A stretch of 64,000 bases of DNA from Anaerolineales bacterium (GTDB lineage: Bacteria; Chloroflexota; Anaerolineae; Anaerolineales; E44-bin32). The stretch spans positions 1,285-65,284 of the forward strand of contig JARRJK010000027.1 of NCBI GenBank assembly GCA_037379555.1, given 5' to 3'. The position numbers and the translations under genes are program-made. Positions 1 through 64,000 of the stretch are shown piece after piece. The number at the start of each line of letters is the position of its first letter. Positions within the stretch are counted from its first letter, which is position 1. The notes under the pieces were generated by a model that worked only from the letters and a program-made list of their open reading frames with translations, was not told the DNA's origin and did no database searches.

Positions 1-515
1 CGATCGTCAATATAGAGCACTTCCTGCGGCGGGGTCTGGGCGACATCGAGCGCCAGGCGGTAGATGTCCAGATCGGGCTTGCGGAGGTGGACATAGCTGG
101 ATCCAACAAAGGTGTCGATCCACAGAGCGAGTTCAAAGTGTTTCACGCGGTATTCCATCAACTCGCGTCCCTCGTTGCTCACAGCCACGAAATGCAGTCC
201 GTAGCGCGCTTTTAACTCCTGCAGGAGCTCGATCATATCCTGGAAGGTCTCCGTCTGGGAGAAGATGAAATCCTTGATGTCTTGCTTGCTGAACTCGCGC
301 GGCTTGAAGAATATCACCCGGTCGAGGTAGTCATCGAAGCTGAGCTTTCCAGATTCGTAAGTGTCGTAGGTCAGGTGATGGCGCTCGTTGAGGGCGTCAT
401 AGCTAATGTGGAAAAGATCGGCTGTGCACCGCCGCAGGTTGTGATCCCAGCCGTTGGTGAGGATGACTCCGCCGATATCGAGGAAGAGCGTGCGAATTCC
501 CTCTTTGTTGTCCAT
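1..515 (-). CDS. HAD-superfamily hydrolase (IA-like), partial; the C-terminus lies beyond the window start
   Basis: Not in the ORF track because it is open at the window edge. The reverse-strand ATG at 515..513 gives MDNKEGIRTLFLDIGGVILTNGWDH...HFVAVSNEGRELMEYR...LRKPDLDIYRLALD...EVLYIDD. HAD motifs I (LDIGGV), II (VSNEG) and the K and DD motifs appear in the usual order. Confidence 0.8.
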   Translation of the reverse strand, partial: MDNKEGIRTLFLDIGGVILTNGWDHNLRRCTADLFHISYDALNERHHLTYDTYESGKLSFDDYLDRVIFFKPREFSKQDIKDFIFSQTETFQDMIELLQELKARYGLHFVAVSNEGRELMEYRVKHFELALWIDTFVGSSYVHLRKPDLDIYRLALDVAQTPPQEVLYIDD

Positions 516-527
516 AGCCGTCCTTGT

Positions 528-1334
528 TTAACTGAGCGGTTGGTCACTGAAGCTGGCGATGCGCCATCCGTCGGGCGTGTTCATGAGTTCGGCGAAGCGC
601 AGATTCTCGCCCTGAGTCCAAGTGGTGCTGTTTCCGTCTACTGTAACCCACAGACGGAGCTCATAGATCGTGCGGTCCTGCAGTTCGGAAAGCAGCGTCA
701 GCCCGGTGAGCGAAAACTGCTTCGTCTCTGCAGCAGAGCTTGCCAGTTGATCCTGGCTGATCAACGCCTGGGTATCCGATGTGAGCAGACCCCAGGCTGC
801 ATCGGAAGCCCCATTCGCTAGATCCCATACATACTGCAGCACAACCAGGCTGCTGTCCTGGATATCGGCTGAGATCTCGTTCAAGGGCTCGGAGTAGCTG
901 ATGATGGTCTCGATCTGCCAGCTTCCGCTTGTCTTGGAGAGCACGAACGCGCGCAGGACCGGGCTGCCGTAGTTCAATCCGGCGGTGACGATAGCATGCT
1001 GTCCGTCTTCCAGCAGTCGGGACGGATCGACACCGAATGAATTGTAGCGGTCCTGGATAGCCAGCAGTTCCGGGATGGGATGCCCGCTGGAAATTTCGTC
1101 TTGCAGCGCCGGGGTGAGATACTTCGCATTGACGTCAACCGAACTGTCACTTTGCACCGAATCGAGGAATTCCCACACCACCGCTGCCGGCGCATCCCCG
1201 ACCGGTGAGGTGGCAACGGGAGCCGGAGCCGCACTTTGGCAGGTTGAGAGCAGGAAAGCCGTGGCGAACAGCAATGCGCTCATGCGGGTCCATGCCGGTT
1301 TCCCGGTGGAAGTTTTTCGGATCAAATCCATCAT
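528..1334 (-). CDS. putative secreted lipoprotein, function unknown
   Basis: 268-aa ORF. The N-terminus ...MSALLFATAFLLSTCQSAAP has a signal peptide with a lipobox-like LSTC. I recognise no family. Confidence 0.6.
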   Translation of the reverse strand: MMDLIRKTSTGKPAWTRMSALLFATAFLLSTCQSAAPAPVATSPVGDAPAAVVWEFLDSVQSDSSVDVNAKYLTPALQDEISSGHPIPELLAIQDRYNSFGVDPSRLLEDGQHAIVTAGLNYGSPVLRAFVLSKTSGSWQIETIISYSEPLNEISADIQDSSLVVLQYVWDLANGASDAAWGLLTSDTQALISQDQLASSAAETKQFSLTGLTLLSELQDRTIYELRLWVTVDGNSTTWTQGENLRFAELMNTPDGWRIASFSDQPLS

Positions 1335-1679
1335 CGAGATCTCTCCATCATCCAGTCGTGGAATATGATTTCTTTGGCTTTAGCGTCCACTGGTGAAAGC
1401 CACCCTCCAGGACAGCCACTTGCATTTTCGCGGCACAAAGCCCCGAGCTGCTCAGGCCTTGCCTGTCAGGATCAGCGCAGTGTTGAGGCTCCATCGGTCG
1501 CGAAAGAGTTACAGCGATCAAGGCTCGGCAGCGCTCCCGAACCTCCAAGCCAGTTTCGTGAGCTGACTCCCGGAGGATGCAACAAACCGCCCGCAATTCC
1601 AGAGCGGGCATCGTGCTCATTTGTAGTCATCCACCTGAGCACAACATCAACTGAATGCTAGACGATAAGAGGCTGATGC

Positions 1680-1725
1680 GTCTTTATCGAAGCTTGAAGC
1701 GTTTCTCAAGAGAACCTTAAGCCCA
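1680..1725 (-). promoter_or_regulatory. copy C of the conserved bipartite intergenic motif (CTTAAG-N5-CTTGAG-N18-TAAAGAC on the minus strand)
   Basis: Plus strand reads GCGTCTTTATCGAAGCTTGAAGCGTTTCTCAAGAGAACCTTAAGCCC. It aligns block-wise with copies at 4205 and 5370. It is co-oriented with the downstream minus-strand gene(s). Confidence 0.45.
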
Positions 1726-2023
1726 AACGGGCGGCATATTCGATCGCGACCGCGCCTGCGCCCTGCGCGTTCGTCCGGCAGCGCAGATCCATAGTGGATG
1801 GCATCTGCCTGCCGGACGAGATAACGGCAGTCGGAGCGCTGAAGGCCCAAACGGTGATTTCAAAGGCCAGACGTGGTCCTTGATTCCGCCTGATGGCAGG
1901 TCTTCCTCGGCGATCTCCAATCCGGAGTCCGAGCTCCGGACCTGCGCCTCTGGCCAGCCCCCCGGCTGCCGGAATTAGCCGCAAGCGATGCAATCAGCTC
2001 GAAGCGTCTCATCAGAAGGCAAT

Positions 2024-4093
2024 TCAAGCTACCTTTCCCCCTTGCTCATTGCCTTCACTGTTTTTGTTTGTTGAGTGCGACGTCTCATCGAATGAGGAAA
2101 CCCCTTCGCTGACCTTGATCGGCTGACCGCTTTCGTCAAGCCGCGGGCCGAGCAGCTCGCGCAGCTGATCCTGGTCCAGCGTCTCCTCCTTGAGCAACGC
2201 GTTGGCGACCTTATCGAGCAAGTCGCGTTTTTCCTCCAGCAGCGCCCGAACATACGTGTGGCGCTCATCGAGCAGCTTCTGGACGTCGCGATCAATGCGG
2301 GCGGCGGTCTCCTCGCTGTAGCGTTCGCCCTGGGCCAGTGAGTACCCAAGGAAGGGATTCTCATCGTTAGTTTCGTATGCGATCGTGGGCTGTGAACCCA
2401 TGCCCCAGCGCGTGACCATGCGCCGGGCAAGACGCGTGGCTTGCACCAGGTCGTTTTCGGCGCCGGTTGTGATCTCTTCCAGCGCCATCTCTTCCGACGT
2501 ACGCCCGGCGAGCATCACTGCCAGCCGCGCCTCAAGGTAGCTGCGGCTGATGTTGTAGCGGTCATCGAGCGGGACCTGCTCGGTCACGCCCAGTGCCTGG
2601 CCGCGCGGGATAATCGTCACCTTGTGCACCGGGTCAGCAGTTGGGGTGAACCATGCGACCAGTGCGTGACCGCCTTCGTGGTAGGCGACGACGCGCCGTT
2701 CGTGTGGATCCAGCAGCAGCGGGCGAACACCGCCCATCAACACCTTGTCGACCGCTTCCTCGAAGTCGCGCATCACGACCTGAGTGTGTTCGTTACGGGC
2801 GGCGATAAGCGCCGCTTCGTTGCACAGGTTGGCCAGATCGGCACCATTGAAACCGGTTGTTGTGCGCGCCAGCAGGTCGAGGTCTACGTCCTCCGCCAGC
2901 GGCAGTTCGCGCGTGTGGATGCGCAGGATGCCTTCCCGGCCCGGCCGGTCGGGCAGGTTGACGACGATGCGCCGGTCAAAACGCCCTGGACGGAGCAGCG
3001 CCGGGTCAAGCACGTCCGGACGGTTGGTGGCAGCCATCAGGATCAACTCGTGGTGTTCGTCAAAACCGTCCATCTCGACCAGCAGCTGATTCAGCGTCTG
3101 CTCGCGCTCGTCGTTGACCATCCCTAGGCCGGCGCCGCGCCGGCGGCCGACGGCATCGAGTTCATCGATGAAGATGATCGCCGGGGAGGTGGCCTTGGCG
3201 CGTTCGAACAGGTCGCGCACTCGGCTAGCGCCGACGCCGACGAACATCTCGACGAATTCGGAGGCGCTCAGGCTGTAGAAAGGCACGTGTGCCTCGCCGG
3301 CTACGGCGCGCGCCATGAGCGTTTTTCCGGTGCCGGGTGGGCCGACGAGCAGCACGCCGCGCGGGATGCGGGCGCCCAGGTCATGGTATTTGCCCGGGTT
3401 GCGCAGGAAGTCGACCACCTCCTGCAATTCCTGTTTGGCCTCCTCGGCGCCGGCAACGTCGTTGAAAGTCACCTGCTCCAGATTCTCCTGATACAGGCGC
3501 GGTTTGCTGCGCCCGAAATTGAAGATGCCGCCTTGCGAGCGTGCCGCCTGGCGGCCCATCCAGACCAGGACGACGACCAGCAGCAAGAAGGGCAGGGCGT
3601 CTGTCAGCAGCACGGTGAACCAGGGCGTTGCCTGCGGCTTGGCGACAACGGTGACGTTATGCGATTCGAGCAAGGCCAGCAGCCGTGGATCGCCGGTCGC
3701 TTCTGGCAGCATGGTCTCAAAATGGGTATAAGTTTGCAGGGAGGCGTTCCCTGCCGGGGCGGTGGTGGGCGCCGACGCGGTCGCCGGGGCTTCGGCGGTT
3801 GCAGTCGCCGGGGCTTCGGCGGTTGCGGTCGCCACGGCGGCTGGATCGGCGATCGGCTCCGCCAGGATGCCTGTGATCTGGCTGCCCTGGAAGACGACCT
3901 TCGTCACATTGCCGTCATTCAGCTGCGTCAGGAAATCGGTGTAGGAAAGCGAAACCTGCTGGGGAGCCTGCGGCCAGAAGATGATCACGTTCCACACGAT
4001 CAGAAGCGCCAGCAGCCACCACCAGTAGCGCGGCAGATGTGGGCGCACCTGCTTTTCCTGCTGACCGTCTTGTCCGGGATCTACCATTCTCAA
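2024..4093 (-). CDS. ftsH: ATP-dependent zinc metalloprotease FtsH
   Basis: 689 aa. Two N-terminal TM helices, Walker A GPPGTGKT, Walker [15 protein letters not shown] region, and zinc site HEGGHA. Full-length match to FtsH architecture. Confidence 0.97.
3781..3833. repeat. 24-bp tandem duplication (about 2.2 copies) inside ftsH
   Basis: TCGCCGGGGCTTCGGCGGTTGCAG (3781..3804) is followed by TCGCCGGGGCTTCGGCGGTTGCGG (3805..3828) and then TCGCC. It encodes the repeated ATAEAPAT in the extracytoplasmic loop (…[19 protein letters not shown]…). Confidence 0.85.
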
Positions 4094-4204
4094 TACCTCT
4101 CATTTCCACAGCTCGCACAAGGTCTCTTTCCCTTGCACTCGAGTTCCAATGTGCCGGCGGGGGTGACATGCGTGCAACTATCTTCCCATGCCCGCCCCGC
4201 GGGC

Positions 4205-4250
4205 GTCTTTAAGCGCGGTTGGAAGGCAGCTAAAGTTTGGATTAAGACGT
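4205..4250 (-). promoter_or_regulatory. copy A of the conserved bipartite intergenic motif, 112 nt upstream of the ftsH start
   Basis: Minus strand reads CTTAATCCAAACTTTAGCTGCCTTCCAACCGCGCTTAAAGAC. By my hand count, 37 of 46 positions are identical to 5370..5415 without gaps. Confidence 0.55.
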
Positions 4251-4597
4251 AGGGTCCGAGGAGGCCGGTCGGATCGAAGAGGACGACAGGCCCGGTTTCC
4301 TGGTTATGGCTTGCGGTGCAGGCTGGTTTCCAAGCCAACCATCGTCCTGGCGGCCGGATTCGATCCCGAGGGGCTAACGGGCGTGTTCCGGCATCAGGCC
4401 CGCAGAGGTCAAGAGCCATCAAGGCCGGCAGGGGAGAAGCGCACGCTGACCAGAAAGCTTGAAGCCGAGCCCGGGCCGCAAAATGGACAAAGGGATAACC
4501 CGGCCCTGCGCACATCGGCAGGCGCTAGGCTTTGGATTCAAGATGTATGAAAAGGACCGGCAGTCTGCCAGTCCTAGGTTTCCGAAGAGCCGGGGTT

Positions 4598-5152
4598 CTA
4601 GTAAGAGCCTCCTGTACCGGATGAATTCACAGCGGATGTGATCGCCTGTCCATCCGGTCCGACCACATACCAGGTCCCACCATAACTCTGGATGCCCTGG
4701 CCGTTAACATCCCCTGCGGCCGAATCTGCGCTGAACGTGTACAGCGCGTGACCGGCATAGGTCAATTGCTGGCTGCCGTCCGAACGCGTGATTGTCCCCA
4801 GCAAGGATGCGTCGACGCCCTGACCCGCTGCCGGCTGTCCTGTAATCGTGTATGGCGGCCAGGCCGCGGCGCAGCTGTTGTCGCAGGTCGATTGTCCTTT
4901 GGGATCCGAGGTGAGCAGGTATAGCGTCATCCCGTCTGGTGTGACCAGGGCGTCGCCGATGGAGAGCGAAGCCACTTTCACGCTGGCGTTAGCGGATGCT
5001 CCCGGAGCCTCGGTGGCTGTCGTCCCCGCACCGGATCCGGGCGCACCGGGCGTCTTCGCCGTACTGGGCGAAGCCGAGGCGCAGCCAGCCGTGACGAGCG
5101 CGAGCACAAAGATGCTTAAGCCTCGAATGATTTCCTTCTCATGCCGTCTCAT
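4598..5152 (-). CDS. lipoprotein of the COG4315 / Yx(FWY)xxD-repeat family (Lipoprotein_15-like)
   Basis: ORF 4598..5173. I prefer the ATG at 5152 (MRRHEKEIIRGLSIFVLALVTAGCAS, lipobox TAGC) because GGAGG lies 5 nt upstream. Two repeats of the type TLYLLTSD...CDNSCAAAWPP and LTYAGHALYTFSAD. Confidence 0.8.
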   Translation of the reverse strand: MRRHEKEIIRGLSIFVLALVTAGCASASPSTAKTPGAPGSGAGTTATEAPGASANASVKVASLSIGDALVTPDGMTLYLLTSDPKGQSTCDNSCAAAWPPYTITGQPAAGQGVDASLLGTITRSDGSQQLTYAGHALYTFSADSAAGDVNGQGIQSYGGTWYVVGPDGQAITSAVNSSGTGGSY

Positions 5153-5369
5153 CTCACCCTCCAGTCCTACCAATACCGTTAACTTGCCTGCGATGTTTCA
5201 ACTATGAATCTGGGTCCGGCGCCCCGGACCGGGTGTGGTGCTGGATCCTGACAGCACAGCCCGGACAACCAGCATGTGATCAGGTACATCAACGATCATG
5301 ACCCGGGCCGACCCATTGCAAGCGATCCGCAACATGCCTGTATTCATCCTGACATGCTTCACTCTGTAT

Positions 5370-5415
5370 GTCTTTAAGCGGTGCTGGAAGCGAGCTAAAG
5401 TTAGGATTAAGTGGA
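5370..5415 (-). promoter_or_regulatory. copy B of the conserved bipartite intergenic motif, upstream of the COG4315 lipoprotein gene
   Basis: Minus strand reads CTTAATCCTAACTTTAGCTCGCTTCCAGCACCGCTTAAAGAC. It starts 3 nt after the histidine kinase stop codon. Confidence 0.55.
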
Positions 5416-5417
5416 CT

Positions 5418-6857
5418 CTATGCCGGGAGCGGGGAGCTCCTGCTGGGGTGAAGCGGCAGGCAGATGGTGAAGGTTGAGCCCTTGCCCAGCTCAGATTGAA
5501 ATTCGATATAGCCCTGGTGGGCGCGCACGAGTTCCTCGGCGATGCTCAGCCCGAGACCCATGCCCTTCGGAAAGCGTTGGTCGTGGTTGGAGCGGAAGAA
5601 AGGCTCAAAGACCATCTCCTGGTCTTCGGGCGACAGCCCGATGCCGTTATCCGTCACGCTCAGGCGAACTTCGTCGTCGCCGAGCTCTGCGGAGAGGGTG
5701 ATCTGACCGCCGGGAGGCGTGAACCTGATGGCGTTGCTGAGCAGGTTGCCCCAGGCCTGCCCCAGGCGCAGCGGGTCGATTTCGTGAACCGGAAGTGGGC
5801 CGGCGGTCATTGACCAGTTAATCCCCTTCTCCTGGGCCTGCGCCTCCCAGGTCTGAGTTGAAGATAGGAACCATTGGGAGAGGTCGGTCGGCACCCGCTC
5901 CAGCTCGAGCGTGCTGCGCTCGCGGTCGGAGAGCTGTGTCAGGTCATCGATCAACCGCTCCAGAATATGCGTCTGCAAGTCCATGCCTGCGAGCAATTCC
6001 GCTTTCAGTTCGAGATTGCGGTCGGCGCCGCCGGAGAGCGCCTGGATCGCCGAGCGCAGCGCGCCCAGCGGCCGGCTGAGCTCATGCACCAGGTTGGCGA
6101 GCAGCTTCTTGCGGACCGCGGCCTGGTGTTGCAAGCGCTCGATGAGCGCGTTGAACGATTGCGCAAGCAGCTGAAATTCCTCGGGGCCGGTTGTCTCGAC
6201 AACATCCGGATCTTTTCCGCTTGACATGAGGCTCATCGCGTCCGCCAGTTTATGCAGCGGCCGTCCGATGGCCGAGGCAAGCCCGAATCCAATGAACGCG
6301 CCCAGGGCCAGGCCGCCAAAAAGGATGGCGATGACGGTCGTGCGCAGGCGAATGAAGGTGTCGAGCGCATTGCTCAGTGGCTGCGAGATGCGCATGATTC
6401 CCTGCACTCGTTCCCCATCGTGGACCGGGGCCCAGTAATCGATGACCCGCATTTCAAGCGACAGGCTGTAATCCACGTGCATGCTCGCCTCTCCGGCGAG
6501 CACTGCGTTCACTTGTGGCATGCTGGTCGTCAGCTCGCCGATCCGCGAACGGTCCGCCTCCCGGTTAGAGGCCAGCACATGTCCCTGATTGTCGAGCAGC
6601 ATTAGACGCCAGGGCGTGTCGAAGGCGTACCTGTCGATGAAGGTTTGTGCGCTGGCGCTGTCCTCCCAAGTCCCGGGCGAGTCGGAAAGCAGCCGCGAAA
6701 TCAGCCGGCCGCTTTCCTCGACTTGAGCCGTCAGGTTGGGGATGATCACCCGGTCCTCGATGGCCGAGATCAGCAGCAGGCCGATCAGCGGGATGCTGAA
6801 GACGAGCGGGAGAATATGGCTGAGGAGCAGCTGGCGGCGCAGGCTCACAGGGGTCAA
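5418..6857 (-). CDS. sensor histidine kinase (2 TM, HAMP, HisKA, HATPase_c)
   Basis: 479 aa. H-box LVHELSRPLGAL, N box LLSNAIRFT, G boxes DNGIGL and GLGLSIA. The TTG start overlaps the response-regulator stop (TTGA). Confidence 0.95.
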   Translation of the reverse strand: MTPVSLRRQLLLSHILPLVFSIPLIGLLLISAIEDRVIIPNLTAQVEESGRLISRLLSDSPGTWEDSASAQTFIDRYAFDTPWRLMLLDNQGHVLASNREADRSRIGELTTSMPQVNAVLAGEASMHVDYSLSLEMRVIDYWAPVHDGERVQGIMRISQPLSNALDTFIRLRTTVIAILFGGLALGAFIGFGLASAIGRPLHKLADAMSLMSSGKDPDVVETTGPEEFQLLAQSFNALIERLQHQAAVRKKLLANLVHELSRPLGALRSAIQALSGGADRNLELKAELLAGMDLQTHILERLIDDLTQLSDRERSTLELERVPTDLSQWFLSSTQTWEAQAQEKGINWSMTAGPLPVHEIDPLRLGQAWGNLLSNAIRFTPPGGQITLSAELGDDEVRLSVTDNGIGLSPEDQEMVFEPFFRSNHDQRFPKGMGLGLSIAEELVRAHQGYIEFQSELGKGSTFTICLPLHPSRSSPLPA

Positions 6858-7555
6858 CCCTCGCGAGTCTGTAGTTTGTATCCGACTCCACGCACGGTCA
6901 GGATGCGTTGAGGGTCGTGAGGGTCATCTTCGATCTTCTCGCGCAGCCAGCGGATGTGGACATAGACGACCTGCGGCTCGCCGACGTACTCCGCCCCCCA
7001 CACCCGCGCCAGCAGCTCATCGGTCGAGATCACATTGCCGACTTCGAGCGCCAGCGTGTGCAGCAGGTCGAACTCACGCGGCGGCAGGTCGATTTCCCTC
7101 CCGGCGACGGTCAGCGTATGGGCGGCCGGGTCGATTCGGATATCGCCGATCTCAACCGGTTCGCTTTCGCCGAGCGGATGGAGCGGGGCCTGGGTGCGGC
7201 GCAGCACAGCCTTGATGCGCGCCAGCAGCACATCCTGGTCGAAGGGCTTTGTGACGTAATCCTCGGCACCGAGTTCGAGCCCGAGCACTTCATCGAGTTC
7301 GCGGCGGCGGGCGGTGAGGAAGATCACCGGCGAACCGATCTTTTCCTGAAAGATGCGCAGCGCGTCGAGGCCGTCCATGCCCGGCAAGCCGATGTCGAGC
7401 AGCACCAGGTCAGGCGGTTCGCGGCGGGCGATCGCCAGGGCGTCCTCAGCCGTGCCGGAGGCCATCACGTCGTAACCGGCCTGCTCCAGATTGAAGGTCA
7501 GGCTGCGGCGCAGCAGGTCGTCATCGTCTACAAGCAGCAGTTTGGCAACTGTCAT
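6854..7555 (-). CDS. OmpR/PhoB-family response regulator (canonical receiver plus winged helix)
   Basis: 233 aa. LLVDDDD, phospho-acceptor context LVLLDIGLPGMDG, FLTA, TKPF. C-terminal wHTH ...ILTVRGVGYKL. Confidence 0.97.
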   Translation of the reverse strand: MTVAKLLLVDDDDLLRRSLTFNLEQAGYDVMASGTAEDALAIARREPPDLVLLDIGLPGMDGLDALRIFQEKIGSPVIFLTARRRELDEVLGLELGAEDYVTKPFDQDVLLARIKAVLRRTQAPLHPLGESEPVEIGDIRIDPAAHTLTVAGREIDLPPREFDLLHTLALEVGNVISTDELLARVWGAEYVGEPQVVYVHIRWLREKIEDDPHDPQRILTVRGVGYKLQTREG

Positions 7556-7748
7556 ACTGCTCTCCGGTCCTAACTTCTCAGTTCGTTGGGATGGTGCAGT
7601 TTCCTAAAGTCTACCCCATCTTGTGCGATTGCGGAAAAGGGAATGAAGCGACGATTTATTTCGGCTTAAGGGAGCGTCAAGCGTTCCGTAAAGCGCGCGG
7701 CATGAGTTCATGATAAGGTAATGGGAAGAGGAAAAGAGAGGAGCGGAT

Positions 7749-8156
7749 ATGATCACGAGCGAAGAAGAGGCGATGCGCATCCTGCATGATGACACGGAGG
7801 GCATCGCCCGCCGCGAGGAAGCTGCCAGCTACCTGGAGGAAAACCCAAGCGTTACCGGCATCGATGGCCTGGTGGCGGGAATGGATGACGATGACCCCGG
7901 CGTCCGCTGGGCGACGAGCAACGCCCTGGCCGAGCTGGGCGAGGCTGCGCTGCCGGCCGTGTTGCAGGCGCTGATTCAGGGTTACAACAGCCGCATGCGC
8001 GACAGCGCCTACCACTTCCTGCGCGGCAACAGCAGCCCCTGGGTGCGCATGCACGCTGAAACGGTGCGCCAGGCGCTGCGCTCGGTGGCGCCGGAGGTGA
8101 CGGCGCCGAAGGCAGCCGCTGAGCTGCTGGCTGAGTTCAAAGCCCACCGCTTGTAA
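7749..8156 (+). CDS. HEAT-repeat (PBS-lyase-type) protein
   Basis: 135 aa with DDDPGVRWATSNALAELGEAALPAVLQAL-type HEAT/PBS-lyase repeats. A hairpin CGGACATTTAATGTCCG lies downstream (8195..8211). Confidence 0.7.
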   Translation: MITSEEEAMRILHDDTEGIARREEAASYLEENPSVTGIDGLVAGMDDDDPGVRWATSNALAELGEAALPAVLQALIQGYNSRMRDSAYHFLRGNSSPWVRMHAETVRQALRSVAPEVTAPKAAAELLAEFKAHRL

Positions 8157-8395
8157 TTCCCCGGAGACCACTCCGCAGACAATACCTCTAATTCGGACAT
8201 TTAATGTCCGGTTAATCTAATCACAAACCACCTTTAAGGCGCAGAGCCACTGCCATCCTGTACGCTCGTTTTGTTCGCCAGACTGCACGCACGCTGCTAT
8301 AGCCCGGCGGTGCAATCATTCCCAAAGAACCAGCCCGGCGGACACCACGAAATCTCACCGCAATACAGTCGTACAACACAAAGGAGAGGCAGGAT

Positions 8396-8848
8396 ATGAG
8401 CGCTGCGACGGAACGCTGGGACCGCCTTATGCGGCGATTTGGATCGCCGCGTGGCCGGGCGACGAATGTCGGCCAGGCCGTGCAGGAGCATGCGGATTCA
8501 GCCGTCAAGATCTGGCTGTACAGTTCCATCGTCTGGTTGACGATCGTGGATCTATTCGGGTTAACGCTGGCGATCGAGCTGATCAGCCCGAACTTCTTTG
8601 TCGGCATCCCCTATCTGCTTTTCAGCCGCATCCGGCCGCTGCACGTCAACGGGGTAATTTTCGCTTGGCTCTCGATGATGTACTGGGGCATGATTTTTTA
8701 TGCGCTGCCCCGGCTCACCGGGTTGAAGAGCATGTGGAGGGAGAAGCTGGCGCGCTGGACGGCCTTTGGATGGAACCTGTGGTTCCTGCTGGGCATGATC
8801 AGCGTGGCCACCGGCATGACGCAGGCAAAGAGCGCTTGGGGGTGCTGA
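8396..8848 (+). pseudogene. N-terminal fragment of a heme-copper oxidase subunit I (cbb3 CcoN / NOR-like)
   Basis: 150 aa: ...FSRIRPLHVNGVIFAWLSMMYWGMIFYALPRLTG...FGWNLWFLLGMISVATGMTQAK. This parallels CcoN helices I-III (FGRLRPLHTNAVIFAFG... as I recall it), then stops. None of the three forward frames downstream continues the homology. Roughly two thirds of the protein, including the heme/Cu ligand region, is absent. Confidence 0.6.
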
Positions 8849-9050
8849 GAGGGGAGCGGAAGCCAATCTTTGTTTTGCACTCTGGCCGCACTTATAAAGA
8901 TGCAGTCTTCCTGTACCGGCTGATTCCTGGCTGTGTTGTTTCAGCAGGGGTGGTATGCCCGGGCCCGTGTGGCTCGATGTACGTAGCAAATGTGCGAAAC
9001 AAGCCCCGTTACCCATGGCACACTTCCCGCAAGCCCGGAAGAGGGGTAAG

Positions 9051-9290
9051 GTGAAGTCATGCTACATTCGACGTGGCACGCACCTGACTCGAGCGGTGGA
9101 GACGATCTTCATCATCGCTACGCTGGCGTCCCTGGCGGGGCTGTTCTTGTTCGCATGGTGGCGGAGCCGCCGGGAAGATGCCTACGGCCCGCATGGAAAA
9201 CTTGGCTCCGGCGAATGGCTGCTGCGGGTCATGGTTGCACTTGCAGCGGCTGTGATCGTCACCTTTCTGTGGATCGAGCTGCATCTGTAA
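9051..9290 (+). CDS. small two-TM membrane protein, function unknown
   Basis: In the frame of ORF 8955..9290. I prefer the GTG at 9051 because GAGGGG lies 4-5 nt upstream. Two hydrophobic helices (IFIIATLASLAGLFLFAWW and VMVALAAAVIVTFLWI). Confidence 0.4.
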   Translation: MKSCYIRRGTHLTRAVETIFIIATLASLAGLFLFAWWRSRREDAYGPHGKLGSGEWLLRVMVALAAAVIVTFLWIELHL

Positions 9291-9316
9291 TCCCACGAGC
9301 TACCAAGTAAGCTTCC

Positions 9317-9348
9317 CTTAATCTCATCTTCAAGGCTCCATAAAGACG
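9317..9348 (+). promoter_or_regulatory. copy D of the bipartite motif (short form), about 85 nt upstream of the DoxX gene
   Basis: CTTAATCTCATCTTCAAGGCTCCATAAAGACG equals CTTAAT-N5-CTTCAA-N7-TAAAGACG. It has the same geometry as the 3' three units of copies A-C and is co-oriented with the plus-strand gene at 9433. Confidence 0.5.
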
Positions 9349-9432
9349 ATTCCACCCCCGCCGAGGGACAATGATTCTGCACAAGTTACGTGCCGGGCGT
9401 GCGCGTTTGGCAGGCCCAGAGGAGGTTGAAGG

Positions 9433-10053
9433 ATGGATCGTAAGCATTTAGCAGAAAATCGATCGGCTGTCTCTCACATTGAGGAACCGCCCTTCGCGCG
9501 CAGCCTGTTCGGCAGTACGCGCTGGGCCTGGCTCTGGCTGCTGGTCCGGCTGTACGCCGGGTACCAGTGGGTGGCGGCCGGTTGGGACAAGCTGCACAAC
9601 CCGGCCTGGGTCGGCGCAAAATCGGGTACGGCACTCGCCGGCTTCGTGCAGAACGCCCTGAGTAAGACCAGCGGCGCGCACCCCGATGTGCAGTCCTGGT
9701 ATGCATGGTTTCTCAATCATCTCGTGCTGCCGTATCCGAGCGCCTGGAGCTACCTGGTCTCGATCGGCGAGTTCCTGGTCGGGGTCGCCCTGATTATCGG
9801 CCTGTTCGTGGGCATCGCCGCTTTCTTTGGCCTGTTCATGAACACGAGTTATCTGCTCGCTGGGTCTGTCAGCATCAACCCGATCCTGCTCATCATGGCG
9901 CTGTTTCTGATTCTCGCCTGGAGGGTTGCGGGTTGGCTTGGAGTAGATCGCTGGGTTCTGCCGGCGCTCGGTACGCCGTGGAGTCCGGGGTATGTGTTCC
10001 ATATCGAACACGGTAGTGGTGGGGGATTGCAGCAAGAAGGGCGGTCCGCCTGA
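9433..10053 (+). CDS. DoxX-family membrane protein
   Basis: 206 aa. ...WAWLWLLVRLYAGYQWVAAGWDKL... and four predicted TM helices typical of DoxX/DoxD. Confidence 0.75.
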   Translation: MDRKHLAENRSAVSHIEEPPFARSLFGSTRWAWLWLLVRLYAGYQWVAAGWDKLHNPAWVGAKSGTALAGFVQNALSKTSGAHPDVQSWYAWFLNHLVLPYPSAWSYLVSIGEFLVGVALIIGLFVGIAAFFGLFMNTSYLLAGSVSINPILLIMALFLILAWRVAGWLGVDRWVLPALGTPWSPGYVFHIEHGSGGGLQQEGRSA

Positions 10054-10064
10054 AAGGTGAAGCG

Positions 10065-10718
10065 ATGATGGCGTCGATAGAAGACGAGATGGACCTGCCG
10101 ATGGGGGCGCTGGTCTATAGCGGAGCCGGAACCTGCGGGGAAAGCGTATGCGTGGTGATCAATCCCGCGACCGATCGGGTCACGGATGTGGTCGTCGAGC
10201 TGACAAAACCCACAGGGCGTGAGGTGCTGATGCCGCTGGAGTTCATCCAGGAGGTGACGGAAGATGGCATCGGAGTCGATCTTACATGTGATGAGCTACG
10301 CGAGCTGCCCCCCTTCCGGCGCACTGATTTCTTCGAGGTCGAGCTGCCTGCAGAGACTGCGGGCGGCCCGTTCGTGATGTGGCCGTACGTCGTCCCGGAA
10401 CTGCATGAGATGCCCGTTGAGACAGAAATGGTGCCACCAGATGAGCTGGCTATTCATCGAGGGGCCGAGGTGATCTCGGAAGACAGTCCGGTGGGCAAAG
10501 TCGATGAGTTTCTGATCGATCCGGAGAGCGAGCATGTCACACACCTCGTGATGCGTGAGGGGCATCTCTGGGGCCAGCGCGACGTGCTGATTCCGATTTC
10601 GGCGATCGCGCGCATGGATGATGACGAAGTGATCCTTAGGCTCGGTAAGGAGGAGATCGAGGCTTTGCCGCAGATCCCGGTCCACCGTGATTATCACTGG
10701 AGACGGATGAAGAAATAA
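10065..10718 (+). CDS. PRC-barrel domain protein (two PRC-like modules)
   Basis: 217 aa. VGKVDEFLIDPESEHVTHLVMREGHLWGQRDVLIPISAI... is a typical PRC-barrel signature. An N-terminal module has a similar pattern. Confidence 0.7.
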   Translation: MMASIEDEMDLPMGALVYSGAGTCGESVCVVINPATDRVTDVVVELTKPTGREVLMPLEFIQEVTEDGIGVDLTCDELRELPPFRRTDFFEVELPAETAGGPFVMWPYVVPELHEMPVETEMVPPDELAIHRGAEVISEDSPVGKVDEFLIDPESEHVTHLVMREGHLWGQRDVLIPISAIARMDDDEVILRLGKEEIEALPQIPVHRDYHWRRMKK

Positions 10719-10797
10719 GCATATCCTGCCCCGGACGGCGCGGCCTCGGGGAACATCTACGCCCGCCGCGACCGGGCTTATCGTTCTGGAGATACCT

Positions 10798-11919
10798 ATG
10801 ATACGCAGACACACCATACCGCTGGGCCATTTCTTTGGCATTCCGCTCGAACTCGATTATTCGTGGTTCCTGATCTTCGCGCTGATGACCTGGCTGCTGG
10901 CGGTTAGCTACTTCCCGGCCGAGTTTTCCAACTGGCCGACAGCTGAATACTGGCTGGTTGGCGCGGCTACTGCGTTGATGCTTTTTGTGAGCGTTGTGCT
11001 GCATGAACTGGGACATTCGGTTGTCGCACAGCGCTTCCGCATCACCGTACGACGCATCACGCTGTTTGTCTTCGGCGGCGTCTCGGATATCGCCTCCGAG
11101 CCTCCCAGCGCGGGCGCCGAATTCTGGATCGCGATCGCCGGCCCGGTGGTCAGCCTGGCCCTGGCGGGGATTTTCGCCCTGCTGAGCTCGGCCGTGACGG
11201 CCTCGCAGCCGCTCCTGGCGCTGGTAAAGTACCTGGCCTACATCAACGCGGTGCTGGCGATCTTCAACCTGATCCCTGGCTTTCCGCTCGACGGAGGAAG
11301 GGTCTTCCGGGCGATTGTATGGGGTGTGACGAAGAATCTACGCCGGGCGACGGTTATCGCCGCCAACGTTGGGCGGTTCATCGCCTTTGGATTCATCCTG
11401 TTCGGCGTGTGGCAGGTGCTGACCGGCAACCTGGCCGGCGGCATTTGGATCGCGTTCATCGGCTGGTTCCTGGAGAGCGCAGCTTCGTCGCAAATCCAGC
11501 AGCAGATGGTTTCCCGTTTGCTGCAAGGGCACAGCGTGCGCGAGGCGATGGACAGGAGCTATACCTCGATCGATGCCGACGAGACTCTTCAGCAGCTGGT
11601 GGATGAGCGCATTCTCTCGGGGGGCGGGCGCAGCTTCATTGTTAAAAGTGGAGGCGAGCCGGCGGGATTCCTGACCATTCATCAGATACGCGAAGTGCCG
11701 CGCGACCAGTGGAACAGCACCCGGGCGCGTGACTGCATGCTGTCGCTAACCGAGGTGCATACGGTCCCTCCCGAGGAAGACATGATGGAAGCGATGAAGG
11801 AGATGGACAGCGACGGCGTCAACCAGCTGCCGGTTGTGCGCGAGGGTCATATCCTCGGCTTGCTTTCACGCGAATCGATCATTACCTACCTGCGCAACGC
11901 CCAGGAACTCGGCTATTGA
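10798..11919 (+). CDS. site-2 protease family (peptidase M50) with C-terminal CBS pair
   Basis: 373 aa. HELGHS zinc motif in TM helix, NLIPGFPLDGGR motif, then tandem CBS-like region (…VREAMDRSYTSID… and …GVNQLPVVREGHILGLLSRESI…). Confidence 0.9.
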   Translation: MIRRHTIPLGHFFGIPLELDYSWFLIFALMTWLLAVSYFPAEFSNWPTAEYWLVGAATALMLFVSVVLHELGHSVVAQRFRITVRRITLFVFGGVSDIASEPPSAGAEFWIAIAGPVVSLALAGIFALLSSAVTASQPLLALVKYLAYINAVLAIFNLIPGFPLDGGRVFRAIVWGVTKNLRRATVIAANVGRFIAFGFILFGVWQVLTGNLAGGIWIAFIGWFLESAASSQIQQQMVSRLLQGHSVREAMDRSYTSIDADETLQQLVDERILSGGGRSFIVKSGGEPAGFLTIHQIREVPRDQWNSTRARDCMLSLTEVHTVPPEEDMMEAMKEMDSDGVNQLPVVREGHILGLLSRESIITYLRNAQELGY

Positions 11920-11955
11920 CGAGGGTGCGGGCGGTTTTAATCACGTTTTATATTC

Positions 11956-12810
11956 GTGACCGGGTGTTGCATGGCTGCTGAGCAGATGCTGGTCGCGGTG
12001 GATGGCTCGCGGCCAGCCCAGTCGGCCGCGATGATCGGGTTGTGGCTGGCGCGTGCGCTGGATTACCACGTGTATGCGCAGTTCATCGTCGAGGCGGCTG
12101 AAGTCGAGGATCCCTACACCGAGCGCGGGCCGGAGGTCCTTGGGGGGCGGGGTGCGCGTTCCCCGGAGGAGACCGTCGCGCTGGATGAAGCCTACGGACA
12201 GCAGGTGCTGGACGAATTGATCCTCGCCGCCGAAGCGCTGGAGCTGCAGATCAGCAGCGAAATTGATTTCGGCGGCGTGGTGCCGGTCTTGAAGGATGCG
12301 GCAGAGGAAAGCGCACTGGTCACCTTGGGCAGGCGAGGTCTGGAGCACGGCGATGATGAGGGCGCCCTCGGTTCGAACTTCGAGGCGCTGCTCGCCGGCC
12401 TGGAGCAACCGCTGCTGATAGGCGGCGGCAACCTGCCCCGATCACTCGATCGCATCCTGCTTGCCTACGATGGAAGCGATGCGGCCGACGCAGCGCTGGG
12501 TTGGGCTGTACGTCTGAGACGAGCGTTGACCGGCCTGGGGGTCGACATCCTGGCGGTCGAGGAACGAACTTCCTCCAGCGAAGTGGCTGAAGCATGGCTC
12601 CAGGAGGCGCTTTCGGCTTTCAGCGCTACGAGCGATCCGCCGCTGGCGTTCACACATCGCGGCGAGCCCGGTCATGAGATCCTCGCTGCGGCGGAAGAGC
12701 ACGGGTCCGATTTAATCCTGATGGGCCGCCCGGCCTTGATTCTGGGCGGCGCGCCCGGCAAGACCCTGCGGAACGTGCTGCGCGGGGGCGAGGCTGTGCT
12801 GCTGCCATGA
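11956..12810 (+). CDS. tandem universal stress protein (UspA) domain protein
   Basis: 284 aa, two Usp domains (MLVAVDGS... and RILLAYDGSDAADAAL...LILMGRPA). The start is uncertain (ATGs at 11971 and 11986 also possible). Confidence 0.8.
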   Translation: MTGCCMAAEQMLVAVDGSRPAQSAAMIGLWLARALDYHVYAQFIVEAAEVEDPYTERGPEVLGGRGARSPEETVALDEAYGQQVLDELILAAEALELQISSEIDFGGVVPVLKDAAEESALVTLGRRGLEHGDDEGALGSNFEALLAGLEQPLLIGGGNLPRSLDRILLAYDGSDAADAALGWAVRLRRALTGLGVDILAVEERTSSSEVAEAWLQEALSAFSATSDPPLAFTHRGEPGHEILAAAEEHGSDLILMGRPALILGGAPGKTLRNVLRGGEAVLLP

Positions 12811-13931
12811 GCGCCCACGACGGTGCGGGTACACAGGCTGGCGAGGGGCGCCAGCTGCGAGATTCCAGAACCGGTTTCCAGCTTCCTGGTCGCTGGGAAA
12901 TTCGTGCCTGGTTCTTGCTGTTCTCCCTCAGCCTGGCGATCTGGTTCGTCATCGCCAGCATGCCGCTCATCATCGAGACGTTCTCGCTGCTCTTCGGCGC
13001 GCTGCTGGTCGGTCTGGCGCTCGAACCGCTTGTGGGGCGCGTGTCGAGATGGATCCCGCGCTCATTGAGTGTGCTGCTGCTCTACCTGATCTTGATCGGC
13101 ATCCTTTCCGGCCTGGGAAGGCTGCTGATGCCCTTCATCAACGAGGAACTGGCAACGCTGCAGTCACAGGGCCCGGCGCTGTGGAATTCCATTTCGACCA
13201 CTCTCTCAAACACACCGCTGATCGGGCAGCTGATTCCCTCGCCGGCCAGCGCAGCCAACACGCTGGCTCAGCGTATGGACACGCTTGTGCAGGCCATCGT
13301 CGGCACGGTGAGCGGGGTCGGGAATGCCGGCCTGGATATCGCGGTGGTTTTCATCGTGGCGTACTTCGGGGTGGTCTCGAAGGATGATTTCACCAGCGCC
13401 CTCGACCGTTGGATCCCGCCGGGGGTCCAGGACGATCTCAAGCGGATCCTCGGCCGGGTCCTGGACGGTCTCGGACGCTGGGTGCGAGCCCAGCCGCTGG
13501 TCGTGCTCTATTTCGCCTTCGGCTTCAGCGTGATTCTGGCGCTGCTCGGCGTGCCGTTCGCCCTGGCGATTGGCCTCGTCGGCGGCGTCTTGAGCATCAT
13601 CCCCTTTGTGGGCGGATTCATCGCTATCATCCTCGGCGTGCTCAGTGCGCTGACGGTTGCACCGATTCTGGCCCTGTGGGTTACGCTGGCGTTCGCAGCC
13701 TGGATCGAGCTTGAAGGGCATTTGATCGCGCCGGCGATTTTCGGCCGGGCGCTGCGTCTGCATCCGGCGTTGGTGCTGATGGCGATGCTGATCGGCACCA
13801 AGGCTGGCGGGCTGATCGGCTTGCTGTATTCCATACCGCTGACGGTAGTCCTGATGGTCTTGCTGAACGAGCTGCGAAGCCGTTGGATGGGGGAAAAAAC
13901 GGTCGAAGCCACTGTCGGTTCGGACGCCTGA
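12807..13931 (+). CDS. AI-2E family transporter (PerM/UPF0118)
   Basis: 374 aa, multi-TM, characteristic ...SIIPFVGGFIAIILGVL... segment. ATGA overlap with the upstream Usp gene. Confidence 0.85.
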   Translation: MSAHDGAGTQAGEGRQLRDSRTGFQLPGRWEIRAWFLLFSLSLAIWFVIASMPLIIETFSLLFGALLVGLALEPLVGRVSRWIPRSLSVLLLYLILIGILSGLGRLLMPFINEELATLQSQGPALWNSISTTLSNTPLIGQLIPSPASAANTLAQRMDTLVQAIVGTVSGVGNAGLDIAVVFIVAYFGVVSKDDFTSALDRWIPPGVQDDLKRILGRVLDGLGRWVRAQPLVVLYFAFGFSVILALLGVPFALAIGLVGGVLSIIPFVGGFIAIILGVLSALTVAPILALWVTLAFAAWIELEGHLIAPAIFGRALRLHPALVLMAMLIGTKAGGLIGLLYSIPLTVVLMVLLNELRSRWMGEKTVEATVGSDA

Positions 13932-14019
13932 CCGCATTCATCACGATCGAACCCGTCTTCAATCCGCACCGTTTCTACTCGTTCAAGCAGATAACCAATC
14001 TGGATCAAAGGAAAACCGT

Positions 14020-14715
14020 ATGGAAAGTCGACAGCATCAAGAACCGCATTTTCAAGCCTCGGACACGGTGCGCGACATCGTGATCGGCATGTCCGATGGA
14101 TTGACGGTACCGTTTGCAATCGCTGCCGGCCTGTCCGGAGTCGGGGCTTCAACGACGATCGTCGTCACCGGCGGTCTGTCGGAAATCGCCGCCGGCGCGA
14201 TCGCCATGGGCCTGGGCGGCTATCTTGCCGCGCGCACCGACATGGAGCATTACAACGTCGAGCGTAAACGCGAGCAGCGCGAGGTGGAGGAGAAACCGGG
14301 AGCCGAGCGGGCGGAGGTGGCTGACATTCTCGGCCGCTACGGGCTGTCAGACGAATCGACCTCGGCCGTGCTGGACGTCTTCGAGGATAAACCCGAGAAA
14401 TGGGTCGATTTCATGATGCAGTTGGAGCTGGGGCTCGATAAGCCTGAGCCGCGCCGGGCGATTCAGAGTGGGCTGACAATCGGCATGTCCTACATCGTCG
14501 GCGGTTTCATCCCGCTCACGCCCTACATTGTGTTGGGAAAAGTGGGCACAGCGCTGCCGGTTTCGGTCGGTGTCACGCTGCTGGCGCTGCTGATCTTCGG
14601 CTACGTCAAAGGCCGCGTAACGGGTGTGAGTGCGCTGCGCTCGGGCCTGCAGACCGGACTGGTTGGATCGCTGGCAGCCGGCGCGGCTTTCCTGCTGGCG
14701 CGCCTGATCGGCTGA
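14020..14715 (+). CDS. VIT1/CCC1-family iron/manganese transporter
   Basis: 231 aa. VRDIVIGMSDGLTVPFAIAAGLSG, a central acidic cytoplasmic helix region, and C-terminal TM bundle. Confidence 0.9.
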   Translation: MESRQHQEPHFQASDTVRDIVIGMSDGLTVPFAIAAGLSGVGASTTIVVTGGLSEIAAGAIAMGLGGYLAARTDMEHYNVERKREQREVEEKPGAERAEVADILGRYGLSDESTSAVLDVFEDKPEKWVDFMMQLELGLDKPEPRRAIQSGLTIGMSYIVGGFIPLTPYIVLGKVGTALPVSVGVTLLALLIFGYVKGRVTGVSALRSGLQTGLVGSLAAGAAFLLARLIG

Positions 14716-14719
14716 CGCG

Positions 14720-16006
14720 ATGACGGAGGACCTGCGCGGTTCACGCCTGAGCGAGCGGGCGCGCCGCGTGCTGGAAGGCAAGGCGGGCGGCAACTGGTTC
14801 ACCCGCCTGCTTCCGTTCCTGGGGCCGGCGTTCATCGCCAGCGTGGCCTACATCGATCCTGGTAACTACGCTACCAACATCCAGGCCGGGGCCAGCTTCA
14901 ACTACACGCTGCTGTGGGTGATCGTAGCCAGCAACCTGATGGCGATGCTTATTCAGGCCATCTCGGCCAAGCTGGGCATCGCCACCGGGAGAAACCTGGC
15001 CGAGCTGTGCCGGGAGCGCTTTCCGCAGCCAGTTGTCTGGGGTATGTGGGTCGTGATGGAGCTGGTGGCGATGGCGACCGACCTGGCCGAGTTCTTGGGA
15101 GCGGCGCTGGGTTTCAACCTGCTCTTCGGCATGCCGCTGCTGCAGGCCGGCTTGATGACCGGCGTGGCGACGTTCATCATCCTCGGTCTGGAACAGTACG
15201 GTTTCCGTCCGCTGGAGGCCATGATCACGGCGCTGGTCGGGGTCGTGGCCGCGAGTTATCTGGTCGAGACCGTGCTCGACAAACCCAATTGGGCGCAGGT
15301 GCTGCAGCACGCCGTGGTGCCGGAGTTCAGGGGACCCGAGAGCATCGTGCTGGCAGCCGGCATCCTCGGCGCGACGGTCATGCCGCATGCGATCTTCCTG
15401 CACTCGGCGCTGACGCAGCGTCGAATTCAGACCGACAAAGCGGCGCAGAAACAGCTGCTGTTTCGTTACGAGAGCCTGGATGTGCTGCTGGCGATGGGGG
15501 TGGCGGGGCTGGTGAACGCTGCGATGCTGATCATGGCGGCGGCGACATTCTATCGTGCCGGAAGGACGGACGTGGGCACGATTGAGCAGGCGCACCGCAC
15601 GCTCGAGCCGCTGCTTGGAAGCGCCGCCAGCTGGGTCTTCGCCATCTCGCTGCTGGCCTCCGGGCTGTCGTCAGCCTCGGTCGGGACGATGGCCGGCCAG
15701 GTGATCATGCAGGGCTTTCTGGAGCGCAAGATCCCGATCTGGGTCCGGCGCCTGGTGACGATGATCCCCTCCCTGGTCGTGATCGCGCTCGGGCTCGAGC
15801 CGACCACGATCCTCGTGCTCAGCCAGGTCGTGCTCAGCTTTGGCCTGCCGTTTACGGTTTACCCGCTGTGGCGCTTCACGCGCGACAGGGAATTAATGGG
15901 TAATCTCGTCAACCGCCGCGCCACCACCTGGGTGCTGGCCGCGATCCTAGGGATGATCGCGCTGCTGAACGTCGTGCTCATTGTCCAGACAGTGCGCGGC
16001 GGCTGA
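14720..16006 (+). CDS. mntH: Nramp-family divalent metal (Mn2+/Fe2+) transporter MntH
   Basis: 428 aa. AYIDPGNYATNIQAGA (DPGN motif) and VMPHAIFLHSAL. 11-TM organisation. Confidence 0.95.
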   Translation: MTEDLRGSRLSERARRVLEGKAGGNWFTRLLPFLGPAFIASVAYIDPGNYATNIQAGASFNYTLLWVIVASNLMAMLIQAISAKLGIATGRNLAELCRERFPQPVVWGMWVVMELVAMATDLAEFLGAALGFNLLFGMPLLQAGLMTGVATFIILGLEQYGFRPLEAMITALVGVVAASYLVETVLDKPNWAQVLQHAVVPEFRGPESIVLAAGILGATVMPHAIFLHSALTQRRIQTDKAAQKQLLFRYESLDVLLAMGVAGLVNAAMLIMAAATFYRAGRTDVGTIEQAHRTLEPLLGSAASWVFAISLLASGLSSASVGTMAGQVIMQGFLERKIPIWVRRLVTMIPSLVVIALGLEPTTILVLSQVVLSFGLPFTVYPLWRFTRDRELMGNLVNRRATTWVLAAILGMIALLNVVLIVQTVRGG

Positions 16007-16021
16007 CAGAGAGGATCCTGA

Positions 16022-16471
16022 CTACTCCATCGGCTGCGCCGGGATGAACGGATCGCCCAGGACCGTTGTAAGCGCCTGAACGGCCGACGGAGAATTTCCA
16101 ATCAGAATCACCAGCAGCCTGCCGTGAGCCCACATCGTGGGCTGCCCGGCCCAATCGACGGCGGCTTTGTCGACCAGATAGCCATCGGGCGAAATCAGGC
16201 CGGTGGCCTCAGAACGCACGGTGTCCGATGCATAGACGTAGACCTGGACCGGCGCGCCGTCGACGGTGATCCCCTGGCCGACGACGTCGAAGAACGGCTG
16301 ATGGATCTCGCCGGTGGACTCAACCACCGCGCCGTTCTCCTGCAGGGCCGCAACCAGGGTGTCGTAATCCACCACGTTCTTTGTTGCCGCCGATGAACCA
16401 TAGCCGGCGCATGCGCCGAGCAGGAGCGCGGCTCCCAGCAGCATGGTGGTAATTCGCAATGTAGATTTCAT
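16022..16471 (-). CDS. putative lipoprotein, function unknown
   Basis: ORF 16022..16522. I prefer the ATG at 16471 (MKSTLRITTMLLGAALLLGACAGYG, lipobox LGAC) because GGAGG lies 7 nt upstream. Confidence 0.6.
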   Translation of the reverse strand: MKSTLRITTMLLGAALLLGACAGYGSSAATKNVVDYDTLVAALQENGAVVESTGEIHQPFFDVVGQGITVDGAPVQVYVYASDTVRSEATGLISPDGYLVDKAAVDWAGQPTMWAHGRLLVILIGNSPSAVQALTTVLGDPFIPAQPME

Positions 16472-16608
16472 TTCCGTACCTCCGCAGATATACTTTCCAC
16501 AACTTCCCTGAGTCGATCTCAACCGGATCTCCTCCGGATTCGTTTGGTTTCACATGCAATGTACCACCTCTGCCGTCGATCGAAGCGACGCCGCGGATCC
16601 CAATGCGT

Positions 16609-16640
16609 GGACTTTAAACTGGCCTTAACCACTTAATAAG
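16609..16640 (-). promoter_or_regulatory. copy E of the bipartite motif (short form), 138 nt upstream of the lipoprotein gene
   Basis: Minus strand reads CTTATTAAGTGGTTAAGGCCAGTTTAAAGTCC, i.e. CTTATT-N5-GTTAAG-N7-TAAAGTCC. Same spacing as copy D. Confidence 0.4.
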
Positions 16641-16861
16641 CTCGGTGTAAGGAGCCAGGATGGTCTCATCCGGTAGGCTGGTATGCGAACAATTTCACGA
16701 AAGGTCCGGCTTGGCGGTGAAGAAGCCATGCTTGCAAGGGCGCGCCAGGCGAGACGGGCCCCGAGAAGCGGTTGGCTGCGCTAGCAGACGACGATCGGCC
16801 CGTTCTCGTAAGCTCGTTGCGGCTGAGGGTAAGCGATGAGCGGTGTAAGCCGCGGAGTGTG

Positions 16862-16896
16862 ATCAAGCGCGCCAGCGGAGGACCGGCGCGCTTGAT
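16862..16896 (-). terminator. perfect 12-bp stem hairpin at the 3' end of the lipoprotein gene (no U tract)
   Basis: ATCAAGCGCGCC (16862..16873) and GGCGCGCTTGAT (16885..16896) flank an 11-nt loop. The stem overlaps the stop codon of the 16896..17342 gene. Confidence 0.4.
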
Positions 16897-17342
16897 TATC
16901 CATCGGTCGAGAACCGTCCCAGGTTGGGGCCATCTGCCCCGCTGGTGATTTCGAAGTGCGCCACGCTCGACCCCAGCTGCGGAACACCCCACTGCAGGAC
17001 GTAGCTCCCGGGCTCGAGCGGTCCTTCCCAGATGATGACGTTCTGCGGTTGGCCGATCCCCGGTCGAATCTGGGGCAGCAGCCCCTCACCGGAGGCGCGC
17101 CGCTCGCCGTCGGTAGTGGTGAGAGTCCAAGAATCCTGGTACGTGTCGGCAGGGATCTCGGCCTGGCCGTGATTCACGACCCCCAGCGCGAGCGTGAACG
17201 TGCCGGAGGTGCTTTCGGCAAGGGAAATCGTGAATTCAACCTCGTCCGGGGCAGGAGTCGGAGGTGCTGAGCTGGGCGTGGCAGGAGCGCACGCGGCGAG
17301 AAGCGAGAGGAGCAGAATGATGCGCGCAGTCTTTGTAAGCAT
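16896..17342 (-). CDS. putative lipoprotein, function unknown
   Basis: ORF 16896..17378. The likely start is the ATG at 17342 (MLTKTARIILLLSLLAACAPATP, lipobox LAAC). Confidence 0.6.
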   Translation of the reverse strand: MLTKTARIILLLSLLAACAPATPSSAPPTPAPDEVEFTISLAESTSGTFTLALGVVNHGQAEIPADTYQDSWTLTTTDGERRASGEGLLPQIRPGIGQPQNVIIWEGPLEPGSYVLQWGVPQLGSSVAHFEITSGADGPNLGRFSTDG

Positions 17343-17426
17343 GATGGGGGTCCTTTCTGCAAGTTCAGGCTCCATCATACCTGATCGAAGACCGACCTGG
17401 TGCTGCAGGTGGCGCTTGAACAGGTA

Positions 17427-18077
17427 TCAGCCGGCGAGTTCGGAGGCTGCGCTCACCGCCCGGGCGACGGCGCTCATGGCGTCCTCGGCGTAGCCGTCGG
17501 CGCCGATTTGCGCGGCCCACTCCGCTGTGACGGGCGCTCCGCCGACGAGCACCTTCACCCGCTTCCGGAGGCCGGCTTCCTTGAGCGCTTCGATCAGCTC
17601 ACGCTGCTTGACCATCGTGGTCGTCAGGAGAGCAGACGCTCCGACGAGCGTCGCGCCCGTCTCTTCGATCGCGTCGATGAACAACTGCGCGTTGCAGTTC
17701 ACGCCGAGATCGGTCACGCGGAATCCGTTGGCTGAAAGCATGCTGGCGACAAGCGTCTTGCCGATCTCGTGCACATCGCCCTCAACTGTGCCGATGACGA
17801 CATGGCCGGCGACCTGGCGCTGCTGATCTCCGACCATCGCCGGCTCGAGAATGGCGAGCGCAGCCTTCATCGCTTCCCCGGCGGCAATCAGATCGGGCAG
17901 GAAGTACTCGCCGCTTGAAAACAGCTCACCCACGCGGTTCATGCCGGGCGTGAGTCCCTGGTTGATGCAGGCCAAAGGGTTCAGTCCAAGCGTGAGAGCC
18001 TGTTCGGCAAGCCTGGTCGAGGCTTGTGCATCTCCGGCGATGACGGCTTCGGATAGTTGGCTGAACTGCTGATCCAC
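17427..18077 (-). CDS. cobalamin-binding corrinoid protein (methyltransferase-cognate type, MtbC/MtmC-like)
   Basis: 216 aa. B12-binding_2 helical cap followed by a Rossmann B12 domain with the DxHxxG motif (GDVHEIGK) and ...GGAPVT. Confidence 0.85.
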   Translation of the reverse strand: MDQQFSQLSEAVIAGDAQASTRLAEQALTLGLNPLACINQGLTPGMNRVGELFSSGEYFLPDLIAAGEAMKAALAILEPAMVGDQQRQVAGHVVIGTVEGDVHEIGKTLVASMLSANGFRVTDLGVNCNAQLFIDAIEETGATLVGASALLTTTMVKQRELIEALKEAGLRKRVKVLVGGAPVTAEWAAQIGADGYAEDAMSAVARAVSAASELAG

Positions 18078-18136
18078 TGTTTTGCCCTCCAGCGTAGGTG
18101 AAGGCAGGCTGTTTTTGCCTGGCTTGAATGGCGGAA

Positions 18137-18982
18137 CTATAGCATGCGATCGAGCGCAGCACGAATATCCGGGAGGGCACGCCGGGCGGCGTCCTCCCCG
18201 GCTTCGATGATCTCATCCGCGCGCAGGAAGCCAGTGAAGATGCCGACGTCGGCCGGGATGCTAGGGCGGATGAGCACGTCCGGTGGGCGTTCCTGGAGCC
18301 GGATTTTCGTCATCTCATGCGCCATGAGCATCACGGTCTGGTACACGTCCTGGGCCAGCGGCGGTAGGTGCTCCAGCGGACCGGTGCCGCCGGCGGAGGG
18401 AGGGCCATCGAAGGCAGCTGCGACGTCAACCGCGATCTTCACGCGCGCTCCAAAGTCATCGAGCAGGTCGAGCGGCAGGTTGTTGAGCACCCCGCCGTCG
18501 ATCAGGTGCCGTCCCTCCCACTCAACCGCCGGGAACACGCCCGGGAAGGCGCTCGTGGCCAGCACAGCTTTCAGGACCGGGCCATCGGTCAGGTTCACTT
18601 CGCTGCCGCGGTTGAGATCGGTAGCCTTGAGCCCGAGCGGGAGGTGCAGATCGGAGAAGGTGAGACCGGGCGGCGTGAACTGCGCCAGGAACTCGCGGAC
18701 ATGGCTGCCGGCGAGCAGCCCGCGGCGCGGCGGGCGGATGTCGATCAACCGCACCAGCTGGCGCAGGCTCGCCATCCGGCGCGATTCTTCGGCCAGCGCC
18801 GCTGGCTTCCACCCGGCGGCGTAAGCGGCGGCGATCACGCCGCCCATGCTCGCGCCGGAGAGGTAACGGATCGGAATACCCTCCTCATCCAGCACCTTCA
18901 GGACGCCGATATGAGCCAGGCCGCGCGCCCCGCCGCCGCTCAGCGTGAAGCCGATTGAGGGTGTTGATCCATTTGCTGTCAT
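18137..18982 (-). CDS. patatin-like phospholipase
   Basis: 281 aa. Oxyanion GGGARG, nucleophile elbow GASMGG (GxSxG), and catalytic Asp context HLIDGGVLNNLP. Confidence 0.9.
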   Translation of the reverse strand: MTANGSTPSIGFTLSGGGARGLAHIGVLKVLDEEGIPIRYLSGASMGGVIAAAYAAGWKPAALAEESRRMASLRQLVRLIDIRPPRRGLLAGSHVREFLAQFTPPGLTFSDLHLPLGLKATDLNRGSEVNLTDGPVLKAVLATSAFPGVFPAVEWEGRHLIDGGVLNNLPLDLLDDFGARVKIAVDVAAAFDGPPSAGGTGPLEHLPPLAQDVYQTVMLMAHEMTKIRLQERPPDVLIRPSIPADVGIFTGFLRADEIIEAGEDAARRALPDIRAALDRML

Positions 18983-19132
18983 CGTAGCGATTCCCTCAGG
19001 ATGCTGCCAGCATCCTTAGCCAGCTGGATAGGCCCTGGAGCCTCGCTGGCAACAACCACGACATCGATCGTGCTCAAGAGCAGAACCGCATTCATGATAA
19101 ACTGTTTGACCTGGCTTGAGAGGGTTTCTCGA

Positions 19133-19818
19133 TTGTCCAACACGCTGCTCTACCTGATCACGGTCTTCATCTGGGGCTCGACCTGGCTGGCGATCACCTT
19201 ACGAGCGGCATGGTGGCGATCGTTTTCTCGACGGTCGTATTCATGAATGTCTTCTTCGGGGCGCTGCTGTTGGGCGATGCGATTCAGCCGGGTGTGCTCG
19301 TTGGCGCTGCGATCGGCCTGCTGGGGCTGGCGCTGATTTTCTGGCCTGAGCTGAGCGGATTTTCGCTCGATAACGAACGTGCGCTTGGGCTGCTGTTCGC
19401 CGCCGCTGGAGCGGTCTCAGCCTCGCTCGGCAACATCACCTCCGCGCGCAATCAGCGGCATGGGCTGCCGGTGGTTCAGGTCAACGCGCTCGGCATGGCG
19501 TATGGGACGCTCTTCATGACCCTGCTCGTGATCGTGCGCGCGGCGCCGCTGCGCTTTGAACTGACGCACGGTTACGTGCTCTCGCTGTTGTACCTGGCGG
19601 TCTTCGGTTCCGTCATCGCCTTCGGCAGCTATCTGACGCTGATCGGCCGGATTGGCCCGGGGCGGGCGGGCTACGCCACCGTGCTCTTCCCGGTGATCGC
19701 GCTGATTCTCTCCACGCTGTTTGAAGGCCTGCGCTGGGACCTCGTCGGAGGATTCGGCGCGGCGCTCGTCGTCGTGGGAAACGTGCTCGCCCTGCGCAGG
19801 CGTACCCCGGAACCCTGA
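19133..19818 (+). pseudogene. EamA/DMT-family transporter disrupted by an out-of-frame internal deletion
   Basis: A TTG at 19133 opens (M)SNTLLYLITVFIWGSTWLAIT, a typical EamA TM1. This frame dies at 19244. Homology resumes in another frame at about 19198 (LTSGMVAIVFSTVVFMNVFFGALLLGD..., the end of the first EamA half) and runs to 19818. About 85 aa (TM2-TM4) are missing compared with E. coli YedA as I recall it. The junction is flanked by a GGCGATC direct repeat (19188 and 19214). Confidence 0.6.
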
Positions 19819-20059
19819 CGAGTCTTCGGGAACGGCGGTTTTTTCAATTGCCCGTCCCGGCCGCCTCGCCCGGCGCATGTAAGAAACGCGTAAGCCTCTG
19901 ACAAGAGTTCTGTAAGCCGCCCCCTTTACCCTCCAGATCAAGCAGCCGTCCCGGACCGCAGGGATGCCGTCGATGTCGGGCAGCAGAAACCGCTCCCGGC
20001 TGGATCCGTCGGTGGGCGTCCGCCCGGGCGGCACACGATGAAACCCAAGGAGGGTCGCA

Positions 20060-20323
20060 ATGTATAAGAAAGTATCCGTATTGGCGTTGGTGTTGGTGCT
20101 GGCGATGGTGGCAGTCGTCCCGGCGTTCGCCAAAGGCAGGGGCCATGGGGCGCTTGGAACGGTCTATGTCACCAGCCAGGGGCTGTACTATGACACCTTT
20201 GTCTCGGCCAACTCCCTGCCGATGCATGGGCGCTTCCAGAAGCTTGAGAACGGCGTGACCGAGTTCGGCCCCGGCGAGCCGGGCTACCTGGGCGGCCCCG
20301 CTGCTCGGCCCCGGACGTGTTGA
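20060..20323 (+). CDS. small secreted protein, function unknown
   Basis: 87 aa, signal peptide MYKKVSVLALVLVLAMVAVVPAFA, AAGGAGGG RBS 7 nt upstream. Confidence 0.5.
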   Translation: MYKKVSVLALVLVLAMVAVVPAFAKGRGHGALGTVYVTSQGLYYDTFVSANSLPMHGRFQKLENGVTEFGPGEPGYLGGPAARPRTC

Positions 20324-20446
20324 ACCCTGACCTACCGGAATAGAACTCGGGAAGGGGACGTGAACAAGCAGGGCGGCCAGCCGGCCGCCCTGCTCGCTTG
20401 AAAGCCCTTGTAGAATAGATGGGAGAGAATCGGCCCGGGAGCGAAC

Positions 20447-21595
20447 ATGCGCGTGGCAGTCTTCACCAACGCCTACAAGCCGGCGGTCAGCGGTGTTGTC
20501 ACCTCGATCGATTTGTTCCGCCAGGGGCTGTGGGCCGCCGGCCACGAGGCGCACATCTTCGCCCCTGAGTACGAAGCGTACGATGACGAGGAAGCCTACG
20601 TCTTCCGGCTGCCGGCGCTCGACCTGACCGAGCAGTTGAACGTCTCGATCGTGCTCCCGTTCAAGAACCTGATCGATCTGACGATGCACGGTATCCGGCC
20701 AGACGTGATCCACTCCCAGCACCCGGTCTGGATGGGGGATCTGGCCGCTTCCTTCGCCCGGGACTTGGAACGACCGCTGGTCTTCACTTTCCACACCCAG
20801 TACGAGCAGTATGCCCAATTCTACAGCCCGGTCGCCGCCAAACTTGCCGAGCGCCTGACGGAGGATCGCCTGCGGCGCTACCTGGAGCAGTGCGCGCACA
20901 TCATCGCGCCCACCGAGTCGGTCCGCAGGATGCTCGAATCGAGATTCGATTTACACGATATGGTGACCGTCATCCCCACGCCGGTGGATTTGAAACACTT
21001 CCAGTCGGCGCCAGCGGGCGAAATCCGTCAGAAGTATGGCTTGCACGGGAAGGAGCTCCTGCTTTTCGTCGGGAGGATCGCCAAAGAGAAGAATCTCGGA
21101 TTGCTGTTCAAAGCGTTCGCCAGGGTTCGCGCCCAGCGGCCGGCAGCCCATTTGATGCTGGTCGGCAAGGGACCGTTCGAAGCGCAGGCGCAAGAGCTGG
21201 TGCGCAAGCTGGGGGTGGAAGATGCCGTCACCTTCGCCGGGGGCGTGCCGCACGCGCAAATTCCAGCCTACTACCGCGATGCAGATCTGTTCGTCTTCAG
21301 CTCGACGAGCGAAACACAGGGTCTGGTGCTGGTCGAGTCGATGGCTGCTGGCACGCCGGTTGTGGCGGTCGAAGCACCCGGCTCCAGCGATATCCTGAGC
21401 GGCGGCGGCCGCCTGACCGCCCCGGATTCTGCCGGGCTGGCAGAGGGGATGCTCGCCGTGCTCTCCGCCGCGGGAGAAATGGAGCGGCTGGCGCGCGAGG
21501 CAATCGGTATTGCTGAACGCTACTCGATAGCCGGCGCGACGGAGCGCATGCTTGCGGTGTACGACCGCGTGCTTACGAGCGCCGGATTTGCTTAG
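20447..21595 (+). CDS. glycosyltransferase family 4 (GT-B, Glycos_transf_1)
   Basis: 382 aa. N-terminal MRVAVFTNAYKPAVSGV..., C-terminal ...FVGRIAKEKN...ADLFVFSSTSETQGLVLVESMAAGTPVVA (E-x7-E region). Confidence 0.9.
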   Translation: MRVAVFTNAYKPAVSGVVTSIDLFRQGLWAAGHEAHIFAPEYEAYDDEEAYVFRLPALDLTEQLNVSIVLPFKNLIDLTMHGIRPDVIHSQHPVWMGDLAASFARDLERPLVFTFHTQYEQYAQFYSPVAAKLAERLTEDRLRRYLEQCAHIIAPTESVRRMLESRFDLHDMVTVIPTPVDLKHFQSAPAGEIRQKYGLHGKELLLFVGRIAKEKNLGLLFKAFARVRAQRPAAHLMLVGKGPFEAQAQELVRKLGVEDAVTFAGGVPHAQIPAYYRDADLFVFSSTSETQGLVLVESMAAGTPVVAVEAPGSSDILSGGGRLTAPDSAGLAEGMLAVLSAAGEMERLAREAIGIAERYSIAGATERMLAVYDRVLTSAGFA

Positions 21596-21717
21596 ATCGA
21601 ACCTGTCAGAAGGTCAGCTTGCCGCCCGGTGATGAGCATGCTCGTCGATGCGACCGGCTTGTTTATCGACTTTAGCGTAGCCCGCAGCGTCCTCAGTGTA
21701 TAAACCGGCTGGTTAGA

Positions 21718-21745
21718 TCAAAACAGGCCGCCAACCGGTGGCCTG
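21718..21745 (-). terminator. intrinsic terminator after the tadG-like gene
   Basis: Minus strand reads CAGGCCACC-GGTT-GGCGGCCTG followed by TTTTGATC, 23 nt after the stop at 21768. Confidence 0.5.
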
Positions 21746-21767
21746 CTGGATTCGCGCGGGCAGCCAG

Positions 21768-23075
21768 TCACTTCGCCAGGTCGATCGCCGCCGGCAGGTA
21801 GTAGTTCTTGTTCTCCTCGTACTGCACATCCAGGTCGGCGTTGCCTGTGATCTTGACGCTGAGGCCGATCACCTGGGCGTTCACCCCCAGCGTATCGCCG
21901 GTGCCCTCCAGAGTGACCTCCGATGATGGCGCGTAAATGGTCCCGGTGTAATAGGTGTTTGAGCTGCCGGTGACGTGGACCGGGTTGCTGTTCGTCGGCG
22001 CCATATAGATCAGCATCCCCTTCCAGTCGTTACTCGACGGGTCTTCCAGCACGCCCTCAGTCTCCTCGGCCATGAGCTGCACGAGCGTGTTGCCGCCCAG
22101 GTCGAAGGGGCCATCCGTCAGGTAGAAGAAAACGCCGGTTCCGGTCACCGTGCCGCCGGTGCCCTTGATGCCCTTGTTGCCGTAGATGCAGTACATGCCC
22201 GGATCGAAGGTGACGTTGGCGTTGGCGCCGATCGAGATCTCCTGATATTGGCCGGGTGTGACGGTGACCGTCTGGCTGGCGTTGATCTTGAGCTTGCCGT
22301 AGTCGTTCAACGCCGAGCAGTCGGGAGTGGGCATCGGCCGGATGTAGCTGCGGGTTGCGTACTCATTCGGCGCCGGGCTGACCATGCCGCTGCCGCCTAT
22401 GTCGAATGTCCCGACGACGTCGATCCCATAAGAGGGGTCTACCGTGATCGCGCCGCCGCCGCCCTGCACGCCGGACTGACAGCTGGCGCTGGCGGCATCC
22501 GAGTTGGAGAAGACCCCGCCGCCGTTGACGAGCGTGTCGCCCGTGCCGGAGAACCAGACGCCCTTGCAGTCATGCTCGGTGAGGGCGTAGATCGCATATC
22601 CAGGGGTGTAGCTCTGCGGCGGCCAGATGCGCGCCACGGCTTCGGCCTGATTGGAGAGTTTGCCGGCGAAGACAAGGTGGGCGAAGCTGGTGTCGAGGGC
22701 AGATTTGATGATGACATGGATGTAGTTCGGATCTCCGGCGTAATCGCCGCCCCGCGGCGGGCTGGTGACCTGGATCGATAAATCCGAGCCAACGCCCAGG
22801 ATGCAGTCCAGGCCAGGCGGATCGCATGCTTGAGCAGTTGTTGGGTATTCATTGGTGGCGGCGGTATTGAGCGCGGCGATGCCGAAAGGAGTGCCGCCTT
22901 TGATCTTGGCGTAGGCCGCGGCGAGCGCGGCTGCATCAGCCGCGTTCTGCGAGCGACGGTGCTCGGTGAGCAGCATGCCGCCGTCGAGCGCGAGCGCAGA
23001 GAAGGCCAGCATGCCGACCATCAGGATCGCCAGAATGATATAGGATTGACCGGTTTCAGCATGTCTTCCGATCAT
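21768..23075 (-). CDS. TadG-like (Tad/Flp pilus-assembly TadE/G-like N-terminal domain) protein
   Basis: 435 aa. N-terminus GQSYIILAILMVGMLAFSALALDGGMLLTEHRRSQNAADAAALAAA is the TadG-type anchor. A long Gly/Thr-rich beta region follows, ending ...YTGTIYAPSSEVTLEGTG. Confidence 0.8.
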   Translation of the reverse strand: MIGRHAETGQSYIILAILMVGMLAFSALALDGGMLLTEHRRSQNAADAAALAAAYAKIKGGTPFGIAALNTAATNEYPTTAQACDPPGLDCILGVGSDLSIQVTSPPRGGDYAGDPNYIHVIIKSALDTSFAHLVFAGKLSNQAEAVARIWPPQSYTPGYAIYALTEHDCKGVWFSGTGDTLVNGGGVFSNSDAASASCQSGVQGGGGAITVDPSYGIDVVGTFDIGGSGMVSPAPNEYATRSYIRPMPTPDCSALNDYGKLKINASQTVTVTPGQYQEISIGANANVTFDPGMYCIYGNKGIKGTGGTVTGTGVFFYLTDGPFDLGGNTLVQLMAEETEGVLEDPSSNDWKGMLIYMAPTNSNPVHVTGSSNTYYTGTIYAPSSEVTLEGTGDTLGVNAQVIGLSVKITGNADLDVQYEENKNYYLPAAIDLAK

Positions 23076-23108
23076 GGCTGCCTCAGCAGTTCAGGCGGTT
23101 AACCGCCC

Positions 23109-23525
23109 TCAGCATGGTGGTTGCAGAATCGTGTCGATCGCTTCCGCCTGCAGGTGAAGGGTGTTGCCGGCGATGAAGGGGGCCGCCAGATCGAAATCGT
23201 ATTCCACGCGCACCTTGACCGTGTTGCCGGCACAGGCTGCGCCGCTGTATTCAACATCGATCTGTTCATCAGCGAACGCGGAGAGATCGATCGGTTCGTT
23301 CGAGGTGGCCCGAACCCGGGCGCGTATATTGCTGACATCGCCGGGCGCGATCGAAGCGTAGGCCGCGCCTTCCTGGGCTGCATCGCGGACGGCGATGAAG
23401 CTGTAGTACGCTCGTCCGAGATCCATGCCGCCGGCCAGCAGCACGAGGATGAATGTCACGCCGACGGCGAATTCAGTCAGGCTCTGGCCTCGCTCCCGGT
23501 TCTTCCTGCGGAATAATGATTTCAT
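23109..23525 (-). CDS. TadE-like pseudopilin
   Basis: 138 aa. RERGQSLTEFAVGVTFILVLLAGGMDLGRAYYSFIAVRDAAQEGAAYAS (TadE signature G/xxxEF plus hydrophobic helix). Confidence 0.8.
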   Translation of the reverse strand: MKSLFRRKNRERGQSLTEFAVGVTFILVLLAGGMDLGRAYYSFIAVRDAAQEGAAYASIAPGDVSNIRARVRATSNEPIDLSAFADEQIDVEYSGAACAGNTVKVRVEYDFDLAAPFIAGNTLHLQAEAIDTILQPPC

Positions 23526-23594
23526 GATCCACGCTCCCTGTTTGAATAAAATCTGGCTGGCTTTCGCCCCCGGGGATAAGCCCCAGGGATGCGT

Positions 23595-24086
23595 TTATTT
23601 AACATAGATGTCCCGTAGCACCGTACGCGCTGTCGTCGACCGCAGCGGCAGCGGCGGTAAATTTACCAGCGGCACAATCGGCTCGAACGTGAACGTTACG
23701 GTGACGATGATCCTGTCGCCGAGCGCGAGTTGGACGGGCGGGCAGGTGGCCGTATGGAAACCTGTGGCCGGGTTGTCGTACTCGATCACGATATCGCTGT
23801 CCTCGAGGGGTGTCAGCGGGGCGACGCGCCGGGCTTCATCACGGATACCGGCGCAGTCACGGAAGTGCTCCGCGCCGCTGGCGGTCGTCCCGACCGAGGC
23901 CCCGTAGCGCGCGGCCTCGCGGCTGGCGGAGGCGACGCCGGAGTAGGTGATCATCAGACGGCCGAATTCCACGATGCCCATGATCAGCATCAAGAATACC
24001 GGTAGGATGAGCGCGAATTCCACAAGGCCCTGCCCCTTGTGCGCTTTTGGATTGCGGTTGCCGATTCTGCGCTTCAAGCCTGTCAT
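23595..24086 (-). CDS. TadE-like pseudopilin
   Basis: 163 aa. HKGQGLVEFALILPVFLMLIMGIVEFGRLMITYSGVASASREAARYG. Confidence 0.8.
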   Translation of the reverse strand: MTGLKRRIGNRNPKAHKGQGLVEFALILPVFLMLIMGIVEFGRLMITYSGVASASREAARYGASVGTTASGAEHFRDCAGIRDEARRVAPLTPLEDSDIVIEYDNPATGFHTATCPPVQLALGDRIIVTVTFTFEPIVPLVNLPPLPLRSTTARTVLRDIYVK

Positions 24087-24180
24087 ACTCGCTTCACTCC
24101 GTGCTCACCGATCTCCGTCTGAACCATCGCCTCCACCCTCCGCTCGGCTGTTTTCACGTACCTGGCCCCTCCGCCGTGTG

Positions 24181-24230
24181 AAAACAAAAACGACCGTGTT
24201 GCTGCAGGACAGCTGCAAGCTACACGGTCG
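24181..24230 (-). terminator. intrinsic terminator acting as the expression platform of the upstream riboswitch
   Basis: Minus strand reads CGACCGTGTAGCTTGCAG-CTGTC-CTGCAGCAACACGGTCG followed by TTTTTGTTTT. It lies 95 nt upstream of the tadE-like ATG. Confidence 0.85.
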
Positions 24231-24249
24231 CCGGTTAAACGCTTTCCCA

Positions 24250-24346
24250 GACGGTTCGGTAGCAGGCTGTCCTGGCTGGTCTTCCCAGCTGTAGACCCTG
24301 TTGCTTTGCGTCGCCACCTTTCGGTGGGTTTGCCTTTTCGTCGTAG
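24250..24346 (-). promoter_or_regulatory. c-di-GMP-I (GEMM-I) riboswitch aptamer
   Basis: Minus-strand RNA: CUACGACGAAAAGGCAAACCCACCGAAAGGUGGCGACGCAAAGCAACAGGGUCUACAGCUGGGAAGACCAGCCAGGACAGCCUGCUACCGAACCGUC. Hallmark blocks are present: GGCAAACC, a hairpin with GAAA tetraloop, GACGCAAAGC, and a second hairpin closing with ...GCCUGCUACC. For comparison, the V. cholerae Vc2 aptamer as I recall it reads ...GGGCAAACCAUUCGAAAGAGUGGGACGCAAAGCC...GGUAGCGGGGUUACC. Confidence 0.8.
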
Positions 24347-24688
24347 AGGGCAGTCAATTGTTCAGGTGCACCGCCGCCTTACAAAATCCTAACAAATCAA
24401 GCAGTTTATGCGTAATCCCCTATGAGTCCTATGTAACGGATTTTCATTTGCTTCGTTAACAGGAACTCATTCAAGCCGGATCAGTGCGGGTCACGATCTG
24501 GATTATCATCTGTCGATCTCCGGCCACCAGGAGTATGCTAACAGAGGACCGGGTGGTGGACATCAACTGTTCGATGGAGATTTGCCTGCACTTAAGACGG
24601 ATGTACTGCGGGATCAGGTGAAGAAGTATCAGGATGATTTCAGTGGCGAAGGCTCGCTTCCAGCAGGGCTGGAAGAGTCACACGAGTT

Positions 24689-25648
24689 TTGACGAGCCAC
24701 CCGATGACCCCTCTGAATGAAGGACGTGAATTGAAGCGGGTGTTGTTTTTCCTATCCATACCCGAGCGGATGCTGCGTGCGCTGGCCGGTACTGTTGGTG
24801 GCGCGCTGTTACAGCTGCTTGATGTCCTCATCCCGGGCGCGCTGAAGAGCATGACGGTCTATCGCGTCCTGATCGGCGATGTGCTGCGGTTTGCGGTTGA
24901 GCGTGTGGCGGGGATGCCACCCGCAATGGTAAGCGAGGGCATAGCGCCACTGCCGCGTGACTATCAGGCACGGAAATTGGCCGGCACGGCGATCGAGAGC
25001 CTGGGTTTGCTGGTTGTGCAGTTTTCTCCGCTTTGGGTCTTTGCTATCGCCGGCGATGCGGCCGCCGGAAGCAAGGTTTTCCTCCAACGGCTGGAAGGCC
25101 ATTTGAAGCATGAAGGTGTCATCGCCCCGGAGGTTGAGGTGGACGAGCTGACTGACCTGCTGGATGCGCTGCAGCGGGCTTCGCGTACTACCGCCACGAC
25201 GATCGACGCGCCGCCGCTTTCGCGTGCGGAGATTAGGGCGCTGGTGAAGGAGCTGCGCGAGGCCTACCGCCAGGTTTTTATGGGATCGGCGAACCTCGCC
25301 CCCCGCCTTGATCACATGTGGTCCAGGATGCAGCTCGCTTCACGAGAAGGTGGGGTTTCGCTATTGGAGGTAGCCAGCTATATGTCCGCCAACTCGCAAC
25401 GCTGGTTCACACGGGGGAGAGGGGCGATGCGGGCTTTCGGTCGCACTGGCAAGGAACTGGTGGGCGAACAGATTCTTGAGGGTTACCAGCGCACGTTAGA
25501 TGAGCTGGCCTCCGGTGGCCTGCCAGCCTTTTTGCGGGTGAGGATCTCACCCTACCTGCTGGCGGCCCGGGGGCAGTTCGACCCGCAGGTGGGTAGCTGG
25601 ACCGAAGCAGGGCTGTGGCGAATTGTGCGGCGGGTGTCTCAGAGGTGA
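24689..25648 (+). CDS. conserved hypothetical protein
   Basis: 319-aa ORF with coding-like composition. I recognise no family. The start is uncertain (TTG at 24689 or ATG at 24704). Confidence 0.55.
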   Translation: MTSHPMTPLNEGRELKRVLFFLSIPERMLRALAGTVGGALLQLLDVLIPGALKSMTVYRVLIGDVLRFAVERVAGMPPAMVSEGIAPLPRDYQARKLAGTAIESLGLLVVQFSPLWVFAIAGDAAAGSKVFLQRLEGHLKHEGVIAPEVEVDELTDLLDALQRASRTTATTIDAPPLSRAEIRALVKELREAYRQVFMGSANLAPRLDHMWSRMQLASREGGVSLLEVASYMSANSQRWFTRGRGAMRAFGRTGKELVGEQILEGYQRTLDELASGGLPAFLRVRISPYLLAARGQFDPQVGSWTEAGLWRIVRRVSQR

Positions 25649-25654
25649 ATTGGA

Positions 25655-26404
25655 TCAGGCTGAGCCTGTTGCACCGACGGTTCCGCCCTCCTGGAGTCCC
25701 GCCCCGGAATCGTGGTCGATAAACCAATGCACTTCACCCACCGCTGGATTGATCCGCTGAGCGGGGAAGCGTCCTTTGGAACCCTCGAGAATTTGCTTGA
25801 GAATATCCGCCTTCTCGCCGCCCTCCACCAGGAAGGTGACGATTTGGGCGGCGTTGAGCACCGGCAGCGTCAGGGTAAGGCGCCAGGTATCCAGCTTCTC
25901 CACCCAGTTCGCTACAACCCACCGCTGATTTTCGGCAAGCGCGCCGGTGCCGGGGAAGAGAGAGGCGGTATGGCCATCCCCACCGAGACCGAGCAGAACC
26001 AGGTCGAAACGCGGCAGACCCTGCCCCGGGAAGAGTTGATGCAGCTCCGCCTCATAAGCACGGGCGCCGGCTTCAGGTGACGGATCACACCCCATGGGAT
26101 GGATATTTCCAGGTGGGACGGGCAGCTGGGAGAGCAGTGTCTCACGCGCCATGCGGAAGTTGCTGTCGGGGTGATCATGGGGAACGCAGCGCTCGTCGCC
26201 CCAGAAGATATCCACGTTCGACCAATCGATCGACGCCGCGCAGGCAGCCAGGCGGCGGTAGGTCTTCCGAGGGGTATTTCCTCCAGACAAAACAAGCGAA
26301 AAACGGGGGTTCGCCTTGAGCCCTGTTATGATGCGCTGATGGATGAAGGCAGCAGCTGCTTCCGCCAGACCTTCTGCATTTTCCGAGACGTGCACCCGGT
26401 TCAT
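25655..26404 (-). CDS. pgl: 6-phosphogluconolactonase
   Basis: 249 aa. FSLVLSGGNTPRKTY, WGDERCVPHDHPDSN, LLGLGGDGHTASLFPG. Confidence 0.92.
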   Translation of the reverse strand: MNRVHVSENAEGLAEAAAAFIHQRIITGLKANPRFSLVLSGGNTPRKTYRRLAACAASIDWSNVDIFWGDERCVPHDHPDSNFRMARETLLSQLPVPPGNIHPMGCDPSPEAGARAYEAELHQLFPGQGLPRFDLVLLGLGGDGHTASLFPGTGALAENQRWVVANWVEKLDTWRLTLTLPVLNAAQIVTFLVEGGEKADILKQILEGSKGRFPAQRINPAVGEVHWFIDHDSGAGLQEGGTVGATGSA

Positions 26405-26474
26405 GTCGCCTCCCCGTGGAAGTAGTTCATATGCTGAATTCTACCTCCCCCGGGAGGCGCCCGTGACAGGATGC

Positions 26475-28532
26475 CTACTCCGGAGTGAGGTGCGAGGCAC
26501 TGAAGAGATCATGTTTAACGTGGGCGTTGAGCATCGGCAGCGCGGCGAGGGTGGTAATGCCCGGGGCCAGGGCGAGGGCCAGCAACCCCGAGGACAGAGA
26601 CGGGCGCAGCGTGTTCCAGAGCACCTCGCCCAGCGGAAACTCGTTGAAGCCGAAGGCGTTCCCGCCCGAAACCGACACGTAAAGCGCTACCAGCCCGGTC
26701 CCGGCGATCAGCCCCAGCAAGCCTCCAAGCAGGCCATAACTGGCAGCTTCCACGGCAACCATCCTGCGGATCTGGGCCTTCGTTGCACCGACGGCGCGTA
26801 AAAGCGAGAACTCGCGTGCTCGCTCGGTAAGACTGATCTGAAGCGTGTTCACCGCCCCAAGCGACGCGGAGATGATCGCCAGGATGAGCATACCGTTCAT
26901 CATCAGGCGTGCCGATTTCATCCCTTCACGCTGAATATCCGTCACGAAGTTCAGATCGGTCACCCAAAGACCCTGATAGGAAGCCACGCTGCCACGAACA
27001 TCCTCGGCGATCATGTCCAGCTCGGAAGGATTGTCAGGGAAGATGGCGATCGTGACCGGCGCGCCCAGTCCAGAGGTCATACCGGCCGGCAGGCTGATGA
27101 TCGATGCTCCGACGAACGCTGGACCGATGCCGGCCACCGGACAGGGCAATCGGCCGGCGGGCGTATTGATCTCGAGTGTATCGTAGAGCTCGAGCCCGTT
27201 CTTGCCGGCCACGGTCGGCGTGAGCAGCTGGCCGCATCCGTCGCGCAGGATAGGCATCGCCGCGTCCCAATTGCCTTCGGTGAATGAGAAGTAGAGATCG
27301 CCGGATCCCCTCAACGCCTGTGGGTTGAGAATAAAGGAAAAGTAGCGCTCACCGAGGAAAGACAGCTCGGGGACGATGACGAAATACGTATCAACGAGCG
27401 TGGCGCGATCGCCGACGCGCGCATGGATCGCATCGCGGGCTTTTCCCGGGACCGTGAAGCTTTCCGTCTCCCGGTATGCCTGTAATCCGCCCTGGACATC
27501 GATGGGGAAGACGCCAATCCCCGGGCGGTCGATCAGACTCTGGGTGCTTTTACGGAAGAAGAGCTCATCAAACCAGAAATCGAGAAATCCACTCACCCCG
27601 ACAATCATCGCGATGCCGATCGCCAATGTGATCACGGTGCGCGTGACGCGCCCGCGTGAGCGCGCCAGGTTCTCAACTGCCAGTTGAGCGCTGACACCCG
27701 GCAGTGCGGAGAGTGATCTCCGCATCGCACGGGCAAAGCTGCCGATGACCGCCGGGGATGCGTACAGCATGCAGAGCAGGAAGGTGGCGATGGCTGCAAT
27801 CACCGCCCGGTCGGTCCATGGCGGATTGAGCCGGATCGCGGGCCGGCCGACGAGCACTGTTGCAAACAGGATGCCCAGCCCGGTCCCGGAGACGGCCAGG
27901 CGGCGGCGATCGCTCTCGGGTGGCGTCGTTGCCTCGGCCCGGCGAGCGCCCATAAGAGGGGATTGAGCGAACATGCGCCGCAGGGGAAGCCAGGCGGCAG
28001 CTGTGGTGACCGACACACCGACAATCGCCGCCCGGATTAAACCTGCCGGCTCTGGCACCGGACGGCCGAATTGGTTAAACATCGGACTTGTCGCCTCGAT
28101 CAGCTTAATTAATCCCAGCGTGAGGCCGATCCCGGCTGGAATGCCCACCGCCACGCCGGCCAGGCCGGTGCAAGCGGTCTCCAGCCCGAGCAGGGCGGCG
28201 AGCTGCCTGCGCTCCATGCCGATGGCTCGCAGCCGGCTGAACTCCGGGGCGCGTTGATGCACCGACATCAAGGAGCTGTTCAGAATCAGAAAACCGGCGG
28301 CGATGTTAATCACGAGCCCGATCGCCGACAAGCCGGTATCCATTTGCTCGCCCATAAATGCGGTCACGGCTTCCATCTCCGGCGTGCGTGCAATTTCAGA
28401 GGTGATCGACCGGCTGAGCAAGTCTGATGTGACCAGCATCATCACGCCGCTGGCAAGCGCCAGCGTTGCTATGAGATAGCGCAAGGGCGCAGAACGCATC
28501 TGTCGCCAGGCGAGCAGCGCGATGGCGGGCAT
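26475..28532 (-). CDS. ABC transporter permease, FtsX/MacB-like with two FtsX domains
   Basis: 685 aa. Two 4-TM FtsX modules separated by a large extracytoplasmic domain. Adjacent to the cognate ATPase. Confidence 0.88.
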   Translation of the reverse strand: MPAIALLAWRQMRSAPLRYLIATLALASGVMMLVTSDLLSRSITSEIARTPEMEAVTAFMGEQMDTGLSAIGLVINIAAGFLILNSSLMSVHQRAPEFSRLRAIGMERRQLAALLGLETACTGLAGVAVGIPAGIGLTLGLIKLIEATSPMFNQFGRPVPEPAGLIRAAIVGVSVTTAAAWLPLRRMFAQSPLMGARRAEATTPPESDRRRLAVSGTGLGILFATVLVGRPAIRLNPPWTDRAVIAAIATFLLCMLYASPAVIGSFARAMRRSLSALPGVSAQLAVENLARSRGRVTRTVITLAIGIAMIVGVSGFLDFWFDELFFRKSTQSLIDRPGIGVFPIDVQGGLQAYRETESFTVPGKARDAIHARVGDRATLVDTYFVIVPELSFLGERYFSFILNPQALRGSGDLYFSFTEGNWDAAMPILRDGCGQLLTPTVAGKNGLELYDTLEINTPAGRLPCPVAGIGPAFVGASIISLPAGMTSGLGAPVTIAIFPDNPSELDMIAEDVRGSVASYQGLWVTDLNFVTDIQREGMKSARLMMNGMLILAIISASLGAVNTLQISLTERAREFSLLRAVGATKAQIRRMVAVEAASYGLLGGLLGLIAGTGLVALYVSVSGGNAFGFNEFPLGEVLWNTLRPSLSSGLLALALAPGITTLAALPMLNAHVKHDLFSASHLTPE

Positions 28533-28538
28533 CCTGAA

Positions 28539-29288
<750 letters not shown>

Positions 29289-29597
29289 CTCCTGTGAAAG
29301 GCTCCGGAATAGAACGCACCCCGTCCGTGGATTTCAGCACAGGCTATTATCTCTCGAAGGAAGGGGGCGCGTAAAGCCGTACCTGCGGGGCAGGCGTTTG
29401 GGCCCTCTCAGACGCCACACACAGGTAAAAGCCTATGTAGTAGAGACCTGGTTGAGCGAAGATATCCACTGGCTGATGGGCGAGGCGGGGATAGGGCGCT
29501 GGAATGTGATCGGTGTACAATACCGCGAGTTGAAATAAGATCGCACCTGCCGATGAGCACGATCCAGTGGCGGGTAGCGAACTGGGAGCAGTGACCG

Positions 29598-30284
29598 ATG
29601 CAGGCGATTGTCATCGCACCGGATCCAGACGAACGCGATCTCCTGGTTTACACCCTGCGCAAGGCAGGCCTGGCTGTTGCCGCGAGCAGCGATCACCGCC
29701 GGGTGCTGTCCAACTGGGCCGACCACGCAGCCGATGTGCTGCTGATCGCTCTGGCAGTAGATTCAGATCCTATGAAGGTGATCGCCGACGTCCGGGCAGC
29801 CACACAGGTTCCGCTGGTGCTGGTCGCCGAACCACGGTCGGAGTCAGCCACCTGCCAGATCTTAAACTCAGGAGCCGACGTCATCCTTTCCCGGCCAATT
29901 TCTCCCCTGTTGATCGCTGCTCAGTGTGCGGCCGTCCTGCGGCGCTCCAACGCCATCCCGGGCTTTGTGCTTCCCAGCCTCGACTTGGGCCGCATCTCGC
30001 TCGATCCATCCACGCGCCAGGTCGAAGTGGAAGGAAAGGCTCCGCAGCGCCTGACACAGCTCGAATTCCGCCTGCTCTACGTGCTGATGACCAATCGCGG
30101 CCAAGTCCTGCCGAGTGAAGTCATCGTCGAGCGCGTCTGGGGGTACAGTGGGGAAGGCAATCGAGATCTGGTGCGCGGCTTGGTCAGCCGCTTGCGGCAC
30201 AAGATCGAGCCTGACCCCGAGAAACCGGTTTTCCTCGAAACGCTGTCGGGCGTCGGCTACCGCTTCAACTCGGACGAAATTTAA
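29598..30284 (+). CDS. atypical OmpR-family regulator with a degenerate (pseudo-)receiver domain
   Basis: 228 aa. The winged helix is intact (...ETLSGVGYRF). In the receiver, the phospho-acceptor position reads DVLLIALAV (Ala where Asp is expected), the T/S position reads LVLVAEP, and the conserved Lys reads SRP. Confidence 0.85.
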   Translation: MQAIVIAPDPDERDLLVYTLRKAGLAVAASSDHRRVLSNWADHAADVLLIALAVDSDPMKVIADVRAATQVPLVLVAEPRSESATCQILNSGADVILSRPISPLLIAAQCAAVLRRSNAIPGFVLPSLDLGRISLDPSTRQVEVEGKAPQRLTQLEFRLLYVLMTNRGQVLPSEVIVERVWGYSGEGNRDLVRGLVSRLRHKIEPDPEKPVFLETLSGVGYRFNSDEI

Positions 30285-30314
30285 CCCGATTTACTCTGAA
30301 AACAGAGATTGAAA

Positions 30315-30355
30315 CCCGGATGGCACGCATTTCGTCGTCCGGGGGCCTTTTTTAT
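30315..30355 (+). terminator. probable intrinsic terminator after the regulator gene
   Basis: CCCGGA...(17 nt)...TCCGGG followed by GGCCTTTTTTAT. Confidence 0.55.
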
Positions 30356-30469
30356 ACGCCCTTGCCACAGCCCCTGCACGTTAAATGACTCGCACGTGAT
30401 TAATCTACACACTGGTTCGATCCAAACCTGTCGGATGCTGATGCATCCTGCACCAGAAGGGGAGGGCCT

Positions 30470-30691
30470 ATGGTAATTGGAAGATGTCCCGAATGCGACG
30501 CGGAGGTTCCCGTGGACGCATTGGTGGTGATGGACCAGCGCCTGTGCTGCTCGCGATGCGGCGCACAGCTGGTGGTGATCGGCGTCTCGCCGGTCGAACT
30601 GGATTGGGCTTTCGTTGAACCGATCCCCAACCAGCGCTTGGGCGAGGAGCCCGGTGTGTTTCCGATCGATCCAGCCTGGACAAAGCGATAG
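30470..30691 (+). CDS. LysW-like zinc-ribbon protein (possible amino-group carrier protein) with an atypical C-terminal extension
   Basis: 73 aa, strong RBS GGGGAGGG 5 nt upstream. GRCPECDAEVPV...CCSRCGAQLVVIGVSPVELDWA parallels Thermus LysW as I recall it (GTCPECGAEL...CEDCGAELEVVGLDPLRLE...EDWGE). Here about 25 further residues follow instead of a terminal EDWGE. Confidence 0.6.
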   Translation: MVIGRCPECDAEVPVDALVVMDQRLCCSRCGAQLVVIGVSPVELDWAFVEPIPNQRLGEEPGVFPIDPAWTKR

Positions 30692-30741
30692 GGCCCGGAG
30701 ATAGCCTGGAGCGGATGCTCCAGAACGAGGAGCGTAAGATC

Positions 30742-31968
30742 ATGCATTACTTCGAGAACACAGTCTCACATCGTAAACCTCCCGCAGCCGGGCACCGTCA
30801 TGCGCCCTGGCGCGTGGCGGTGCTTGCGAACTTGAAGGAGGATGTCGAGCATACGCTCGAAGATCCTCCCGACGCCGGCGCCGAGTTTGATCGCAGGGAA
30901 ACGGTCGAAGCGATCGCCCGTGCGCTCGAACTCGACGGTCACTGGGTGCATATCTGCATCGCTGATCAATCACTGGCAGAAAGCCTCACCAACCTTCGTC
31001 CACATATTTGTTTCAATATTGCGGAAGGAATTCAGGGCGATGCGCGCGAAGCCCAGGCGCCAGCGCTGTGTGAGCTGCTTGGCATACCCTACACCGCTTC
31101 GCGGGTGCTGACCAACGCACTTTCGCTGGATAAAACCCAGACCAAACGCGTCTGGGCCAGCCATGGTCTGCCGACGCCGGCCTTCCATGAATTCCGGAGT
31201 GGGCGAGAGCCGGTGCGCAAAGACTTCCGCTACCCGCTGTTTGTCAAACCAGCGCGCGAAGGCACCGGTATGGGCATCGATGGCTCGGCCGTGGTTCACA
31301 ACGAGCGGGAGCTTCGCCAGCGCGTGAACTGGGTTTTGAAGACATACAAACAGCCTGCGCTGGCGGAGGAGTTCCTGCCCGGGCGTGAGTTCACGGTGGG
31401 TTTCATCGGCAATCCGGGATCGTCCCGGGATCGCCGCCGGCCCTGGCTGTACAACTCGCAGGGCTACCACGTGTTCCCGATCCTCGAACTTGACAACAGC
31501 CGGAGCGTAAGCCCGGGCATTTACAGCAACGCGGCCAAGTCGCTCGATATCGGCGAGCAAGGCGCGCCGGATTACCTCTGCCCGGCGAACATCTCGCGTA
31601 CGCTCGCCCGCAAGCTGATTGACCTTTCGCTGCGCGCGGCGGAGGCAGTTGGCGCTTTGGACGTATCACGGGTCGATCTGCGGCTCGACGCGGATGGTGA
31701 GCCATACCTGCTCGAGATCAACACGCTGCCCGGGCTCAACCCGCTGGTCAGCGATCTGTGCATCATGGCCGCTGCTGAGGGCATGAACTACGATGTCTTG
31801 ATCGGCGAGATCCTCTATCTGGGCGCTGAGCGCTACCAGCTGCCTTTCGAGCGGGTAGCGCGGAGCGAGGAGGCGCGCCCGCTGATCGCCCTGCGCGAGC
31901 GCGTCAGTCAGGTAGCTCAGCTTGCGACCGCGCCCGTCCTGCGCGCTGCTCTGCGCAGGAACCTATGA
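30742..31968 (+). CDS. ATP-grasp ligase, D-alanine--D-alanine ligase-like family
   Basis: ORF from 30715. The ATG at 30742 is preferred (GAGGAG 9 nt upstream). ...LGIPYTASRVLTNALSLDKTQTK..., FVKPAREGTGMGI, EEFLPGREFTVGFIGN, DVSRVDLRLDADGEPYLLEINTLPGL. ATGA overlap with kamA. Confidence 0.85.
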   Translation: MHYFENTVSHRKPPAAGHRHAPWRVAVLANLKEDVEHTLEDPPDAGAEFDRRETVEAIARALELDGHWVHICIADQSLAESLTNLRPHICFNIAEGIQGDAREAQAPALCELLGIPYTASRVLTNALSLDKTQTKRVWASHGLPTPAFHEFRSGREPVRKDFRYPLFVKPAREGTGMGIDGSAVVHNERELRQRVNWVLKTYKQPALAEEFLPGREFTVGFIGNPGSSRDRRRPWLYNSQGYHVFPILELDNSRSVSPGIYSNAAKSLDIGEQGAPDYLCPANISRTLARKLIDLSLRAAEAVGALDVSRVDLRLDADGEPYLLEINTLPGLNPLVSDLCIMAAAEGMNYDVLIGEILYLGAERYQLPFERVARSEEARPLIALRERVSQVAQLATAPVLRAALRRNL

Positions 31969-33414
31969 GTGCGGGTGCGATGATGATAGCCAGAGGAGCG
32001 AGCGGGGTGCGGGCGGGTTTCATTTCCCGGCGTGCGCCGCAGTTCGAATCGGTACCGGACGAGCAGTGGAACAACTGGCGCTGGCAGTTGAGCCACCGTC
32101 TGAACAGTGCAGACGAGATCAATGAGATCGTTCCGCTCCACGAGAGCGAGAAGCGCGCGCTGTCAGCTGGCCATCTTTTCCGCGTGGACATCACCCCATA
32201 CTTCATATCGCTCATCGATCCTGACGATCCGGGCGATCCGATCCGCCGTCAGGTGATCCCGACCGATGCAGAGCTTGCACCCTTTGAAGGCATGCTGGTA
32301 CTCACTGGCGGAGGAAGAACATTCGCCCGTGCCGGGGCTGGTGCACCGCTATCCCGATCGTGTGCTGATGCTCGTCACGACTCAGTGCGCCTCCTACTGC
32401 CGCTACTGCACGCGCTCCCGCATCGTCGGCGATCCGCACCGGCAGTTTTCGCGCCACGACTACGAACAGCAGCTCGATTACCTGCGGCGCACACCGCAGG
32501 TGCGCGACGTCCTGCTTTCGGGTGGTGATCCGCTAACGCTCCCCCCGGCGGTGCTCGAGGGTCTGCTGCGCAGCCTGCGTGAGATCGAGCATATCGAGAT
32601 CATCCGCATCGGAAGCCGGGTGCCGGTCTTCCTGCCGATGCGCGTGGATGAGCAGCTGGCCGAGATGCTGGCACGCTATCATCCGCTCTGGATGAACATC
32701 CATGTCAACCACTCGAACGAGATTACAGCCGAACTGGCACAGGCGACGGACCGACTGACCCGGGCCGGAATCCCGCTCGGAAACCAGTCGGTGCTGCTGG
32801 CCGGAGTGAACGACTGCGTCGCGGTGCAGCGCAAGCTGGTGCAGGATCTGGTGCGCATGCGCGTGCGCCCATACTATCTGTACCAGTGCGACCTCGTCGC
32901 CGGAGCAGGGCATTTCCGCACTCCGGTAGCGAAGGGCATCGAGATCATCGAGGGCCTGCGCGGCCACACCTCGGGTTATGCTGTACCGACGTATGTCGTC
33001 GATGCCCCAGGCGGCGGCGGGAAGATCCCGCTCATGCCGAACTACCTGCTCAGCCAATCCGACCATCGGGTTGTGCTGCGCAATTATGAGGGCTATATCG
33101 CCACCTACGAAGAGCCGACTGATTACCAGGCGCATGATCGCACCAGTTGCCCGGCCTGCCGGGCGAACGCATCTGCGGCAGGACAGGCGGGTGTCTCCGG
33201 CCTGCTGGCAGGTGAGCGGCGGGCCATCAAGCCGGAAGGGTTTGATGGGCTGCATGCGCGGCAGACGGCCCCTGCCGCTGCGGCTGAATTTGACCAGACG
33301 CATGAACTTCTAATGGAAACCAGGCTGAGGGTTATCCAGCCTATACCCACCCACTCGAACGGCAACGGCCATCGGAAGCAGCGCGTCCGCAAACCGAAAT
33401 CCGACAGCAGCTAG
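31965..33414 (+). pseudogene. kamA: lysine 2,3-aminomutase (radical SAM/PLP, KamA/AblA type) carrying an apparent +1 frameshift near 32299
   Basis: ORF 31965..32528 carries the N-terminus (…WNNWRWQL…ITPYFISLIDPDDPGDPIRRQVIP…EGML). ORF 32266..33414 carries the rest (…SLAEEEHSPVPGLVHRYPDRVLMLVTTQCASYCRYCTR…GGDPL…YQCDL…VVDAPGGGGKI…). Deleting the T at 32299 (CTGGTACTCA -> CTGGACTCA) joins them as …EGMLDSLAEEEHSPVPGL…, colinear with B. subtilis KamA (…MEDPLHEDGDSPVPGL…) as I recall it. Confidence 0.85.
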
Positions 33415-33497
33415 TCAGACGCAGGCAAGGAAGGATCTAGTGTCAGCCCGGGAACAAGCCTGGGCTGATGTTCGTTAATGGGGGTGGAACTCGGGGA

Positions 33498-33554
33498 TTG
33501 AAATACTCGCCAACCGGATATACAATATACGTGAATAATATTTCATGTTATAAT
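33498..33554 (+). promoter_or_regulatory. tandem sigma70-type promoters for the 33619 gene
   Basis: TTGAAA (33498..33503), a 17-nt spacer, TACAAT (33521..33526). A second extended -10, TGTTATAAT, is at 33546..33554. This is an AT-rich island in a GC-rich sequence. Confidence 0.6.
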
Positions 33555-33618
33555 AATCACTATAGAGCATCCATTGGATGCACCCCACGAGGGAATGGGT
33601 GCTCGAGAGGGAAAAAAG

Positions 33619-35166
33619 ATGAACAGCACACGATGGGTATATGTCTTCCTGGGGCTGGCGGCCTTCGCGGTGCTCGGCACTGTGACAGTCATCGCGGCCT
33701 TTATTGGCCTCGATCTGGTGCGCGGCAGCGCCTGGAACGAAGGAGTGGCCTCGCCGACGCCTGCCGTGCTTCCAACGCAGTCCGGTCAGGCGAGCATAAG
33801 CGGCCTGGTCTGGCACGACCTGTGCGCTTCGGGCATCCCCGGCCAGCCTGCGCAGGCCGAAGCGCCTGCGGGATGCATCGCGGGTGGCGAATGGGGCTTT
33901 GCGGCCAACGGTATGCTCGAAGCGGGTGAACCGGGCATAACAGGCGTCTTCGTCCGTCTGGGGAGCGGTGCCTGTCCGGCGAGCGGACTGGCCGAGCAGG
34001 CCTCTGATGGGGCCGGTCGTTTCGCCTTCGAGCAGCTTGATCCAGGCACATACTGTGTCTCGATCGATCCGGGCGACGCCCGCAACGCACCACTCCTGCA
34101 GCCGGGCAATTGGACATTTCCTGAGCGCAGTGCGCCGGCGATGGCCACCATAAACGTGGAACAGGCGGAGCACATTTCAGATGTCAATTTCGGCTGGGAT
34201 TTCCAGTTCGAGCCGTTGCCTCCGACGCCGACCCCCACACCGACGGTCACGCCGACGGCGACCATGCCGCCCACGCCAACTCGCACGCCTACGCCTACTG
34301 CACCGCCGATCCCCTGTGACTGGGTTGGCTTCGTCAAAGATATATCCGTGCCAGACGGTACGAACCTGCATCCAGACGAGACCGCCACCAAGACCTGGCG
34401 GCTGAAGAACATCGGCACCTGCACCTGGACCCGCGATTACGACCTGGTTTTCATCACGGGTGCCCGGATGTCGAACACCAAGGCGGTGCCGCTGAAGGCA
34501 AACGTCAAGCCCGGGGAGACGATCGATATCTCGATTGAGCTCAGGGCGCCGGTTCTCACGGGCAAGTACACTGACTACTGGGCGCTGCGCAACGCCTCGG
34601 GACTGATCTTCGGGATGGGATCAGATGCCGATGACCCATTCTGGGTGACGATCAATGTGGTCAAGCCGAGAAAGGTCGTCTTCAACTTCTATGAGCATGT
34701 TTGTGATGCGGACTGGGTGAGCACCAGCGGTGAGCTTTCCTGCCCAACGCAGGATTACTCCATCGATGGACTCGTTCAAGGCGTGGCCCTTCCGGTCCTG
34801 GAAGGGGGGCGCCAGGAGAATGAGCCCGGGATCTGGGTCATTCCGGAAGGAGTCGGCGGCGGCCGGATCTCCGGCACCTTCCCGGCCCTTAGCGTGAAAT
34901 CGGGCGATCATTTTCGAACGGTAGTCTCCTGCGCGAATGACGCACCTGGCTGCGATCTGCAATTCAAGCTGGAGTACCAGATCGGAGACGGCGAGGTCAA
35001 GACGCTGGGCCGTTGGGATGAGACCTACGACGGCAAATACACCAAGGTTGACATCGACCTCAGTCCCCTGGCGGGCAAAGATGTGAAATTCATCCTGACC
35101 GTCCGGGCGAAGGATGCCTTCAACCAGGACTTTGCCCTCTGGCTGATGCCGGCGATCTATCGCTAG
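33619..35166 (+). CDS. membrane-anchored/secreted protein with SdrD-B/Cna-B-like domain, Pro/Thr linker and NBR1-like (Nbr1_FW) Ig domain
   Basis: ORF from 33574. The ATG at 33619 is preferred (MNSTRWVYVFLGLAAFAVLGTV anchor). GEPGITGVFVRLGS...GRFAFEQLDPGTYCVSIDP, then PLPPTPTPTPTVTPTATMPPTPTRTPTPTAPP, then CDWVGFVKDISVPDGT...TKTWRLKNIGTCTW...YWALRNASGLIFG. Confidence 0.8.
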   Translation: MNSTRWVYVFLGLAAFAVLGTVTVIAAFIGLDLVRGSAWNEGVASPTPAVLPTQSGQASISGLVWHDLCASGIPGQPAQAEAPAGCIAGGEWGFAANGMLEAGEPGITGVFVRLGSGACPASGLAEQASDGAGRFAFEQLDPGTYCVSIDPGDARNAPLLQPGNWTFPERSAPAMATINVEQAEHISDVNFGWDFQFEPLPPTPTPTPTVTPTATMPPTPTRTPTPTAPPIPCDWVGFVKDISVPDGTNLHPDETATKTWRLKNIGTCTWTRDYDLVFITGARMSNTKAVPLKANVKPGETIDISIELRAPVLTGKYTDYWALRNASGLIFGMGSDADDPFWVTINVVKPRKVVFNFYEHVCDADWVSTSGELSCPTQDYSIDGLVQGVALPVLEGGRQENEPGIWVIPEGVGGGRISGTFPALSVKSGDHFRTVVSCANDAPGCDLQFKLEYQIGDGEVKTLGRWDETYDGKYTKVDIDLSPLAGKDVKFILTVRAKDAFNQDFALWLMPAIYR

Positions 35167-35184
35167 GGCTCGCATGTTAAATCC

Positions 35185-35218
35185 TGAGGCCTGCCCATCA
35201 GCATTATGGCAGGCCTCA
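35185..35218 (+). terminator. perfect 11-bp stem hairpin downstream of the 33619 gene (no U tract)
   Basis: TGAGGCCTGCC (35185..35195) and GGCAGGCCTCA (35208..35218), 12-nt loop. Confidence 0.4.
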
Positions 35219-35317
35219 AGCCCCGGCGATTGATGGCCTGTCACCGCGTCGCCGATCGATTGGAGGGACGATATGCACGGTCGGCCAACTTGAGGGTTCA
35301 TCAGCAATCACGGCGCT

Positions 35318-35593
35318 GTGCTGGGACTGCTCTACAGGGAGGGGGATTTGACCGCACGTGTGATCGCAGAAAGGCTGGCGATCACGGAACGCAGCGTGCG
35401 CCGGATCCTGAAGGATCTGGAGACCGAGGGCTACATCCAGCACCGGCGGGTTGGGCGGAAGAACGCCTACCGCATCAATCTTGAACAGGCTTTGCGTCGA
35501 GCCGACCAGAGCGGGGTGACCGTTGGAGCTCTCCTGAAGGTGATCGGATCGCCGGCCGAAACGCAGCCAATGAGGACGAAACCGAAGTCCTGA
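35318..35593 (+). CDS. small winged-helix DNA-binding protein (paralog of 36879..37169); the N-terminus is cut off by an in-frame TGA
   Basis: ORF-track product MLGLLYREGDLTARVIAERLAITERSVRRILKDLETEGYIQHRRVGRKNAYRI.... The same frame extends upstream to the ATG at 35273 (GGAGGG RBS) as MHGRPT*GFISNHGAVLGLL.... The TGA at 35291..35293 aligns with Trp in the paralog (MSPKSPWTFITNHGAVLAIL). Confidence 0.7.
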   Translation: MLGLLYREGDLTARVIAERLAITERSVRRILKDLETEGYIQHRRVGRKNAYRINLEQALRRADQSGVTVGALLKVIGSPAETQPMRTKPKS

Positions 35594-35749
35594 TGGTGAG
35601 AGGGAGCAGCGCGTGGGCGAGCTCACTTCGCGCCCGGCGTTCAGGCTCATGTAGGAGACAGGGCCAGGCACAGGCTTTCGCCCGGTCCTGCAGATCTTGA
35701 TGGGTTCATCAGCCGGGATGGGGGCGTTGCCGGCGAGGAATGAAGAGAG

Positions 35750-36853
35750 ATGCGAAGGTACCGGGTGGTGCTTGCTTTGATGCTGCTTGGTTTGAGCGCA
35801 TGCGTCAATTCCGAGCGGAACCAGCTCCACGTTACCCCGACGCGAATTACAGCCGGCTACGGCCATACCTGCATCCTGAGGACATCCGGGGGGATCCTGT
35901 GCTGGGGACATAATGGTTTCGGACAGCTGGGAAGCGATGACCTCGGGGACTGGAAGAGTGCGCTCATGATGAATATCCCGGGAGAACTTTCGGCGGTCAC
36001 GGCCGGCGCATACCACACCTGCGCCTTGACTCAGGCGGGTGATGTGTACTGCTGGGGTTGGAATGCATTCGGCCAGCTCGGTGATGGCACGACGGTCGAC
36101 CGGACGTCACCGGTGCGCGTGAAATCCCTGCCCGCTGATGTGGTTCAGGTGGACGCCGGTTCGACCCATACCTGTGCCCTGGATGCACAGGGCGGAGCGT
36201 ACTGCTGGGGCCAGAACAGCTGCGGGCAGCTGGGCGATGGCACCCAGACCGACCAGTCTGAAGCAGTCCAGGTGCAAGACCTTCCAGCCGGAGTAACCAC
36301 GATCGCCTCCGGTGGGGTCTTCACATGCTCACTGACTGCGGCAGGCGACATGTACTGTTGGGGGGATGGGTCAGCGGACCGTTTCGCAGCAGGTAGTGAG
36401 CCTTGCGTCCTCAGGCCGATAAAAGTTAATGCAAGGCCCGGGTTGATCGCCATTGCGGCCGGAGAGTATCACCTGTGCGCACTTCAGGATGATGGTTCGG
36501 CTGCCTGTTGGGGATCGATCACTACGGAACGGGCGACGACCCCCGAGGAACCACTGGCTGCTTCAGGCCTGCCAGATCGGATTGCTCAGCTGGAGGCTGG
36601 AGCAGGTTTTCAATGCGGGTTGACCCAGTCCGGGCTCGTCTACTGTTGGGGTGATAACTACTTTGGACAACTGGGAGATGGAACGGATCGGCCGAGCTTA
36701 TACCCATTGGAGGCGGTAGCGCTGCAAGGGCATGCCCTGGAGATCGCGCTAGGCTCCGGTCATGTCTGCGCCATGATCGATGACGGAAAGGTGTACTGCT
36801 GGGGTGATGGTTCGGCTGGCCAGCTGGGCGATGGATCTCAGCGCTGGCAGTAA
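35750..36853 (+). CDS. RCC1-repeat beta-propeller lipoprotein
   Basis: 367 aa. Lipobox MRRYRVVLALMLLGLSAC. Seven repeats of the type GYGHTCILRTSGGILCWGHNGFGQLG. Confidence 0.9.
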   Translation: MRRYRVVLALMLLGLSACVNSERNQLHVTPTRITAGYGHTCILRTSGGILCWGHNGFGQLGSDDLGDWKSALMMNIPGELSAVTAGAYHTCALTQAGDVYCWGWNAFGQLGDGTTVDRTSPVRVKSLPADVVQVDAGSTHTCALDAQGGAYCWGQNSCGQLGDGTQTDQSEAVQVQDLPAGVTTIASGGVFTCSLTAAGDMYCWGDGSADRFAAGSEPCVLRPIKVNARPGLIAIAAGEYHLCALQDDGSAACWGSITTERATTPEEPLAASGLPDRIAQLEAGAGFQCGLTQSGLVYCWGDNYFGQLGDGTDRPSLYPLEAVALQGHALEIALGSGHVCAMIDDGKVYCWGDGSAGQLGDGSQRWQ

Positions 36854-36878
36854 CCCCGGGCAGACCGATCATGCAATC

Positions 36879-37169
36879 CTACCCCGTGGTGTGTTTAAGT
36901 ATGTCCAGCAGATCGGCGACCGCCACCTCGCGCTGATCGGCCCGGCGCAGCGGCCGCTTGCGGTTGACAGTGTAGCGGTTGCGGCGCCCGTCTTTTTCGA
37001 TCTCGATGTAGCCATCCGCATCGAGCTCGCTGATGATACGCCGCACTGTCCGCACCGTGATCCCAAGGCGCGTCGCGATCTCGCGGGCCGTGATCAACCC
37101 CTCATGTCCGAGGATCGCCAGGACCGCACCATGGTTTGTTATGAAAGTCCAGGGTGATTTTGGGGACAC
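36879..37169 (-). CDS. small winged-helix DNA-binding protein (paralog of 35273..35593)
   Basis: 96 aa. FITNHGAVLAILGHEGLITAREIATRLGITVRTVRRIISELDADGYIEIEKDGRRNRYTV. Confidence 0.8.
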   Translation of the reverse strand: MSPKSPWTFITNHGAVLAILGHEGLITAREIATRLGITVRTVRRIISELDADGYIEIEKDGRRNRYTVNRKRPLRRADQREVAVADLLDILKHTTG

Positions 37170-37203
37170 CGCTCCTCCAGCTTCGTTTCGGTCTGCGATG
37201 AGG

Positions 37204-37222
37204 ATTCCACCGGTCGTGGAAT
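37204..37222. promoter_or_regulatory. perfect inverted repeat, candidate operator upstream of the wHTH gene
   Basis: ATTCCAC-CGGTC-GTGGAAT, 35-53 nt upstream of the 37169 start codon. Confidence 0.35.
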
Positions 37223-37306
37223 AGCTTTCATGATAGATACCTCATCGATCCCGGTTTTGTCAAATCGTGCTGGGAGAAACGGTGCTCGGCTGGGGGCTGA
37301 TCAGGG

Positions 37307-38302
37307 TTACGGCGCGCCAGCCGCCCTGTCGCTCTGCACCCGCTGACGCACCCGCATGTAGAGCGCGGCCAATCCCGCGACTGCCGCCAATCCGACTATG
37401 CTCATCCCGGCCGGGTTGTCGGCGCGAGAAGGATCGGTTTCAGCCGCGAATGCAAGCAGAATGAAGAAAGTCAGGACGCCGGCTGCAAGCGCCAGACGGC
37501 CGCGGTCATCCCAGGCGCCTTCACCGCTCGCCCAGCGTATCAGGCGCCAGCTGCCGAGTGCGGCAAGCAGGATGAAGGCGATTGTCAGTGGAGCGGGGAA
37601 ACCGAGCTCCGGCATGGCCCATCCGCCGAAAAAGAGTGCGGTGATCCCCAGAAAGCCGAGCAGTCCCAACCGAAAAGATCCCCAGCGCGGCTTTGATTCG
37701 GGCTTTCCCCAGCGCGCCGGCTGCTCGTGGGCCAGAAATACGAGCGCCACGGTCGCGACCACGGCCAGCGCATAGGGCGCAAATGGAGGCCGGTAGGGGG
37801 TTAGAAATAGATTCGCGAAAACAACATCGATTGCCAGCAGGATGCCAACCGTGCGCATCCCCCTGCGCCCCAGCCATGGATCGTCGCGGCGCCCAGGGAA
37901 CAGGATCTCCACCAGCAGGATCGGCAGCGCGATGCTCACCACGGCATGGTAGAGCGTCAGCAGCACAGCCCACACCCAGTTTACGCCGGCCCAGCGGCCA
38001 TAGATTCCCAGCAAGCCGAGGTCCATCCAAGACGGATCGAAGAAGGATTTCACCATCAAGCCTTCCTCGAGTATGCCGTAGGCGAGACCGAGAACAAGGA
38101 TGGTCGGCCAGCGCTTTCCCCAGCGTAGAGCAGTTTCACGCACGAGCAGCGCTCCGCCACCATAGAGTGCTGCAAGCAGCAGCAGCGAGAATGGCTTGAA
38201 GAACTCAACCGGGGGAGATGATCCGGAGAGCAGTTCGCCGATGGCCGGCGCGAGTGTGAAGAGAACCAGGGCAGGGGGGACGCGGCGTCGCGAATCACTC
38301 AT
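37307..38302 (-). CDS. polytopic membrane protein, function unknown
   Basis: ORF to 38332. The ATG at 38302 is preferred (AAGGAG 5 nt upstream, MSDSRRRVPPALVLF...). About 8-9 hydrophobic helices. Confidence 0.65.
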   Translation of the reverse strand: MSDSRRRVPPALVLFTLAPAIGELLSGSSPPVEFFKPFSLLLLAALYGGGALLVRETALRWGKRWPTILVLGLAYGILEEGLMVKSFFDPSWMDLGLLGIYGRWAGVNWVWAVLLTLYHAVVSIALPILLVEILFPGRRDDPWLGRRGMRTVGILLAIDVVFANLFLTPYRPPFAPYALAVVATVALVFLAHEQPARWGKPESKPRWGSFRLGLLGFLGITALFFGGWAMPELGFPAPLTIAFILLAALGSWRLIRWASGEGAWDDRGRLALAAGVLTFFILLAFAAETDPSRADNPAGMSIVGLAAVAGLAALYMRVRQRVQSDRAAGAP

Positions 38303-38401
38303 GCTGTCTCCTTGAGACTTAAGGTGTTTCATTCATGAGTACAGGGAATCCTGCCGCGTTGTTGCACGCGTGTTTTGAAGTGGGAACCAATTCGGCGCGC
38401 G

Positions 38402-39577
38402 TTATTCGAAGTTCAGGGCGGAGAAGAACGCGGTAAGCCGTTCCAGGCCCTGCTCGATCTGCTCCATGCTGGCCGCATAGGACAGCCGCAGGAAACCCTC
38501 GCCCTGCGAACCGAATGCTGTTCCGGGGAGCAGTGCCACACCAGCCTGCTCCAGGATCATCGTGGTGAGGCGTTCAGCGGAAATACCGGCCGCTTTAATG
38601 TTCGGGAATGCATAAAAAGCCCCTTGCGGCATCTGGCACTGTACGCCGCGCAGGCTGTTCAATCCGGCAACCATCCGGTCGCGCCGTTGTCGGTACTGGA
38701 TGAGCATCTCCTCGATCTGCTCCTGAGGTCCACGCAGCGCTTCCTGGCCAGCATACTGGGTGAACTGCGCTGTGGAACCCGTGGAGTGTGTGACCAGCAG
38801 GTCGACCTTCTGCGCCAGCTCAACAGGCATGATGCCGTATCCCAGGCGCCAGCCAGTCATGGCATAGGTCTTGGAGAATCCATCGACAACGATTGTGCGT
38901 TCAGCCATACCGGGCAACGTGACAATGCTCGCCGGCGCTTGCTCCAGATAATGCAGGCGGCTGTAGATTTCATCTGACATCACCCAGCAGTTATGTGCAA
39001 GAGCAAGCTCAGCAATGGCTTCGAGTGCGGTTGAGGAGAGCACGCCGCCCGTCGGGTTTGAGGGGGAATTGAGGATTATTAAGCGCGAGCGTTCGCTCAT
39101 GGCGCGTCGCAGGTACTCGAGGTCGGGTGCGAAATCATCCTCCTCGATAAGTGGATAAGGGACCGGCTTTCCCCCGGCGACGAGGATCATCGCCCGGTAG
39201 GTGGGAAAACCAGGATCGGGATACAGCACCTCATCGCCCGGTTCGACCAGCGCCAGCGTGGGGAAGAACAGGTTCGGCTTTGCACCCGGCGAGACAATGA
39301 CCTGCTGTGGTAAGAAGGAAATCCCCCGTCTTGTCCCTGCGTCCTCGGCGATCGCGGCGCGTAAGGCGGGCATGCCGGCTGGCGCTGTGTAGCGTGTCTG
39401 CCCGGATTCGATCGCCCGGATGCCTGCCTGGCGGACATTCTCATAGGTCTCGATATCTGGCTGGCCGATCTCAAAGTGGACGATCGTGTGCCCCTGCGCC
39501 TCGAGCTGCTGTGCTTTCGCCAGCACATGGTAGGCGCCTTCAGACTTCAATTCATCTGTCCGGCGGGCAAACTGCAT
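38402..39577 (-). CDS. PLP-dependent aminotransferase, class I/II (aspartate aminotransferase-like)
   Basis: 391 aa. ...NPSNPTGGVL..., PLP lysine context FSKTYAMTGWRLGY, ...RLSYA.... Confidence 0.93.
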   Translation of the reverse strand: MQFARRTDELKSEGAYHVLAKAQQLEAQGHTIVHFEIGQPDIETYENVRQAGIRAIESGQTRYTAPAGMPALRAAIAEDAGTRRGISFLPQQVIVSPGAKPNLFFPTLALVEPGDEVLYPDPGFPTYRAMILVAGGKPVPYPLIEEDDFAPDLEYLRRAMSERSRLIILNSPSNPTGGVLSSTALEAIAELALAHNCWVMSDEIYSRLHYLEQAPASIVTLPGMAERTIVVDGFSKTYAMTGWRLGYGIMPVELAQKVDLLVTHSTGSTAQFTQYAGQEALRGPQEQIEEMLIQYRQRRDRMVAGLNSLRGVQCQMPQGAFYAFPNIKAAGISAERLTTMILEQAGVALLPGTAFGSQGEGFLRLSYAASMEQIEQGLERLTAFFSALNFE

Positions 39578-39742
39578 GCGTGCCTCCGCTCTTGATCGCG
39601 GGGTGCATTGTAAGCTGATTCGGGATCGGGCACTACGCTTGGATGGCCACCGGACTGCGGGTAGAATGGCCGCGGCTTGGAAAGCAGCTATGCTTTGGAA
39701 GAGAGGCCCGGGACGGAAACCTCAAACACAACTTCACCCCTG

Positions 39743-40609
39743 ATGGCGTACCTGGCCCTGGTAGCTGGCATCGTGGCGATTGGTTTCTCCGCCATTTTCA
39801 TTCGCTGGGCCGCTGCGCCCGGCATCGTCGCCAGCCTGTACCGGATGGCGATCGGCTGGTTGATGCTGACGATCCCCTTCCTCGGACGGCGCAGGCAGCT
39901 GCCGCATGCAGGCTGGCACGAGCTACGTTTTGCTCTGCTTGGGGGCGTCTTCTTCGCAGTCGACCTTTCACTCTGGTCGACAGGCGTGGTGATCAGCGGA
40001 GCGACCAATCCGACCTTGTTGGCGAACACAGCCCCGCTTTGGGTTGGCATTGGCGCGACGCTTATCTTCCACGAGCGCTTGAAGGGCGGATTCTGGTTGG
40101 GTCTGCTGATGTCGATGGCCGGCGCGGCGTTGATCCTGGGGCTTGATGCGCTGCGCGCAATGTCGCTCGGCCTGGGGACGTTCTTTGGCTTGCTGGCCGG
40201 CCTCTTCTACGGTGGATACTTTCTGATCACCCAGCGCGGGCGGCGCACGTTTGACGCGATTTCCTACTTCTGGGTTTCATCGCTCGCAGCCGTGGTCACG
40301 CTTTTCGTGATCAACGCTGCAGCCCGCCAACCGCTGTTCGCATATTCCACACGAACTTATCTCAGCTTGCTTGGTCTTGGAGTGGTGAGCCAGGGTATCG
40401 GCTGGCTGGTGATCAACTACGCGCAGGGGAAATTGCCGGCGACACTTGTCGCACCGACGCTGCTCGGGCAGCCAGTTGTGACCGGCCTGCTGGCTGGGCC
40501 GCTGCTGGGTGAAGTTCTGCAGCCGCTGCAGATCGCAGGCGGCATAGCGGTGCTGGCGGGCGTGTTCATCGTTCACCGCAGCCGGAACCGGTCCATTCAG
40601 GCTGCGTAG
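39743..40609 (+). CDS. EamA/DMT-family transporter (intact, 10 TM)
   Basis: ORF from 39677. The ATG at 39743 (MAYLALVAGIVAIGFSAIFIRW) is the likely start. Two EamA halves are present. Confidence 0.85.
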   Translation: MAYLALVAGIVAIGFSAIFIRWAAAPGIVASLYRMAIGWLMLTIPFLGRRRQLPHAGWHELRFALLGGVFFAVDLSLWSTGVVISGATNPTLLANTAPLWVGIGATLIFHERLKGGFWLGLLMSMAGAALILGLDALRAMSLGLGTFFGLLAGLFYGGYFLITQRGRRTFDAISYFWVSSLAAVVTLFVINAAARQPLFAYSTRTYLSLLGLGVVSQGIGWLVINYAQGKLPATLVAPTLLGQPVVTGLLAGPLLGEVLQPLQIAGGIAVLAGVFIVHRSRNRSIQAA

Positions 40610-41670
40610 TCGGGCGAGGCCAGGCGCTCCGCAATCGCCCGGTCGACTTTGCCCATCGGGAATTCTCCCAGGCGTTCGATTTCAACCCAGCGCAGATCGC
40701 TGTGCTCAAGCTGCTTGGGCTGGCCAGCCAGGATCCTGGTTTCGAAGGCGTGGACCGAGACGTGGAAGTGGCTGTAACTGTGATCGAAGGCTCCGAGTTC
40801 AGAGCCGACTTCGACCTCGATCTGCAGCTCCTCCAGCAGCTCCCGCCGCAGGCACTCCTGCAAGTTCTCTTCCGGCTCGCGTTTGCCGCCCGGGAATTCC
40901 CACAGCCCGCCGAGCAGCTTGCCTTCTGGACGGCGTCCGATCAACACGCTGTCGCCGCGCCGCATCACACCGGCCGCAGCCTGGTAGGACGGGATGGAGT
41001 CGCGTGCGGCTCGAACCGGGCGTTCGTCGGTGGTCCCGCGCGCTCTCGAGAGGCACGTACCGGCGAGCGGGCAGATGGAGCAGCGCGGGGCGCGTGGCAG
41101 GCAGACCATCGCCCCCAGGTCCATCAGGGCCTGGTTGAAAGCCGCCGCCTGTTTCTCCGGCATGTGTTCCTCCGCCCATGCGCGCAGCTTTCTTTCCCCC
41201 GCCGCGCGGCGGGCGTCGAGCTCGAGGTCGGTCAGGCGGGCGATCACGCGCCGCAGGTTGCCGTCAAGCGCGACTTCGGGCTGATCGAAGGCCAATGCAG
41301 CCAGTGCAGCCGCGGTGTACCGGCCCAGCCCAGGCAGTTTTTCCAGCTCGCGGGCCTGGCGGGGAAACTGCCCAGCATATTGATCCATCAAGAGTACGGT
41401 TGTCCGATGAAGGTTATGAGCACGCCGGTAATAACCCAGCCCTTCCCAGTGACGGAGTACATCCTCGATCTGCGCGCCGGCGAGCGATGCCAGCGTCGGG
41501 AACGACAGCAGCCATCGCTGGTAATAGGGGATGACAGTCTCGACCCGCGTCTGCTGGAGCATGATCTCCGAGATCCAGATCCGGTAGGGATCACGGGTGT
41601 GCCGCCAGGGCAGATCACGTCCGTTTTCGTCGAACCATGCCAGCAGCTGCGCGGCTGTTGCGGTCGCCAT
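40597..41670 (-). CDS. mutY: A/G-specific adenine DNA glycosylase MutY (HhH-GPD, 4Fe-4S, NUDIX-like C-terminal domain)
   Basis: SEIMLQQTRVETVIPYYQRW, the Cys cluster CLPRAPRCSICPLAGTC, and C-terminal GLWEFPGGKRE. The start at 41670 (MATATAAQLL) is preferred because a -10 box lies 6 nt upstream (leaderless). Confidence 0.9.
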   Translation of the reverse strand: MATATAAQLLAWFDENGRDLPWRHTRDPYRIWISEIMLQQTRVETVIPYYQRWLLSFPTLASLAGAQIEDVLRHWEGLGYYRRAHNLHRTTVLLMDQYAGQFPRQARELEKLPGLGRYTAAALAALAFDQPEVALDGNLRRVIARLTDLELDARRAAGERKLRAWAEEHMPEKQAAAFNQALMDLGAMVCLPRAPRCSICPLAGTCLSRARGTTDERPVRAARDSIPSYQAAAGVMRRGDSVLIGRRPEGKLLGGLWEFPGGKREPEENLQECLRRELLEELQIEVEVGSELGAFDHSYSHFHVSVHAFETRILAGQPKQLEHSDLRWVEIERLGEFPMGKVDRAIAERLASPDYAA

Positions 41671-41676
41671 GAGTGC

Positions 41677-41706
41677 ATTGTACCGACCGGAGGAGGAGCC
41701 CGGCAA
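41677..41706 (-). promoter_or_regulatory. sigma70-type promoter giving a leaderless mutY transcript
   Basis: Minus strand reads TTGCCG (41706..41701), an 18-nt spacer, TACAAT (41682..41677), then GCACTC and the ATG. A divergent plus-strand TATAAT at 41709..41714 precedes the methyltransferase gene. Confidence 0.5.
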
Positions 41707-41751
41707 GGTATAATTTTTGGTCCTGGAAACCCCGGGAGAGGGAGTGATGTT

Positions 41752-42405
41752 ATGCCGACGTATAACGACGCACTCGAGAAGTACAGCCGCGAGTTATTCG
41801 CGCAGGAAGACGCTATCCTGCAGACGATCCGCCGACGCATCGCTGAAAATGGACTTCCCCAGATCACCGTCAAACCGGAGGAAGGCCGTTTCCTGCAGTT
41901 CATCACCTCCCTTGGAGGGGTGCGCAAGGCGCTTGAAATCGGAACGCTCGGCGGGTACAGCGGGACGTGGATCGCCCGTGGGCTTGCGTCCGGCGGGATG
42001 CTGATCACCCTCGAGCGCGAGCAGGAGCGGGCGGAACTGGCGCGTGAACATTTCAAGCTGGCCGGAGTGGCGGACCGCGTCAGCGTGCGCGTGGGAGACG
42101 CCCACCAGCTGCTTGAGTCGCTAGCCCCGGAAGGACCATTCGATCTGATCTTTATCGATGCAGAAAAAGAGGGTTACCTGCGCTATCTCGATTGGGCGCT
42201 TGTGAATATCGCTCCCGGCGGACTGGTAGCGGGGCATAATGCGTTTTCACACGGAGACGTCGTCGACAGCGACATCCAGACCGAACGAGCGCATGTGCTG
42301 AGGCAGTTCAATCAGCGCCTGGCGCAGGATCAGCGCCTCGTGAGCCTGATCTACCCGGCAGGGGATGGACTGGCCGTGGGCTATCTGAAAAAGGAGCAGA
42401 GCTAA
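41752..42405 (+). CDS. class I SAM-dependent O-methyltransferase (caffeoyl-CoA O-methyltransferase-like)
   Basis: The real start is the ATG at 41752 (MPTYNDALEKYS...). The long 5' extension in the ORF track is antisense to mutY. VRKALEIGTLGGYSG (SAM motif I), LIFIDAEKEGY. Confidence 0.9.
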   Translation: MPTYNDALEKYSRELFAQEDAILQTIRRRIAENGLPQITVKPEEGRFLQFITSLGGVRKALEIGTLGGYSGTWIARGLASGGMLITLEREQERAELAREHFKLAGVADRVSVRVGDAHQLLESLAPEGPFDLIFIDAEKEGYLRYLDWALVNIAPGGLVAGHNAFSHGDVVDSDIQTERAHVLRQFNQRLAQDQRLVSLIYPAGDGLAVGYLKKEQS

Positions 42406-42548
42406 GTCCTTCTTCGTCAGCCCGCACCCCAACGGGAGCGCAATCAACCCGAAAACTCATCTCCCATCATCGACCCTCGCGGGAGAGACCTGTGAGAACG
42501 TTCCTGTCCAGCACGGGTTAGAATCCCCTGCCTGACGATGATGGCGAT

Positions 42549-43127
42549 TCAATCTCCGTACAGTTCGTTGAACTTCTCGACCGGCATCCAGATGTCCATG
42601 CGCTGGATCTCACGAAAGCGTTTGCCGTGCAGCGTGCCGGGGTTGTACGTACTCATCAGGGCCCAGGTGAAGAGGTTCTCCCAGAATTCGCCGAAGCGTC
42701 CAAGCGGCGAGTAGTATGCCGTGAGCTCAAAGCCAAGATGCTCGAGAAGGCGCTGCTGAGCAGTCGACAGATCACCAGAAAACAAGACGGTCGCTCCGCC
42801 GATGGCCTTGATCTCACCCGCAAGACCCTGGTTAACAGCCCAGGAATGCAGCAGCCGCAGCGAGTGAACAAAGCGCTTTTGTGAATCAACAGCCCAGCGG
42901 AAATCAGGACCTTGCGGCGGAATGGTGGGCATGCGCTCATTCCAGAAGTGGATCAGCAGCAGGGAGGCGCCGGCCGCTATGGTTGTCGACGACAATCGGA
43001 TCGTGTGCTTCGCTCTGGTTAGGCTTGTCCGGAGGATGCAGCGCGGATCGGTAGAGAAGGTCTCGATGTGGGACAGTCGCCTGAGGATGAGATCGATCAG
43101 GCGGACGAATGCGGCGACGATGGGCAT
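42549..43127 (-). CDS. conserved hypothetical protein (last gene of the glycolipid-like cluster)
   Basis: 192-aa ORF with coding-like composition. It possibly resembles YkoP-like proteins, but I cannot support that from memory alone. Confidence 0.5.
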   Translation of the reverse strand: MPIVAAFVRLIDLILRRLSHIETFSTDPRCILRTSLTRAKHTIRLSSTTIAAGASLLLIHFWNERMPTIPPQGPDFRWAVDSQKRFVHSLRLLHSWAVNQGLAGEIKAIGGATVLFSGDLSTAQQRLLEHLGFELTAYYSPLGRFGEFWENLFTWALMSTYNPGTLHGKRFREIQRMDIWMPVEKFNELYGD

Positions 43128-43186
43128 ACCTTCTCCCCGTTTCCAGCATGGGGCGCCGGGTTACACCACATGTGACATTGCGGCGG

Positions 43187-44329
43187 TCAGCTGACAGCTT
43201 TCTTCAGGGCGAGCAGATGGCCGTCGGAATCCATGCGGAAACGCTCTCCTCGCCAGTAGACAGTGCGTCCGAACATTGCCGCCAACCAGACCAGCGCAGA
43301 GAGCATATCACGGACGGGCAGCCATGGAAGCCAGCGCCGCAGCTCGTCATCTTGTATATGGCCGGCGATGAACCAGGCGACTACCCAGCGCAGGAGTAAT
43401 GATACAGCTGTAAGTTGGACGGCGAGCGGTGAGAAATTCGAAAGGAACAAAGTCACGATAGACAGCGGAGTGCTGAATGTGAGCACTATGAAGGGATATT
43501 CCAGCGGCCGGCTGACCCGCACACAGCGAGCCCAGCGGATCTCGCGGTGCCACTGCTCCATGAAGCGAGTGGCGCCCAGGCGATTGATCATGATGTAGCG
43601 TGAAAGCACCACCTTGAAACCCGCTTTCCTTATCCGATACCCGATTTCGTAGTCATCCGCCAGATAATTTGCCACAGTCAGGAATCCGCCAATCGCATCA
43701 AGCGCAGCGCGGCGGATGATCAAGCTGGCACCCAGCCCGAAGCGCATTCCGAGCAGCTTTCTTCCGATCATCACCGAGGGCATGAAGGTCACGGACATGT
43801 GCATTGCTTCCAGGCGGGCAGTGAAGGTTTCTAGTTCGGCCGCCCGGTAAGGACAGGTGACCAGGCCCGTATTCCCGTCAGCAAGCGGAGCAACGACTTC
43901 GGACAGGTAGCTTGAATCGACATACATGTCGCTGTCGCTGACCGCAAGGATATCGTATTTCGCCACTCCCACCAGTTGATGCAGGATGCTTGCCTTGCGG
44001 TTCGTCCCGATAATACTGGTTTGGATCAGGCGAATCGACCTTTCCGGATAGTCGCGCTGCAAGCGAGTGATGATCGGCACCACCGGGTCATTAGCATCGT
44101 CGACACCAAACAGGATCTCATACTCGGGGTAGTCCTGCTGGCAGAACGTCTCAAAGTTATGGTAGGCGTGATCATCAACGCCGCGCACAGGTTTCAGAAT
44201 CGTAACCGGCGGTTGGTAGCTGCCGCTCTGGTGGGGCGATTCTCGAAAGAATGACCGGGTGAGCATCCAGGCGATAAGCCAAAATGCCCAACCGGCGACG
44301 ATGAGGATGATCAGCAGTTTCATGACCAT
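43187..44329 (-). CDS. glycosyltransferase family 2/21 (ceramide-glucosyltransferase-like / HpnI-like)
   Basis: 380 aa. N-terminal TM, PPVTILKPVRGVDD, DxD region ILAVSDSDMYV, Q/RxxRW-like EQWHREIRWARC, C-terminal TM helices. Confidence 0.85.
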   Translation of the reverse strand: MVMKLLIILIVAGWAFWLIAWMLTRSFFRESPHQSGSYQPPVTILKPVRGVDDHAYHNFETFCQQDYPEYEILFGVDDANDPVVPIITRLQRDYPERSIRLIQTSIIGTNRKASILHQLVGVAKYDILAVSDSDMYVDSSYLSEVVAPLADGNTGLVTCPYRAAELETFTARLEAMHMSVTFMPSVMIGRKLLGMRFGLGASLIIRRAALDAIGGFLTVANYLADDYEIGYRIRKAGFKVVLSRYIMINRLGATRFMEQWHREIRWARCVRVSRPLEYPFIVLTFSTPLSIVTLFLSNFSPLAVQLTAVSLLLRWVVAWFIAGHIQDDELRRWLPWLPVRDMLSALVWLAAMFGRTVYWRGERFRMDSDGHLLALKKAVS

Positions 44330-45180
44330 GATGGGTCCTCACTGAGCATCGCGTAGGTGGCCTGCTCAAAGCCGTGCTCTGGGACTGCGCTGCGGACGCG
44401 TGGATCGAGCAGGGCTTGCAGATCGTCTGGATTCGGGCCGAGCTCGTGCACGCGTGATCCGGTCGTTGGATGTGCGTACACTTCGATCGTCCGGTAGGAT
44501 GAGCGTTCCAGGATAAGAAGCAAGTAATCGGTATTCATGTGGCCTGATTGCAGCAGGCCATATGTACGTTCAACTGCGAGGAAATCCCCCTCGGTCAACC
44601 GGCGGCGCTGCCAGGCAGCAAGCCAGAGGAACACTGTGTTGGTCAGCGCCTTCGCCGCAGCCGAACGGCGGCTGTATGCCAGCGCAAGGTTCAAGTCATC
44701 GCGGGGAATACGGACTCCGTGTACGCCGAACTCCTGCATGAGCGAACTCAGGATCGGGAATACCGCTGGGTGCATGTGCATGTTCAAATGTCCATCAACA
44801 TGCGTGAGCGGCAGTCCGGACTCGAGAAAGGCATCGAATTGAGCGCGCATTTCGAGCTGCAGTTCTTGGCGAGCGCGCGCATCAAAGAAGTAGCGCACAC
44901 CTGCTGCGAACGCGTTCTGACGGAATTCCCCGCGCGAGTCTACAAGGCGGGGAATATCTGCTGGAGGGAGCGCGGCCCGGCCGGAAACCAGCACCAGATG
45001 CAGGCCCACGCTCAGTTCAGGGTGTGCCTTCGCAATCGCCACGGCTCCGGCTACGGCTTCGCCGTTGACCATCAGGCTGGCGCTGGTCAGCACGCCGTGA
45101 AGGTATGCCTGCCGGACGGCTTCATTGACCGATTCGTTCAGGCCGAAGTCGTCGGCGTTAAAGATGACTTTACGACTCAA
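44320..45180 (-). CDS. YdjC/ChbG-family carbohydrate deacetylase (HpnK-like)
   Basis: 286 aa from a TTG start. MSRKVIFNADDFGLNESVNEAV...LTSASLMVNG...GLHLVL...HVDGHLNMHMHP. Confidence 0.85.
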   Translation of the reverse strand: MSRKVIFNADDFGLNESVNEAVRQAYLHGVLTSASLMVNGEAVAGAVAIAKAHPELSVGLHLVLVSGRAALPPADIPRLVDSRGEFRQNAFAAGVRYFFDARARQELQLEMRAQFDAFLESGLPLTHVDGHLNMHMHPAVFPILSSLMQEFGVHGVRIPRDDLNLALAYSRRSAAAKALTNTVFLWLAAWQRRRLTEGDFLAVERTYGLLQSGHMNTDYLLLILERSSYRTIEVYAHPTTGSRVHELGPNPDDLQALLDPRVRSAVPEHGFEQATYAMLSEDPSWS

Positions 45181-45348
45181 GTTCTTGCCTTCTACCAGGT
45201 ATCCCAGGAGGTTGGTGGAATGCCCGCCGGCGCGAATGGCAAAATGGGTGGTGGTCCATGCCGGAGGAGTGGAAAGGTGTTCTCCTTATCTATCTACTAT
45301 GGTAATGGCAAATTCACGACTCCGGACCTTTTCTTTTCATTAAGAGGA

Positions 45349-46454
45349 TCAGCGGAAATGATCCATGGCCTCATGCGAGAGCTCTTCGTAGAGCTGAAGG
45401 TAGTCCGAGATCACTCTGCCCAGATCATGTTCAGCAGCGATCTGCAGGCTGTTCGCTGAAAAATCAGCCAGAGTTCTGCGGTCCTCGCTCAGCTTCCGCA
45501 CGGCGCGGGCGAGGGAGGTGGGATCACCGGATTGAAAAAGGTAGCCGTTGTAACCATCCCTGATAAGCTCCGGAAGCGCTCCTGCGTTGGCTCCGATCAC
45601 TGGCAGCCCGCAGGCCATCGCCTCGAGGGTGGCAATGCTGAGCAGCTCGATGTCGCTGGGCATGATGAAGGCATCGGCGCTGTTCAAAAGCGGTACGGTA
45701 CGTGTCCGTGCCCCGCCAAAGCCAATTGGACAGGCGCGCCGTTCAGGTATTTCATGGCCTCGATTGCCTGTTCCAGCTCCTTGTCTTCATCAATTCGGCC
45801 CACATAAAGCAGGATGAAACGCTCCGGATCCAGGCCGTGTTTTTCCAGGGTTCGTTTCCGGTCGTGCCCCTCCAGGGGTTTAAACCTCGCGCGATCAACA
45901 CCACATGATAGGGCCTGCACCGGCGTTTTGATACGGTGCTGCAGGAGCATCCGCACGCCGAATTGGGATGGGGTCGTGACCAGATTGGCTCGGTTCAACA
46001 CGCGCCGGATGGATCGCCACAAAATCGCTTCTGCGATGGCACGGAATGGTTTGAAAATTGACACCTGGCGGATCAAATTGGCCGGCAGGAAGTGGTTGGT
46101 TGCCAGGCAGGGGATGCCCCTGGCGCGGGCCTCGCGCAGTCCAGCGGCGGAGAGAGGGTAGTGATCCTGGATGTGCACGACATCGGGCCGGATATCATCA
46201 AACAGATCCGCAAGCTGTGTCTGGTTAAAAATAGGAATGTGCACCTCGGGGTAGAAGGGCGCCAGCGAGAACGAGATCACCTCGTGGATCATAACGCCGG
46301 CTTCATGCGCTGCTTCGGCGTGGCCCCGGAGGGAAGGGGTAAACACAGATACGTCCTGCCCGGCACCAGCGAGACCTTCAGCCAGACGTTGGCTGAAGAC
46401 AGCCGCTCCATTGACGTTGTGACCGTATGTTTGGCCGATCATAACGATTTTCAT
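45349..46454 (-). pseudogene. glycosyltransferase family 4 split by an out-of-frame internal deletion
   Basis: N-part 45684..46454 (MKIVMIGQTYGHNVNGAAVF...LLYVGRIDEDKELEQAIEAMKYLNGAPVQLALAGHGH then VPYRF*). C-part 45349..45687 in another frame (…TVPLLNSADAFIMPSDIELLSIATLEAMACGLPVIG…). The roughly 30 residues normally lying between the GxG motif and the ...ADxFxxPS motif are missing. Confidence 0.6.
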
Positions 46455-47476
46455 CCGCCCACCTCCCTGTCTCTTGTCCGGGTGAATGCGGGTATACGCT
46501 GCGAGGCGAAAAAACCGACGACGAGCGGAATCCAGTAGTTCATGCCGCGGAAAGCGACAATCACCGCAGCTGCTTCCGGACCAGAGATGCCCGCGCTGGT
46601 GAAAATCAACCCCATGATGCCTTCGACGGCTCCGATCGCCTGTGGGATGATGGAGATCACCCAGTAGACGATTCCGATCGAAAAGCCGGCAACCAGGACG
46701 CCCATGGATACCGGTTGGTGAAAAGCGAGGAAAAGAAAGTAAAGCCCGACTACATTGACGACATGCAAAACCAGCCCAGTTGCGACCAATTTGGCCAGTG
46801 GCATTGGCCTGGTGAAGATGGCCTGCGAAGCGCTGGACATATCCTGCACATTCCGACGGACCCAATCCTCGTCCAACAACTCGGCGCGCCCCAGGCGCTC
46901 ACCGATATTGTTTGTCAGCCTCCGGATGAACCCAAGCAGGCTTGCAAGCCGCCTGGCGCTCCGTCGAGCGGCAATCAGGGCTGCCAATAAAAGCCCGGTG
47001 AAAATGACATAGATCGCGACGCCAAGGACAGAGTAGAACTTGAACAGGTTTTGTTGAATCAGATACCAGACACTGTATGCCAGAAAGGGCCACAGCGTGA
47101 TCAGGTCGCTGGCAAGCACCAGCAGCAGCCCCACGCTCGTCCGAGCACCCGATTCCCCCCGCCTGATGGAGTTGTCAACAAAGACAGCCGCTCCCCCAGT
47201 TCCACCAAGGGGAGCAACGCTGTTCACGAAGAGCGACGCAAAGTAAACCGGGATGGCCTGCGCCAGGGTCGTCTTCACGCCAACGACGCGGAATCCGAGA
47301 ACATACATGCCACCGTAGATTCCGAAATAAAGCATATGCAGTGCAAGCGAGAGCAGGATCCAGTACCACAGGCCGCGCGCCAGCGTTGCGGTCAGTTGCT
47401 GCAGGCCGGAGAAGCGCGTGATGACCAGGAGGGTGAACCCGATCATCAGCGCATAAAGCAACCAGCGACGTTTCAA
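46451..47476 (-). CDS. flippase-like / LPG-synthase-TM (UPF0104) family membrane protein
   Basis: 341 aa, 8 TM, ...VYFASLFVNSVAPLGGTGGAAVFV.... ATGA overlap with the downstream GT4 gene. Confidence 0.8.
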   Translation of the reverse strand: MKRRWLLYALMIGFTLLVITRFSGLQQLTATLARGLWYWILLSLALHMLYFGIYGGMYVLGFRVVGVKTTLAQAIPVYFASLFVNSVAPLGGTGGAAVFVDNSIRRGESGARTSVGLLLVLASDLITLWPFLAYSVWYLIQQNLFKFYSVLGVAIYVIFTGLLLAALIAARRSARRLASLLGFIRRLTNNIGERLGRAELLDEDWVRRNVQDMSSASQAIFTRPMPLAKLVATGLVLHVVNVVGLYFLFLAFHQPVSMGVLVAGFSIGIVYWVISIIPQAIGAVEGIMGLIFTSAGISGPEAAAVIVAFRGMNYWIPLVVGFFASQRIPAFTRTRDREVGG

Positions 47477-47777
47477 AGCGATGCAGCTTTCTCATGCCAA
47501 CAGAGTGCGCGGTTAATATCCTGCACAAGAATTATAAATTGCGGGATACCCGGTGGAGAGATGAGATTCCGCTGCAACTGGGTGGCAGCTGCAAGCGTCA
47601 CGGATTGAATCTGAACAGGCTTCATGGCGGGAAGAATTGCGAAAAAACCGGACAACGCTGACGTTGCGCTGCACGAAACGAATCATGCGAGGGCGGTCCA
47701 GTTCGAGGGGACTACAGCGATCTCGAGCAGTTCTACATGGATCCGCCAACGCACCCCAGCCTAGAATCAGCTTCGGA

Positions 47778-50700
47778 TTACGTCCCTTCGGGGATGATGT
47801 CGATCAGGACCGCGCGCACGACGGTACGTCTCAGGTAAAGACCCTGGGCCGGATTGAAGCTGTGGCAGGTGATGAGTGTGAGCCAATCTCGCTCCTCATG
47901 CTGCATCACGCTCAAATCATCCGGGAGGACGGTTCGCCGCTGGCGAACCTCGTAGACATAGATCAGGCCATCGCTGTGCAGCAGGATCCGATCGCCCCAA
48001 TTAATCTCAGAAAGCTCGCTGAACGGCCCCGGCAAGCCGCTTGGAAGCACGACGTGGGCGGTGAGCATCGTGTTGCCGGCATGAGTCGGATAGGCTGTGC
48101 CATACAGGTATCCGATGCTGTTCCACAACCAGGTAAGGTCCCAGCCAGAGTCATCTGTCCCGACACCGACGATCGAAGCGCGCATGCCGAGCGACGGGAT
48201 TTCAAGCTCCAGATCCCCCAGTGAGGTGTAGGCTTTCGAGACGGGTTGTGCTGGCAGCGGCGTGCGCTGACCCGGCGCGAATCCGGTTTCCGGCAGCTCC
48301 GGCGCGCCAACCGAGACGCTGGCGAGAACCTGGTACAGGTCGACCGGCGTGGTTGGATCGTAGCGCCGTTCCGCTGCGAGCGCGTTGAAGGGTGAGAGCG
48401 CATAGGCCGCAGCCACGTTGTCGTCAGGCAGGCTGGTCCATTCGAGTGAAGCCTGGTTGACGAGACGCTGCCCGGGTCGGATGTCACCGAGGACTACATC
48501 GAACGTGATCTGGCTCGTCTCCGTCAGGTCAAAGCTATCCCATGTGACGGTGATCACACCACCTGATTCACTGCACGATCCGGAGCTGCAGCTCAAGGTA
48601 CCGGGAACGTAGGCGAGCTCCGGCGGCAGCATGTCCGTCAGCACGAGGTCGAACGCAATCGAATCGCTCGCTGCGGCCTGGGCGACGGTCAGTTTGAAGG
48701 TGATGGATGAGCCGGGCGGCGTGGTTCGCGGGGAGGCGTCCTTCGCCAAAGTGAGCGTCGGTTCGACGATCTCGATTTCGTTCGCCGAGGCGCTCAGCTC
48801 CCCCGACCCCCAGGTCCAGTGCGCAGCGTTGTTCAGACGGACGCCGCGCAGGTTGCCCGCGTTGTCCAATACGACGACTGTGTAGATGATGGTCAGCGTC
48901 TCATCGCTTCCGCCGAAGGGGTTATTGTTGGTGACATCCCCCAGGTTGAAGACGATCCGCCGTCCCTGGTCCTCTTCAGCAGGGCTTGCGGCAGGTTCCG
49001 GCAGGATCTGTGGGTTCCCCCCGGCGGGATTTCCAGCATCTGGAGCGCAGGCGGCAGGGAACCCACCGGAGAGCGTGGTTGTCAGGTTGCCCGAACTGGG
49101 CGTGATCGAGACGCAATCCACGAACGATAGGCCGCGGTCCAGCACGTCCTCGATCTGCACGCCGCTGATGGACCCGGAGGGGATGTTGAGCACGATCTCG
49201 TAGGTCAGGATCTCGCCGATGGCCACCGGGGGCGTGCCCGTGATCTGTGCATCGCCCGGGTCGGTGTGGTTCTGGTTGGTAGCCAACAGGTTCTTGTTGA
49301 TGTCCAGGTTCCCGAGCGTGACCACATTATCGCGATCGGTGCTTGTGTTGTCGCCCGGGGTCTGATCGGCGCCATTGGTGCCGTCATCGGTGATCACAGC
49401 CGTGTTTGCAACCAGGCTCGTCCCGATGGGGAATGGATCGTCGACCAGCAATGCCAGCTGCACGCTTCCCCCGGAGCCAGCTGCCAGCGTGCCAACGATG
49501 TAGTTGCATGTACTGCCGGGATCCCCTGGTCCGAGCGGGCCGGTGCCATCGGGATCATCGCAGTTCCAGCCCGGACTGCTCGAGCCGGCCTGGAAAGTCG
49601 TGTCGGCTGGCACATCGTCGCTGATGACTACGCCGGACGCGTCCTGGTCGCCGTTATTGGCGTAGCTGAGCGTGAAGATCAACAGCGTTCCAGGCGAGAC
49701 CGTATCGACGCCGTCATCCTTTACGACCGATAGATCGGGCGCGGCTATAAGCGGGGTACTGTGGCTCGCGCTGTTGTTGCCCTGCAGCAAAACCGGCTCG
49801 TTGGAGGCCGAGACCGAAGCGGTGTTGGATGTGATATCCACCAGGATTGGCAGGGAGCTGTCTACGGCGACGGAGAAACTGACGCTGGCAGAGCTGCCTC
49901 CGGCCAGCGGGCCGAGGGCATAGGTGCAAACGCTGCCAGCGGGAGCGCCGAGCGCGCATGACCAGCCGGCCGGGCCGGCAAAGGCAGTGTGATCCGGCAC
50001 CGTATCCGTAATGAGAACGTCCGCCGCATCGACATTGCCGATGTTCTGAATGGCGAGCGTGTACGAAACCGTTTGTCCGGGCGCTGCTGAGAGAACGCCA
50101 TCGTCCTTGCTCAGGGTGACATCGACCTCCGAGGCTGTGATGGTCTCGCTCGCCGCTGCAGCGTAGTCGTTCAATCCGCCGCCCACCCCATCGGCGCCGG
50201 TTCGCTCATTGGCATCGGTTCCACTAAGCGAGGTCCAGGAGGCATTTGCCGTATTGGTCAGAGTATCTCCGACTGCGACTGCTGGTGGGATGCCCAGCGC
50301 GGCCCGGTAAGAGAGGTTGACCGTTTCGCCGAGCGCTATCTGGCCAGCGCTGAACGTCAGCGCTGGAGCGGCGCTGTCATCGAGCGACCATCCCGGTGGA
50401 AGAGGGGTTACCGGTCCGAGATAACTCAAGCCGGAGGGGACAATATCGGTGAGCACGATATCCTCTGCAGCGGCGTTCGAGCTGCCGCCGGGATTGCTGA
50501 CCGTGAGTGTGTATGTAACCGTCCCACCCAGGCTGGGCGTGTCGTCGTCGGCGGCTTTGAGGAGCGTGAGAGTCGGCTCAACAACCTCAACGTCGGCGTT
50601 GGCTGCAAGCGTATCGCTGTTGTACGTCAGCTCAGCAGTATTTGTTAGCTGATCTCCATCCTGGTTGGCGGTTACGTTCTCCATCCGGGCGACGATTTCC

Positions 50701-53700
50701 AGCGTGATCACATCGCCCGTGTCGCTGACGCCGTCCGGCGCGTTGGTCACATCGCCGAAATCAAATATCACCTGATCGTTGATACTGTCGGCGTCAGGCC
50801 CATCGCTGATCGTGATGCTGGGGATGATCGAGCTGCTGATCTGGCCGCCGATGGAGACGATGTCGGCGCTGACGACGCCGAGGACGCCAGCTGGGACAGT
50901 CGGCAGATTGTCGGTCAGTCGCAGCGGAGCAGCCGTTCCCTCTGGGAGCGTGGCAGTAATCTGGAACGTCACTTCCTCGCCGATCACCAGGTCGACGATG
51001 CTCAGGTCATGCCGTGATGAGGTCGTGCTGCTGACGGATGTGGAGCTGATGGTTTTTGAGAGAATTGGGTCGGCCAGTGACAGGTCGGCCAGGGCCGAAT
51101 CACCGAAATCGTTCACGCCACCGGAGCCATCCCGCTCACCGTTCGCTGATCCAGCCCCGCCGGGTGTGACCGAGCCGGTCCCGTTGGGCGAAGTGCCGTT
51201 GCCCGGCAGGCTGCTGTAGGTCAGGCTTATGGTGTTGGGGATATCAGCACCGATCGGAGCATCGTCCACAACGCGCGCAGTGAGGGTGATGCTCGCCGTC
51301 GCACCCGGGTCGAGACAGGTGAGACTGGCCGTGACCAACTGGCCCGCGGCGCCGCCGTTGAAAGCGATCGGCGTGCCGCCGAGGCAGCTCCCGCTGTTCG
51401 GCGTGCCGCTGATTGAAACGAATTCAAGGTAGCTGTCAAGCGTGTCGCTCAGGACGATGTCAAACGCTGTGGCGGCGCGGGCGCCGCTCGAGCTGTTGCT
51501 GAAGCCAATTGTGTATTCGACTGTGTCGCCGGCATCAGAGGGTGCCAGGCTGACGGTCTTGGCAAGGTTGGTGATGAGCGCCTCGGCGACGCGAACGGTG
51601 ACAACGCTGGAGTAGCTCCCGAGGACATCGGGCGTGCCAAGCCGGGTGCGGAAGCGGTTGTTGAGAGCCGTGATCGTCGCCGTCCCGCCGGTGATGTTGT
51701 TGTAGGCTTGATTGCCAGCGATGTTCTCGATGATGGCATTGAATTCGACGACGACGAATTCCTGGTCCAGATCACGGTCGCTGTTGACCAAGGTATCGAA
51801 CCAGAAGTACACATTTGATCCGCTGGCGTAGTTGTCGGCGCTACGATTGCTGGGGCTGGACGAGACGGCGTTATCAGGCAGCACGAAAGACGGGACGATG
51901 CTGGCGAGGTTGGCTTCACTGCCCGTTGCGAATAACGCTGGATCGGACAGGGTCGAAGAGGTGATGCCCGCGTCGTTGGAAACGAGCACCGCCATCGCAG
52001 TGCCATCGTCGAGAAAGAGCAGCCCTGGATACAGGTCGTCTTCAATCCGGAAGTTCACCGCCGTGCCCTCAGCCAGCTGGAAGGCCAGCCGGTAGCGCAC
52101 AATCTCCCCGATCACGACTCGCTCCGACCCGCTTACGAAGCCTGAACTTGGCTCGGAGGTGGTGGCGATGGTCTTGGTCGGGCCGCTGGTGATCGTCACG
52201 ATCCCATCGCCGCTGGCTGCGTAGTCGTCCACGCCTCCCGCGCCCGAGCGTTCAATGGCAGTGGTGTTGTATGGCGAGCGGGGTGTGGTCTCGTCGCCTG
52301 GCAGGCTGGTCCAGGTCAGATCAGCGCTGTTGGTCAGCACCTCGCCCGGGCTGACGGAGGCGTCGAGCGTGACCTCAAAGGTGAACACGGTCGTGCTCCC
52401 CAGGGGAAAGCCCGTGGGCTGATTCCAGCTCGCCGTGAGCGTATTTCCACTGAATGAGCACGTATCCGGCGTGAGGCTGCCGCCGGTGCAGTCGAGCGTG
52501 CTGGTGGTGTACGTCATCCCGGCTGGCAGTGCATCCGAGAGATTCAGGTCGAACGCATCAGCATGACTCACCGCAGCATCGATCACCGTTTCGGCGTCGT
52601 GTTGGACGGTCATCGTGAAGGTGATCGTATCGCCGGCATCGCCCTGATTCGGGGCAGGCACCTTGCTCACCATCAGTTTGGGCTCGATCACGGTCAGGTT
52701 CGGAGCCCCGACCGCTGTCAGGCTGCCACTGTTCCAGGACAGGACTGCGCTGTTGTTCAGGAGCGTGCCATCCTGATTCCCGGCGCTGTTGAGAACGACG
52801 ACCCGGTAGCTGAATGTGATCTGCTCGGCAAGTGCGTTATCCCGGTCGGTGTTGATCAGGTCGCCGAGTTCGAAACGAACGCTTGAACCTGGGCTGGCTA
52901 CAGGTGGGCTGATAAACGCGCCGCAGCCCTCGGAAAAATCGCCAGCCCCGATGGAGGTCGAGATCGCGCTCGAGGCGGTGATGGAGAGGCAGTCGAGAAA
53001 CGCCAAACCGGCATCAAAATTGTCGAGCACGACCGCACCCGGCATCTCGCCTTCCGGGACATCGATCGTGATCGAGTAGGTGGCGATCTCGCCGATGACA
53101 GCCTGAGCGCGAGCGTTGTTGGGATTCTCGATCTCGCTGCTGACGAGCGACTTTGCCAGCACGCCGGTAACTGACGTCTCGGCGGTATCCGTCTGAGGCG
53201 CGGCGAGATGGTTCTGACCGCCTTCGCTGCCGGCGTAGCTGACCAGCGATTCGGTGTTGATGATCGTTCCCGGCGTGACATCGTCCCGCAACTGCAGATC
53301 GAAGGTGATCAGGATGATGTTGTTACCCGAATTTGGATCGTGTGCTTGGCAGACGCCCGAGCCGACCGGGTCGACCAGTTCGATGCCGCTGCCGAAGAGG
53401 TCATCCGCGGTGTTGTCTGTCCCATCCGGGCCGCCGCCGAGGCCCGTGAAGCCGATCGCGGGATCGGAGGAATCGCCATAGTAAACCTGCAGGTTGAGGC
53501 CGCTGGCGTCGCCCGGGATCTGAAATTCGGCGGGCAGGTCATCACGGATGACGATGTCGAAGGCGCCGTTCAGGCTCGAACCAGTGTTCTCGATCACGAT
53601 GGCGAAGGTGACGACATCGCCGGCGTCGACGAAGCTGACATTGCTATCGATCGGGCTTGCCGCCAGGTTGGTCGAGTTAATCACGCCTCCCCAGCGCGGT

Positions 53701-54611
53701 GAATTGGTGCGGTCGAGAAATGTCACCGGTCCGATCGTAACCGGGTCGAAGACAGCGTTGGGGTTGTTGGACCAGATGGCAGCCTTCTTCGAAACCAGGA
53801 CCGGCTCTGTCAGCACGATCTGGGTGATCGCGTCCGAGGCAACTGTGCCGGCGTTGGTGCTGCCCTCGAAGCCGTGGACCTGGTTGGTCAGGTAGAGCCG
53901 GTCGGCGAAGGGCTCGCTGGAGACCACGACGGTGAAGAGCAGGTCGACCGTCGTCACCTGATGGCGGGGGTCGTTAAAGTCGCCGTAATAGAAGTTGAGC
54001 GAGTTGTTTGCAGGATCGGATGTCAGCGCCGGCACGAGGCAGCCGGCGGGTGTCCCGCCGGGATCGCAGGTGTAGGCATAGAACGAATCGGCTGGCCCGA
54101 ATTTTGCGATGCCGGGTGCTGGTGCACCCGCGCTGACCGTCGTATCAAAGGACCAGGCCGGTCCCGGGTTTCCATCGCCATCAGGATCGGCGACGTTGAA
54201 AATCGGGAGCGGGATGTAATCGGTGAATTCGAGATTCTCCTCGTCGCTGGTGGGCAGGCTGAACTGTATGCGGTACGTGAGGCTGTCGCCTGGTTTGACC
54301 TCGACCGGGGAGGAGAGCGTGGTGCTGCCGTTCAGGGCGTAGATCGATTTCGACAGCGTGCCGGTGCCGATCTCCGCGCCCGCCGCACTGCCATCGGTCT
54401 CATCGAAACCGGTGGGCGAGAAGCTGCTGGTGTCGAGCACTTCCCCGGTTACGCTGGCAGTGTTACCGAGCACATCGCCCTGGTCGACGCTCGTGTCGCC
54501 GGAGGGATAGTCGTCGATAAAGTCATCGAGGATCGTGGTCTGGAAACGGATGATGGCGTAGGTCGGGCCGTCGTTGTACCCACCCGGAAGCCCCGTGTCG
54601 CATTCTGGCAT
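47778..54611 (-). CDS. giant DUF11-repeat surface protein (C-terminal 2,277 aa) ending in LPETG plus a fused sortase domain
   Basis: There are many repeats of the type PGDSLTYRIQF..., AGDTITFTMTV...LSDALPAGMTY, GGTVTYTLTVSNPGG...VLTDIVPSGLSY, and recurring ...W(T/N)SL(P/S)G...ER(T/S/D)G..G(V/L)(N/D)D(Y/F) segments. The C-terminus reads ...ELPETGFAPGQRTPLPAQP...LEIPSLGMRASIVGVG...THAGNTMLTAHV...WLTLITCHSF...RRTVVRAVL (sortase His/Cys/Arg). Confidence 0.85.
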   Translation of the reverse strand: MPECDTGLPGGYNDGPTYAIIRFQTTILDDFIDDYPSGDTSVDQGDVLGNTASVTGEVLDTSSFSPTGFDETDGSAAGAEIGTGTLSKSIYALNGSTTLSSPVEVKPGDSLTYRIQFSLPTSDEENLEFTDYIPLPIFNVADPDGDGNPGPAWSFDTTVSAGAPAPGIAKFGPADSFYAYTCDPGGTPAGCLVPALTSDPANNSLNFYYGDFNDPRHQVTTVDLLFTVVVSSEPFADRLYLTNQVHGFEGSTNAGTVASDAITQIVLTEPVLVSKKAAIWSNNPNAVFDPVTIGPVTFLDRTNSPRWGGVINSTNLAASPIDSNVSFVDAGDVVTFAIVIENTGSSLNGAFDIVIRDDLPAEFQIPGDASGLNLQVYYGDSSDPAIGFTGLGGGPDGTDNTADDLFGSGIELVDPVGSGVCQAHDPNSGNNIILITFDLQLRDDVTPGTIINTESLVSYAGSEGGQNHLAAPQTDTAETSVTGVLAKSLVSSEIENPNNARAQAVIGEIATYSITIDVPEGEMPGAVVLDNFDAGLAFLDCLSITASSAISTSIGAGDFSEGCGAFISPPVASPGSSVRFELGDLINTDRDNALAEQITFSYRVVVLNSAGNQDGTLLNNSAVLSWNSGSLTAVGAPNLTVIEPKLMVSKVPAPNQGDAGDTITFTMTVQHDAETVIDAAVSHADAFDLNLSDALPAGMTYTTSTLDCTGGSLTPDTCSFSGNTLTASWNQPTGFPLGSTTVFTFEVTLDASVSPGEVLTNSADLTWTSLPGDETTPRSPYNTTAIERSGAGGVDDYAASGDGIVTITSGPTKTIATTSEPSSGFVSGSERVVIGEIVRYRLAFQLAEGTAVNFRIEDDLYPGLLFLDDGTAMAVLVSNDAGITSSTLSDPALFATGSEANLASIVPSFVLPDNAVSSSPSNRSADNYASGSNVYFWFDTLVNSDRDLDQEFVVVEFNAIIENIAGNQAYNNITGGTATITALNNRFRTRLGTPDVLGSYSSVVTVRVAEALITNLAKTVSLAPSDAGDTVEYTIGFSNSSSGARAATAFDIVLSDTLDSYLEFVSISGTPNSGSCLGGTPIAFNGGAAGQLVTASLTCLDPGATASITLTARVVDDAPIGADIPNTISLTYSSLPGNGTSPNGTGSVTPGGAGSANGERDGSGGVNDFGDSALADLSLADPILSKTISSTSVSSTTSSRHDLSIVDLVIGEEVTFQITATLPEGTAAPLRLTDNLPTVPAGVLGVVSADIVSIGGQISSSIIPSITISDGPDADSINDQVIFDFGDVTNAPDGVSDTGDVITLEIVARMENVTANQDGDQLTNTAELTYNSDTLAANADVEVVEPTLTLLKAADDDTPSLGGTVTYTLTVSNPGGSSNAAAEDIVLTDIVPSGLSYLGPVTPLPPGWSLDDSAAPALTFSAGQIALGETVNLSYRAALGIPPAVAVGDTLTNTANASWTSLSGTDANERTGADGVGGGLNDYAAAASETITASEVDVTLSKDDGVLSAAPGQTVSYTLAIQNIGNVDAADVLITDTVPDHTAFAGPAGWSCALGAPAGSVCTYALGPLAGGSSASVSFSVAVDSSLPILVDITSNTASVSASNEPVLLQGNNSASHSTPLIAAPDLSVVKDDGVDTVSPGTLLIFTLSYANNGDQDASGVVISDDVPADTTFQAGSSSPGWNCDDPDGTGPLGPGDPGSTCNYIVGTLAAGSGGSVQLALLVDDPFPIGTSLVANTAVITDDGTNGADQTPGDNTSTDRDNVVTLGNLDINKNLLATNQNHTDPGDAQITGTPPVAIGEILTYEIVLNIPSGSISGVQIEDVLDRGLSFVDCVSITPSSGNLTTTLSGGFPAACAPDAGNPAGGNPQILPEPAASPAEEDQGRRIVFNLGDVTNNNPFGGSDETLTIIYTVVVLDNAGNLRGVRLNNAAHWTWGSGELSASANEIEIVEPTLTLAKDASPRTTPPGSSITFKLTVAQAAASDSIAFDLVLTDMLPPELAYVPGTLSCSSGSCSESGGVITVTWDSFDLTETSQITFDVVLGDIRPGQRLVNQASLEWTSLPDDNVAAAYALSPFNALAAERRYDPTTPVDLYQVLASVSVGAPELPETGFAPGQRTPLPAQPVSKAYTSLGDLELEIPSLGMRASIVGVGTDDSGWDLTWLWNSIGYLYGTAYPTHAGNTMLTAHVVLPSGLPGPFSELSEINWGDRILLHSDGLIYVYEVRQRRTVLPDDLSVMQHEERDWLTLITCHSFNPAQGLYLRRTVVRAVLIDIIPEGT

Positions 54612-56023
54612 TCCGTACCGGGACTGGTGTAGTCGCAGAGTACGTCGTAGTTTGGCGCGGCAAAGGATGCGCTGGGAAGCGTGTAGCGGTTGCCAGCGAC
54701 CTCGAGACTGGGGGTGCCGGTCAGATGCTGTCCATCCGAGATCGTATCGTTGATCTCAAGGCCGTCGAAGGCGAAGAAGTCCGAAATTTGGAAAGCCAGA
54801 CTGTATTCGAGCGTATCGCCCGGTGAGTTGCCTCCACCGCTGAGGTTGGTGACCCCTTTTTGCAGGGCAATAGATTTGGCCGTCAGCGCGTGCTCGCAGC
54901 TGGCCGGGTTCTCGCTCACACCTCCACCGCTGTCGCGCGGGTCGAGAGGCGTCCAGTCGCCGCTGATCGCGGCGTTGTTGCAGGCCGTGACGTCATTCCC
55001 GGACGAGGGGTTCAGCACCCAGTTGCTGGACGCATCATCAAGAGGTATGAAGAAATCGAAGCTCAGGCTGGCGCTGCCGCTCACGCTGCCCGGGAAGGTG
55101 CAGGCGAGCGTTTCGCCTGGAGCCGCCCCAATCGCGCTGCAGGCGGCCCCCGGAGGTGAGGACGAGATCAGGGAAAACCCCTGCAGGTTGGCCGGCAGCT
55201 GATCCGAGAGCACGACCGAGGCCAGGCTCTGTCCGGGTGCGATGCCAATGGTGACGGTGTACTGCAGCGGATAGTAGCCCCGGACATTCGACCCGCTTGC
55301 AGCTTCGTCCTCGGGACCGCTGTAAGTCTTGGAAAGCGTGAACAGCGTCGGTGTAACCGTCCTCGTCGTCCAACCGGTGAGGGTGGAGGGGCCGGTGTCG
55401 CCGCAGCACCAGTCGTCGAGCGGCGTGGCGCCAAATTCGAACCCGGCCCGCGCCTGGATCGTCAGTGGGGAACCGAGATCGGCGTAGCTGCTCATGTTGG
55501 CTGTGACGGATACTGGCGCCGGAGGCTGATCAGGTGCGAAGCTGCCGAAGGGTAGACGCAGCACGACAAGCGTGTCGCCCGGCGTCCCGCTGACGGTGAT
55601 GTAGCTGCCGCTGGCATCCCGCATGAGAGGGTGTGTGGCATTTCCTGCACTGTCAAACGGGATCAGCCACATGTTCTGGTTTGGGCCGGAGGTTTGGAAG
55701 GGAACCGTCAGATATGAAGCTGAGATCGAACTCGTTCCCAGGCCGTCGTAGGGGAGGCCGCCGGTGTCGGCATCCGCTCCGGTGGTGTCCAGAATCAGGT
55801 CAATGACCGGGCCATAACCGGGATCGGCGCCGGTGTTGTCAAACTCCACCGTGAAGGTCACGTCCTGTCCGATTGGCACCTGCGCTGGGACGTTCAGGCT
55901 CAGGCTCGCAGCTGGGGCCGGCATGGGTTTGGTGTGCGTATCTTCACGGGGAGCTGGCAGTGAAGTTGGAGCAGGGCGTGCAGCGGCTGTGCTCCCGGGT
56001 AAGCCCAGCAGCATCAGAGCCAT
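54449..56023 (-). CDS. N-terminal 5' part of the same giant surface protein gene (separated by an 8-bp duplication frameshift)
   Basis: 524-aa ORF. Sensible sequence runs up to ...NYDVLCDYTSPGTEC, then an Arg/Ser-rich nonsense tail. Sense continues in the frame of ORF 47778..54611 (…DTGLPGGYNDGPTYAIIRF…). The start codon and signal peptide are uncertain (MALMLLGLPGSTAAA). Confidence 0.7.
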   Translation of the reverse strand: MALMLLGLPGSTAAARPAPTSLPAPREDTHTKPMPAPAASLSLNVPAQVPIGQDVTFTVEFDNTGADPGYGPVIDLILDTTGADADTGGLPYDGLGTSSISASYLTVPFQTSGPNQNMWLIPFDSAGNATHPLMRDASGSYITVSGTPGDTLVVLRLPFGSFAPDQPPAPVSVTANMSSYADLGSPLTIQARAGFEFGATPLDDWCCGDTGPSTLTGWTTRTVTPTLFTLSKTYSGPEDEAASGSNVRGYYPLQYTVTIGIAPGQSLASVVLSDQLPANLQGFSLISSSPPGAACSAIGAAPGETLACTFPGSVSGSASLSFDFFIPLDDASSNWVLNPSSGNDVTACNNAAISGDWTPLDPRDSGGGVSENPASCEHALTAKSIALQKGVTNLSGGGNSPGDTLEYSLAFQISDFFAFDGLEINDTISDGQHLTGTPSLEVAGNRYTLPSASFAAPNYDVLCDYTSPGTECQNATRGFRVGTTTARPTPSSVSRPRSSMTLSTTIPPATRASTRAMCSVTLPA

Positions 56024-56312
56024 CCCGAATGCATACAGTGTGCGTGTTAACCCGCAGGCGGATGGGGTGGAGCAGCGTCGACGCAGTTGGCTATTGATGT
56101 TTTTCTCCGCATTAAACAGGAGCCGCTGCAGGGCGCTCCCGGCCTAATCATAATTGGCTTCCGCATTCCTGCGCAAGGCAGGATTTTGCGGAAAATTCGA
56201 GAAAATTAATGCAACGGTCCTGGCTTTGGCAGGGCATGGATTTGGGCTTGTGCATCCGGCTGGAAGGCCTCCCCGATGTGGAGAGATGAGGGGACCAGCG
56301 TCGTCCTTCAGC

Positions 56313-56340
56313 TTGCGCATACCCCCGGCATCGCTACAAT
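56313..56340 (+). promoter_or_regulatory. candidate sigma70 promoter upstream of clpC
   Basis: TTGCGC (56313..56318), a 16-nt spacer, TACAAT (56335..56340). A second TATAAT is at 56409..56414. Confidence 0.4.
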
Positions 56341-56459
56341 GCCCTCGTTCAGAAGGGATGTATGCACTATTCATATATGCTTCTTATGTTCGCCGGGGAG
56401 CCGACGGATATAATGGATATGTGATATGTGCCGGACGCACATATCGAGGAAGGTGCTAC

Positions 56460-58931
56460 ATGATGCGATTTGACCGCTTTACTGAGCGGGCACAAGACGC
56501 GGCTCAGAGAGCAGCCGAGATCATTCAACGCTATGGTCATAATCAAATTGACACCGAGCATATCCTGCTGGCGCTGATCGAGCAGCCGCAGGGGGTGATC
56601 TCGCAGATTCTCGAGCGGCTGAACGTTGATATCGACCATCTCTCCGAATTGATCGACCAGCAACTGCGCAGCAGCCCGAAAGCGAATATCTACGGCGGCG
56701 GCGCGGGCCAGATCTTCATCACGCCGCGCGTGAAGCGCGTGGTCGATATGGCGAATGAGGAAGCCAACCGGCTAAACGACGAGTACATCTCCACCGAGCA
56801 TATATTTCTGGCGATCCTCTCCGAACGGAATACCGCCATTGCGCGGCTTCTGAACGAAGAGGGCATCACCAAGGAGCGGGTCTACGATGCGATCAAGGAG
56901 ATTCGCGGCGGACAACGGGTGACCGACCGCAAGGCAGAATCACGCTACCGGACGCTGGAGAAGTACTCGCGCGACCTGACTCAGCTGGCCAAGGAGGGCA
57001 AGCTGGATCCGGTCATCGGCCGAGATAATGAGATCCTGCGCGTCATCCAGATCCTCTCGCGCCGGACGAAGAACAACCCGGTGTTGATCGGCGAAGCCGG
57101 CGTCGGCAAGACAGCCATCGTCGAAGGACTGGCTCAGAAGATCGCTCAGAACGACGTCCCCGAAATCCTGAGCGGCAAGCGCGTGGTCTCGCTTGACCTG
57201 GGTGCAATGATCGCCGGTTCACGCTTCCGGGGCGAGTTTGAAGAACGCTTGAAAGCTGCGATCGAGGAGATCCAGCGCGCTGAGGGCGAAGTGATCTTGA
57301 TGATCGACGAGCTGCACACTGTCGTCGGGGCCGGATCAGCGCAGGGGGCGATGGATGCCTCCAATATGCTCAAACCAGCGCTGGCGCGCGGTGAACTGCA
57401 GTGCGTGGGCGCCACCACGCTGGACGAGTATCACAAACACATCGAGAAGGACGCAGCACTTGAGCGCCGCTTCGCTCCGGTGTTTGTCGAAGAGCCATCG
57501 ATCGAGGAGACGATCGAGATGCTGCAGGGCATTCGGGACCGCTATGAAGCCCATCACAAAGTGCGCTTCTCGGATGAGGCGCTGGTAGCAGCGGCCCGCT
57601 TGAGCCAGCGCTACGTCACCGACCGCCACCTGCCGGACAAGGCGATCGACCTGATCGACGAGGCCGCCGCCAAGCTGCGCGTTGCGCTTTACTCCCTTCC
57701 GCCGGAACTGAAGGAATTGAAGGCCGAGGTTGACCGGCTGATGGCGGAGGAGGAACAGGCGGGTGTCGAACGCGATTATGAACGTGCGGCCGAGAAGAAA
57801 GCCCAGCGGCTGCGCATCGAAACGGAGTTCAAGGAAAAGCGGGATGCCTGGGAATCCGAGCACCAGCTCGATGAGCTGGTAGACGAGAATGACATCGCCG
57901 AGGTCGTTGCGCAGTGGACTGGGATCCCGGTCAGCCAGGTGATGGAGACCGAAGCCGAGAAGCTGCTGCAGATGGAAGACCGGCTCCACGAGCGTATCAT
58001 CGGGCAGGACGAGGCGATACACGCCCTAGCCGACGCGATCCGGCGTGCGCGCGCCGGTTTGAAAGATCCGCGCCGGCCGATCGGCTCCTTCATCTTCCTT
58101 GGTTCTTCCGGCGTTGGAAAGACCGAGATGGCGAAGGCGCTGGCTGAATTCATGTTTGACGATGAGGATGCTCTGGTGCGCGTGGATATGAGCGAATACC
58201 GCGAGCAGCACACTGTCTCGCGCCTGTTCGGCGCGCCGCCAGGAGATATCGGCTATGAAGAAGGCGGCCAGCTGACCGAAGCGGTCCGCCGCCGTCCATT
58301 CCGTGTGGTGCTGTTTGACGAAATCGAGAAAGCGCATCCCGAGGTGTGGAATTCGCTGCTGCAGATCCTCGATGACGGCCGCCTGACGGATGGCCAGGGA
58401 AGAGTGGTCGATTTCCGCAACACAGTGCTCATCATGACCTCCAACCTGGGGACAGAATTCGTCACCCGCTCTGGAACGCTCGGCTTTCTGAAGTCGGGCG
58501 AAACGGAGGAGCGCGAGGCGGAGGAGAAGATCGAGCGCGAGCTCAAAGACACCTTCCGGCCCGAGTTCCTTAACCGGGTCGATGAGGTGATTATCTTTTC
58601 CAAGCTCACGCTGAAGGATATGGAGCAGATCGTCGATCTGCAGATGGCCCAAGTCCAGGAACGCCTGGCCGAGCATGGAATTGATGTCGAGCTCACCGAT
58701 ACCGCCCGCTCCTGGCTGGCGAACGAAGGCTTCGATCCCGATTTTGGCGCCCGGCCGCTGAAGCGGGCTCTGCAGCGGCACGTTGAGAGCCCACTTTCCG
58801 TGAAGATTCTGCAGGGCGAATTTGAGCAGGGCGAGCGCGTGTTGGTCGATTACGACGAAGAGCAGGGTGTCTTCTTCCGCCGGGTGGAGAATTCCGCTCC
58901 GGTCAAGATCGAGGAAGAAGTCTCGGCTTGA
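56460..58931 (+). CDS. clpC: ATP-dependent Clp protease ATP-binding subunit ClpC (class I AAA+, two NBDs)
   Basis: The real start is the ATG at 56460 ([18 protein letters not shown]..., RBS GAGGAAGG). The 5' extension in the ORF track is non-coding. Clp_N repeats, GEAGVGKT and GSSGVGKT Walker A motifs, a short UVR-like middle domain ([11 protein letters not shown]), and an LGF loop. At 823 aa it fits ClpC rather than ClpB. Confidence 0.95.
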
Positions 58932-58952
58932 AGGTTGGAAACGAAAAAGAAC

Positions 58953-58973
58953 GGGGCGGCTAAAAGCCGCCCC
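58953..58973. terminator. bidirectional intrinsic terminator between convergent clpC and recN
   Basis: GGGGCGGC-TAAAA-GCCGCCCC. The minus-strand read-out is followed by GTTCTTTTTCGTTTCC, and the plus strand by GTGTTAGTT. Confidence 0.8.
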
Positions 58974-58982
58974 GTGTTAGTT

Positions 58983-60716
58983 CTAGGCGACTGCCGGCTG
59001 TTTTTCCTGCCCGGCTTTAAGCAGAAGCTCTGCGGCGCTCTCTAAATTCGGGGCGCTCTCGCCCCCCAGCATGGTCGCCAGTTCGCGCACCCGCTCCTCC
59101 TGAGCAAGCGAGGTGACAACCGTCACCGTGCGGCCGTCGTGCAGCTTTTTCTCCACGCGGAAGTGCTCGTCGCCAAAGGCAGCCAATTGCGGAAGATGCG
59201 TGATGCAGAGCACCTGATGATTGGCCGTCAACCCCCACAGCTTCTTGCCGACGATGGCTCCGACCCGGCCGCCGATGCCCTGGTCGATCTCATCGAAGAT
59301 CAGCGTTGGTGTGTGATCAGCCCGTGCGAGGACGCTTTTCATCCCCAGCATCAAGCGGGAGGTCTCGCCGCCGGAGGCGATGCGCGCCAGCGGCTTCAAC
59401 CCCTCGCCCGGGTTGGGCTCGACCAGAAACTCGATCCGGTCCAGACCTGCCGGGCCCAGCGCATAGCGCTCGCCATCGATCTGTGCACCGTCAGGATCCC
59501 TCTTCCACTTCATGTCCAGCCCGAACTTCGCCCCGCTCATGCGCAGGTCCTCAAGTTCGGTTTCGATCGCCGCTTGCAAGCGTGAGCCTGCCGATCGCCG
59601 CAGCTCGGATAACTGCTTGCCGAGCGCCCCGAGCCCCTCGAGCAGCTCCTCTTCCCTGGCAAGCAGTTCCCCCATGCGCTCTTCGGCGTGCTCGATCTTC
59701 TCCAGTTCTTCGGCTGCTGCGTCCGTTTGGTTCAGCACCGCTTCGATCGTGTCGCCGTACTTGCGCTTCAGGGAAGAGATCATGCTCAACCGTTCTTCCA
59801 CCTCATCCAGGCGGCGCGGGTTAAATTCGATGTTCTCGCGATACGCACGGATGCTGCGGGTGAGATCGCTCACCTGGTCCTCCAGGCCTTGCGCGCTGGC
59901 GGCGAGCTCCTGCGTGCTCGGATCGATCTTCGCCAGGCTCCGCAGCGCATCGACTACTCGTCCCAGCGCGTCCTTGGCGGAAATCCGTTCGCCGTGCGAG
60001 CCGGTCAGCCCGGCCAGGGCTTGCTCGCTGCCTTGCGCCAGTTGCTCGGCGTTCGTCAGCCGCGTGCGCTCTTCTCGCAGGGTTTCGTCCTCGCCCGGCT
60101 TGAGCTTTGCCGCCTGCACCTCATCGATCTGGAAACGCAGGAAATCTGCCCTGCGGGCGAGCTCCCTTTCCTCGCTGCGGAGGTCTTCCAAAGACCGGCG
60201 GAGATCCTGCAGTTCCCGGTAATCTTGCAGGTACGCTTCGAGCACAGCCTCGACCTCTGCGTAGCGGTCGAGCAAATTGAGGTGCTTTCGGACACGCAGC
60301 AGGCTGAGGTGTTCCGATTGACCGTGGACGTCTACCAGCCATTGCCCGATTTCCGAAAGCAGGGCCAGGCTGACCGTGCGACCGTTAATGCGGCAGATGT
60401 TCCGGCCTTCGCGCCGGATTTCGCGCCCGAGCAGGAGCTGTTCCTCGTCGTCCAAAAGAGATTCGCGATCGAGGATTTCCAGCACCGGCTGGCGGATCGC
60501 GCGCTCCAACGCAAACGTCCCCTCGATTTGTGCGGTGTCAGCACCGGACCGGATAAAGGTGCTCTCCGCGCGCCCACCCAGCAGGAGCTCGACGGCGTCG
60601 ATGATGATCGATTTGCCGGCACCGGTTTCGCCGGTGAAGACGACGAACCCCGGGCCGAGCCGCAGATCAAGCTCCTCGATGATGGCGAAGTCGCGGATGC
60701 GCAGTTCGGTCAGCAT
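58983..60716 (-). CDS. recN: DNA repair protein RecN (SMC-like ATPase)
   Basis: 577 aa. MLTELRIRDFAIIEEL...FTGETGAGKSIIIDAV, long coiled coil, signature ASGGETSRLML, Walker B LIFDEID. Confidence 0.97.
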   Translation of the reverse strand: MLTELRIRDFAIIEELDLRLGPGFVVFTGETGAGKSIIIDAVELLLGGRAESTFIRSGADTAQIEGTFALERAIRQPVLEILDRESLLDDEEQLLLGREIRREGRNICRINGRTVSLALLSEIGQWLVDVHGQSEHLSLLRVRKHLNLLDRYAEVEAVLEAYLQDYRELQDLRRSLEDLRSEERELARRADFLRFQIDEVQAAKLKPGEDETLREERTRLTNAEQLAQGSEQALAGLTGSHGERISAKDALGRVVDALRSLAKIDPSTQELAASAQGLEDQVSDLTRSIRAYRENIEFNPRRLDEVEERLSMISSLKRKYGDTIEAVLNQTDAAAEELEKIEHAEERMGELLAREEELLEGLGALGKQLSELRRSAGSRLQAAIETELEDLRMSGAKFGLDMKWKRDPDGAQIDGERYALGPAGLDRIEFLVEPNPGEGLKPLARIASGGETSRLMLGMKSVLARADHTPTLIFDEIDQGIGGRVGAIVGKKLWGLTANHQVLCITHLPQLAAFGDEHFRVEKKLHDGRTVTVVTSLAQEERVRELATMLGGESAPNLESAAELLLKAGQEKQPAVA

Positions 60717-60722
60717 GGCGGT

Positions 60723-61268
60723 TTAGAGTTGAATGCCTCGTAGGCGAGCGAACAGGGCTCCCAACATCAGGAGCGCGTATCCAACCGGCCAAGCGATTGT
60801 GATCAGCACACTCGAGAGCCATCCCTGCCCGAGATCGGCTCCGGCATACATGAACATCGGAACGTAGCGGCTCAGCTGGTATCCGAGGTAAATCAGCACA
60901 CCGAGGACGCCTCCAGCGACAGCGGCAACCGGAAGTGTGCGCGAGCGCCGGCGGCGCACGGCCCAGCGTATGATCTCTGCAATCCCGCCCCCGACCACCG
61001 GTGCTACGAACAGGCCCCAGAAACCCAGGAAATCGAGCACAGCCGTCGCTCCACCCACGCACACCATGGAGATCAACGCTGCGAGGGGGATGTCGTAGGT
61101 TGTGGAATTATCGAATATCTTCTGCTGACCTTTGACGCATTCCCGGCAGCGGTAGCCGACTGGGGTTTGGACAGCGCACTGCGCGCAAATGGGTTTTTCG
61201 CAGCGATTGCAGCGCAGCGTGGTCTCACGGTCGGGGTGGTTGGCACAGACCAGCGTCTGTTCGGTCAT
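60723..61268 (-). CDS. membrane protein with N-terminal B-box-type zinc finger
   Basis: 181 aa. CANHPDRETTLRCNRCEKPICAQCAVQTPVGYRCRECV followed by four hydrophobic helices. ATGA overlap with nadK. Confidence 0.65.
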   Translation of the reverse strand: MTEQTLVCANHPDRETTLRCNRCEKPICAQCAVQTPVGYRCRECVKGQQKIFDNSTTYDIPLAALISMVCVGGATAVLDFLGFWGLFVAPVVGGGIAEIIRWAVRRRRSRTLPVAAVAGGVLGVLIYLGYQLSRYVPMFMYAGADLGQGWLSSVLITIAWPVGYALLMLGALFARLRGIQL

Positions 61269-62137
61269 CGGTGACCTCCGGCGGAAGGATTTTGGTTCAT
61301 GCGTGAGGTCAGGTTGCGATAGAAGTAATCGGGCTCTTGGAAGCGGACGAAGCGCACAACGTCCTCGCTGGCCCGGACGACGACTGCGTCTTCATCCTGG
61401 AGTGCGACGGGTTCCTGTCCGTCCATGCTCAATGAAGCCTGGTGGTCGGTGCGCACAGTGATCTTCACCTGTGATCCCTCGTGCAGCACGATGGCCCGGT
61501 CGACCGAAAGGTGCGGAGCGACTGGAACGAGCAAGATGTTACGCAGTTCCGGGGGCAGGATCGGCCCGCCGGCAGCGAGCGCATAGGCTGTAGACCCGGT
61601 GGGTGTAGCCACGATCAGCGCATCAGCGACATAGGTTGTCAGCAGATGGCCGTCGAGGACGGCCGTCAGACGGACCGGACGCACCATCTCGCCGCGACCG
61701 ATCACGCATTCATTGAGTACATCCCACCGCCCGAATTCCTCTTCCCCGCGCGTGTGCTGGGCGTGCAGCATCATGCGTGTTTCCAGCCAGAACTTGCCTT
61801 CCAGCATACGGGAAACAGCTTCCCGCCACCCCTCGCGCTGAATTTCGATGAGAAAACCCAGCCCTCCGAGGTTGATGCCCAGGATCGGCACATCGTACGG
61901 CGCGCAGAGATGGCCGGCACGCAGCATCGTTCCGTCGCCGCCGAGTGCGATCAAGACCTCGGCCTTGCCGGCATGAATCCCGCTGCGCAACTCCTCATCA
62001 TAGAGTGAGCCATAGGAATTGTCGACGCCCTCCGAATCGAGATACCGGCCGAGTTCGGCGGCCATATCCAGTGCCCGCGGCATACGGGGGTGTCCAGCGA
62101 TAAAAATTCGACGAGGAGGATGGTTCGGACCGATCAT
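61265..62137 (-). CDS. nadK: NAD+ kinase
   Basis: GGDGTMLRA motif, ...NLGGLGFL..., ...ATPTGSTAYALAAGGPI. The start at 62137 (MIGPNHPPRRIFIAGHP) is preferred. TATAAT ends 7 nt upstream, so the transcript is probably leaderless. The conserved nadK-recN neighbourhood is present. Confidence 0.93.
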   Translation of the reverse strand: MIGPNHPPRRIFIAGHPRMPRALDMAAELGRYLDSEGVDNSYGSLYDEELRSGIHAGKAEVLIALGGDGTMLRAGHLCAPYDVPILGINLGGLGFLIEIQREGWREAVSRMLEGKFWLETRMMLHAQHTRGEEEFGRWDVLNECVIGRGEMVRPVRLTAVLDGHLLTTYVADALIVATPTGSTAYALAAGGPILPPELRNILLVPVAPHLSVDRAIVLHEGSQVKITVRTDHQASLSMDGQEPVALQDEDAVVVRASEDVVRFVRFQEPDYFYRNLTSRMNQNPSAGGHR

Positions 62138-62172
62138 AATGGATATTATAAGCGCAGGTTTGCGCTCCTGCC

Positions 62173-62679
62173 TCAGGAGCCAAGCGCCTGATCGCACACC
62201 GATCGGAACCCGCAGCCCCGGCAGCGTTCTGGCTGCGAATGGGAGCGTGAGGGGAGTGAAGCGTGTGCGCCGCGCATTTCGGATAGCGTTGTAAGAAGCC
62301 GGCGTTCCAGCCCGTGTGTGTTGGCGACGCGGAAGCTGCGCTGCGGGTATGCGATGAAACCGTGCCCTGGCCTGCGCCCATGCTGGGTTTCGACCAGTCT
62401 CATGTACGCTGCGAGCTGCAGCAGATGGCTATCGTAAGGCTGCAACGGTGACTGGCCGGATTTGATCTCGACCGGGATCAGCGAGTTGCGCTGCTTAACG
62501 AGGTAATCGGGACGGCCGGCCAGGCGCAACTCGGGGTCGAAGAGCGGAGCTGCTGGTTCGAGCGTGTGGTGGTCGATGTACACCGGCACGCCGGGGGGCA
62601 TGCCCGCTCTGCGCTGTGCCTGCCGAGCGAGCAGAATCAGCAACCCTCCAAGGATGATGAGGACCAGGGCCGGGTTCAT
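62173..62679 (-). CDS. Cas4-like PD-(D/E)XK nuclease, C-terminal part with N-terminal TM helix
   Basis: 168 aa. MNPALVLIILGGLLILLA (TM), GRPDYLV...LIPVEIKSG (D...ExK), QLAAYMRLV, C-terminal CRGCGFRSVC. Confidence 0.7.
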   Translation of the reverse strand: MNPALVLIILGGLLILLARQAQRRAGMPPGVPVYIDHHTLEPAAPLFDPELRLAGRPDYLVKQRNSLIPVEIKSGQSPLQPYDSHLLQLAAYMRLVETQHGRRPGHGFIAYPQRSFRVANTHGLERRLLTTLSEMRGAHASLPSRSHSQPERCRGCGFRSVCDQALGS

Positions 62680-62688
62680 CCGTCATCC

Positions 62689-62925
62689 TCAAGGCCAGAG
62701 CAACTGGACAGCGACCAGCGCCAGGCCAATCAGGAGCGACAGCGCTCCCAACATACCCAGTGCGCGCACAGCTGAGATTGCACCCGCATGTATGCGGTGG
62801 TGTGTGCTGCCTTCAGCCATGCGGTTTTGGTTGCGCGAGATCTCGCCCCGCTGTGCATATCCCCACGCACGTTCGCAAAATGCGAACAGGCTGATATCCG
62901 AGGCGCGGATCACCGGCTGGGTCAC
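62689..62925 (-). CDS. Cas4-like nuclease, N-terminal part with C-terminal TM helix
   Basis: 78 aa. IRASDISLFAFCERAWGYAQRGE (the N-terminal Cys motif of Cas4/DUF83), ...GSTHHRIH..., then ALGMLGALSLLIGLALVAVQLLW. It is in the same frame as 62173..62679, separated only by TGA-GGA-TGA-CGG. Confidence 0.55.
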   Translation of the reverse strand: MTQPVIRASDISLFAFCERAWGYAQRGEISRNQNRMAEGSTHHRIHAGAISAVRALGMLGALSLLIGLALVAVQLLWP

Positions 62926-63563
62926 AGGTCCAACTCCTTCAGTTTGCTATGGACTGCTTCGAGCGCCTGACGCAGTTCGCTCCCCTGGAAACTGGTGGTG
63001 AGATCACCGCGCGTCCGTTCGGTCACCCCGCGCACCATGTCCGTTGTACGGCGCAAATTGCTTGTGAGCGCGTCGGGGAAGTCGATCGTCACCAGCAGGC
63101 CGTAGATCTCATCCATCGCTTCAAGCAGGCGTTCGGCTTCGGTGATCCGGTCGTGGCGCAGGATATCGAGCACCCTGCGCCGCAGCTCGCCTGCGGCCTC
63201 CCCCAGACCACCCAGGTATGGGACATAGTCCACATCCAGTTGTTCAGGCGTTGGAAGCGGGTCACCGGAGCTCAACGCATCGAAAATATTTGCCTCGGCG
63301 AATTCCTTCAAGCCGGACTGTGTGTATCCAGCGTGGTACAGGTCGGGGAAGGGCTCGAGTTCGGTCTTGAGCGCAGCGACGAGCTCGGCCGCCTGCGTGA
63401 GATGCTGGCGCGCCAGCTTGCGGTCCTCGCGGTGGGCAGCTCGAATGGCTTTGGAGCAGTGCCGGATCAGGGTACGGGAATGCTGCAGCGCCCGGTCACG
63501 CACGACGTTCTTTTCCTCAAGATGCTGCCGGATGCGGTCACCGATGTCATCCAGATTATCCAT
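62922..63563 (-). CDS. translin-family nucleic-acid-binding protein (COG2178-like)
   Basis: 213 aa, all-helical. ...DYVPYLGGLGEAAGELRRRVLD... corresponds to the translin DYLxGLxDLTGEL motif. GGAG RBS 8 nt upstream. Confidence 0.75.
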   Translation of the reverse strand: MDNLDDIGDRIRQHLEEKNVVRDRALQHSRTLIRHCSKAIRAAHREDRKLARQHLTQAAELVAALKTELEPFPDLYHAGYTQSGLKEFAEANIFDALSSGDPLPTPEQLDVDYVPYLGGLGEAAGELRRRVLDILRHDRITEAERLLEAMDEIYGLLVTIDFPDALTSNLRRTTDMVRGVTERTRGDLTTSFQGSELRQALEAVHSKLKELDL

Positions 63564-63661
63564 TGATTATTCTCCATCGTCTTCCGATTCGGGGTTTGTG
63601 CGGAAGAGTTGCCTGCGGGTTTCTGCACTTCAGGGCTCATAGCTTACTCCGATGGGAATCG

Positions 63662-63700
63662 GGCACCCTCAGCCGGCCTTTTCCGTCAGCTGAGGGTGCC
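63662..63700 (-). terminator. perfect 12-bp stem hairpin just downstream of ssb (no U tract)
   Basis: GGCACCCTCAGC (63662..63673) and GCTGAGGGTGCC (63689..63700), 15-nt loop. Confidence 0.45.
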
Positions 63701-63710
63701 GTGGTATCAA

Positions 63711-64000
63711 CTAGAACGGGATATCATCCTCGGTTTCGACGGGTGAGGATGACCCGCTGTCGCTCGAATCGTAGCTGGAGTCATCCCGCCCGCCGAGGAA
63801 GCGGACGGTCTGAGCGGAGAGCTCAAACGAGGCGGCCGGTGAGCCGTCCTGGCGGTTCCAGATACGCGGGTTGCCATTCTCGTCCGGCACCAGCCGGCCT
63901 TCGATCAGCACCTGTCGGCCTTTGCGCAGGTATTGATTCACCGTCTCGGCCTGGCGGCCCCAGACGGATACGCGGAACCAGATCGTCTCGTCGCGCAGTT
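63711..64000 (-). CDS. ssb: single-stranded DNA-binding protein, partial; the N-terminus lies beyond the window end
   Basis: The frame is open to the window edge: ...LRDETIWFRVSVWGRQAETVNQYLRKGRQVLIEGRL...FLGGRDD...ETEDDIPF. It has an OB fold, a Gly/Ser/Asp-rich tail and the canonical DDIPF tip. Confidence 0.92.
   Translation of the reverse strand, partial: LRDETIWFRVSVWGRQAETVNQYLRKGRQVLIEGRLVPDENGNPRIWNRQDGSPAASFELSAQTVRFLGGRDDSSYDSSDSGSSSPVETEDDIPF

Follow-up and report, generated by a model that had tools for sequence, protein, structure and literature searches.

The locus described here raises the question of how a small set of pilus-type genes is controlled in a member of the Anaerolineales, mostly uncultured filamentous Chloroflexota that are common in sludge and sediments and whose surface biology has been little studied. 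An earlier note on this DNA had read the leader of these genes as a riboswitch with a terminator, acting through cyclic di-GMP (c-di-GMP). We have followed up that reading in the window, by which we mean the whole stretch of DNA that was analysed (64 kb; G+C content 61%), and in related loci from genomes and metagenomes.

The genes downstream of the leader are three, all on the minus strand:

23595..24086, minus strand: TadE-like minor pilin gene, 163 aa (PF07811, 60.6 bits against a cut-off of 22.9)
23109..23525, minus strand: second TadE-like gene, 138 aa (PF07811, 33.3 bits)
21768..23075, minus strand: TadG-like gene, 435 aa (N-terminal Tad domain PF13400, 40.2 bits, and DUF7305 PF23981, 30.8 bits)

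These domain matches bear out the three-gene tadE/tadG-like module of the earlier note. Since the gene upstream of the leader is divergent, and the TadG-like gene is followed by a convergent GT4 glycosyltransferase gene (20447..21595, plus strand), we take the three to form a unit. The N-terminus of the first TadE (...HKGQGLVEF) fits a prepilin-type G/xxxxE site by eye, an exact look-up of its sequence gave no record, its homologs in Anaerolineales and Chloroflexota MAGs are named TadE/TadG pilus assembly proteins, and we infer pilin-like roles for the gene products. Pfam scans of the 39 largest window ORFs found no TadA/CpaF ATPase, TadB/C, Flp pilin or prepilin peptidase, and no GGDEF or EAL protein. 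With no Tad assembly genes in the window the module is a stand-alone unit here; the Tad machinery may be encoded elsewhere in the genome.

The leader elements discussed below are, in the order of their transcription:

24361..24386, minus strand: conserved upstream blocks, TTTTGTAAGG at 24386..24377 and GCACCTGAA at 24369..24361, from leader alignment A2
24246..24348, minus strand: P1 closing helix, 24347..24339 (UCUA-C-GACG) with 24253..24246 (CGUC-UGGG)
24255..24344, minus strand: c-di-GMP-I (GEMM-I) aptamer, a match to RF01051 over the full length of the model
24205..24274, minus strand: predicted antiterminator, the aptamer 3′ tail 24274..24257 (CAGGACAGC-C-UGCUACCG) with the terminator 5′ arm and apex 24226..24205
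24181..24232, minus strand: intrinsic terminator, an interrupted hairpin at 24232..24189 with the U-tract UUUUUGUUUU at 24190..24181
24150..24185, minus strand: conserved second hairpin, GUUUUCAC at 24185..24178 with GUGAAAAC at 24157..24150

Related loci were collected in two ways. A profile of the TadE protein led to 80 genome loci; in the eight closest (L001-L008, 66–69% identity, all from Anaerolineales or Anaerolineaceae MAGs) the TadE start is preceded at 230–290 nt by an aptamer, after which come a hairpin and a U-tract. Among the next 19 loci (L009-L027) the Rfam model found GEMM-I only in L011 (72.7 bits) and L018 (69.4 bits), more distant TadE loci with the leader-plus-module arrangement; the other 17 are without GEMM-I, so that riboswitch and module go together in one clade only. 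Metagenome contigs were scanned with 19 invariant aptamer bases, which gave 59 loci, about 16 of them with the TadE-TadE-TadG module downstream; many pattern matches were left out, being either chance matches in phage-like coding sequence or GEMM-I elements of unrelated low-GC organisms. The window, genome and metagenome loci together provide 22 distinct leaders of five sequence types, all from one fairly narrow clade, and the aptamer, P1, terminator and antiterminator are retained in the orthologous leaders from Anaerolineales genomes and metagenomes. The flanking genes of the relatives are partly shared (the convergent GT4 gene, an FtsX permease gene and a patatin gene) and otherwise differ. 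A T2SSE-type ATPase gene is nearby in a single relative (L139 5163..6122, plus strand; PF00437, TadA/CpaF-like; ∼2 kb downstream of the TadG-like gene), and none is found within the 64 kb of the window.

Three metagenome loci (L098, L101 and L113) have an intact, window-like aptamer and terminator, and of the module they retain just a TadE fragment of 25 residues, with a syntenic patatin gene further downstream. The Tad module seems to have been lost or replaced here in nature.

When the whole window was scanned with Rfam 15, RF01051 (c-di-GMP-I) alone attained its gathering score. The search with this model, suggested by the earlier note, passed the gathering score of 35 by a wide margin, matching 24344..24255 (minus strand) with 73.8 bits and E = 1.3e-12 across model positions 1-87 of 87, far beyond chance; under clan competition it is the top match within its own Rfam clan. 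The control family suggested alongside it, RF01786 (c-di-GMP-II), had no match in 24040..24480 at E up to 10, and this permissive scan returned nothing besides RF01051. The GEMM-I blocks that had been read by eye on the minus strand, namely AAAGGCAAACC, CACC-GAAA-GGUG and GCGACGCAAAGC, all lie where they had been placed, and the second-hairpin blocks CAGGGUC...GACAGCCUG are likewise present on that strand, together with the apex GCUGG-GAAGA-CCAGC that caps the second helix. The first hairpin has the stem CCACC/GGUGG and a GAAA cap, conserved junction nucleotides (GGCAAAC, GACGCAAAG and ACAGC) join both helices, and standard pairing is found in 20 of the 21 consensus pairs that can be placed on the window sequence.

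The P1 pairing proposed earlier (GACG...GGCA with UGCU...CGUC) needed partial revision: its GACG:CGUC half is correct. GGCA and UGCU have separate partners in the Rfam consensus, where the GC within GGCA joins the GC within GACGC, and where UGCU is matched by AGCA at the foot of the second helix. The P1 duplex folds at −7.8 kcal/mol. It was found in all 16 leaders looked at, with a sequence that differs by type (e.g. GCCC:GGGC and CUUGG:CCAA in other leader types); such retention with differing sequences suggests that the aptamer still works and is no relic.

In the type 1 architecture of c-di-GMP-I RNAs a GNRA tetraloop docks into a receptor in the other helix, and the usual form of the GAAA tetraloop receptor is CUAAG/UAUG. 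The window has the GAAA tetraloop and, in the receptor region, CUACAG/CAGGAC; this region is canonical-looking in type E leaders (CUAAAG/CUAUGAC). The alignment to the model places the equivalent of G20 at G24334, the unpaired G that precedes the paired GC of GGCAAAC, that of C92 at C24259, the first C of the 3′ ACCGAA, and that of A47 at A24307, a position which we take, from the Vc2 structure, to be a ligand contact. With Vc2 of Vibrio cholerae, the type example of RF01051, the window RNA thus has in common the helices, the GAAA tetraloop, the GACGCAAAG junction, the equivalents of G20, A47 and C92, and P1, with a score twice the gathering score and a full-length match to the model. It differs in its host (Anaerolineales, Chloroflexota), in its receptor, CUACAG/CAGGAC against the common CUAAG/UAUG, and in that its expression platform is a terminator. 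By every feature that can be tested in sequence, the aptamer is a genuine member of class I of the c-di-GMP riboswitches.

Downstream of the aptamer, the GC-rich hairpin and U-tract that the earlier note had claimed are both in place. The hairpin folds at −24.6 kcal/mol, and its core stem pairs CGACCGUGU (24230..24222) with ACACGGUCG (24199..24191). Over the 22 leaders this core stem is 90.9% paired, against 27–56% with the partner slid; three of its pairs have changed on both sides in a compensatory manner, and its covariation score was reached by no shuffle. A simple terminator scan was rejected as a test, having missed the minus-strand hairpin and reported only two weak plus-strand sites inside an aptamer hairpin; the miss probably stems from the interrupted stem, which falls outside the stem and loop limits of the scanner. 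The tadE ATG lies downstream of the terminator as had been claimed, at 24086, 94 nt past the U-tract.

What remains is the device that could couple aptamer to terminator, and the search by folding that had been proposed for an antiterminator did find one; it excludes both the aptamer and the terminator, and it is conserved. In the window there is a 9-nt perfect complement between CAGGACAGC (24274..24266) and GCUGUCCUG (24213..24205), reaching up to the terminator apex. This part covers the apex only, and conservation of the extension does not reach all leader types. The more general pairing was seen on folding 14 representative leaders of all five types from the aptamer 3′ half to the terminator loop, a segment that leaves out both competing strands: in 14 of 14 the aptamer tail (..CCUGCUACCG) is joined to the terminator 5′ arm (CG-U-GUAGC..), with a small inner helix made by the P1 3′ strand. 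Across the 22 leaders, pairing in the eight-pair core of the antiterminator stands at 97.7%, falling to 15–52% when slid. Its covariation is modest: only one lineage shows a double change, and of 500 shuffles 8 score at least as high as the real alignment. In L006 and L084 the pair concerned has turned from A-U into G-C, and in L002 into G-U, while three more vary on one side in a way compatible with G-U. The changed column of the terminator 5′ arm still pairs in L006 with the terminator 3′ arm; a strand that serves two partners in turn should behave in this way.

Folding energies were compared at two points of transcription. In a transcript that stops at 24201, with the terminator 3′ arm still to come, the antiterminator fold has the lowest energy, −50.4 kcal/mol, compared with −41.0 kcal/mol when aptamer and P1 are enforced. 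For the full-length transcript ending at 24181, the antiterminator fold has −58.7 kcal/mol, and enforcing the aptamer (with P1) gives aptamer plus terminator at −58.9 kcal/mol; the two states being so nearly equal, the balance between them would be tipped by the free energy that ligand binding contributes.

The arrangement resembles that of Cd1 from Clostridioides difficile, a proven c-di-GMP-I OFF switch, in which the aptamer can stand beside the terminator, the two together competing with an antiterminator made from an aptamer-stabilising 3′ strand and a switching strand (PMC9262584). As in Cd1, aptamer and terminator can coexist here, and the antiterminator is computed to be favoured at the ligand-free decision point. 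The genes differ, being of the Tad minor pilin type here and a flagellar operon in Cd1; the platform sequence is unrelated, and an extra conserved hairpin follows the terminator here. From this Cd1-like architecture an OFF switch is predicted. In the absence of ligand, the aptamer 3′ tail (24274..24257), including the base of the second helix and the C92 equivalent, would capture the terminator 5′ arm and apex (24226..24205) once these are transcribed; the terminator 3′ arm would then be without a partner, and polymerase would read through into tadE. With c-di-GMP bound, the tail would be held in the aptamer, the terminator would form and transcription would stop at about 24181. We consider it likely that the leader of the three-gene tadE-tadE-tadG-like operon is such a class-I c-di-GMP riboswitch, acting by transcription attenuation as an OFF switch; c-di-GMP is accordingly predicted by the model to promote termination and to repress the Tad module. 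The earlier reading of a riboswitch with terminator ahead of a Tad module is itself supported by the RF01051 match, the gene domains, the compensatory changes in the terminator and the conserved antiterminator.

The OFF direction for pilus-type genes runs contrary to the common view (not a rule) that c-di-GMP promotes adhesion, and biological expectation would rather suggest an ON switch, in which c-di-GMP blocks the terminator and induces the Tad-like genes. A class-II riboswitch of C. difficile reportedly induces type IV pili. Control of these pili by a c-di-GMP riboswitch is documented in a paper cited by PMC6916266, and the homologous cGAMP riboswitch of pilM is an ON switch (PMC9262584). 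The pilM design, however, requires that aptamer and terminator be mutually exclusive (PMC9262584), whereas here the two have no nucleotides in common and both form in the full-length minimum-energy fold. The sole conserved alternative pairing uses the aptamer 3′ tail and the terminator 5′ arm, which implies OFF logic, and because aptamer and terminator would have to exclude each other for the opposite sign, we regard an ON switch as unlikely. The GEMM-Ib cGAMP riboswitches of Geobacter (Gs1761, pilM) have the same fold and belong to the same Rfam clan, and some of them regulate pilus genes; GEMM-Ib aptamers are close to GEMM-I in sequence and were first annotated as c-di-GMP riboswitches (PMC9262584), so one may ask whether the aptamer senses 3′,3′-cGAMP, or both dinucleotides, rather than c-di-GMP alone. 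In Vc2, G20 reads the Hoogsteen edge of one guanine of c-di-GMP (G-alpha) and C92 makes a Watson–Crick pair with the other (G-beta); cGAMP-sensing GEMM-Ib RNAs have A in place of G20, and wild-type Vc2, with its G20, binds cGAMP at about 10 µM against picomolar for c-di-GMP (PMC6140456). The window has G, not A, at the specificity position G24334, and so have all 22 orthologous leaders; C is found at the C92 position in the leaders, and c-di-GMP-I stays the best match in Rfam clan competition. With both equivalents kept, c-di-GMP rather than cGAMP is the ligand expected from the sequence, and a cGAMP-sensing aptamer seems to us very improbable.

A further question is posed by the second hairpin, which lies outside the OFF-switch model. 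Its cap is an invariant mini-hairpin, GGC-GGAGG(G)-GCC (24175..24164), with a Shine–Dalgarno-like loop; the GGCGGAGGG-capped hairpin is predicted in every distinct close Tad-type leader, and the block is invariant in alignments A2 and A3. The U-tract of the terminator, joined in some types by its 3′ arm, pairs in this hairpin with a downstream A-rich strand, and that partner strand varies with the leader type, an indication that the helix is real. No Rfam family matched it in 24040..24480 at E up to 10. As a recurrent genome motif, GGCGGAGGG was rejected, its two matches in the window being no excess over the 1.2 expected.

One could therefore suppose that the aptamer binds c-di-GMP and that this second hairpin sets or masks the output, through translation, RNA stability or a protein partner. 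The invariant capped hairpin overlapping the U-tract in every close leader, with its SD-like loop, suits such a reading, and Bc1 of Bacillus thuringiensis, a c-di-GMP-I riboswitch whose long expression platform can respond in a non-simple way, is a precedent for dual or masked control (PMC11218506). Like Bc1, the window has a class-I aptamer, a terminator and a second conserved hairpin close by; unlike the dual terminator of Bc1, its second hairpin has no U-tract behind it, so that it is not a second terminator, and one of its strands is the U-tract of the first. The hairpin can form only after read-through and so cannot change the termination decision, and it is missing from L011, L018 and the L082-type leaders, which retain aptamer and terminator. 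We think it improbable that the output is set in this manner. The hairpin might nevertheless fix the transcript in its read-through fold, bring in ribosomes or serve as a binding site for some factor, and the OFF switch could be extended into a two-stage RNA, with the c-di-GMP OFF switch followed by the clade-specific GGCGGAGGG-capped hairpin as a second control point that brings a second input to a repressed orphan module. In this extension the hairpin would form in read-through transcripts only, capturing the U-tract and 3′ arm of the terminator, and would for instance load ribosomes, bind a protein or stabilise the RNA, c-di-GMP and the second input jointly setting the level of the orphan Tad minor-pilin module. 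We offer this tentatively, as an idea on the whole rather doubtful.

The region between the terminator and tadE also holds a short ORF (24083..24157, minus strand) with a GUG start at 24157, 24 codons and a UGA that overlaps the tadE AUG (AUGA). It was rejected as a conserved coding feature: a GUG or AUG start is present in most types, none is found in L098 and L138, and the peptides are unconserved. On the other side of the aptamer, the blocks TTTTGTAAGG and GCACCTGAA are common to most leaders. A sigma-70 scan gave no promoter at 24361..24386, inspection by eye showed no sigma-54 consensus in the blocks, and no covariation with downstream sequence was seen by eye; they are possibly a promoter region or operator elements. 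Pairing of the GCACCU block with AGGUG of the first hairpin, or with CCAGGUAC after the terminator, was likewise rejected for want of covariation by eye; in L008 the hairpin has changed and the GCACCU block has not. A promoter element is more likely than a pairing partner.

The class, the fold and the attenuation logic are already well known, and the riboswitch is an ordinary addition to the c-di-GMP-I class, knowledge of which it leaves unchanged. In the literature searched, apart from one review in which the terms occur separately, we found no paper that links a c-di-GMP riboswitch to TadE or Tad pili and none that describes a c-di-GMP riboswitch in Chloroflexi. The interest is mainly for the surface biology of Anaerolineales, where a stand-alone TadE-TadE-TadG module can now be assigned a putative direct second-messenger input. 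Should the OFF direction hold true, high c-di-GMP would shut down pilin-like genes, which would suggest that they serve a motile or exploratory state rather than attachment.

Leaders of this kind are also found before other genes. In five loci (L082, L087, L109, L125 and L134) a closely related aptamer and a similar terminator (CGACCGUUUGGC...GACGGUCGUUUU) precede genes for giant secreted proteins, that of L082 exceeding 1,900 aa. Such loci hint at a small surface regulon beyond the Tad module and suggest that riboswitch control of surface proteins is wider in related organisms.

The window itself encodes a giant protein of surface type that carries a sortase-like domain of its own: a 2,277-aa ORF (47778..54611, minus strand) with six DUF11 repeats, matches to DUF7507, DUF7619 and DUF7927, and a C-terminal sortase domain. 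An RCC1-repeat protein (35750..36853, plus strand) adjoins one with SdrD B-like and N_BRCA1_IG Ig-like domains (33574..35166, plus strand), and these may be further surface or secreted proteins.

Follow-up and report, generated by a model that had tools for sequence, protein, structure and literature searches.

Organization of the locus

The window, that is, the whole 64,000-nucleotide stretch of DNA that was analysed, carries a gene for a small zinc-ribbon protein, followed on the same strand by genes for an ATP-grasp ligase and a KamA-type lysine 2,3-aminomutase. An earlier note on this DNA had described these three co-directional genes, the 73-aa ORF with its ribosome-binding site (GGGGAGGG), the 408-aa ATP-grasp gene 50 nt downstream of the stop of the small ORF, and the overlap of ligase stop and KamA start as ATGA at 31965-31968, all of which our analysis reproduced. 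It did not include the regulator gene upstream, which we find to belong to a conserved module with them. The features of the locus are the following.

29598..30284, + strand, OmpR/PhoB-type regulator with a pseudo-receiver domain (Trans_reg_C 5.7e-21)
30315..30353, + strand, terminator-like hairpin 3' of the regulator gene (10-bp stem 30315-30343, GGCC, U6 at 30348-30353)
30352..30380, + strand, three direct repeats TTATACG, TGCCACA and CTGCACG, 11 nt apart; candidate operator / small-gene promoter region
30470..30691, + strand, LysW-fold zinc-ribbon protein, 73 aa, 4 Cys, ELDWA motif, 27-aa weakly acidic tail (PF21344)
30742..31968, + strand, ATP-grasp ligase, 408 aa, D-Ala-D-Ala-ligase (Ddl) fold, not a curated Ddl (Dala_Dala_lig_C)
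31965..33414, + strand, KamA/AblA-type lysine 2,3-aminomutase gene, frameshifted, 483 aa once repaired
32299..32300, 2-bp deletion site in KamA (CG absent between GCTGGT and ACTCAC, from the DNA alignment with related contigs L085 and L086)
33442..33469, + strand, hairpin 3' of the KamA stop (11-bp stem, no U run)

The conserved start of the ligase is the ATG at 30742, with a GAGGAG ribosome-binding site, instead of the position 30715 given by the mechanical ORF list. The terminator reported upstream and the hairpin reported downstream both fold (RNA fold: -20.4 kcal/mol, z -1.82, for 30315-30343; about -21 kcal/mol, z -2.26, for 33442-33469), but a simple terminator scan flags neither of them; the first goes uncalled by the consensus scan because its loop is 9 nt long. 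The U run of this hairpin overlaps the first of the direct repeats. A search of 30250-30760 against Rfam detected no riboswitch in the leader (no hit at E ≤ 1). The only Rfam hit anywhere in the window, to a c-di-GMP-I element, lies outside this leader.

The small protein has a LysW fold and a variable tail

Judged from its sequence, the small protein is a homologue of the LysW fold: it passes the Pfam model Zn_ribbon_LysW (PF21344, 34.3 bits; cutoff 27), and its residues 3-47 match Thermus thermophilus LysW (3wwl_A, E 4.9e-6). The LysW-type zinc ribbon that had been proposed thus stands as a fold, but the spacing of its cysteines is CPEC-N17-CSRC and not N16, a further Cys being present at residue 26, and the LysW equivalog model TIGR01206 is failed. 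Similarly, the C-terminal EDWGE with its terminal Glu attachment site is absent from the window protein, as had been noted, but the extension beyond ELDW measures 27 rather than 25 aa; it is weakly acidic and ends in ...AWTKR.

The family to which this protein belongs comprises at least 1,863 clusters, and every named member comes from Anaerolineae. In most members the tail is hyper-acidic and made of D, E and W (66% D/E, with W/Y/F). Both the C-terminal residue and the tail sequence vary among 122 homologues, with D (29), W (20), Y (14), G (11) and E (10) leading the terminal residues. The family alignments contain no conserved Lys able to serve as an acceptor amine. A graspetide-type RiPP precursor was rejected, the tails being about two-thirds D/E and showing, when the sequences listed were read by eye, few Lys/Ser/Thr partners.

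Many databases assign such proteins to canonical LysW-mediated lysine/arginine biosynthesis, and the source annotations of family members do read “lysine biosynthesis protein LysW”, in line with the Pfam match of the globular domain. We consider this role extremely improbable and rejected it because the family thresholds are failed (TIGR01206, 21 vs 53.2; NF041070, 18.7 vs 75) and the pathway genes are missing: LysX, LysZ, LysY, LysJ and LysK are absent from the annotated genes surrounding the cluster, at 24.7-40.6 kb, and from the annotated neighbours of related loci, and the small protein has neither an EDWGE tail nor a terminal Glu.

KamA is a lysine 2,3-aminomutase interrupted by a frameshift

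The full-length KamA described previously was not borne out. Its ORF consists of two fragments in different frames (31965 to ~32299 and ~32300 to 33414), a split caused by the 2-bp (CG) deletion at 32300 relative to metagenome contig L085; this deletion is the sole gap in the 3,269 bp compared (99.7% identity, 7 SNPs). The two unrepaired fragments reach 51 and 462 bits on the TIGR03820 equivalog model, and the repaired protein passes it (529.8 vs a cutoff of 525.4), so that the assignment to the KamA type, which had been made on the CxxxCxxC and GGGGK motifs, is sustained. In the alignment with the lysine 2,3-aminomutase of Clostridium subterminale (2A5H, 506 bits), both motifs and the PLP-binding Lys337 are matched, and KamA keeps the equivalents of Arg134, Asp293 and Asp330, which bind the carboxylate and the epsilon-amine of free lysine. 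EpmB was rejected as an identity (TIGR03821, 262.7 vs a cutoff of 369.3), as were Glu- and Arg-aminomutases, the repaired protein falling below both cutoffs. Once repaired, the gene encodes, by homology, a genuine lysine 2,3-aminomutase; because of the deletion, the beta-lysine pathway may be inactive in this window.

A Ddl-fold ligase with an altered substrate site

That the ligase is of the Ddl-fold rather than the LysX/RimK type, as the earlier note held, is supported by its Pfam matches (Dala_Dala_lig_C 7e-27 vs RimK 0.069). Its AlphaFold2 model (pLDDT 86.8) finds only Ddl or same-fold D-Ala-D-lactate ligases among the top 50 PDB fold matches, with target-normalised TM-scores of 0.71-0.86; the L-amino-acid ligase 3vot is also among the matches, the nearest ones in sequence and structure being Ddl. 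At the same time, the ligase fails every curated Ddl model (best NF002378, 156.8 vs 243; TIGR01205, 129 vs 245.65), and comparison with Escherichia coli DdlB by hhalign, which leaves out E15 as the N-domain did not align by sequence, reveals that K215 is kept, Y216 is replaced by Ser, S281 by Asp, and 22 aa are inserted. A true Ddl was rejected on the failed curated cutoffs and the changed substrate residues Y216 and S281; the question of whether this is a bona fide Ddl is thus answered positively for the fold and negatively for cutoffs and substrate residues. In DdlB, S281 is the Ser that holds the carboxylate of D-Ala2. The Asp at this position, D338 of the ligase, is invariant in 109 ligase homologues, which fits a cationic second substrate.

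Could the enzyme nevertheless be a housekeeping Ddl or peptidoglycan-precursor ligase of Anaerolineae, which neighbours the small gene and KamA by chance or in order to supply beta-lysine for the wall? Besides the fold, its distribution speaks for such a cell-wall role: the family is widespread (the matches listed include over 590 stretches from a collection of species-representative genomes), the 80 loci kept are all from Chloroflexota, mostly Anaerolineae, and in most of the sampled genomes a solitary ligase gene adjoins the atp operon and mreB. We nonetheless regard it as quite improbable, given scores far below each curated Ddl cutoff, the replacement of the D-Ala2-binding Ser by Asp and of Tyr216 by Ser, the 22-aa insertion, the overlap of the ligase gene with KamA, and the tandem ligase paralogues that adjoin KamA in some loci.

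Conserved gene neighbourhoods

The proposal that the three genes form one unit agrees with their conserved and tight packing in relatives, where two gene orders occur: regulator-small-ligase-KamA in window-like loci and small-KamA-ligase in others. In both orders KamA and the ligase are near neighbours, and they overlap by 4 nt in the window and in loci L066, L072, L073 and L078. In related loci the small genes were located with a Cys-pattern ORF scan, which was used because tblastn by itself missed most of them. Among 25 loci centred on the small gene, 16 have it adjoining a Ddl-like ATP-grasp gene; these ligases represent separate lineages, among them methyltransferase-ATP-grasp fusions with an identity of just ~30%, and some of the loci with a small gene and an ATP-grasp gene are without KamA. 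Viewed from the ligase, the association is looser: of the 52 ligase-centred genomes whose flanking sequence was long enough, 36 contain no small gene and no KamA within 3 kb. Six genomes have KamA paired with the ligase but show no detectable small gene. A RimI-like GNAT or an amidohydrolase, either HDAC-like or M20, is an additional member of some related clusters; an AblB-type acetyltransferase was rejected for this GNAT, which is RimI-like and matches no AblB model (NCBIfam, E ≤ 1e-5). The usual partners AblB, EpmA and LysX/Z/Y/J/K are indeed missing from the window, as had been stated.

An Asp-less regulator and its candidate operator

The commonest neighbour of the small gene is the regulator, which lies directly 5' of it in 20 of the 25 small-centred loci; the small gene is therefore linked more tightly to this pseudo-response regulator than to the ligase (16 of 25), and regulator-small pairs also occur alone. 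The winged-helix domain of the regulator passes Trans_reg_C at 5.7e-21, whereas its Response_reg match (2.6e-4) lies below the cutoff. At the position of PhoB D53 the window protein has Ala; in 55 homologues this residue is never Asp and is Ala in 38, and the K105 position is Arg in 43. The receiver thus lacks the phospho-acceptor Asp and is predicted to be incapable of phosphorylation.

The spacer between the regulator and the small gene contains the three repeats at 30352-30380, a candidate operator of the regulator. Across 43 non-redundant regulator-small spacers, the motif T-N-[AGT]-[TC]-A-C-[AG] occurs 72 times, compared with 19.7 ± 4.3 in shuffles and 14 on the opposite strand; the repeats are strand-specific, with a modal spacing of 11 nt, and tandem pairs reach 1.84 per kb in these spacers vs 0.012 per kb in the background. 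A regulon common to the stand-alone ligase genes was rejected, the tandem motif being found upstream of 0 of 57.

These observations raise the idea that the acidic-tailed zinc ribbon is a regulatory partner, which modulates the regulator, for example as a DNA mimic or anti-activator, with the ligase and KamA as members of its regulon or as enzymes that tune the charge of the tail. The frequency of the regulator beside the small gene, its non-phosphorylatable receiver domain, the operator-like repeats in front of the small gene and the stand-alone regulator-small units are all consistent with it. However, it is ordinary for a regulator to be encoded beside the gene that opens its target operon, an arrangement that needs no physical interaction, and we hold this idea to be decidedly unlikely.

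A possible route from beta-lysine to a protein tail

The reading that we favour, tentatively and at less than an even chance, is that KamA makes beta-lysine and the ligase links it, as an amide, to carboxylates in the tail of the small protein. According to this model, the Asp-less OmpR-type regulator would bind the 30352-30380 repeats independently of phosphorylation and control a single small-ligase-KamA transcript; an intact KamA would, by homology, turn free L-lysine into beta-lysine; the ligase would join an amino group of beta-lysine to a carboxylate of the flexible tail as an amide, at the expense of ATP; and the HDAC-like and M20 amidohydrolases of some related clusters might remove the adduct.

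Several lines of evidence point in this direction: the homology of the small protein to the LysW carrier fold; the adjacency of small genes to ATP-grasp genes of distinct lineages; the pairing of KamA and ligase in both gene orders, with the free-lysine residues of KamA kept; the D/E content of the tails, which resembles LysW EDWGE and other protein substrates of ATP-grasp enzymes; the invariant Asp at the S281 position, suited to a cationic second substrate; the GNAT, HDAC-like and M20 enzymes added in some clusters; and the operator-like repeats that precede the small gene. Conjugation is weakened, on the other hand, by the fact that the Ddl-type enzymes characterised so far join small molecules and that LysX and RimK show no detectable relationship to the ligase, by the variability of the tail and the terminal Glu in just 10 of 122 homologues, by the weakly acidic tail of the window protein itself, by the many ligase genomes without small gene or KamA and the absence of the motif at the 57 stand-alone ligases, and by the regulator-small pairs that occur alone.

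Nearly as likely, and likewise possible at best, is a soluble beta-lysyl product: KamA and the ligase would make a free dipeptide or amide that contains beta-lysine, such as a compatible solute or metabolite precursor, and the small protein would not be a substrate but a separate output or partner of the regulator that shares the promoter. Joining small molecules is what Ddl-fold enzymes and L-amino-acid ligases do, and the nearest matches of the ligase, as well as 3vot, are of these kinds; moreover, some KamA-ligase pairs lack a detectable small gene, the pairing of regulator and small gene is more constant and is also found alone, and the GNAT and HDAC-like neighbours recall acetyl-beta-lysine metabolism. 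Yet this GNAT is RimI-like, with no AblB model in the NCBIfam scan, small genes recur beside distinct ATP-grasp lineages even where KamA is lacking, and a soluble product leaves the LysW fold and the acidic tail unexplained.

Returning to tail conjugation, it is tempting to speculate, as an unlikely extension of it, that Anaerolineae possess a protein-tail code, in which the ligase writes amides of beta-lysine or lysine derivatives on the hyper-acidic tails of the large LysW-fold family, amidohydrolases erase them, and the charge of the tail signals to, or is controlled by, the OmpR-type regulator. So far, the LysW fold has been associated with the biosynthesis of amino acids and with related natural-product pathways whose ligases are of the RimK type. 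A code of this kind would be a novel type of post-translational modification in bacteria and would put the LysW carrier fold to a new use beyond the making of amino acids. Conjugation of beta-lysine to the acidic tail would by itself modify a protein in a new way and give beta-lysine a new fate, and a soluble product would add a new metabolite of beta-lysine. In both cases, these genes are probably misannotated as “LysW” and “D-alanine--D-alanine ligase”. The LysW-fold family, which has at least 1,863 clusters and is as a rule labelled LysW, is found here in another context, across a major bacterial class that is poorly cultured. The Asp-less regulator and its candidate operator of 11-nt repeats offer a directly testable regulatory handle.

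Comparison with known systems

The literature searched yielded no published description of a system of LysW-like protein, Ddl-fold ligase and KamA, in agreement with the earlier note, which could match the locus to no described system. The closest parallel is LysW/LysX of Thermus and Sulfolobus (AmCP in Streptomyces), with which the locus shares the four-Cys LysW-fold zinc ribbon, the adjacent ATP-grasp gene, a lysine-related context and a flexible acidic tail containing Trp. It differs in that the ligase has a Ddl fold instead of being RimK/LysX, that a conserved C-terminal Glu or EDWGE is missing, that the tails are much longer and in most members hyper-acidic, that LysZ, LysY, LysJ and LysK are absent, that the partner is a radical-SAM aminomutase, and that the module includes a dedicated pseudo-response regulator.

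As in the AblA/AblB pathway to N-epsilon-acetyl-beta-lysine and the kamA-yodP operon of Bacillus subtilis, an AblA-equivalog KamA would start from free lysine, and some related loci have a GNAT, M20 or deacetylase-like enzyme; unlike there, AblB/YodP is missing, the GNAT is RimI-like, and KamA is coupled to an ATP-grasp ligase instead. EpmA/EpmB, which beta-lysylates EF-P, likewise employs a KamA-family enzyme to supply beta-lysine for attachment to a protein, as we propose here, but our aminomutase is not EpmB, the ligase is an ATP-grasp enzyme and not a LysRS paralogue, and the putative acceptors are carboxylates rather than a lysine. With Ddl/Van ligases, the window ligase shares the three-domain fold (TM-score up to 0.86), the ATP/Mg2+ residues and K215, R255, D257, E270 and N272, whereas it is only 20-28% identical to them, has Asp for S281 and Ser for Y216, and carries the 22-aa insertion before the omega-loop as well as basic N- and C-terminal extensions.

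Finally, RimK acting on S6 and TTL/TTLL acting on tubulin are likewise ATP-grasp enzymes and attach amino acids to C-terminal tails rich in Glu, and some tails of the small family (…EEWEEEGEEEGEEV) resemble that of alpha-tubulin. The similarity of the ligase to these enzymes is very weak (RimK 0.069, TTL 0.025), so that the likeness is one of logic and not of family. Taken together, LysX/LysW, RimK/S6 and TTL/tubulin exemplify the same chemistry and logic as the proposed step, which would here be carried out, on a carrier with no obligatory terminal Glu, by a ligase of another ATP-grasp subfamily.

An operon for a LysW-fold protein, a Ddl-type ligase and a lysine 2,3-aminomutase

The open reading frames of the window confirm the co-directional arrangement of the small, ligase and aminomutase (KamA) genes described in the earlier note, and a regulator gene precedes them:

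29598..30284, OmpR/PhoB-type regulator with a pseudo-receiver, upstream of the small gene
ends at 30358, 30369 and 30380, three spacer repeats (motif matches)
30470..30691, + strand, small protein, 73 aa, LysW zinc ribbon (PF21344)
30742..31968, + strand, ATP-grasp ligase, 408 aa, conserved start ATG 30742, Dala_Dala_lig_C 7e-27
31965..33414, + strand, KamA

Counted from its conserved ATG, the ligase starts 50 nt past the small ORF stop, and its own stop overlaps the KamA start as ATGA, both as originally read. The hairpins said to flank the operon are also present but fold only moderately better than shuffles do (z −1.8 and −2.3).

Directly 3′ of the operon lies the gene for a 530-aa protein (33574-35166, +), which combines an N-terminal membrane segment and an SdrD_B-like domain with a PTPTPT linker and an Ig-like domain of the NBR1 type. 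In the related locus L001 this gene likewise comes after the cassette, and the two may be syntenic. Beyond it, two paralogous small winged-helix (MarR/HTH_24-like) proteins (35318-35593, +, and 36879-37169, −), sharing the C-terminal motif ...RRADQ...V.V..LL..I..., enclose an RCC1-repeat protein (35750-36853). The sole Rfam match at gathering threshold within the window is a c-di-GMP-I riboswitch aptamer (24255-24344, −; RF01051, 73.8 bits, gathering score 35).

KamA carries a frameshift in the assembled window

KamA had been taken for a full-length single ORF; instead, it occupies two frames, with a break near 32300. Compared with L085, a 99.7 %-identical metagenome contig, the assembled gene has a 2-bp deletion (GCTGGT[CG]ACTCAC), which is the sole gap over 3,269 bp, alongside 7 SNPs, and which may be real or an assembly error. 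The deletion changes a GTCGAC palindrome to GTAC, and all 7 substitutions (29758-31913) are G/C in L085 and A/T in the window. Once repaired, the 483-aa protein scores above the cutoff of the AblA-type equivalog (529.8 against 525.4) and below those of the models for EpmB and for Glu- or Arg-aminomutases. Because the CxxxCxxC cluster, the PLP lysine, Arg134, Asp293 and Asp330 of the C. subterminale lysine 2,3-aminomutase (2A5H; 506 bits) are all kept, free L-lysine is the expected substrate.

A Ddl fold with an altered second-substrate site

The proposed assignment of the ligase to the Ddl type rather than to LysX/RimK holds (Dala_Dala_lig_C 7e-27 against RimK 0.069). Its AlphaFold2 model (109 homologues in the alignment, pLDDT 86.8) retrieved Ddl-type ligases only among the top 50 PDB matches, with target-normalised TM-scores of 0.71-0.86 at 19-28 % identity. 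Every curated Ddl cutoff is nevertheless missed by far (best 156.8 against 243), and this, together with the substrate residues below, rules out a bona fide Ddl. In a profile alignment to E. coli DdlB, K215, R255, D257, E270 and N272 are kept, Y216 is Ser, S281 is an Asp invariant across the family, and a 22-aa insertion is present. Window-type ligases bear an RRRRP cluster inside this insertion and basic extensions at the N-terminus (30742-30816, net +3) and C-terminus (31850-31965, net +4); ligases encoded after KamA show ERP at the position of the cluster and lack the N-terminal extension.

In DdlB, S281 holds the D-Ala2 carboxylate, and its exchange for Asp suggests a second-substrate site that would favour a cationic group. 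We tentatively favour a model in which KamA supplies beta-lysine and the ligase joins it to an acidic-tail carboxylate of the small protein. That the product is instead a soluble beta-lysyl compound is possible and nearly as likely, given that characterised Ddl-fold enzymes join small molecules.

Gene neighborhoods of the ligase and of the small gene

A search of species-representative genomes gave more than 590 matching stretches among the matches listed; the 80 loci kept are all from Chloroflexota, where the family is widespread, mostly Anaerolineae and including the cultured Anaerolinea thermolimosa. Four contexts were found. Context A is the window type, regulator-small-ligase-KamA. Context B opens with at least one small gene, which is followed by KamA, two successive ligase genes (1 and 2) and a RimI-like GNAT; the regulator is close by, and one locus adds an M20 amidohydrolase. 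Context C runs from the regulator and the small gene through a receiver-domain protein to KamA, the ligase and an HDAC-like amidohydrolase. Context D, the most common, has a solitary ligase gene next to the atp operon and mreB. In 52 ligase-centred genomes both flanks extend for 3 kb or more; of these, 10 have a small gene no further than 3 kb from the ligase, 13 have KamA and 7 have both. This mostly solitary ligase speaks for a soluble product. Where KamA and ligase are adjacent, they are closely spaced in either order, overlapping by 4 nt in the window, L066, L072, L073 and L078; this tight coupling suggests that KamA would supply the ligase with beta-lysine.

A metagenome scan for the small protein, seeded on P[VIL]ELDWA[FY], yielded 80 loci, 25 of them with enough flank to be counted. 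The regulator is directly upstream in 20, a Ddl-like ATP-grasp gene lies within 3 kb in 16 and KamA in 11, while 9 have neither ligase nor KamA; on long contigs, regulator-small units also stand alone between unrelated flanks. The regulator-small pair is the more constant unit, which again fits a soluble product, with a small protein that would serve the regulator; the version in which the small protein is a regulatory partner we consider unlikely. The tail-conjugation model draws on the finding that small genes recur beside distinct ATP-grasp lineages, including methyltransferase-ATP-grasp fusions only ~30 % identical to the window ligase.

These fusions (614-670 aa; L097, L128, L129, L165) are encoded ~1-1.5 kb 3′ of small genes, after regulator-small pairs and with KamA absent; they begin with a SAM methyltransferase that weakly resembles glycine/sarcosine N-methyltransferase and end in the Ddl-like ATP-grasp domain. 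In one lineage, a LysE/RhtB-family amino-acid exporter gene sits immediately 5′ of regulator and small gene (L121, L126-L130, L134, L139; truncated contigs L106, L141).

The small LysW-fold protein and its tail

The LysW-like reading of the small ORF stands at the level of fold: PF21344 is passed (34.3 bits, cutoff 27), and T. thermophilus LysW aligns to residues 3-47 (E 4.9e-6). The curated LysW equivalogs stay below cutoff (TIGR01206, 21 against 53.2), and canonical LysW biosynthesis is ruled out. A profile search gave 1,863 clusters, whose named members are all Anaerolineae, many annotated 'LysW'. In the median, family tails are 20.5 aa long and carry a net charge of −13; D/E make up 66 % and W/Y/F 16 % of them, and there is no conserved last residue (D 29, W 20, Y 14, G 11, E 10; n=122). 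The window clade is atypical in that its tail is only weakly acidic, yet an EE pair recurs. No acceptor Lys is conserved in the family, which argues for the acidic tail as the carboxylate partner.

Six loci (L018, L063, L099, L168, L165, L097) hold 2-4 paralogous small genes each, and some paralogous tails (e.g., LGDEEWEEEGEEEGEEV) closely resemble the alpha-tubulin C-terminal tail. In L082, a KamA-ligase pair lacking a LysW-fold gene is directly followed by a gene (7106-7282, +) for a rubredoxin-like zinc-ribbon protein, not LysW-fold, with the acidic tail ...EDWDDEFGDEDFDEYDEEEE.

A pseudo-receiver regulator and its candidate operator

The position of PhoB D53 is Ala in the window regulator and Asp in 0/55 homologues, and that of K105 is mostly Arg; as judged from these residues, the receiver domain cannot be phosphorylated. 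Regulator-small spacers of divergent loci share the strand-specific motif T-N-[AGT]-[TC]-A-C-[AG], with 72 occurrences; shuffles yield 19.7 ± 4.3 and the opposite strand 14. Its modal spacing is 11 nt, tandem pairs are ~150-fold enriched over background, and it is missing 5′ of 57 ligase genes that stand alone. Such a pattern is that of direct-repeat operators of the OmpR/PhoB type, and the 11-nt-spaced repeats are a candidate operator for the regulator.

Comparison with known systems

Full-text searches for LysW, amino-group carrier protein, beta-lysine, aminomutase, ATP-grasp and Anaerolineae returned no description of this system. The known kind that it resembles is that in which an ATP-grasp ligase is paired with a carrier or substrate protein bearing an acidic tail, and the parallels with LysX/LysW, RimK/S6 and TTL/tubulin support the proposed ligase-to-acidic-tail chemistry. 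It differs from that kind in its ligase subfamily, its radical-SAM partner and its dedicated, Asp-less regulator.

Follow-up and report, generated by a model that had tools for sequence, protein, structure and literature searches.

Sorting systems and autoprocessing domains

Textbook sortases are anchored in the membrane and work in trans on substrates that a hydrophobic tail retains there, and they hydrolyse these substrates slowly when a nucleophile is absent. A self-cleaving sortase fusion tag was reportedly engineered by Mao in 2004. Single-turnover processing at the C-terminus is known from Hedgehog/Hint-type autoprocessing domains and from the FrpC module, which activate the carboxyl end of their own passenger as a thioester or anhydride, pass it to a nucleophile and are then discarded. 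Other C-terminal units (PEP-CTERM with exosortase, GlyGly-CTERM with rhombosortase, and the T9SS CTD) are portable, are found within a single lineage on numerous secreted passengers unrelated to one another, and are served by a processing enzyme that is a separate membrane protein. The Chloroflexota are abundant, poorly studied and probably monoderm, and the Anaerolineae among them dominate digesters, sediments and activated sludge.

The locus described here lies in a window of 64,000 nucleotides from an Anaerolineales bacterium (the whole stretch of DNA that was analysed), in which an adhesin gene ends in an LPETG pentapeptide followed, in the same chain, by a sortase catalytic domain. This C-terminal unit, hereafter the module, resembles the classical sortase/LPXTG system of Gram-positive bacteria (classes A-F; MEROPS C60, PF04203) in its fold, in its His-Cys-Arg triad with a TLxTC motif, in an LPxTG signal with variable x, and in its kind of cargo, namely isopeptide-stabilised fibrillar adhesins. 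It differs from the classical system in that enzyme and substrate form one polypeptide and no anchor ties the enzyme to the membrane; the signal lies ~172 residues from the C-terminus with neither a hydrophobic segment nor a charged tail, and the residues past the scissile bond (GFAP...T.LP.QP...Y) are strongly conserved. Class C sortases, which assemble pili and carry a DP(F/W/Y) lid, are closest by sequence (24rr_A, E 4.6e-15) and have an N-terminal extension that rests on the catalytic face; that of the module may lie likewise, about as far from beta1. In the module, however, this extension is a genuine LPxTG instead of DP(F/W/Y), N-terminal signal anchor and C-terminal TM helix are both absent, and neither separate pilin substrates nor a pilin-motif Lys turned up. 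Engineered fusion tags (BISOP, PMC2901362) likewise join a sortase and LPETG in one self-cleaving chain, but they are artificial, their order is reversed (SrtA-LPETG-target, from which Gly-target is released), and their release is hydrolytic and not a transfer. The proposed module would share its logic with the Hedgehog/Hint and FrpC domains, although it is not homologous to them and its fold and chemistry are unrelated to theirs. It is portable in the same way as PEP-CTERM, GlyGly-CTERM and the T9SS CTD, but it carries the processing enzyme inside the tag.

The adhesin gene and its reading frames

The downstream reading frame of the adhesin gene (47778..54611, minus strand; 2,277 aa) encodes a stalk of DUF11/CLIPPER and RrgB-D2-type isopeptide domains with the LPETG-sortase module at its end, and its translation closes with ...SVGAPE-LPETG-FAPGQRTPLPAQPVSKAYTSLGDLELEIPSLGMRASIVGVG...LTAHV...TLITC...RRTVVRAVLIDIIPEGT before the stop codon. 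A check of the translated frame for DUF11 identified six DUF11/CLIPPER domains in the stalk (PF01345, six stretches, E 4.6e-63), and two RrgB-D2-type isopeptide domains (TIGR04226, two stretches, E 2.4e-44) were also above threshold. The original prediction had further described a giant passenger of 2,100+ residues. The 2,277-aa frame is real, but it is only part of the gene; a frameshift had been overlooked, and the N-terminal part that bears the signal peptide lies in another frame. This upstream frame (54449..56131, minus strand; open from 56131, with its first ATG at 56023) holds a signal-peptide-like segment (TLYAFGMALMLLGLPGSTAAA, directly followed by RP) and ~470 aa of N-terminal adhesin domains. 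Its maximum Kyte-Doolittle mean over 19 residues (KD19) is 1.43, over LYAFGMALMLLGLPGSTAA, and it is collinear with residues 5-515 of an intact homologue, L002. Comparison with L002 places the frameshift junction, GAATGC-CA-GAATGC, at about 54600..54613 (minus strand), where 46 codons and 1 nt (~139 nt) are absent between two Glu-Cys codon repeats. The junction reflects a pseudogene lesion or else an error of assembly, and the frameshifted copy of the adhesin in the window may be non-functional. N-terminal secretion signals are seen in intact homologues, and it is because of the frameshift that the passenger, as assembled in the window, is without a signal peptide. One family member, P0258, starts at the same residue as the window frame, and its start was rejected as a real gene boundary, being merely a contig end. 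A terminator-like hairpin (47652..47672, minus strand) lies ~105 nt past the stop codon and is weak, with one found against 0.6 expected.

The sortase domain

The catalytic domain (PF04203, aa 2136-2269; 47805..48206, minus strand) is an eight-stranded beta-barrel that matches the Pfam sortase model with E 4.1e-21 and 75-80 bits against a cutoff of 26.6; the NCBIfam sortase model TIGR01076 scores 40-45 bits, above its cutoff of 39.35. The original prediction had placed a sortase at the C-terminus, and all three triad residues are present on the minus strand: His2186 in LTAHV (48054..48056), Cys2249 in TLITC, which has the TLxTC form (47865..47867), and Arg2262 at Cys+13 (47826..47828). Among the homologous modules the His is kept in 324 of 324 and the Arg in 323 of 324, and a Tyr at Cys+10 is invariant. 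An AlphaFold2 model of the domain reached pLDDT 91.5 and pTM 0.88, and Foldseek matched it to class E, C, D and A sortases with probability 1.0 and TM 0.58-0.69. Transpeptidase activity on LPxTG is predicted from this intact fold and triad. None of the sortase class models reaches its cutoff of 158-166 bits (NCBIfam NF033745/6/7/8, TIGR03784); the scores are 49.7 bits for class C, 47.4 for D, 43.4 for E, 35.1 for F and 30.2 for GN. No transmembrane segment was detected in the last 230 aa, where the highest KD19 is 0.96. Maxima for the individual modules of the family have a median of 1.17, 95% of modules have only 21-36 residues past the Cys, and neither an N-terminal signal anchor nor a C-terminal TM helix holds the enzyme in the membrane.

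The LPETG motif and its linker

Translation confirms the LPETG pentapeptide that the original prediction had read at 48282..48296 (minus strand; residues 2106-2110), with the predicted scissile bond between Thr2109 and Gly2110. The Pfam sortase core begins 25 residues past LPETG in the same polypeptide and no TM segment intervenes, which also bears out the original description. A conserved linker, FAPGQRTPLPAQPVSKAY (48228..48281, minus strand), follows the motif; it contains no transmembrane helix, has AlphaFold2 pLDDT values of 88-96, and shows the family signature F98 A91 P95 [G/N/D] x [V/I] T93 x L78 P80 x Q77 P78 ... Y90, in which numbers give percentage conservation. Conservation of the motif columns across 324 non-identical homologous modules is 77% (L), 99% (P), 97% (T) and 99% (G), with 98% for the F that follows; the x position varies freely (A, E, D, S, R and others) and the distance from motif to TLxTC is always ~139 residues. 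A chance pairing of LPETG and sortase is excluded because motif and spacing are conserved in these 324 modules. The fixed P, T and G with a free x point, as far as sequences can indicate, to a pentapeptide that behaves as a true substrate. In place of the hydrophobic segment and positive charges of a classical sorting signal, LPETG is followed by a 167-residue soluble enzyme; the PF00746 (Gram_pos_anchor) and TIGR01167 profiles have no match on the ORF, and hydropathy is low after the motif.

The first residue of the motif co-varies with a column of the beta6/beta7 loop in the same chain, which in the window is Met2236 in a short helix of that loop (47904..47906, minus strand). Leu occurs with Leu and non-Leu with Phe (odds ratio 12, Fisher p = 7e-18), and on a neighbour-joining tree both characters change on 11 branches against 2.0 expected. 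The signal is moderate, with an MI-APC of 0.12-0.13 that lies above the 99th percentile (0.075) and below the 99.9th (0.17). The beta6/beta7 loop is a known determinant of sorting-signal recognition (review PMC11231552). In the AlphaFold2 model LPETGFAPGQ has a pLDDT of 93 and the next ten residues 96, compared with 56-79 for the preceding partial passenger domain; the high value for the LPETG segment indicates docking on the domain and says nothing on the docking site relative to Cys2249. Several results (conservation of the pentapeptide, co-variation with the loop and the AlphaFold2 placement) thus point to an enzyme that recognises its own motif. The co-variation would fit a lid, or trans action among identical molecules, just as well. 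Linker positions 35 and 43 also pair with residues 168 and 172, just past the Cys, and with the beta2-beta3 loop, in a signal too weak to rely on.

Distribution of the module

At E<=1e-30 a profile search returned 1,447 cluster representatives; in all of the best 150 of these the unit [L/I]PxTG-FAP[G/N/D]-x-[V/I]-T-x-LPxQP...Y plus sortase stands at the extreme C-terminus. Scanning of genomes confirmed 502 loci, almost all of them from Anaerolineales or other Chloroflexota. At the 78 loci fetched, the module terminates ORFs of 750 to >3,500 aa with 0-14 residues beyond it. Homologues keep LPxTG directly N-terminal to the sortase core with the same spacing and linker and no TM helix, which answers in the affirmative the comparison that the original prediction had called for. 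Passengers range from 270 to 5,246 aa; full-length ones have Sec signal peptides, and their domains are unrelated (CLIPPER/DUF11, Ice_binding, DUF7933, FG-GAP, Big_1). A sorting tag would be expected to show just this combination of classical N-terminal signal peptides and unrelated passengers. Where two such genes stand in tandem, both retain a sortase domain of their own. Judged from these comparisons of sequence, the architecture is a conserved C-terminal module carried by well over 1,000 protein families of Anaerolineae (Chloroflexota) and not a one-off accident.

A six-frame HMM scan of the window and 79 loci (~1.1 Mb of flanking DNA) found no stand-alone sortase at E<=0.01, and a regular-expression scan of the window and the flanks of the 79 loci found no credible classical LPXTG-TM-tail signal. 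All-against-all clustering of flanking ORFs gave no consistently linked accessory gene, with O-methyltransferase and histidine kinases at no more than 17 of 78 loci. The remaining clusters of flanking ORFs are fragments of the adhesins themselves.

A putative self-acting sorting module

The best-supported reading is a cis-acting, possibly single-turnover auto-sortase. The last ~172 residues would form a portable, self-contained sorting module (motif, 25-residue linker and soluble sortase) by which the passenger is self-cleaved and transferred in a single turnover of the domain, a proposal to which we give a probability of roughly 55%. With motif, linker and soluble sortase in one chain, such a module would do the work of a membrane-anchored sortase as well as that of the hydrophobic, charged tail in a classical sorting signal. 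The protein would be exported by Sec through its N-terminal signal peptide, which is recognisable by sequence in intact members and in the window sits in the frameshifted upstream piece. The sortase domain, being last out, would fold extracellularly with the LPxTG of its own chain in the substrate groove, as co-variation and AlphaFold2 confidence suggest. Cys2249 would then attack the Thr2109-Gly2110 bond, leaving the passenger bound to the enzyme through a Thr thioester and creating a sortase fragment that starts with GFAPG. An amine would resolve the thioester, the acceptor most likely being a cell-wall precursor or another envelope amine, so that the passenger would become covalently attached and the spent sortase domain would be discarded; discarding the used domain would limit each domain to one turnover. 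We infer the cleavage, its occurrence in cis and not in trans, and the acceptor alike. Such chemistry is feasible, since engineered SrtA-LPETG-target fusions self-cleave (PMC2901362). Against the proposed mechanism, the Gly leaving group would remain tethered beside the thioester after cis cleavage, which favours re-ligation, and it is not obvious how a soluble sortase would reach lipid II.

A wider proposal, for which we judge the odds to be a little short of even, is that the Anaerolineae possess a sorting system not previously described. A built-in, soluble, single-turnover sortase would cleave its own LPxTG in cis and hold the passenger as a thioester until an amine of the envelope, or possibly of a foreign surface, captures it, joining Hedgehog-like logic to a sortase fold and replacing membrane sortases and classical signals across >1,000 protein families. 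Full-text searching of the literature found no description of a natural passenger-LPxTG-sortase fusion.

Alternative explanations

The fusion could be read as a local accident in which a recent deletion (the second possibility raised by the original prediction, with a downstream sortase gene as partner) or a mis-assembly joined an adhesin gene to a neighbouring sortase gene. The gene does bear another lesion, the frameshift at ~54,600-54,613, so assembly or locus is not pristine, but the junction, with its spacing and linker, recurs unchanged in hundreds of independent genomes and >1,000 protein clusters. The same fusion at 502 genome loci and in 1,447 representatives, on many unrelated passengers, refutes the recent deletion and leaves the accident a negligible probability. 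A different and unlikely explanation is that LPxTG-FAPG is a pseudo-substrate that is never cleaved and auto-inhibits the active site, like the DP(F/W/Y) lid of class C, until it is displaced and the enzyme acts in trans on other proteins. In class C sortases the N-terminal extension indeed lies over the active site (PMC11231552), and 24rr_A, the PDB entry that matches the module best by sequence (E 4.6e-15), is of this class. The Foldseek matches with the most aligned columns (168-180) and the top TM (0.68-0.69) are lid-bearing class C sortases; the high pLDDT of the linker also fits. A full-length profile alignment sets GLDPF of 24rr_A against TGFAPG of the query at equal distance from beta1. 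When the profile of motif, linker and beta1-beta3 alone was compared with the PDB, however, only chance matches (E>1) and no class C lid were returned, so this alignment is a lead and not a result. Several points weigh against a lid: the canonical pentapeptide is complete and its x position is free, which a lid would not require; NCBIfam scores for class C reach 45-50 bits where the cutoff is 160; the ~1.1 Mb of flanking DNA yielded no separate substrates bearing classical signals; and an enzyme fixed to the C-terminus of each of many different passengers has no evident role in trans.

Those same class C relatives, the closest by sequence, polymerise pili, and this lends some plausibility to a homotypic reaction in trans, in which each enzyme cleaves the LPxTG of a neighbour and couples it to the amine of a Lys or of an N-terminus to build covalent fibres or meshes, in effect a pilus with its own polymerase. 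The passenger has RrgB-D2-type fimbrial isopeptide domains (TIGR04226, E 2e-44), and the motif-loop co-variation suits identical chains acting on each other as well as it suits cis action. We nevertheless regard polymerisation as improbable: a YPKN-type pilin motif is absent, nearly all passenger Lys residues occupy, by inspection, first-strand positions typical of intramolecular isopeptide bonds, the same module ends small and unrelated passengers (Ice_binding; proteins of 289-339 aa), and the 25-residue tether and the confident intramolecular docking in the model would favour cis. Cleavage in cis could also serve mere removal, with the Thr-Gly bond cut, the thioester hydrolysed by water and the mature passenger freed into the medium from a pro-domain that had aided, for example, folding or export. 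Slow hydrolysis of substrates by sortases that have no nucleophile is established, and there is no membrane anchor to keep the reaction at the wall. The self-cleaving fusions of PMC2901362 work in this way. A simple protease would suffice for removal, however, whereas the full transpeptidase triad (Arg in 323/324) and the invariant Tyr at Cys+10 argue for transfer, and a fibrillar adhesin needs anchoring to function; we regard self-removal as quite improbable, more so than the lid or polymerisation.

Implications

If the cis-acting module operates as proposed, it would be a new way of attaching or maturing surface proteins in Chloroflexota and would explain how the giant adhesins of Anaerolineae are anchored. 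It would also offer a compact, genetically encoded, self-activating ligation tag for protein engineering. The module is relevant to how the class C lid arose: the lid may descend from a cis-substrate that degenerated, or the derivation may have run the other way. Surveys of adhesins and isopeptide domains seek LPxTG solely within the last 50 residues (PMC9210967, PMC12617251), so the module family is invisible to them and forms a blind spot of current surveys; databases annotate its members merely as 'sortase'.

A sorting motif and a sortase in one polypeptide

The adhesin ORF at 47778..54611 (minus strand) encodes 2,277 aa with a C-terminal part that reads ...SVGAPE-LPETG-FAPGQRTPLPAQPVSKAYTSLGDLELEIPSLG..., and its LPETG pentapeptide lies at 48282..48296 (minus strand; residues 2106-2110), exactly where the original prediction placed it. 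Pfam assigns a sortase domain to residues 2136-2269 (E 4e-21, 75 bits, cutoff 26.6) and six DUF11 (now CLIPPER) domains to the ORF. Two RrgB-D2-type isopeptide domains and a generic sortase match come from NCBIfam, whose sortase class models C, D, E, F and GN all score far below cutoff (best 50 bits versus 158-166). The catalytic triad is formed by His2186, Cys2249 (in TLITC) and Arg2262 (Cys+13). No transmembrane-helix-like segment occurs in the last 230 residues, including between motif and enzyme (top Kyte-Doolittle 19-residue mean 0.96), and the chain stops 28 residues beyond the catalytic Cys. The predicted fusion of LPETG to a sortase at the adhesin C-terminus is therefore correct. We refer to the LPxTG motif, 25-residue linker and soluble sortase domain (the last ~172 residues) as the module. 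Foldseek matches class E, C, D and A sortases at probability 1.0 (TM 0.58-0.69), and the closest solved structures by sequence are class C pilus sortases (PDB chain 24rr_A, E 4.6e-15).

A portable C-terminal unit

The last 220 aa of the query retrieve 210 proteins, mainly from Anaerolineales or Chloroflexota metagenomes; in most, LPxTG precedes TLxTC by exactly 139 residues. Scanning a single genome for each GTDB species yields 502 confirmed loci, nearly all from Anaerolineales, Anaerolineae or Chloroflexota, and a profile searched exhaustively against 1.84 billion cluster representatives matches 1,447 proteins at E<=1e-30. The module ends the ORF in 78/78 fetched loci of the 502, with 0-14 residues beyond the domain and ORF lengths from 750 to >3,500 aa. 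Among the best 150 of the 1,447 profile matches (270-5,246 aa), it lies at the extreme C-terminus in 150/150, with the match beginning at profile positions 2-7. Full-length members have classical Sec signal peptides, and their passengers are mutually unrelated (CLIPPER/DUF11, Ice_binding, DUF7933, FG-GAP, Big_1 and domains without a Pfam match). Judged from these signals, the unrelated passengers and its constant C-terminal place, the module behaves as a portable sorting tag. A recent deletion that joined an adhesin to a sortase gene, which was the other origin originally proposed, is ruled out by the 502 loci, the 1,447 representatives and the diverse passengers; the same fusion recurs family-wide.

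Two module genes occur in tandem at three of the 78 loci, each with a separate sortase domain: L010 (1..954 and 1130..10540), L037 (2..10531 and 11220..15710) and L042 (2..10507 and 10805..20503). The module terminates both giant genes of each pair, and some of these genes have variant motifs such as IPVTG. At the other extreme, the very small complete members P0111 (339 aa) and P0176 (289 aa) have just one small domain between signal peptide and module, a handy size for experiments. The module also appears on an 8.4-kb contig of a Methanosarcinales archaeon MAG (L006) and on a 3.8-kb contig of an Acidithiobacillus ferrivorans MAG (L044); these short contigs were most likely assigned to the wrong bins, and horizontal transfer is the less likely source.

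Full-text literature searches turned up no account of a passenger-LPxTG-sortase fusion in nature, and public records go no further than the names 'sortase' or 'LPXTG-site transpeptidase family protein'. Large-scale surveys of adhesins and isopeptide proteins confined the hunt for such motifs to the C-terminal 50 residues (PMC9210967, PMC12617251) and were blind to the module because its motif lies ~172 residues from the end. The components are known; their arrangement and the mechanism that we infer from it are not known to have been described.

A frameshift splits the adhesin gene

The C-terminal fusion stands, but the 2,277-aa ORF is an incomplete gene, a point missed in the original prediction: the N-terminal part sits in another frame. 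An ORF directly upstream of it and overlapping it, at 54449..56023 (minus strand; open to 56131), begins with a signal-peptide-like segment followed by adhesin-like sequence. This segment, ..RRRCSTPSACGLTRTLYAFGMALMLLGLPGSTAAA|RP at 56023..56131 (minus strand), is conserved with the intact homologue L002 and starts before the earliest ATG, GTG or TTG; translation may thus begin at a non-canonical codon. L002, from an Anaerolineales genome, has 71-75% identity to the window adhesin in a single frame of 2,835 codons without interruption. Positions 56131..54608 correspond to residues 5-515 of L002 and 54608..47787 to its residues 562-2833. The junction at 54613..54600 (minus strand) reads GAATGC-CA-GAATGC. 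Between two Glu-Cys codon pairs, L002 carries 46 codons and one further base (~139 nt) that are absent from the window. As assembled, module and signal peptide occupy different frames. The 6.8 kb downstream are free of other stops, which leaves a recent lesion or an assembly error as explanations. Split adhesin genes occur at other MAG loci as well.

Conservation and evidence for self-recognition

Conservation was assessed in 324 non-identical modules selected on TLxTC, so the Cys is present in all by construction. The catalytic His and a Tyr at Cys+10 occur in 324/324, and the Arg at Cys+13 in 323/324. Within the motif, position 1 is L in 77% (I 7, A 4, M 3), position 2 P in 99%, position 4 T in 97% and position 5 G in 99%, and position 3 is free (A 28, E 22, D 10, S 9). 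With P, T and G fixed and x free, the pentapeptide looks like a genuine sortase substrate. In contrast to classical sorting signals, conservation continues past the scissile bond: F (98%), A (91%), P (95%), G/N/D, x, V/I, T (93%), x, L (78%), P (80%), x, Q (77%), P (78%) and, further on, Y (90%). By this pattern, the linker belongs to the module as a structured element.

Co-variation and structure prediction both point to recognition of the motif by the sortase of the same chain. The strongest linker-core couplings (APC-corrected mutual information) join motif residue 1 to two positions in the beta6/beta7 loop (0.127 and 0.121; 99th percentile 0.075, 99.9th 0.17), the accepted determinant of sorting-signal recognition (PMC11231552). 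Where the motif begins with Leu, loop position 153 (query Met2236) is mostly Leu (170 vs 40 Phe); where it begins with A, I, M, Q or S, Phe predominates there (odds ratio 12, Fisher p = 7e-18). In a neighbour-joining tree from which the loop columns were excluded, the motif and loop residues change 35 and 37 times, and both change on 11 branches versus 2.0 expected. Weaker couplings link module positions 35 and 43 (query ~2118 and ~2126) with 168 and 172 (2251 and 2255), just past the Cys; these are compatible with a linker that passes the active site but are no more than suggestive, and too weak to build on. Linker residues also co-vary weakly with the beta2-beta3 loop. AlphaFold2 with family alignments gives a sortase barrel with pLDDT 91.5 and pTM 0.88. 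In a 232-residue construct, LPETGFAPGQ has pLDDT 93 and the following block 96, against 56-79 for the incomplete passenger domain that precedes them; in the model the motif is thus docked on the domain rather than floppy, and pLDDT fixes no docking site.

Proposed mechanism and alternatives

The sequences themselves show a canonical LPxTG, a full triad, no membrane anchor, an extreme C-terminal place, diverse passengers and, in the intact members, a Sec signal. In the most likely mechanism, the sortase domain would fold after export, its groove occupied by the LPxTG from the same chain, and the Cys would attack the Thr-Gly bond. The passenger would be kept as a thioester and the enzyme, with GFAPG as its new start, would come off the chain. 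A candidate amine on a wall precursor, an envelope protein or another subunit would then take the passenger, and the spent sortase domain would be lost. Engineered SrtA-LPETG-target fusions demonstrate that cleavage of a motif by a sortase within the same polypeptide is feasible (PMC2901362). A difficulty for cis cleavage is that the Gly leaving group is tethered, which should favour re-ligation; nor is it obvious how the soluble domain would reach lipid II.

The LPxTG segment as a pseudo-substrate lid remains a rival. This idea is raised by the alignment of query TGFAPG on GLDPF of 24rr_A, the class C lid motif, at an equal distance to beta1; the correspondence is only a lead because a profile of the N-terminal part of the module alone has no class C match. 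Homotypic polymerisation in trans, in which module-bearing chains would be joined to one another, and purely hydrolytic self-removal of the sortase domain also remain as rivals to cis cleavage with transfer.

Genomic neighbourhood

Neither a stand-alone sortase nor a classical LPXTG-TM-tail signal occurs in the window or in ~1.1 Mb of flanking DNA from 79 loci, and no accessory gene is consistently linked among the flanks examined. In the window, ClpB and a RecN-like (SMC_N-domain) protein lie upstream of the adhesin. Directly downstream is an envelope glycosyltransferase/glycoconjugate cluster (42549..47476, minus strand; LPG_synthase_TM-like, GT4, YdjC, GT2/GT21 and YkoP) that is not kept beside adhesin homologues. 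A 341-aa polytopic membrane protein at 37307..38332 (minus strand), which has no Pfam match and ends ...DNPAGM-hydrophobic-RVRQR, has homologues <=8 kb from module genes in five loci (L023, 3457..4470, and four others); this could reflect synteny or a functional link. Other exported proteins of the window have anchors other than the module: an SdrD_B/Ig-like protein (33574..35166, plus strand) has an N-terminal TM helix and an RCC1-repeat protein (35750..36853, plus strand) has a lipoprotein signal (LSAC).
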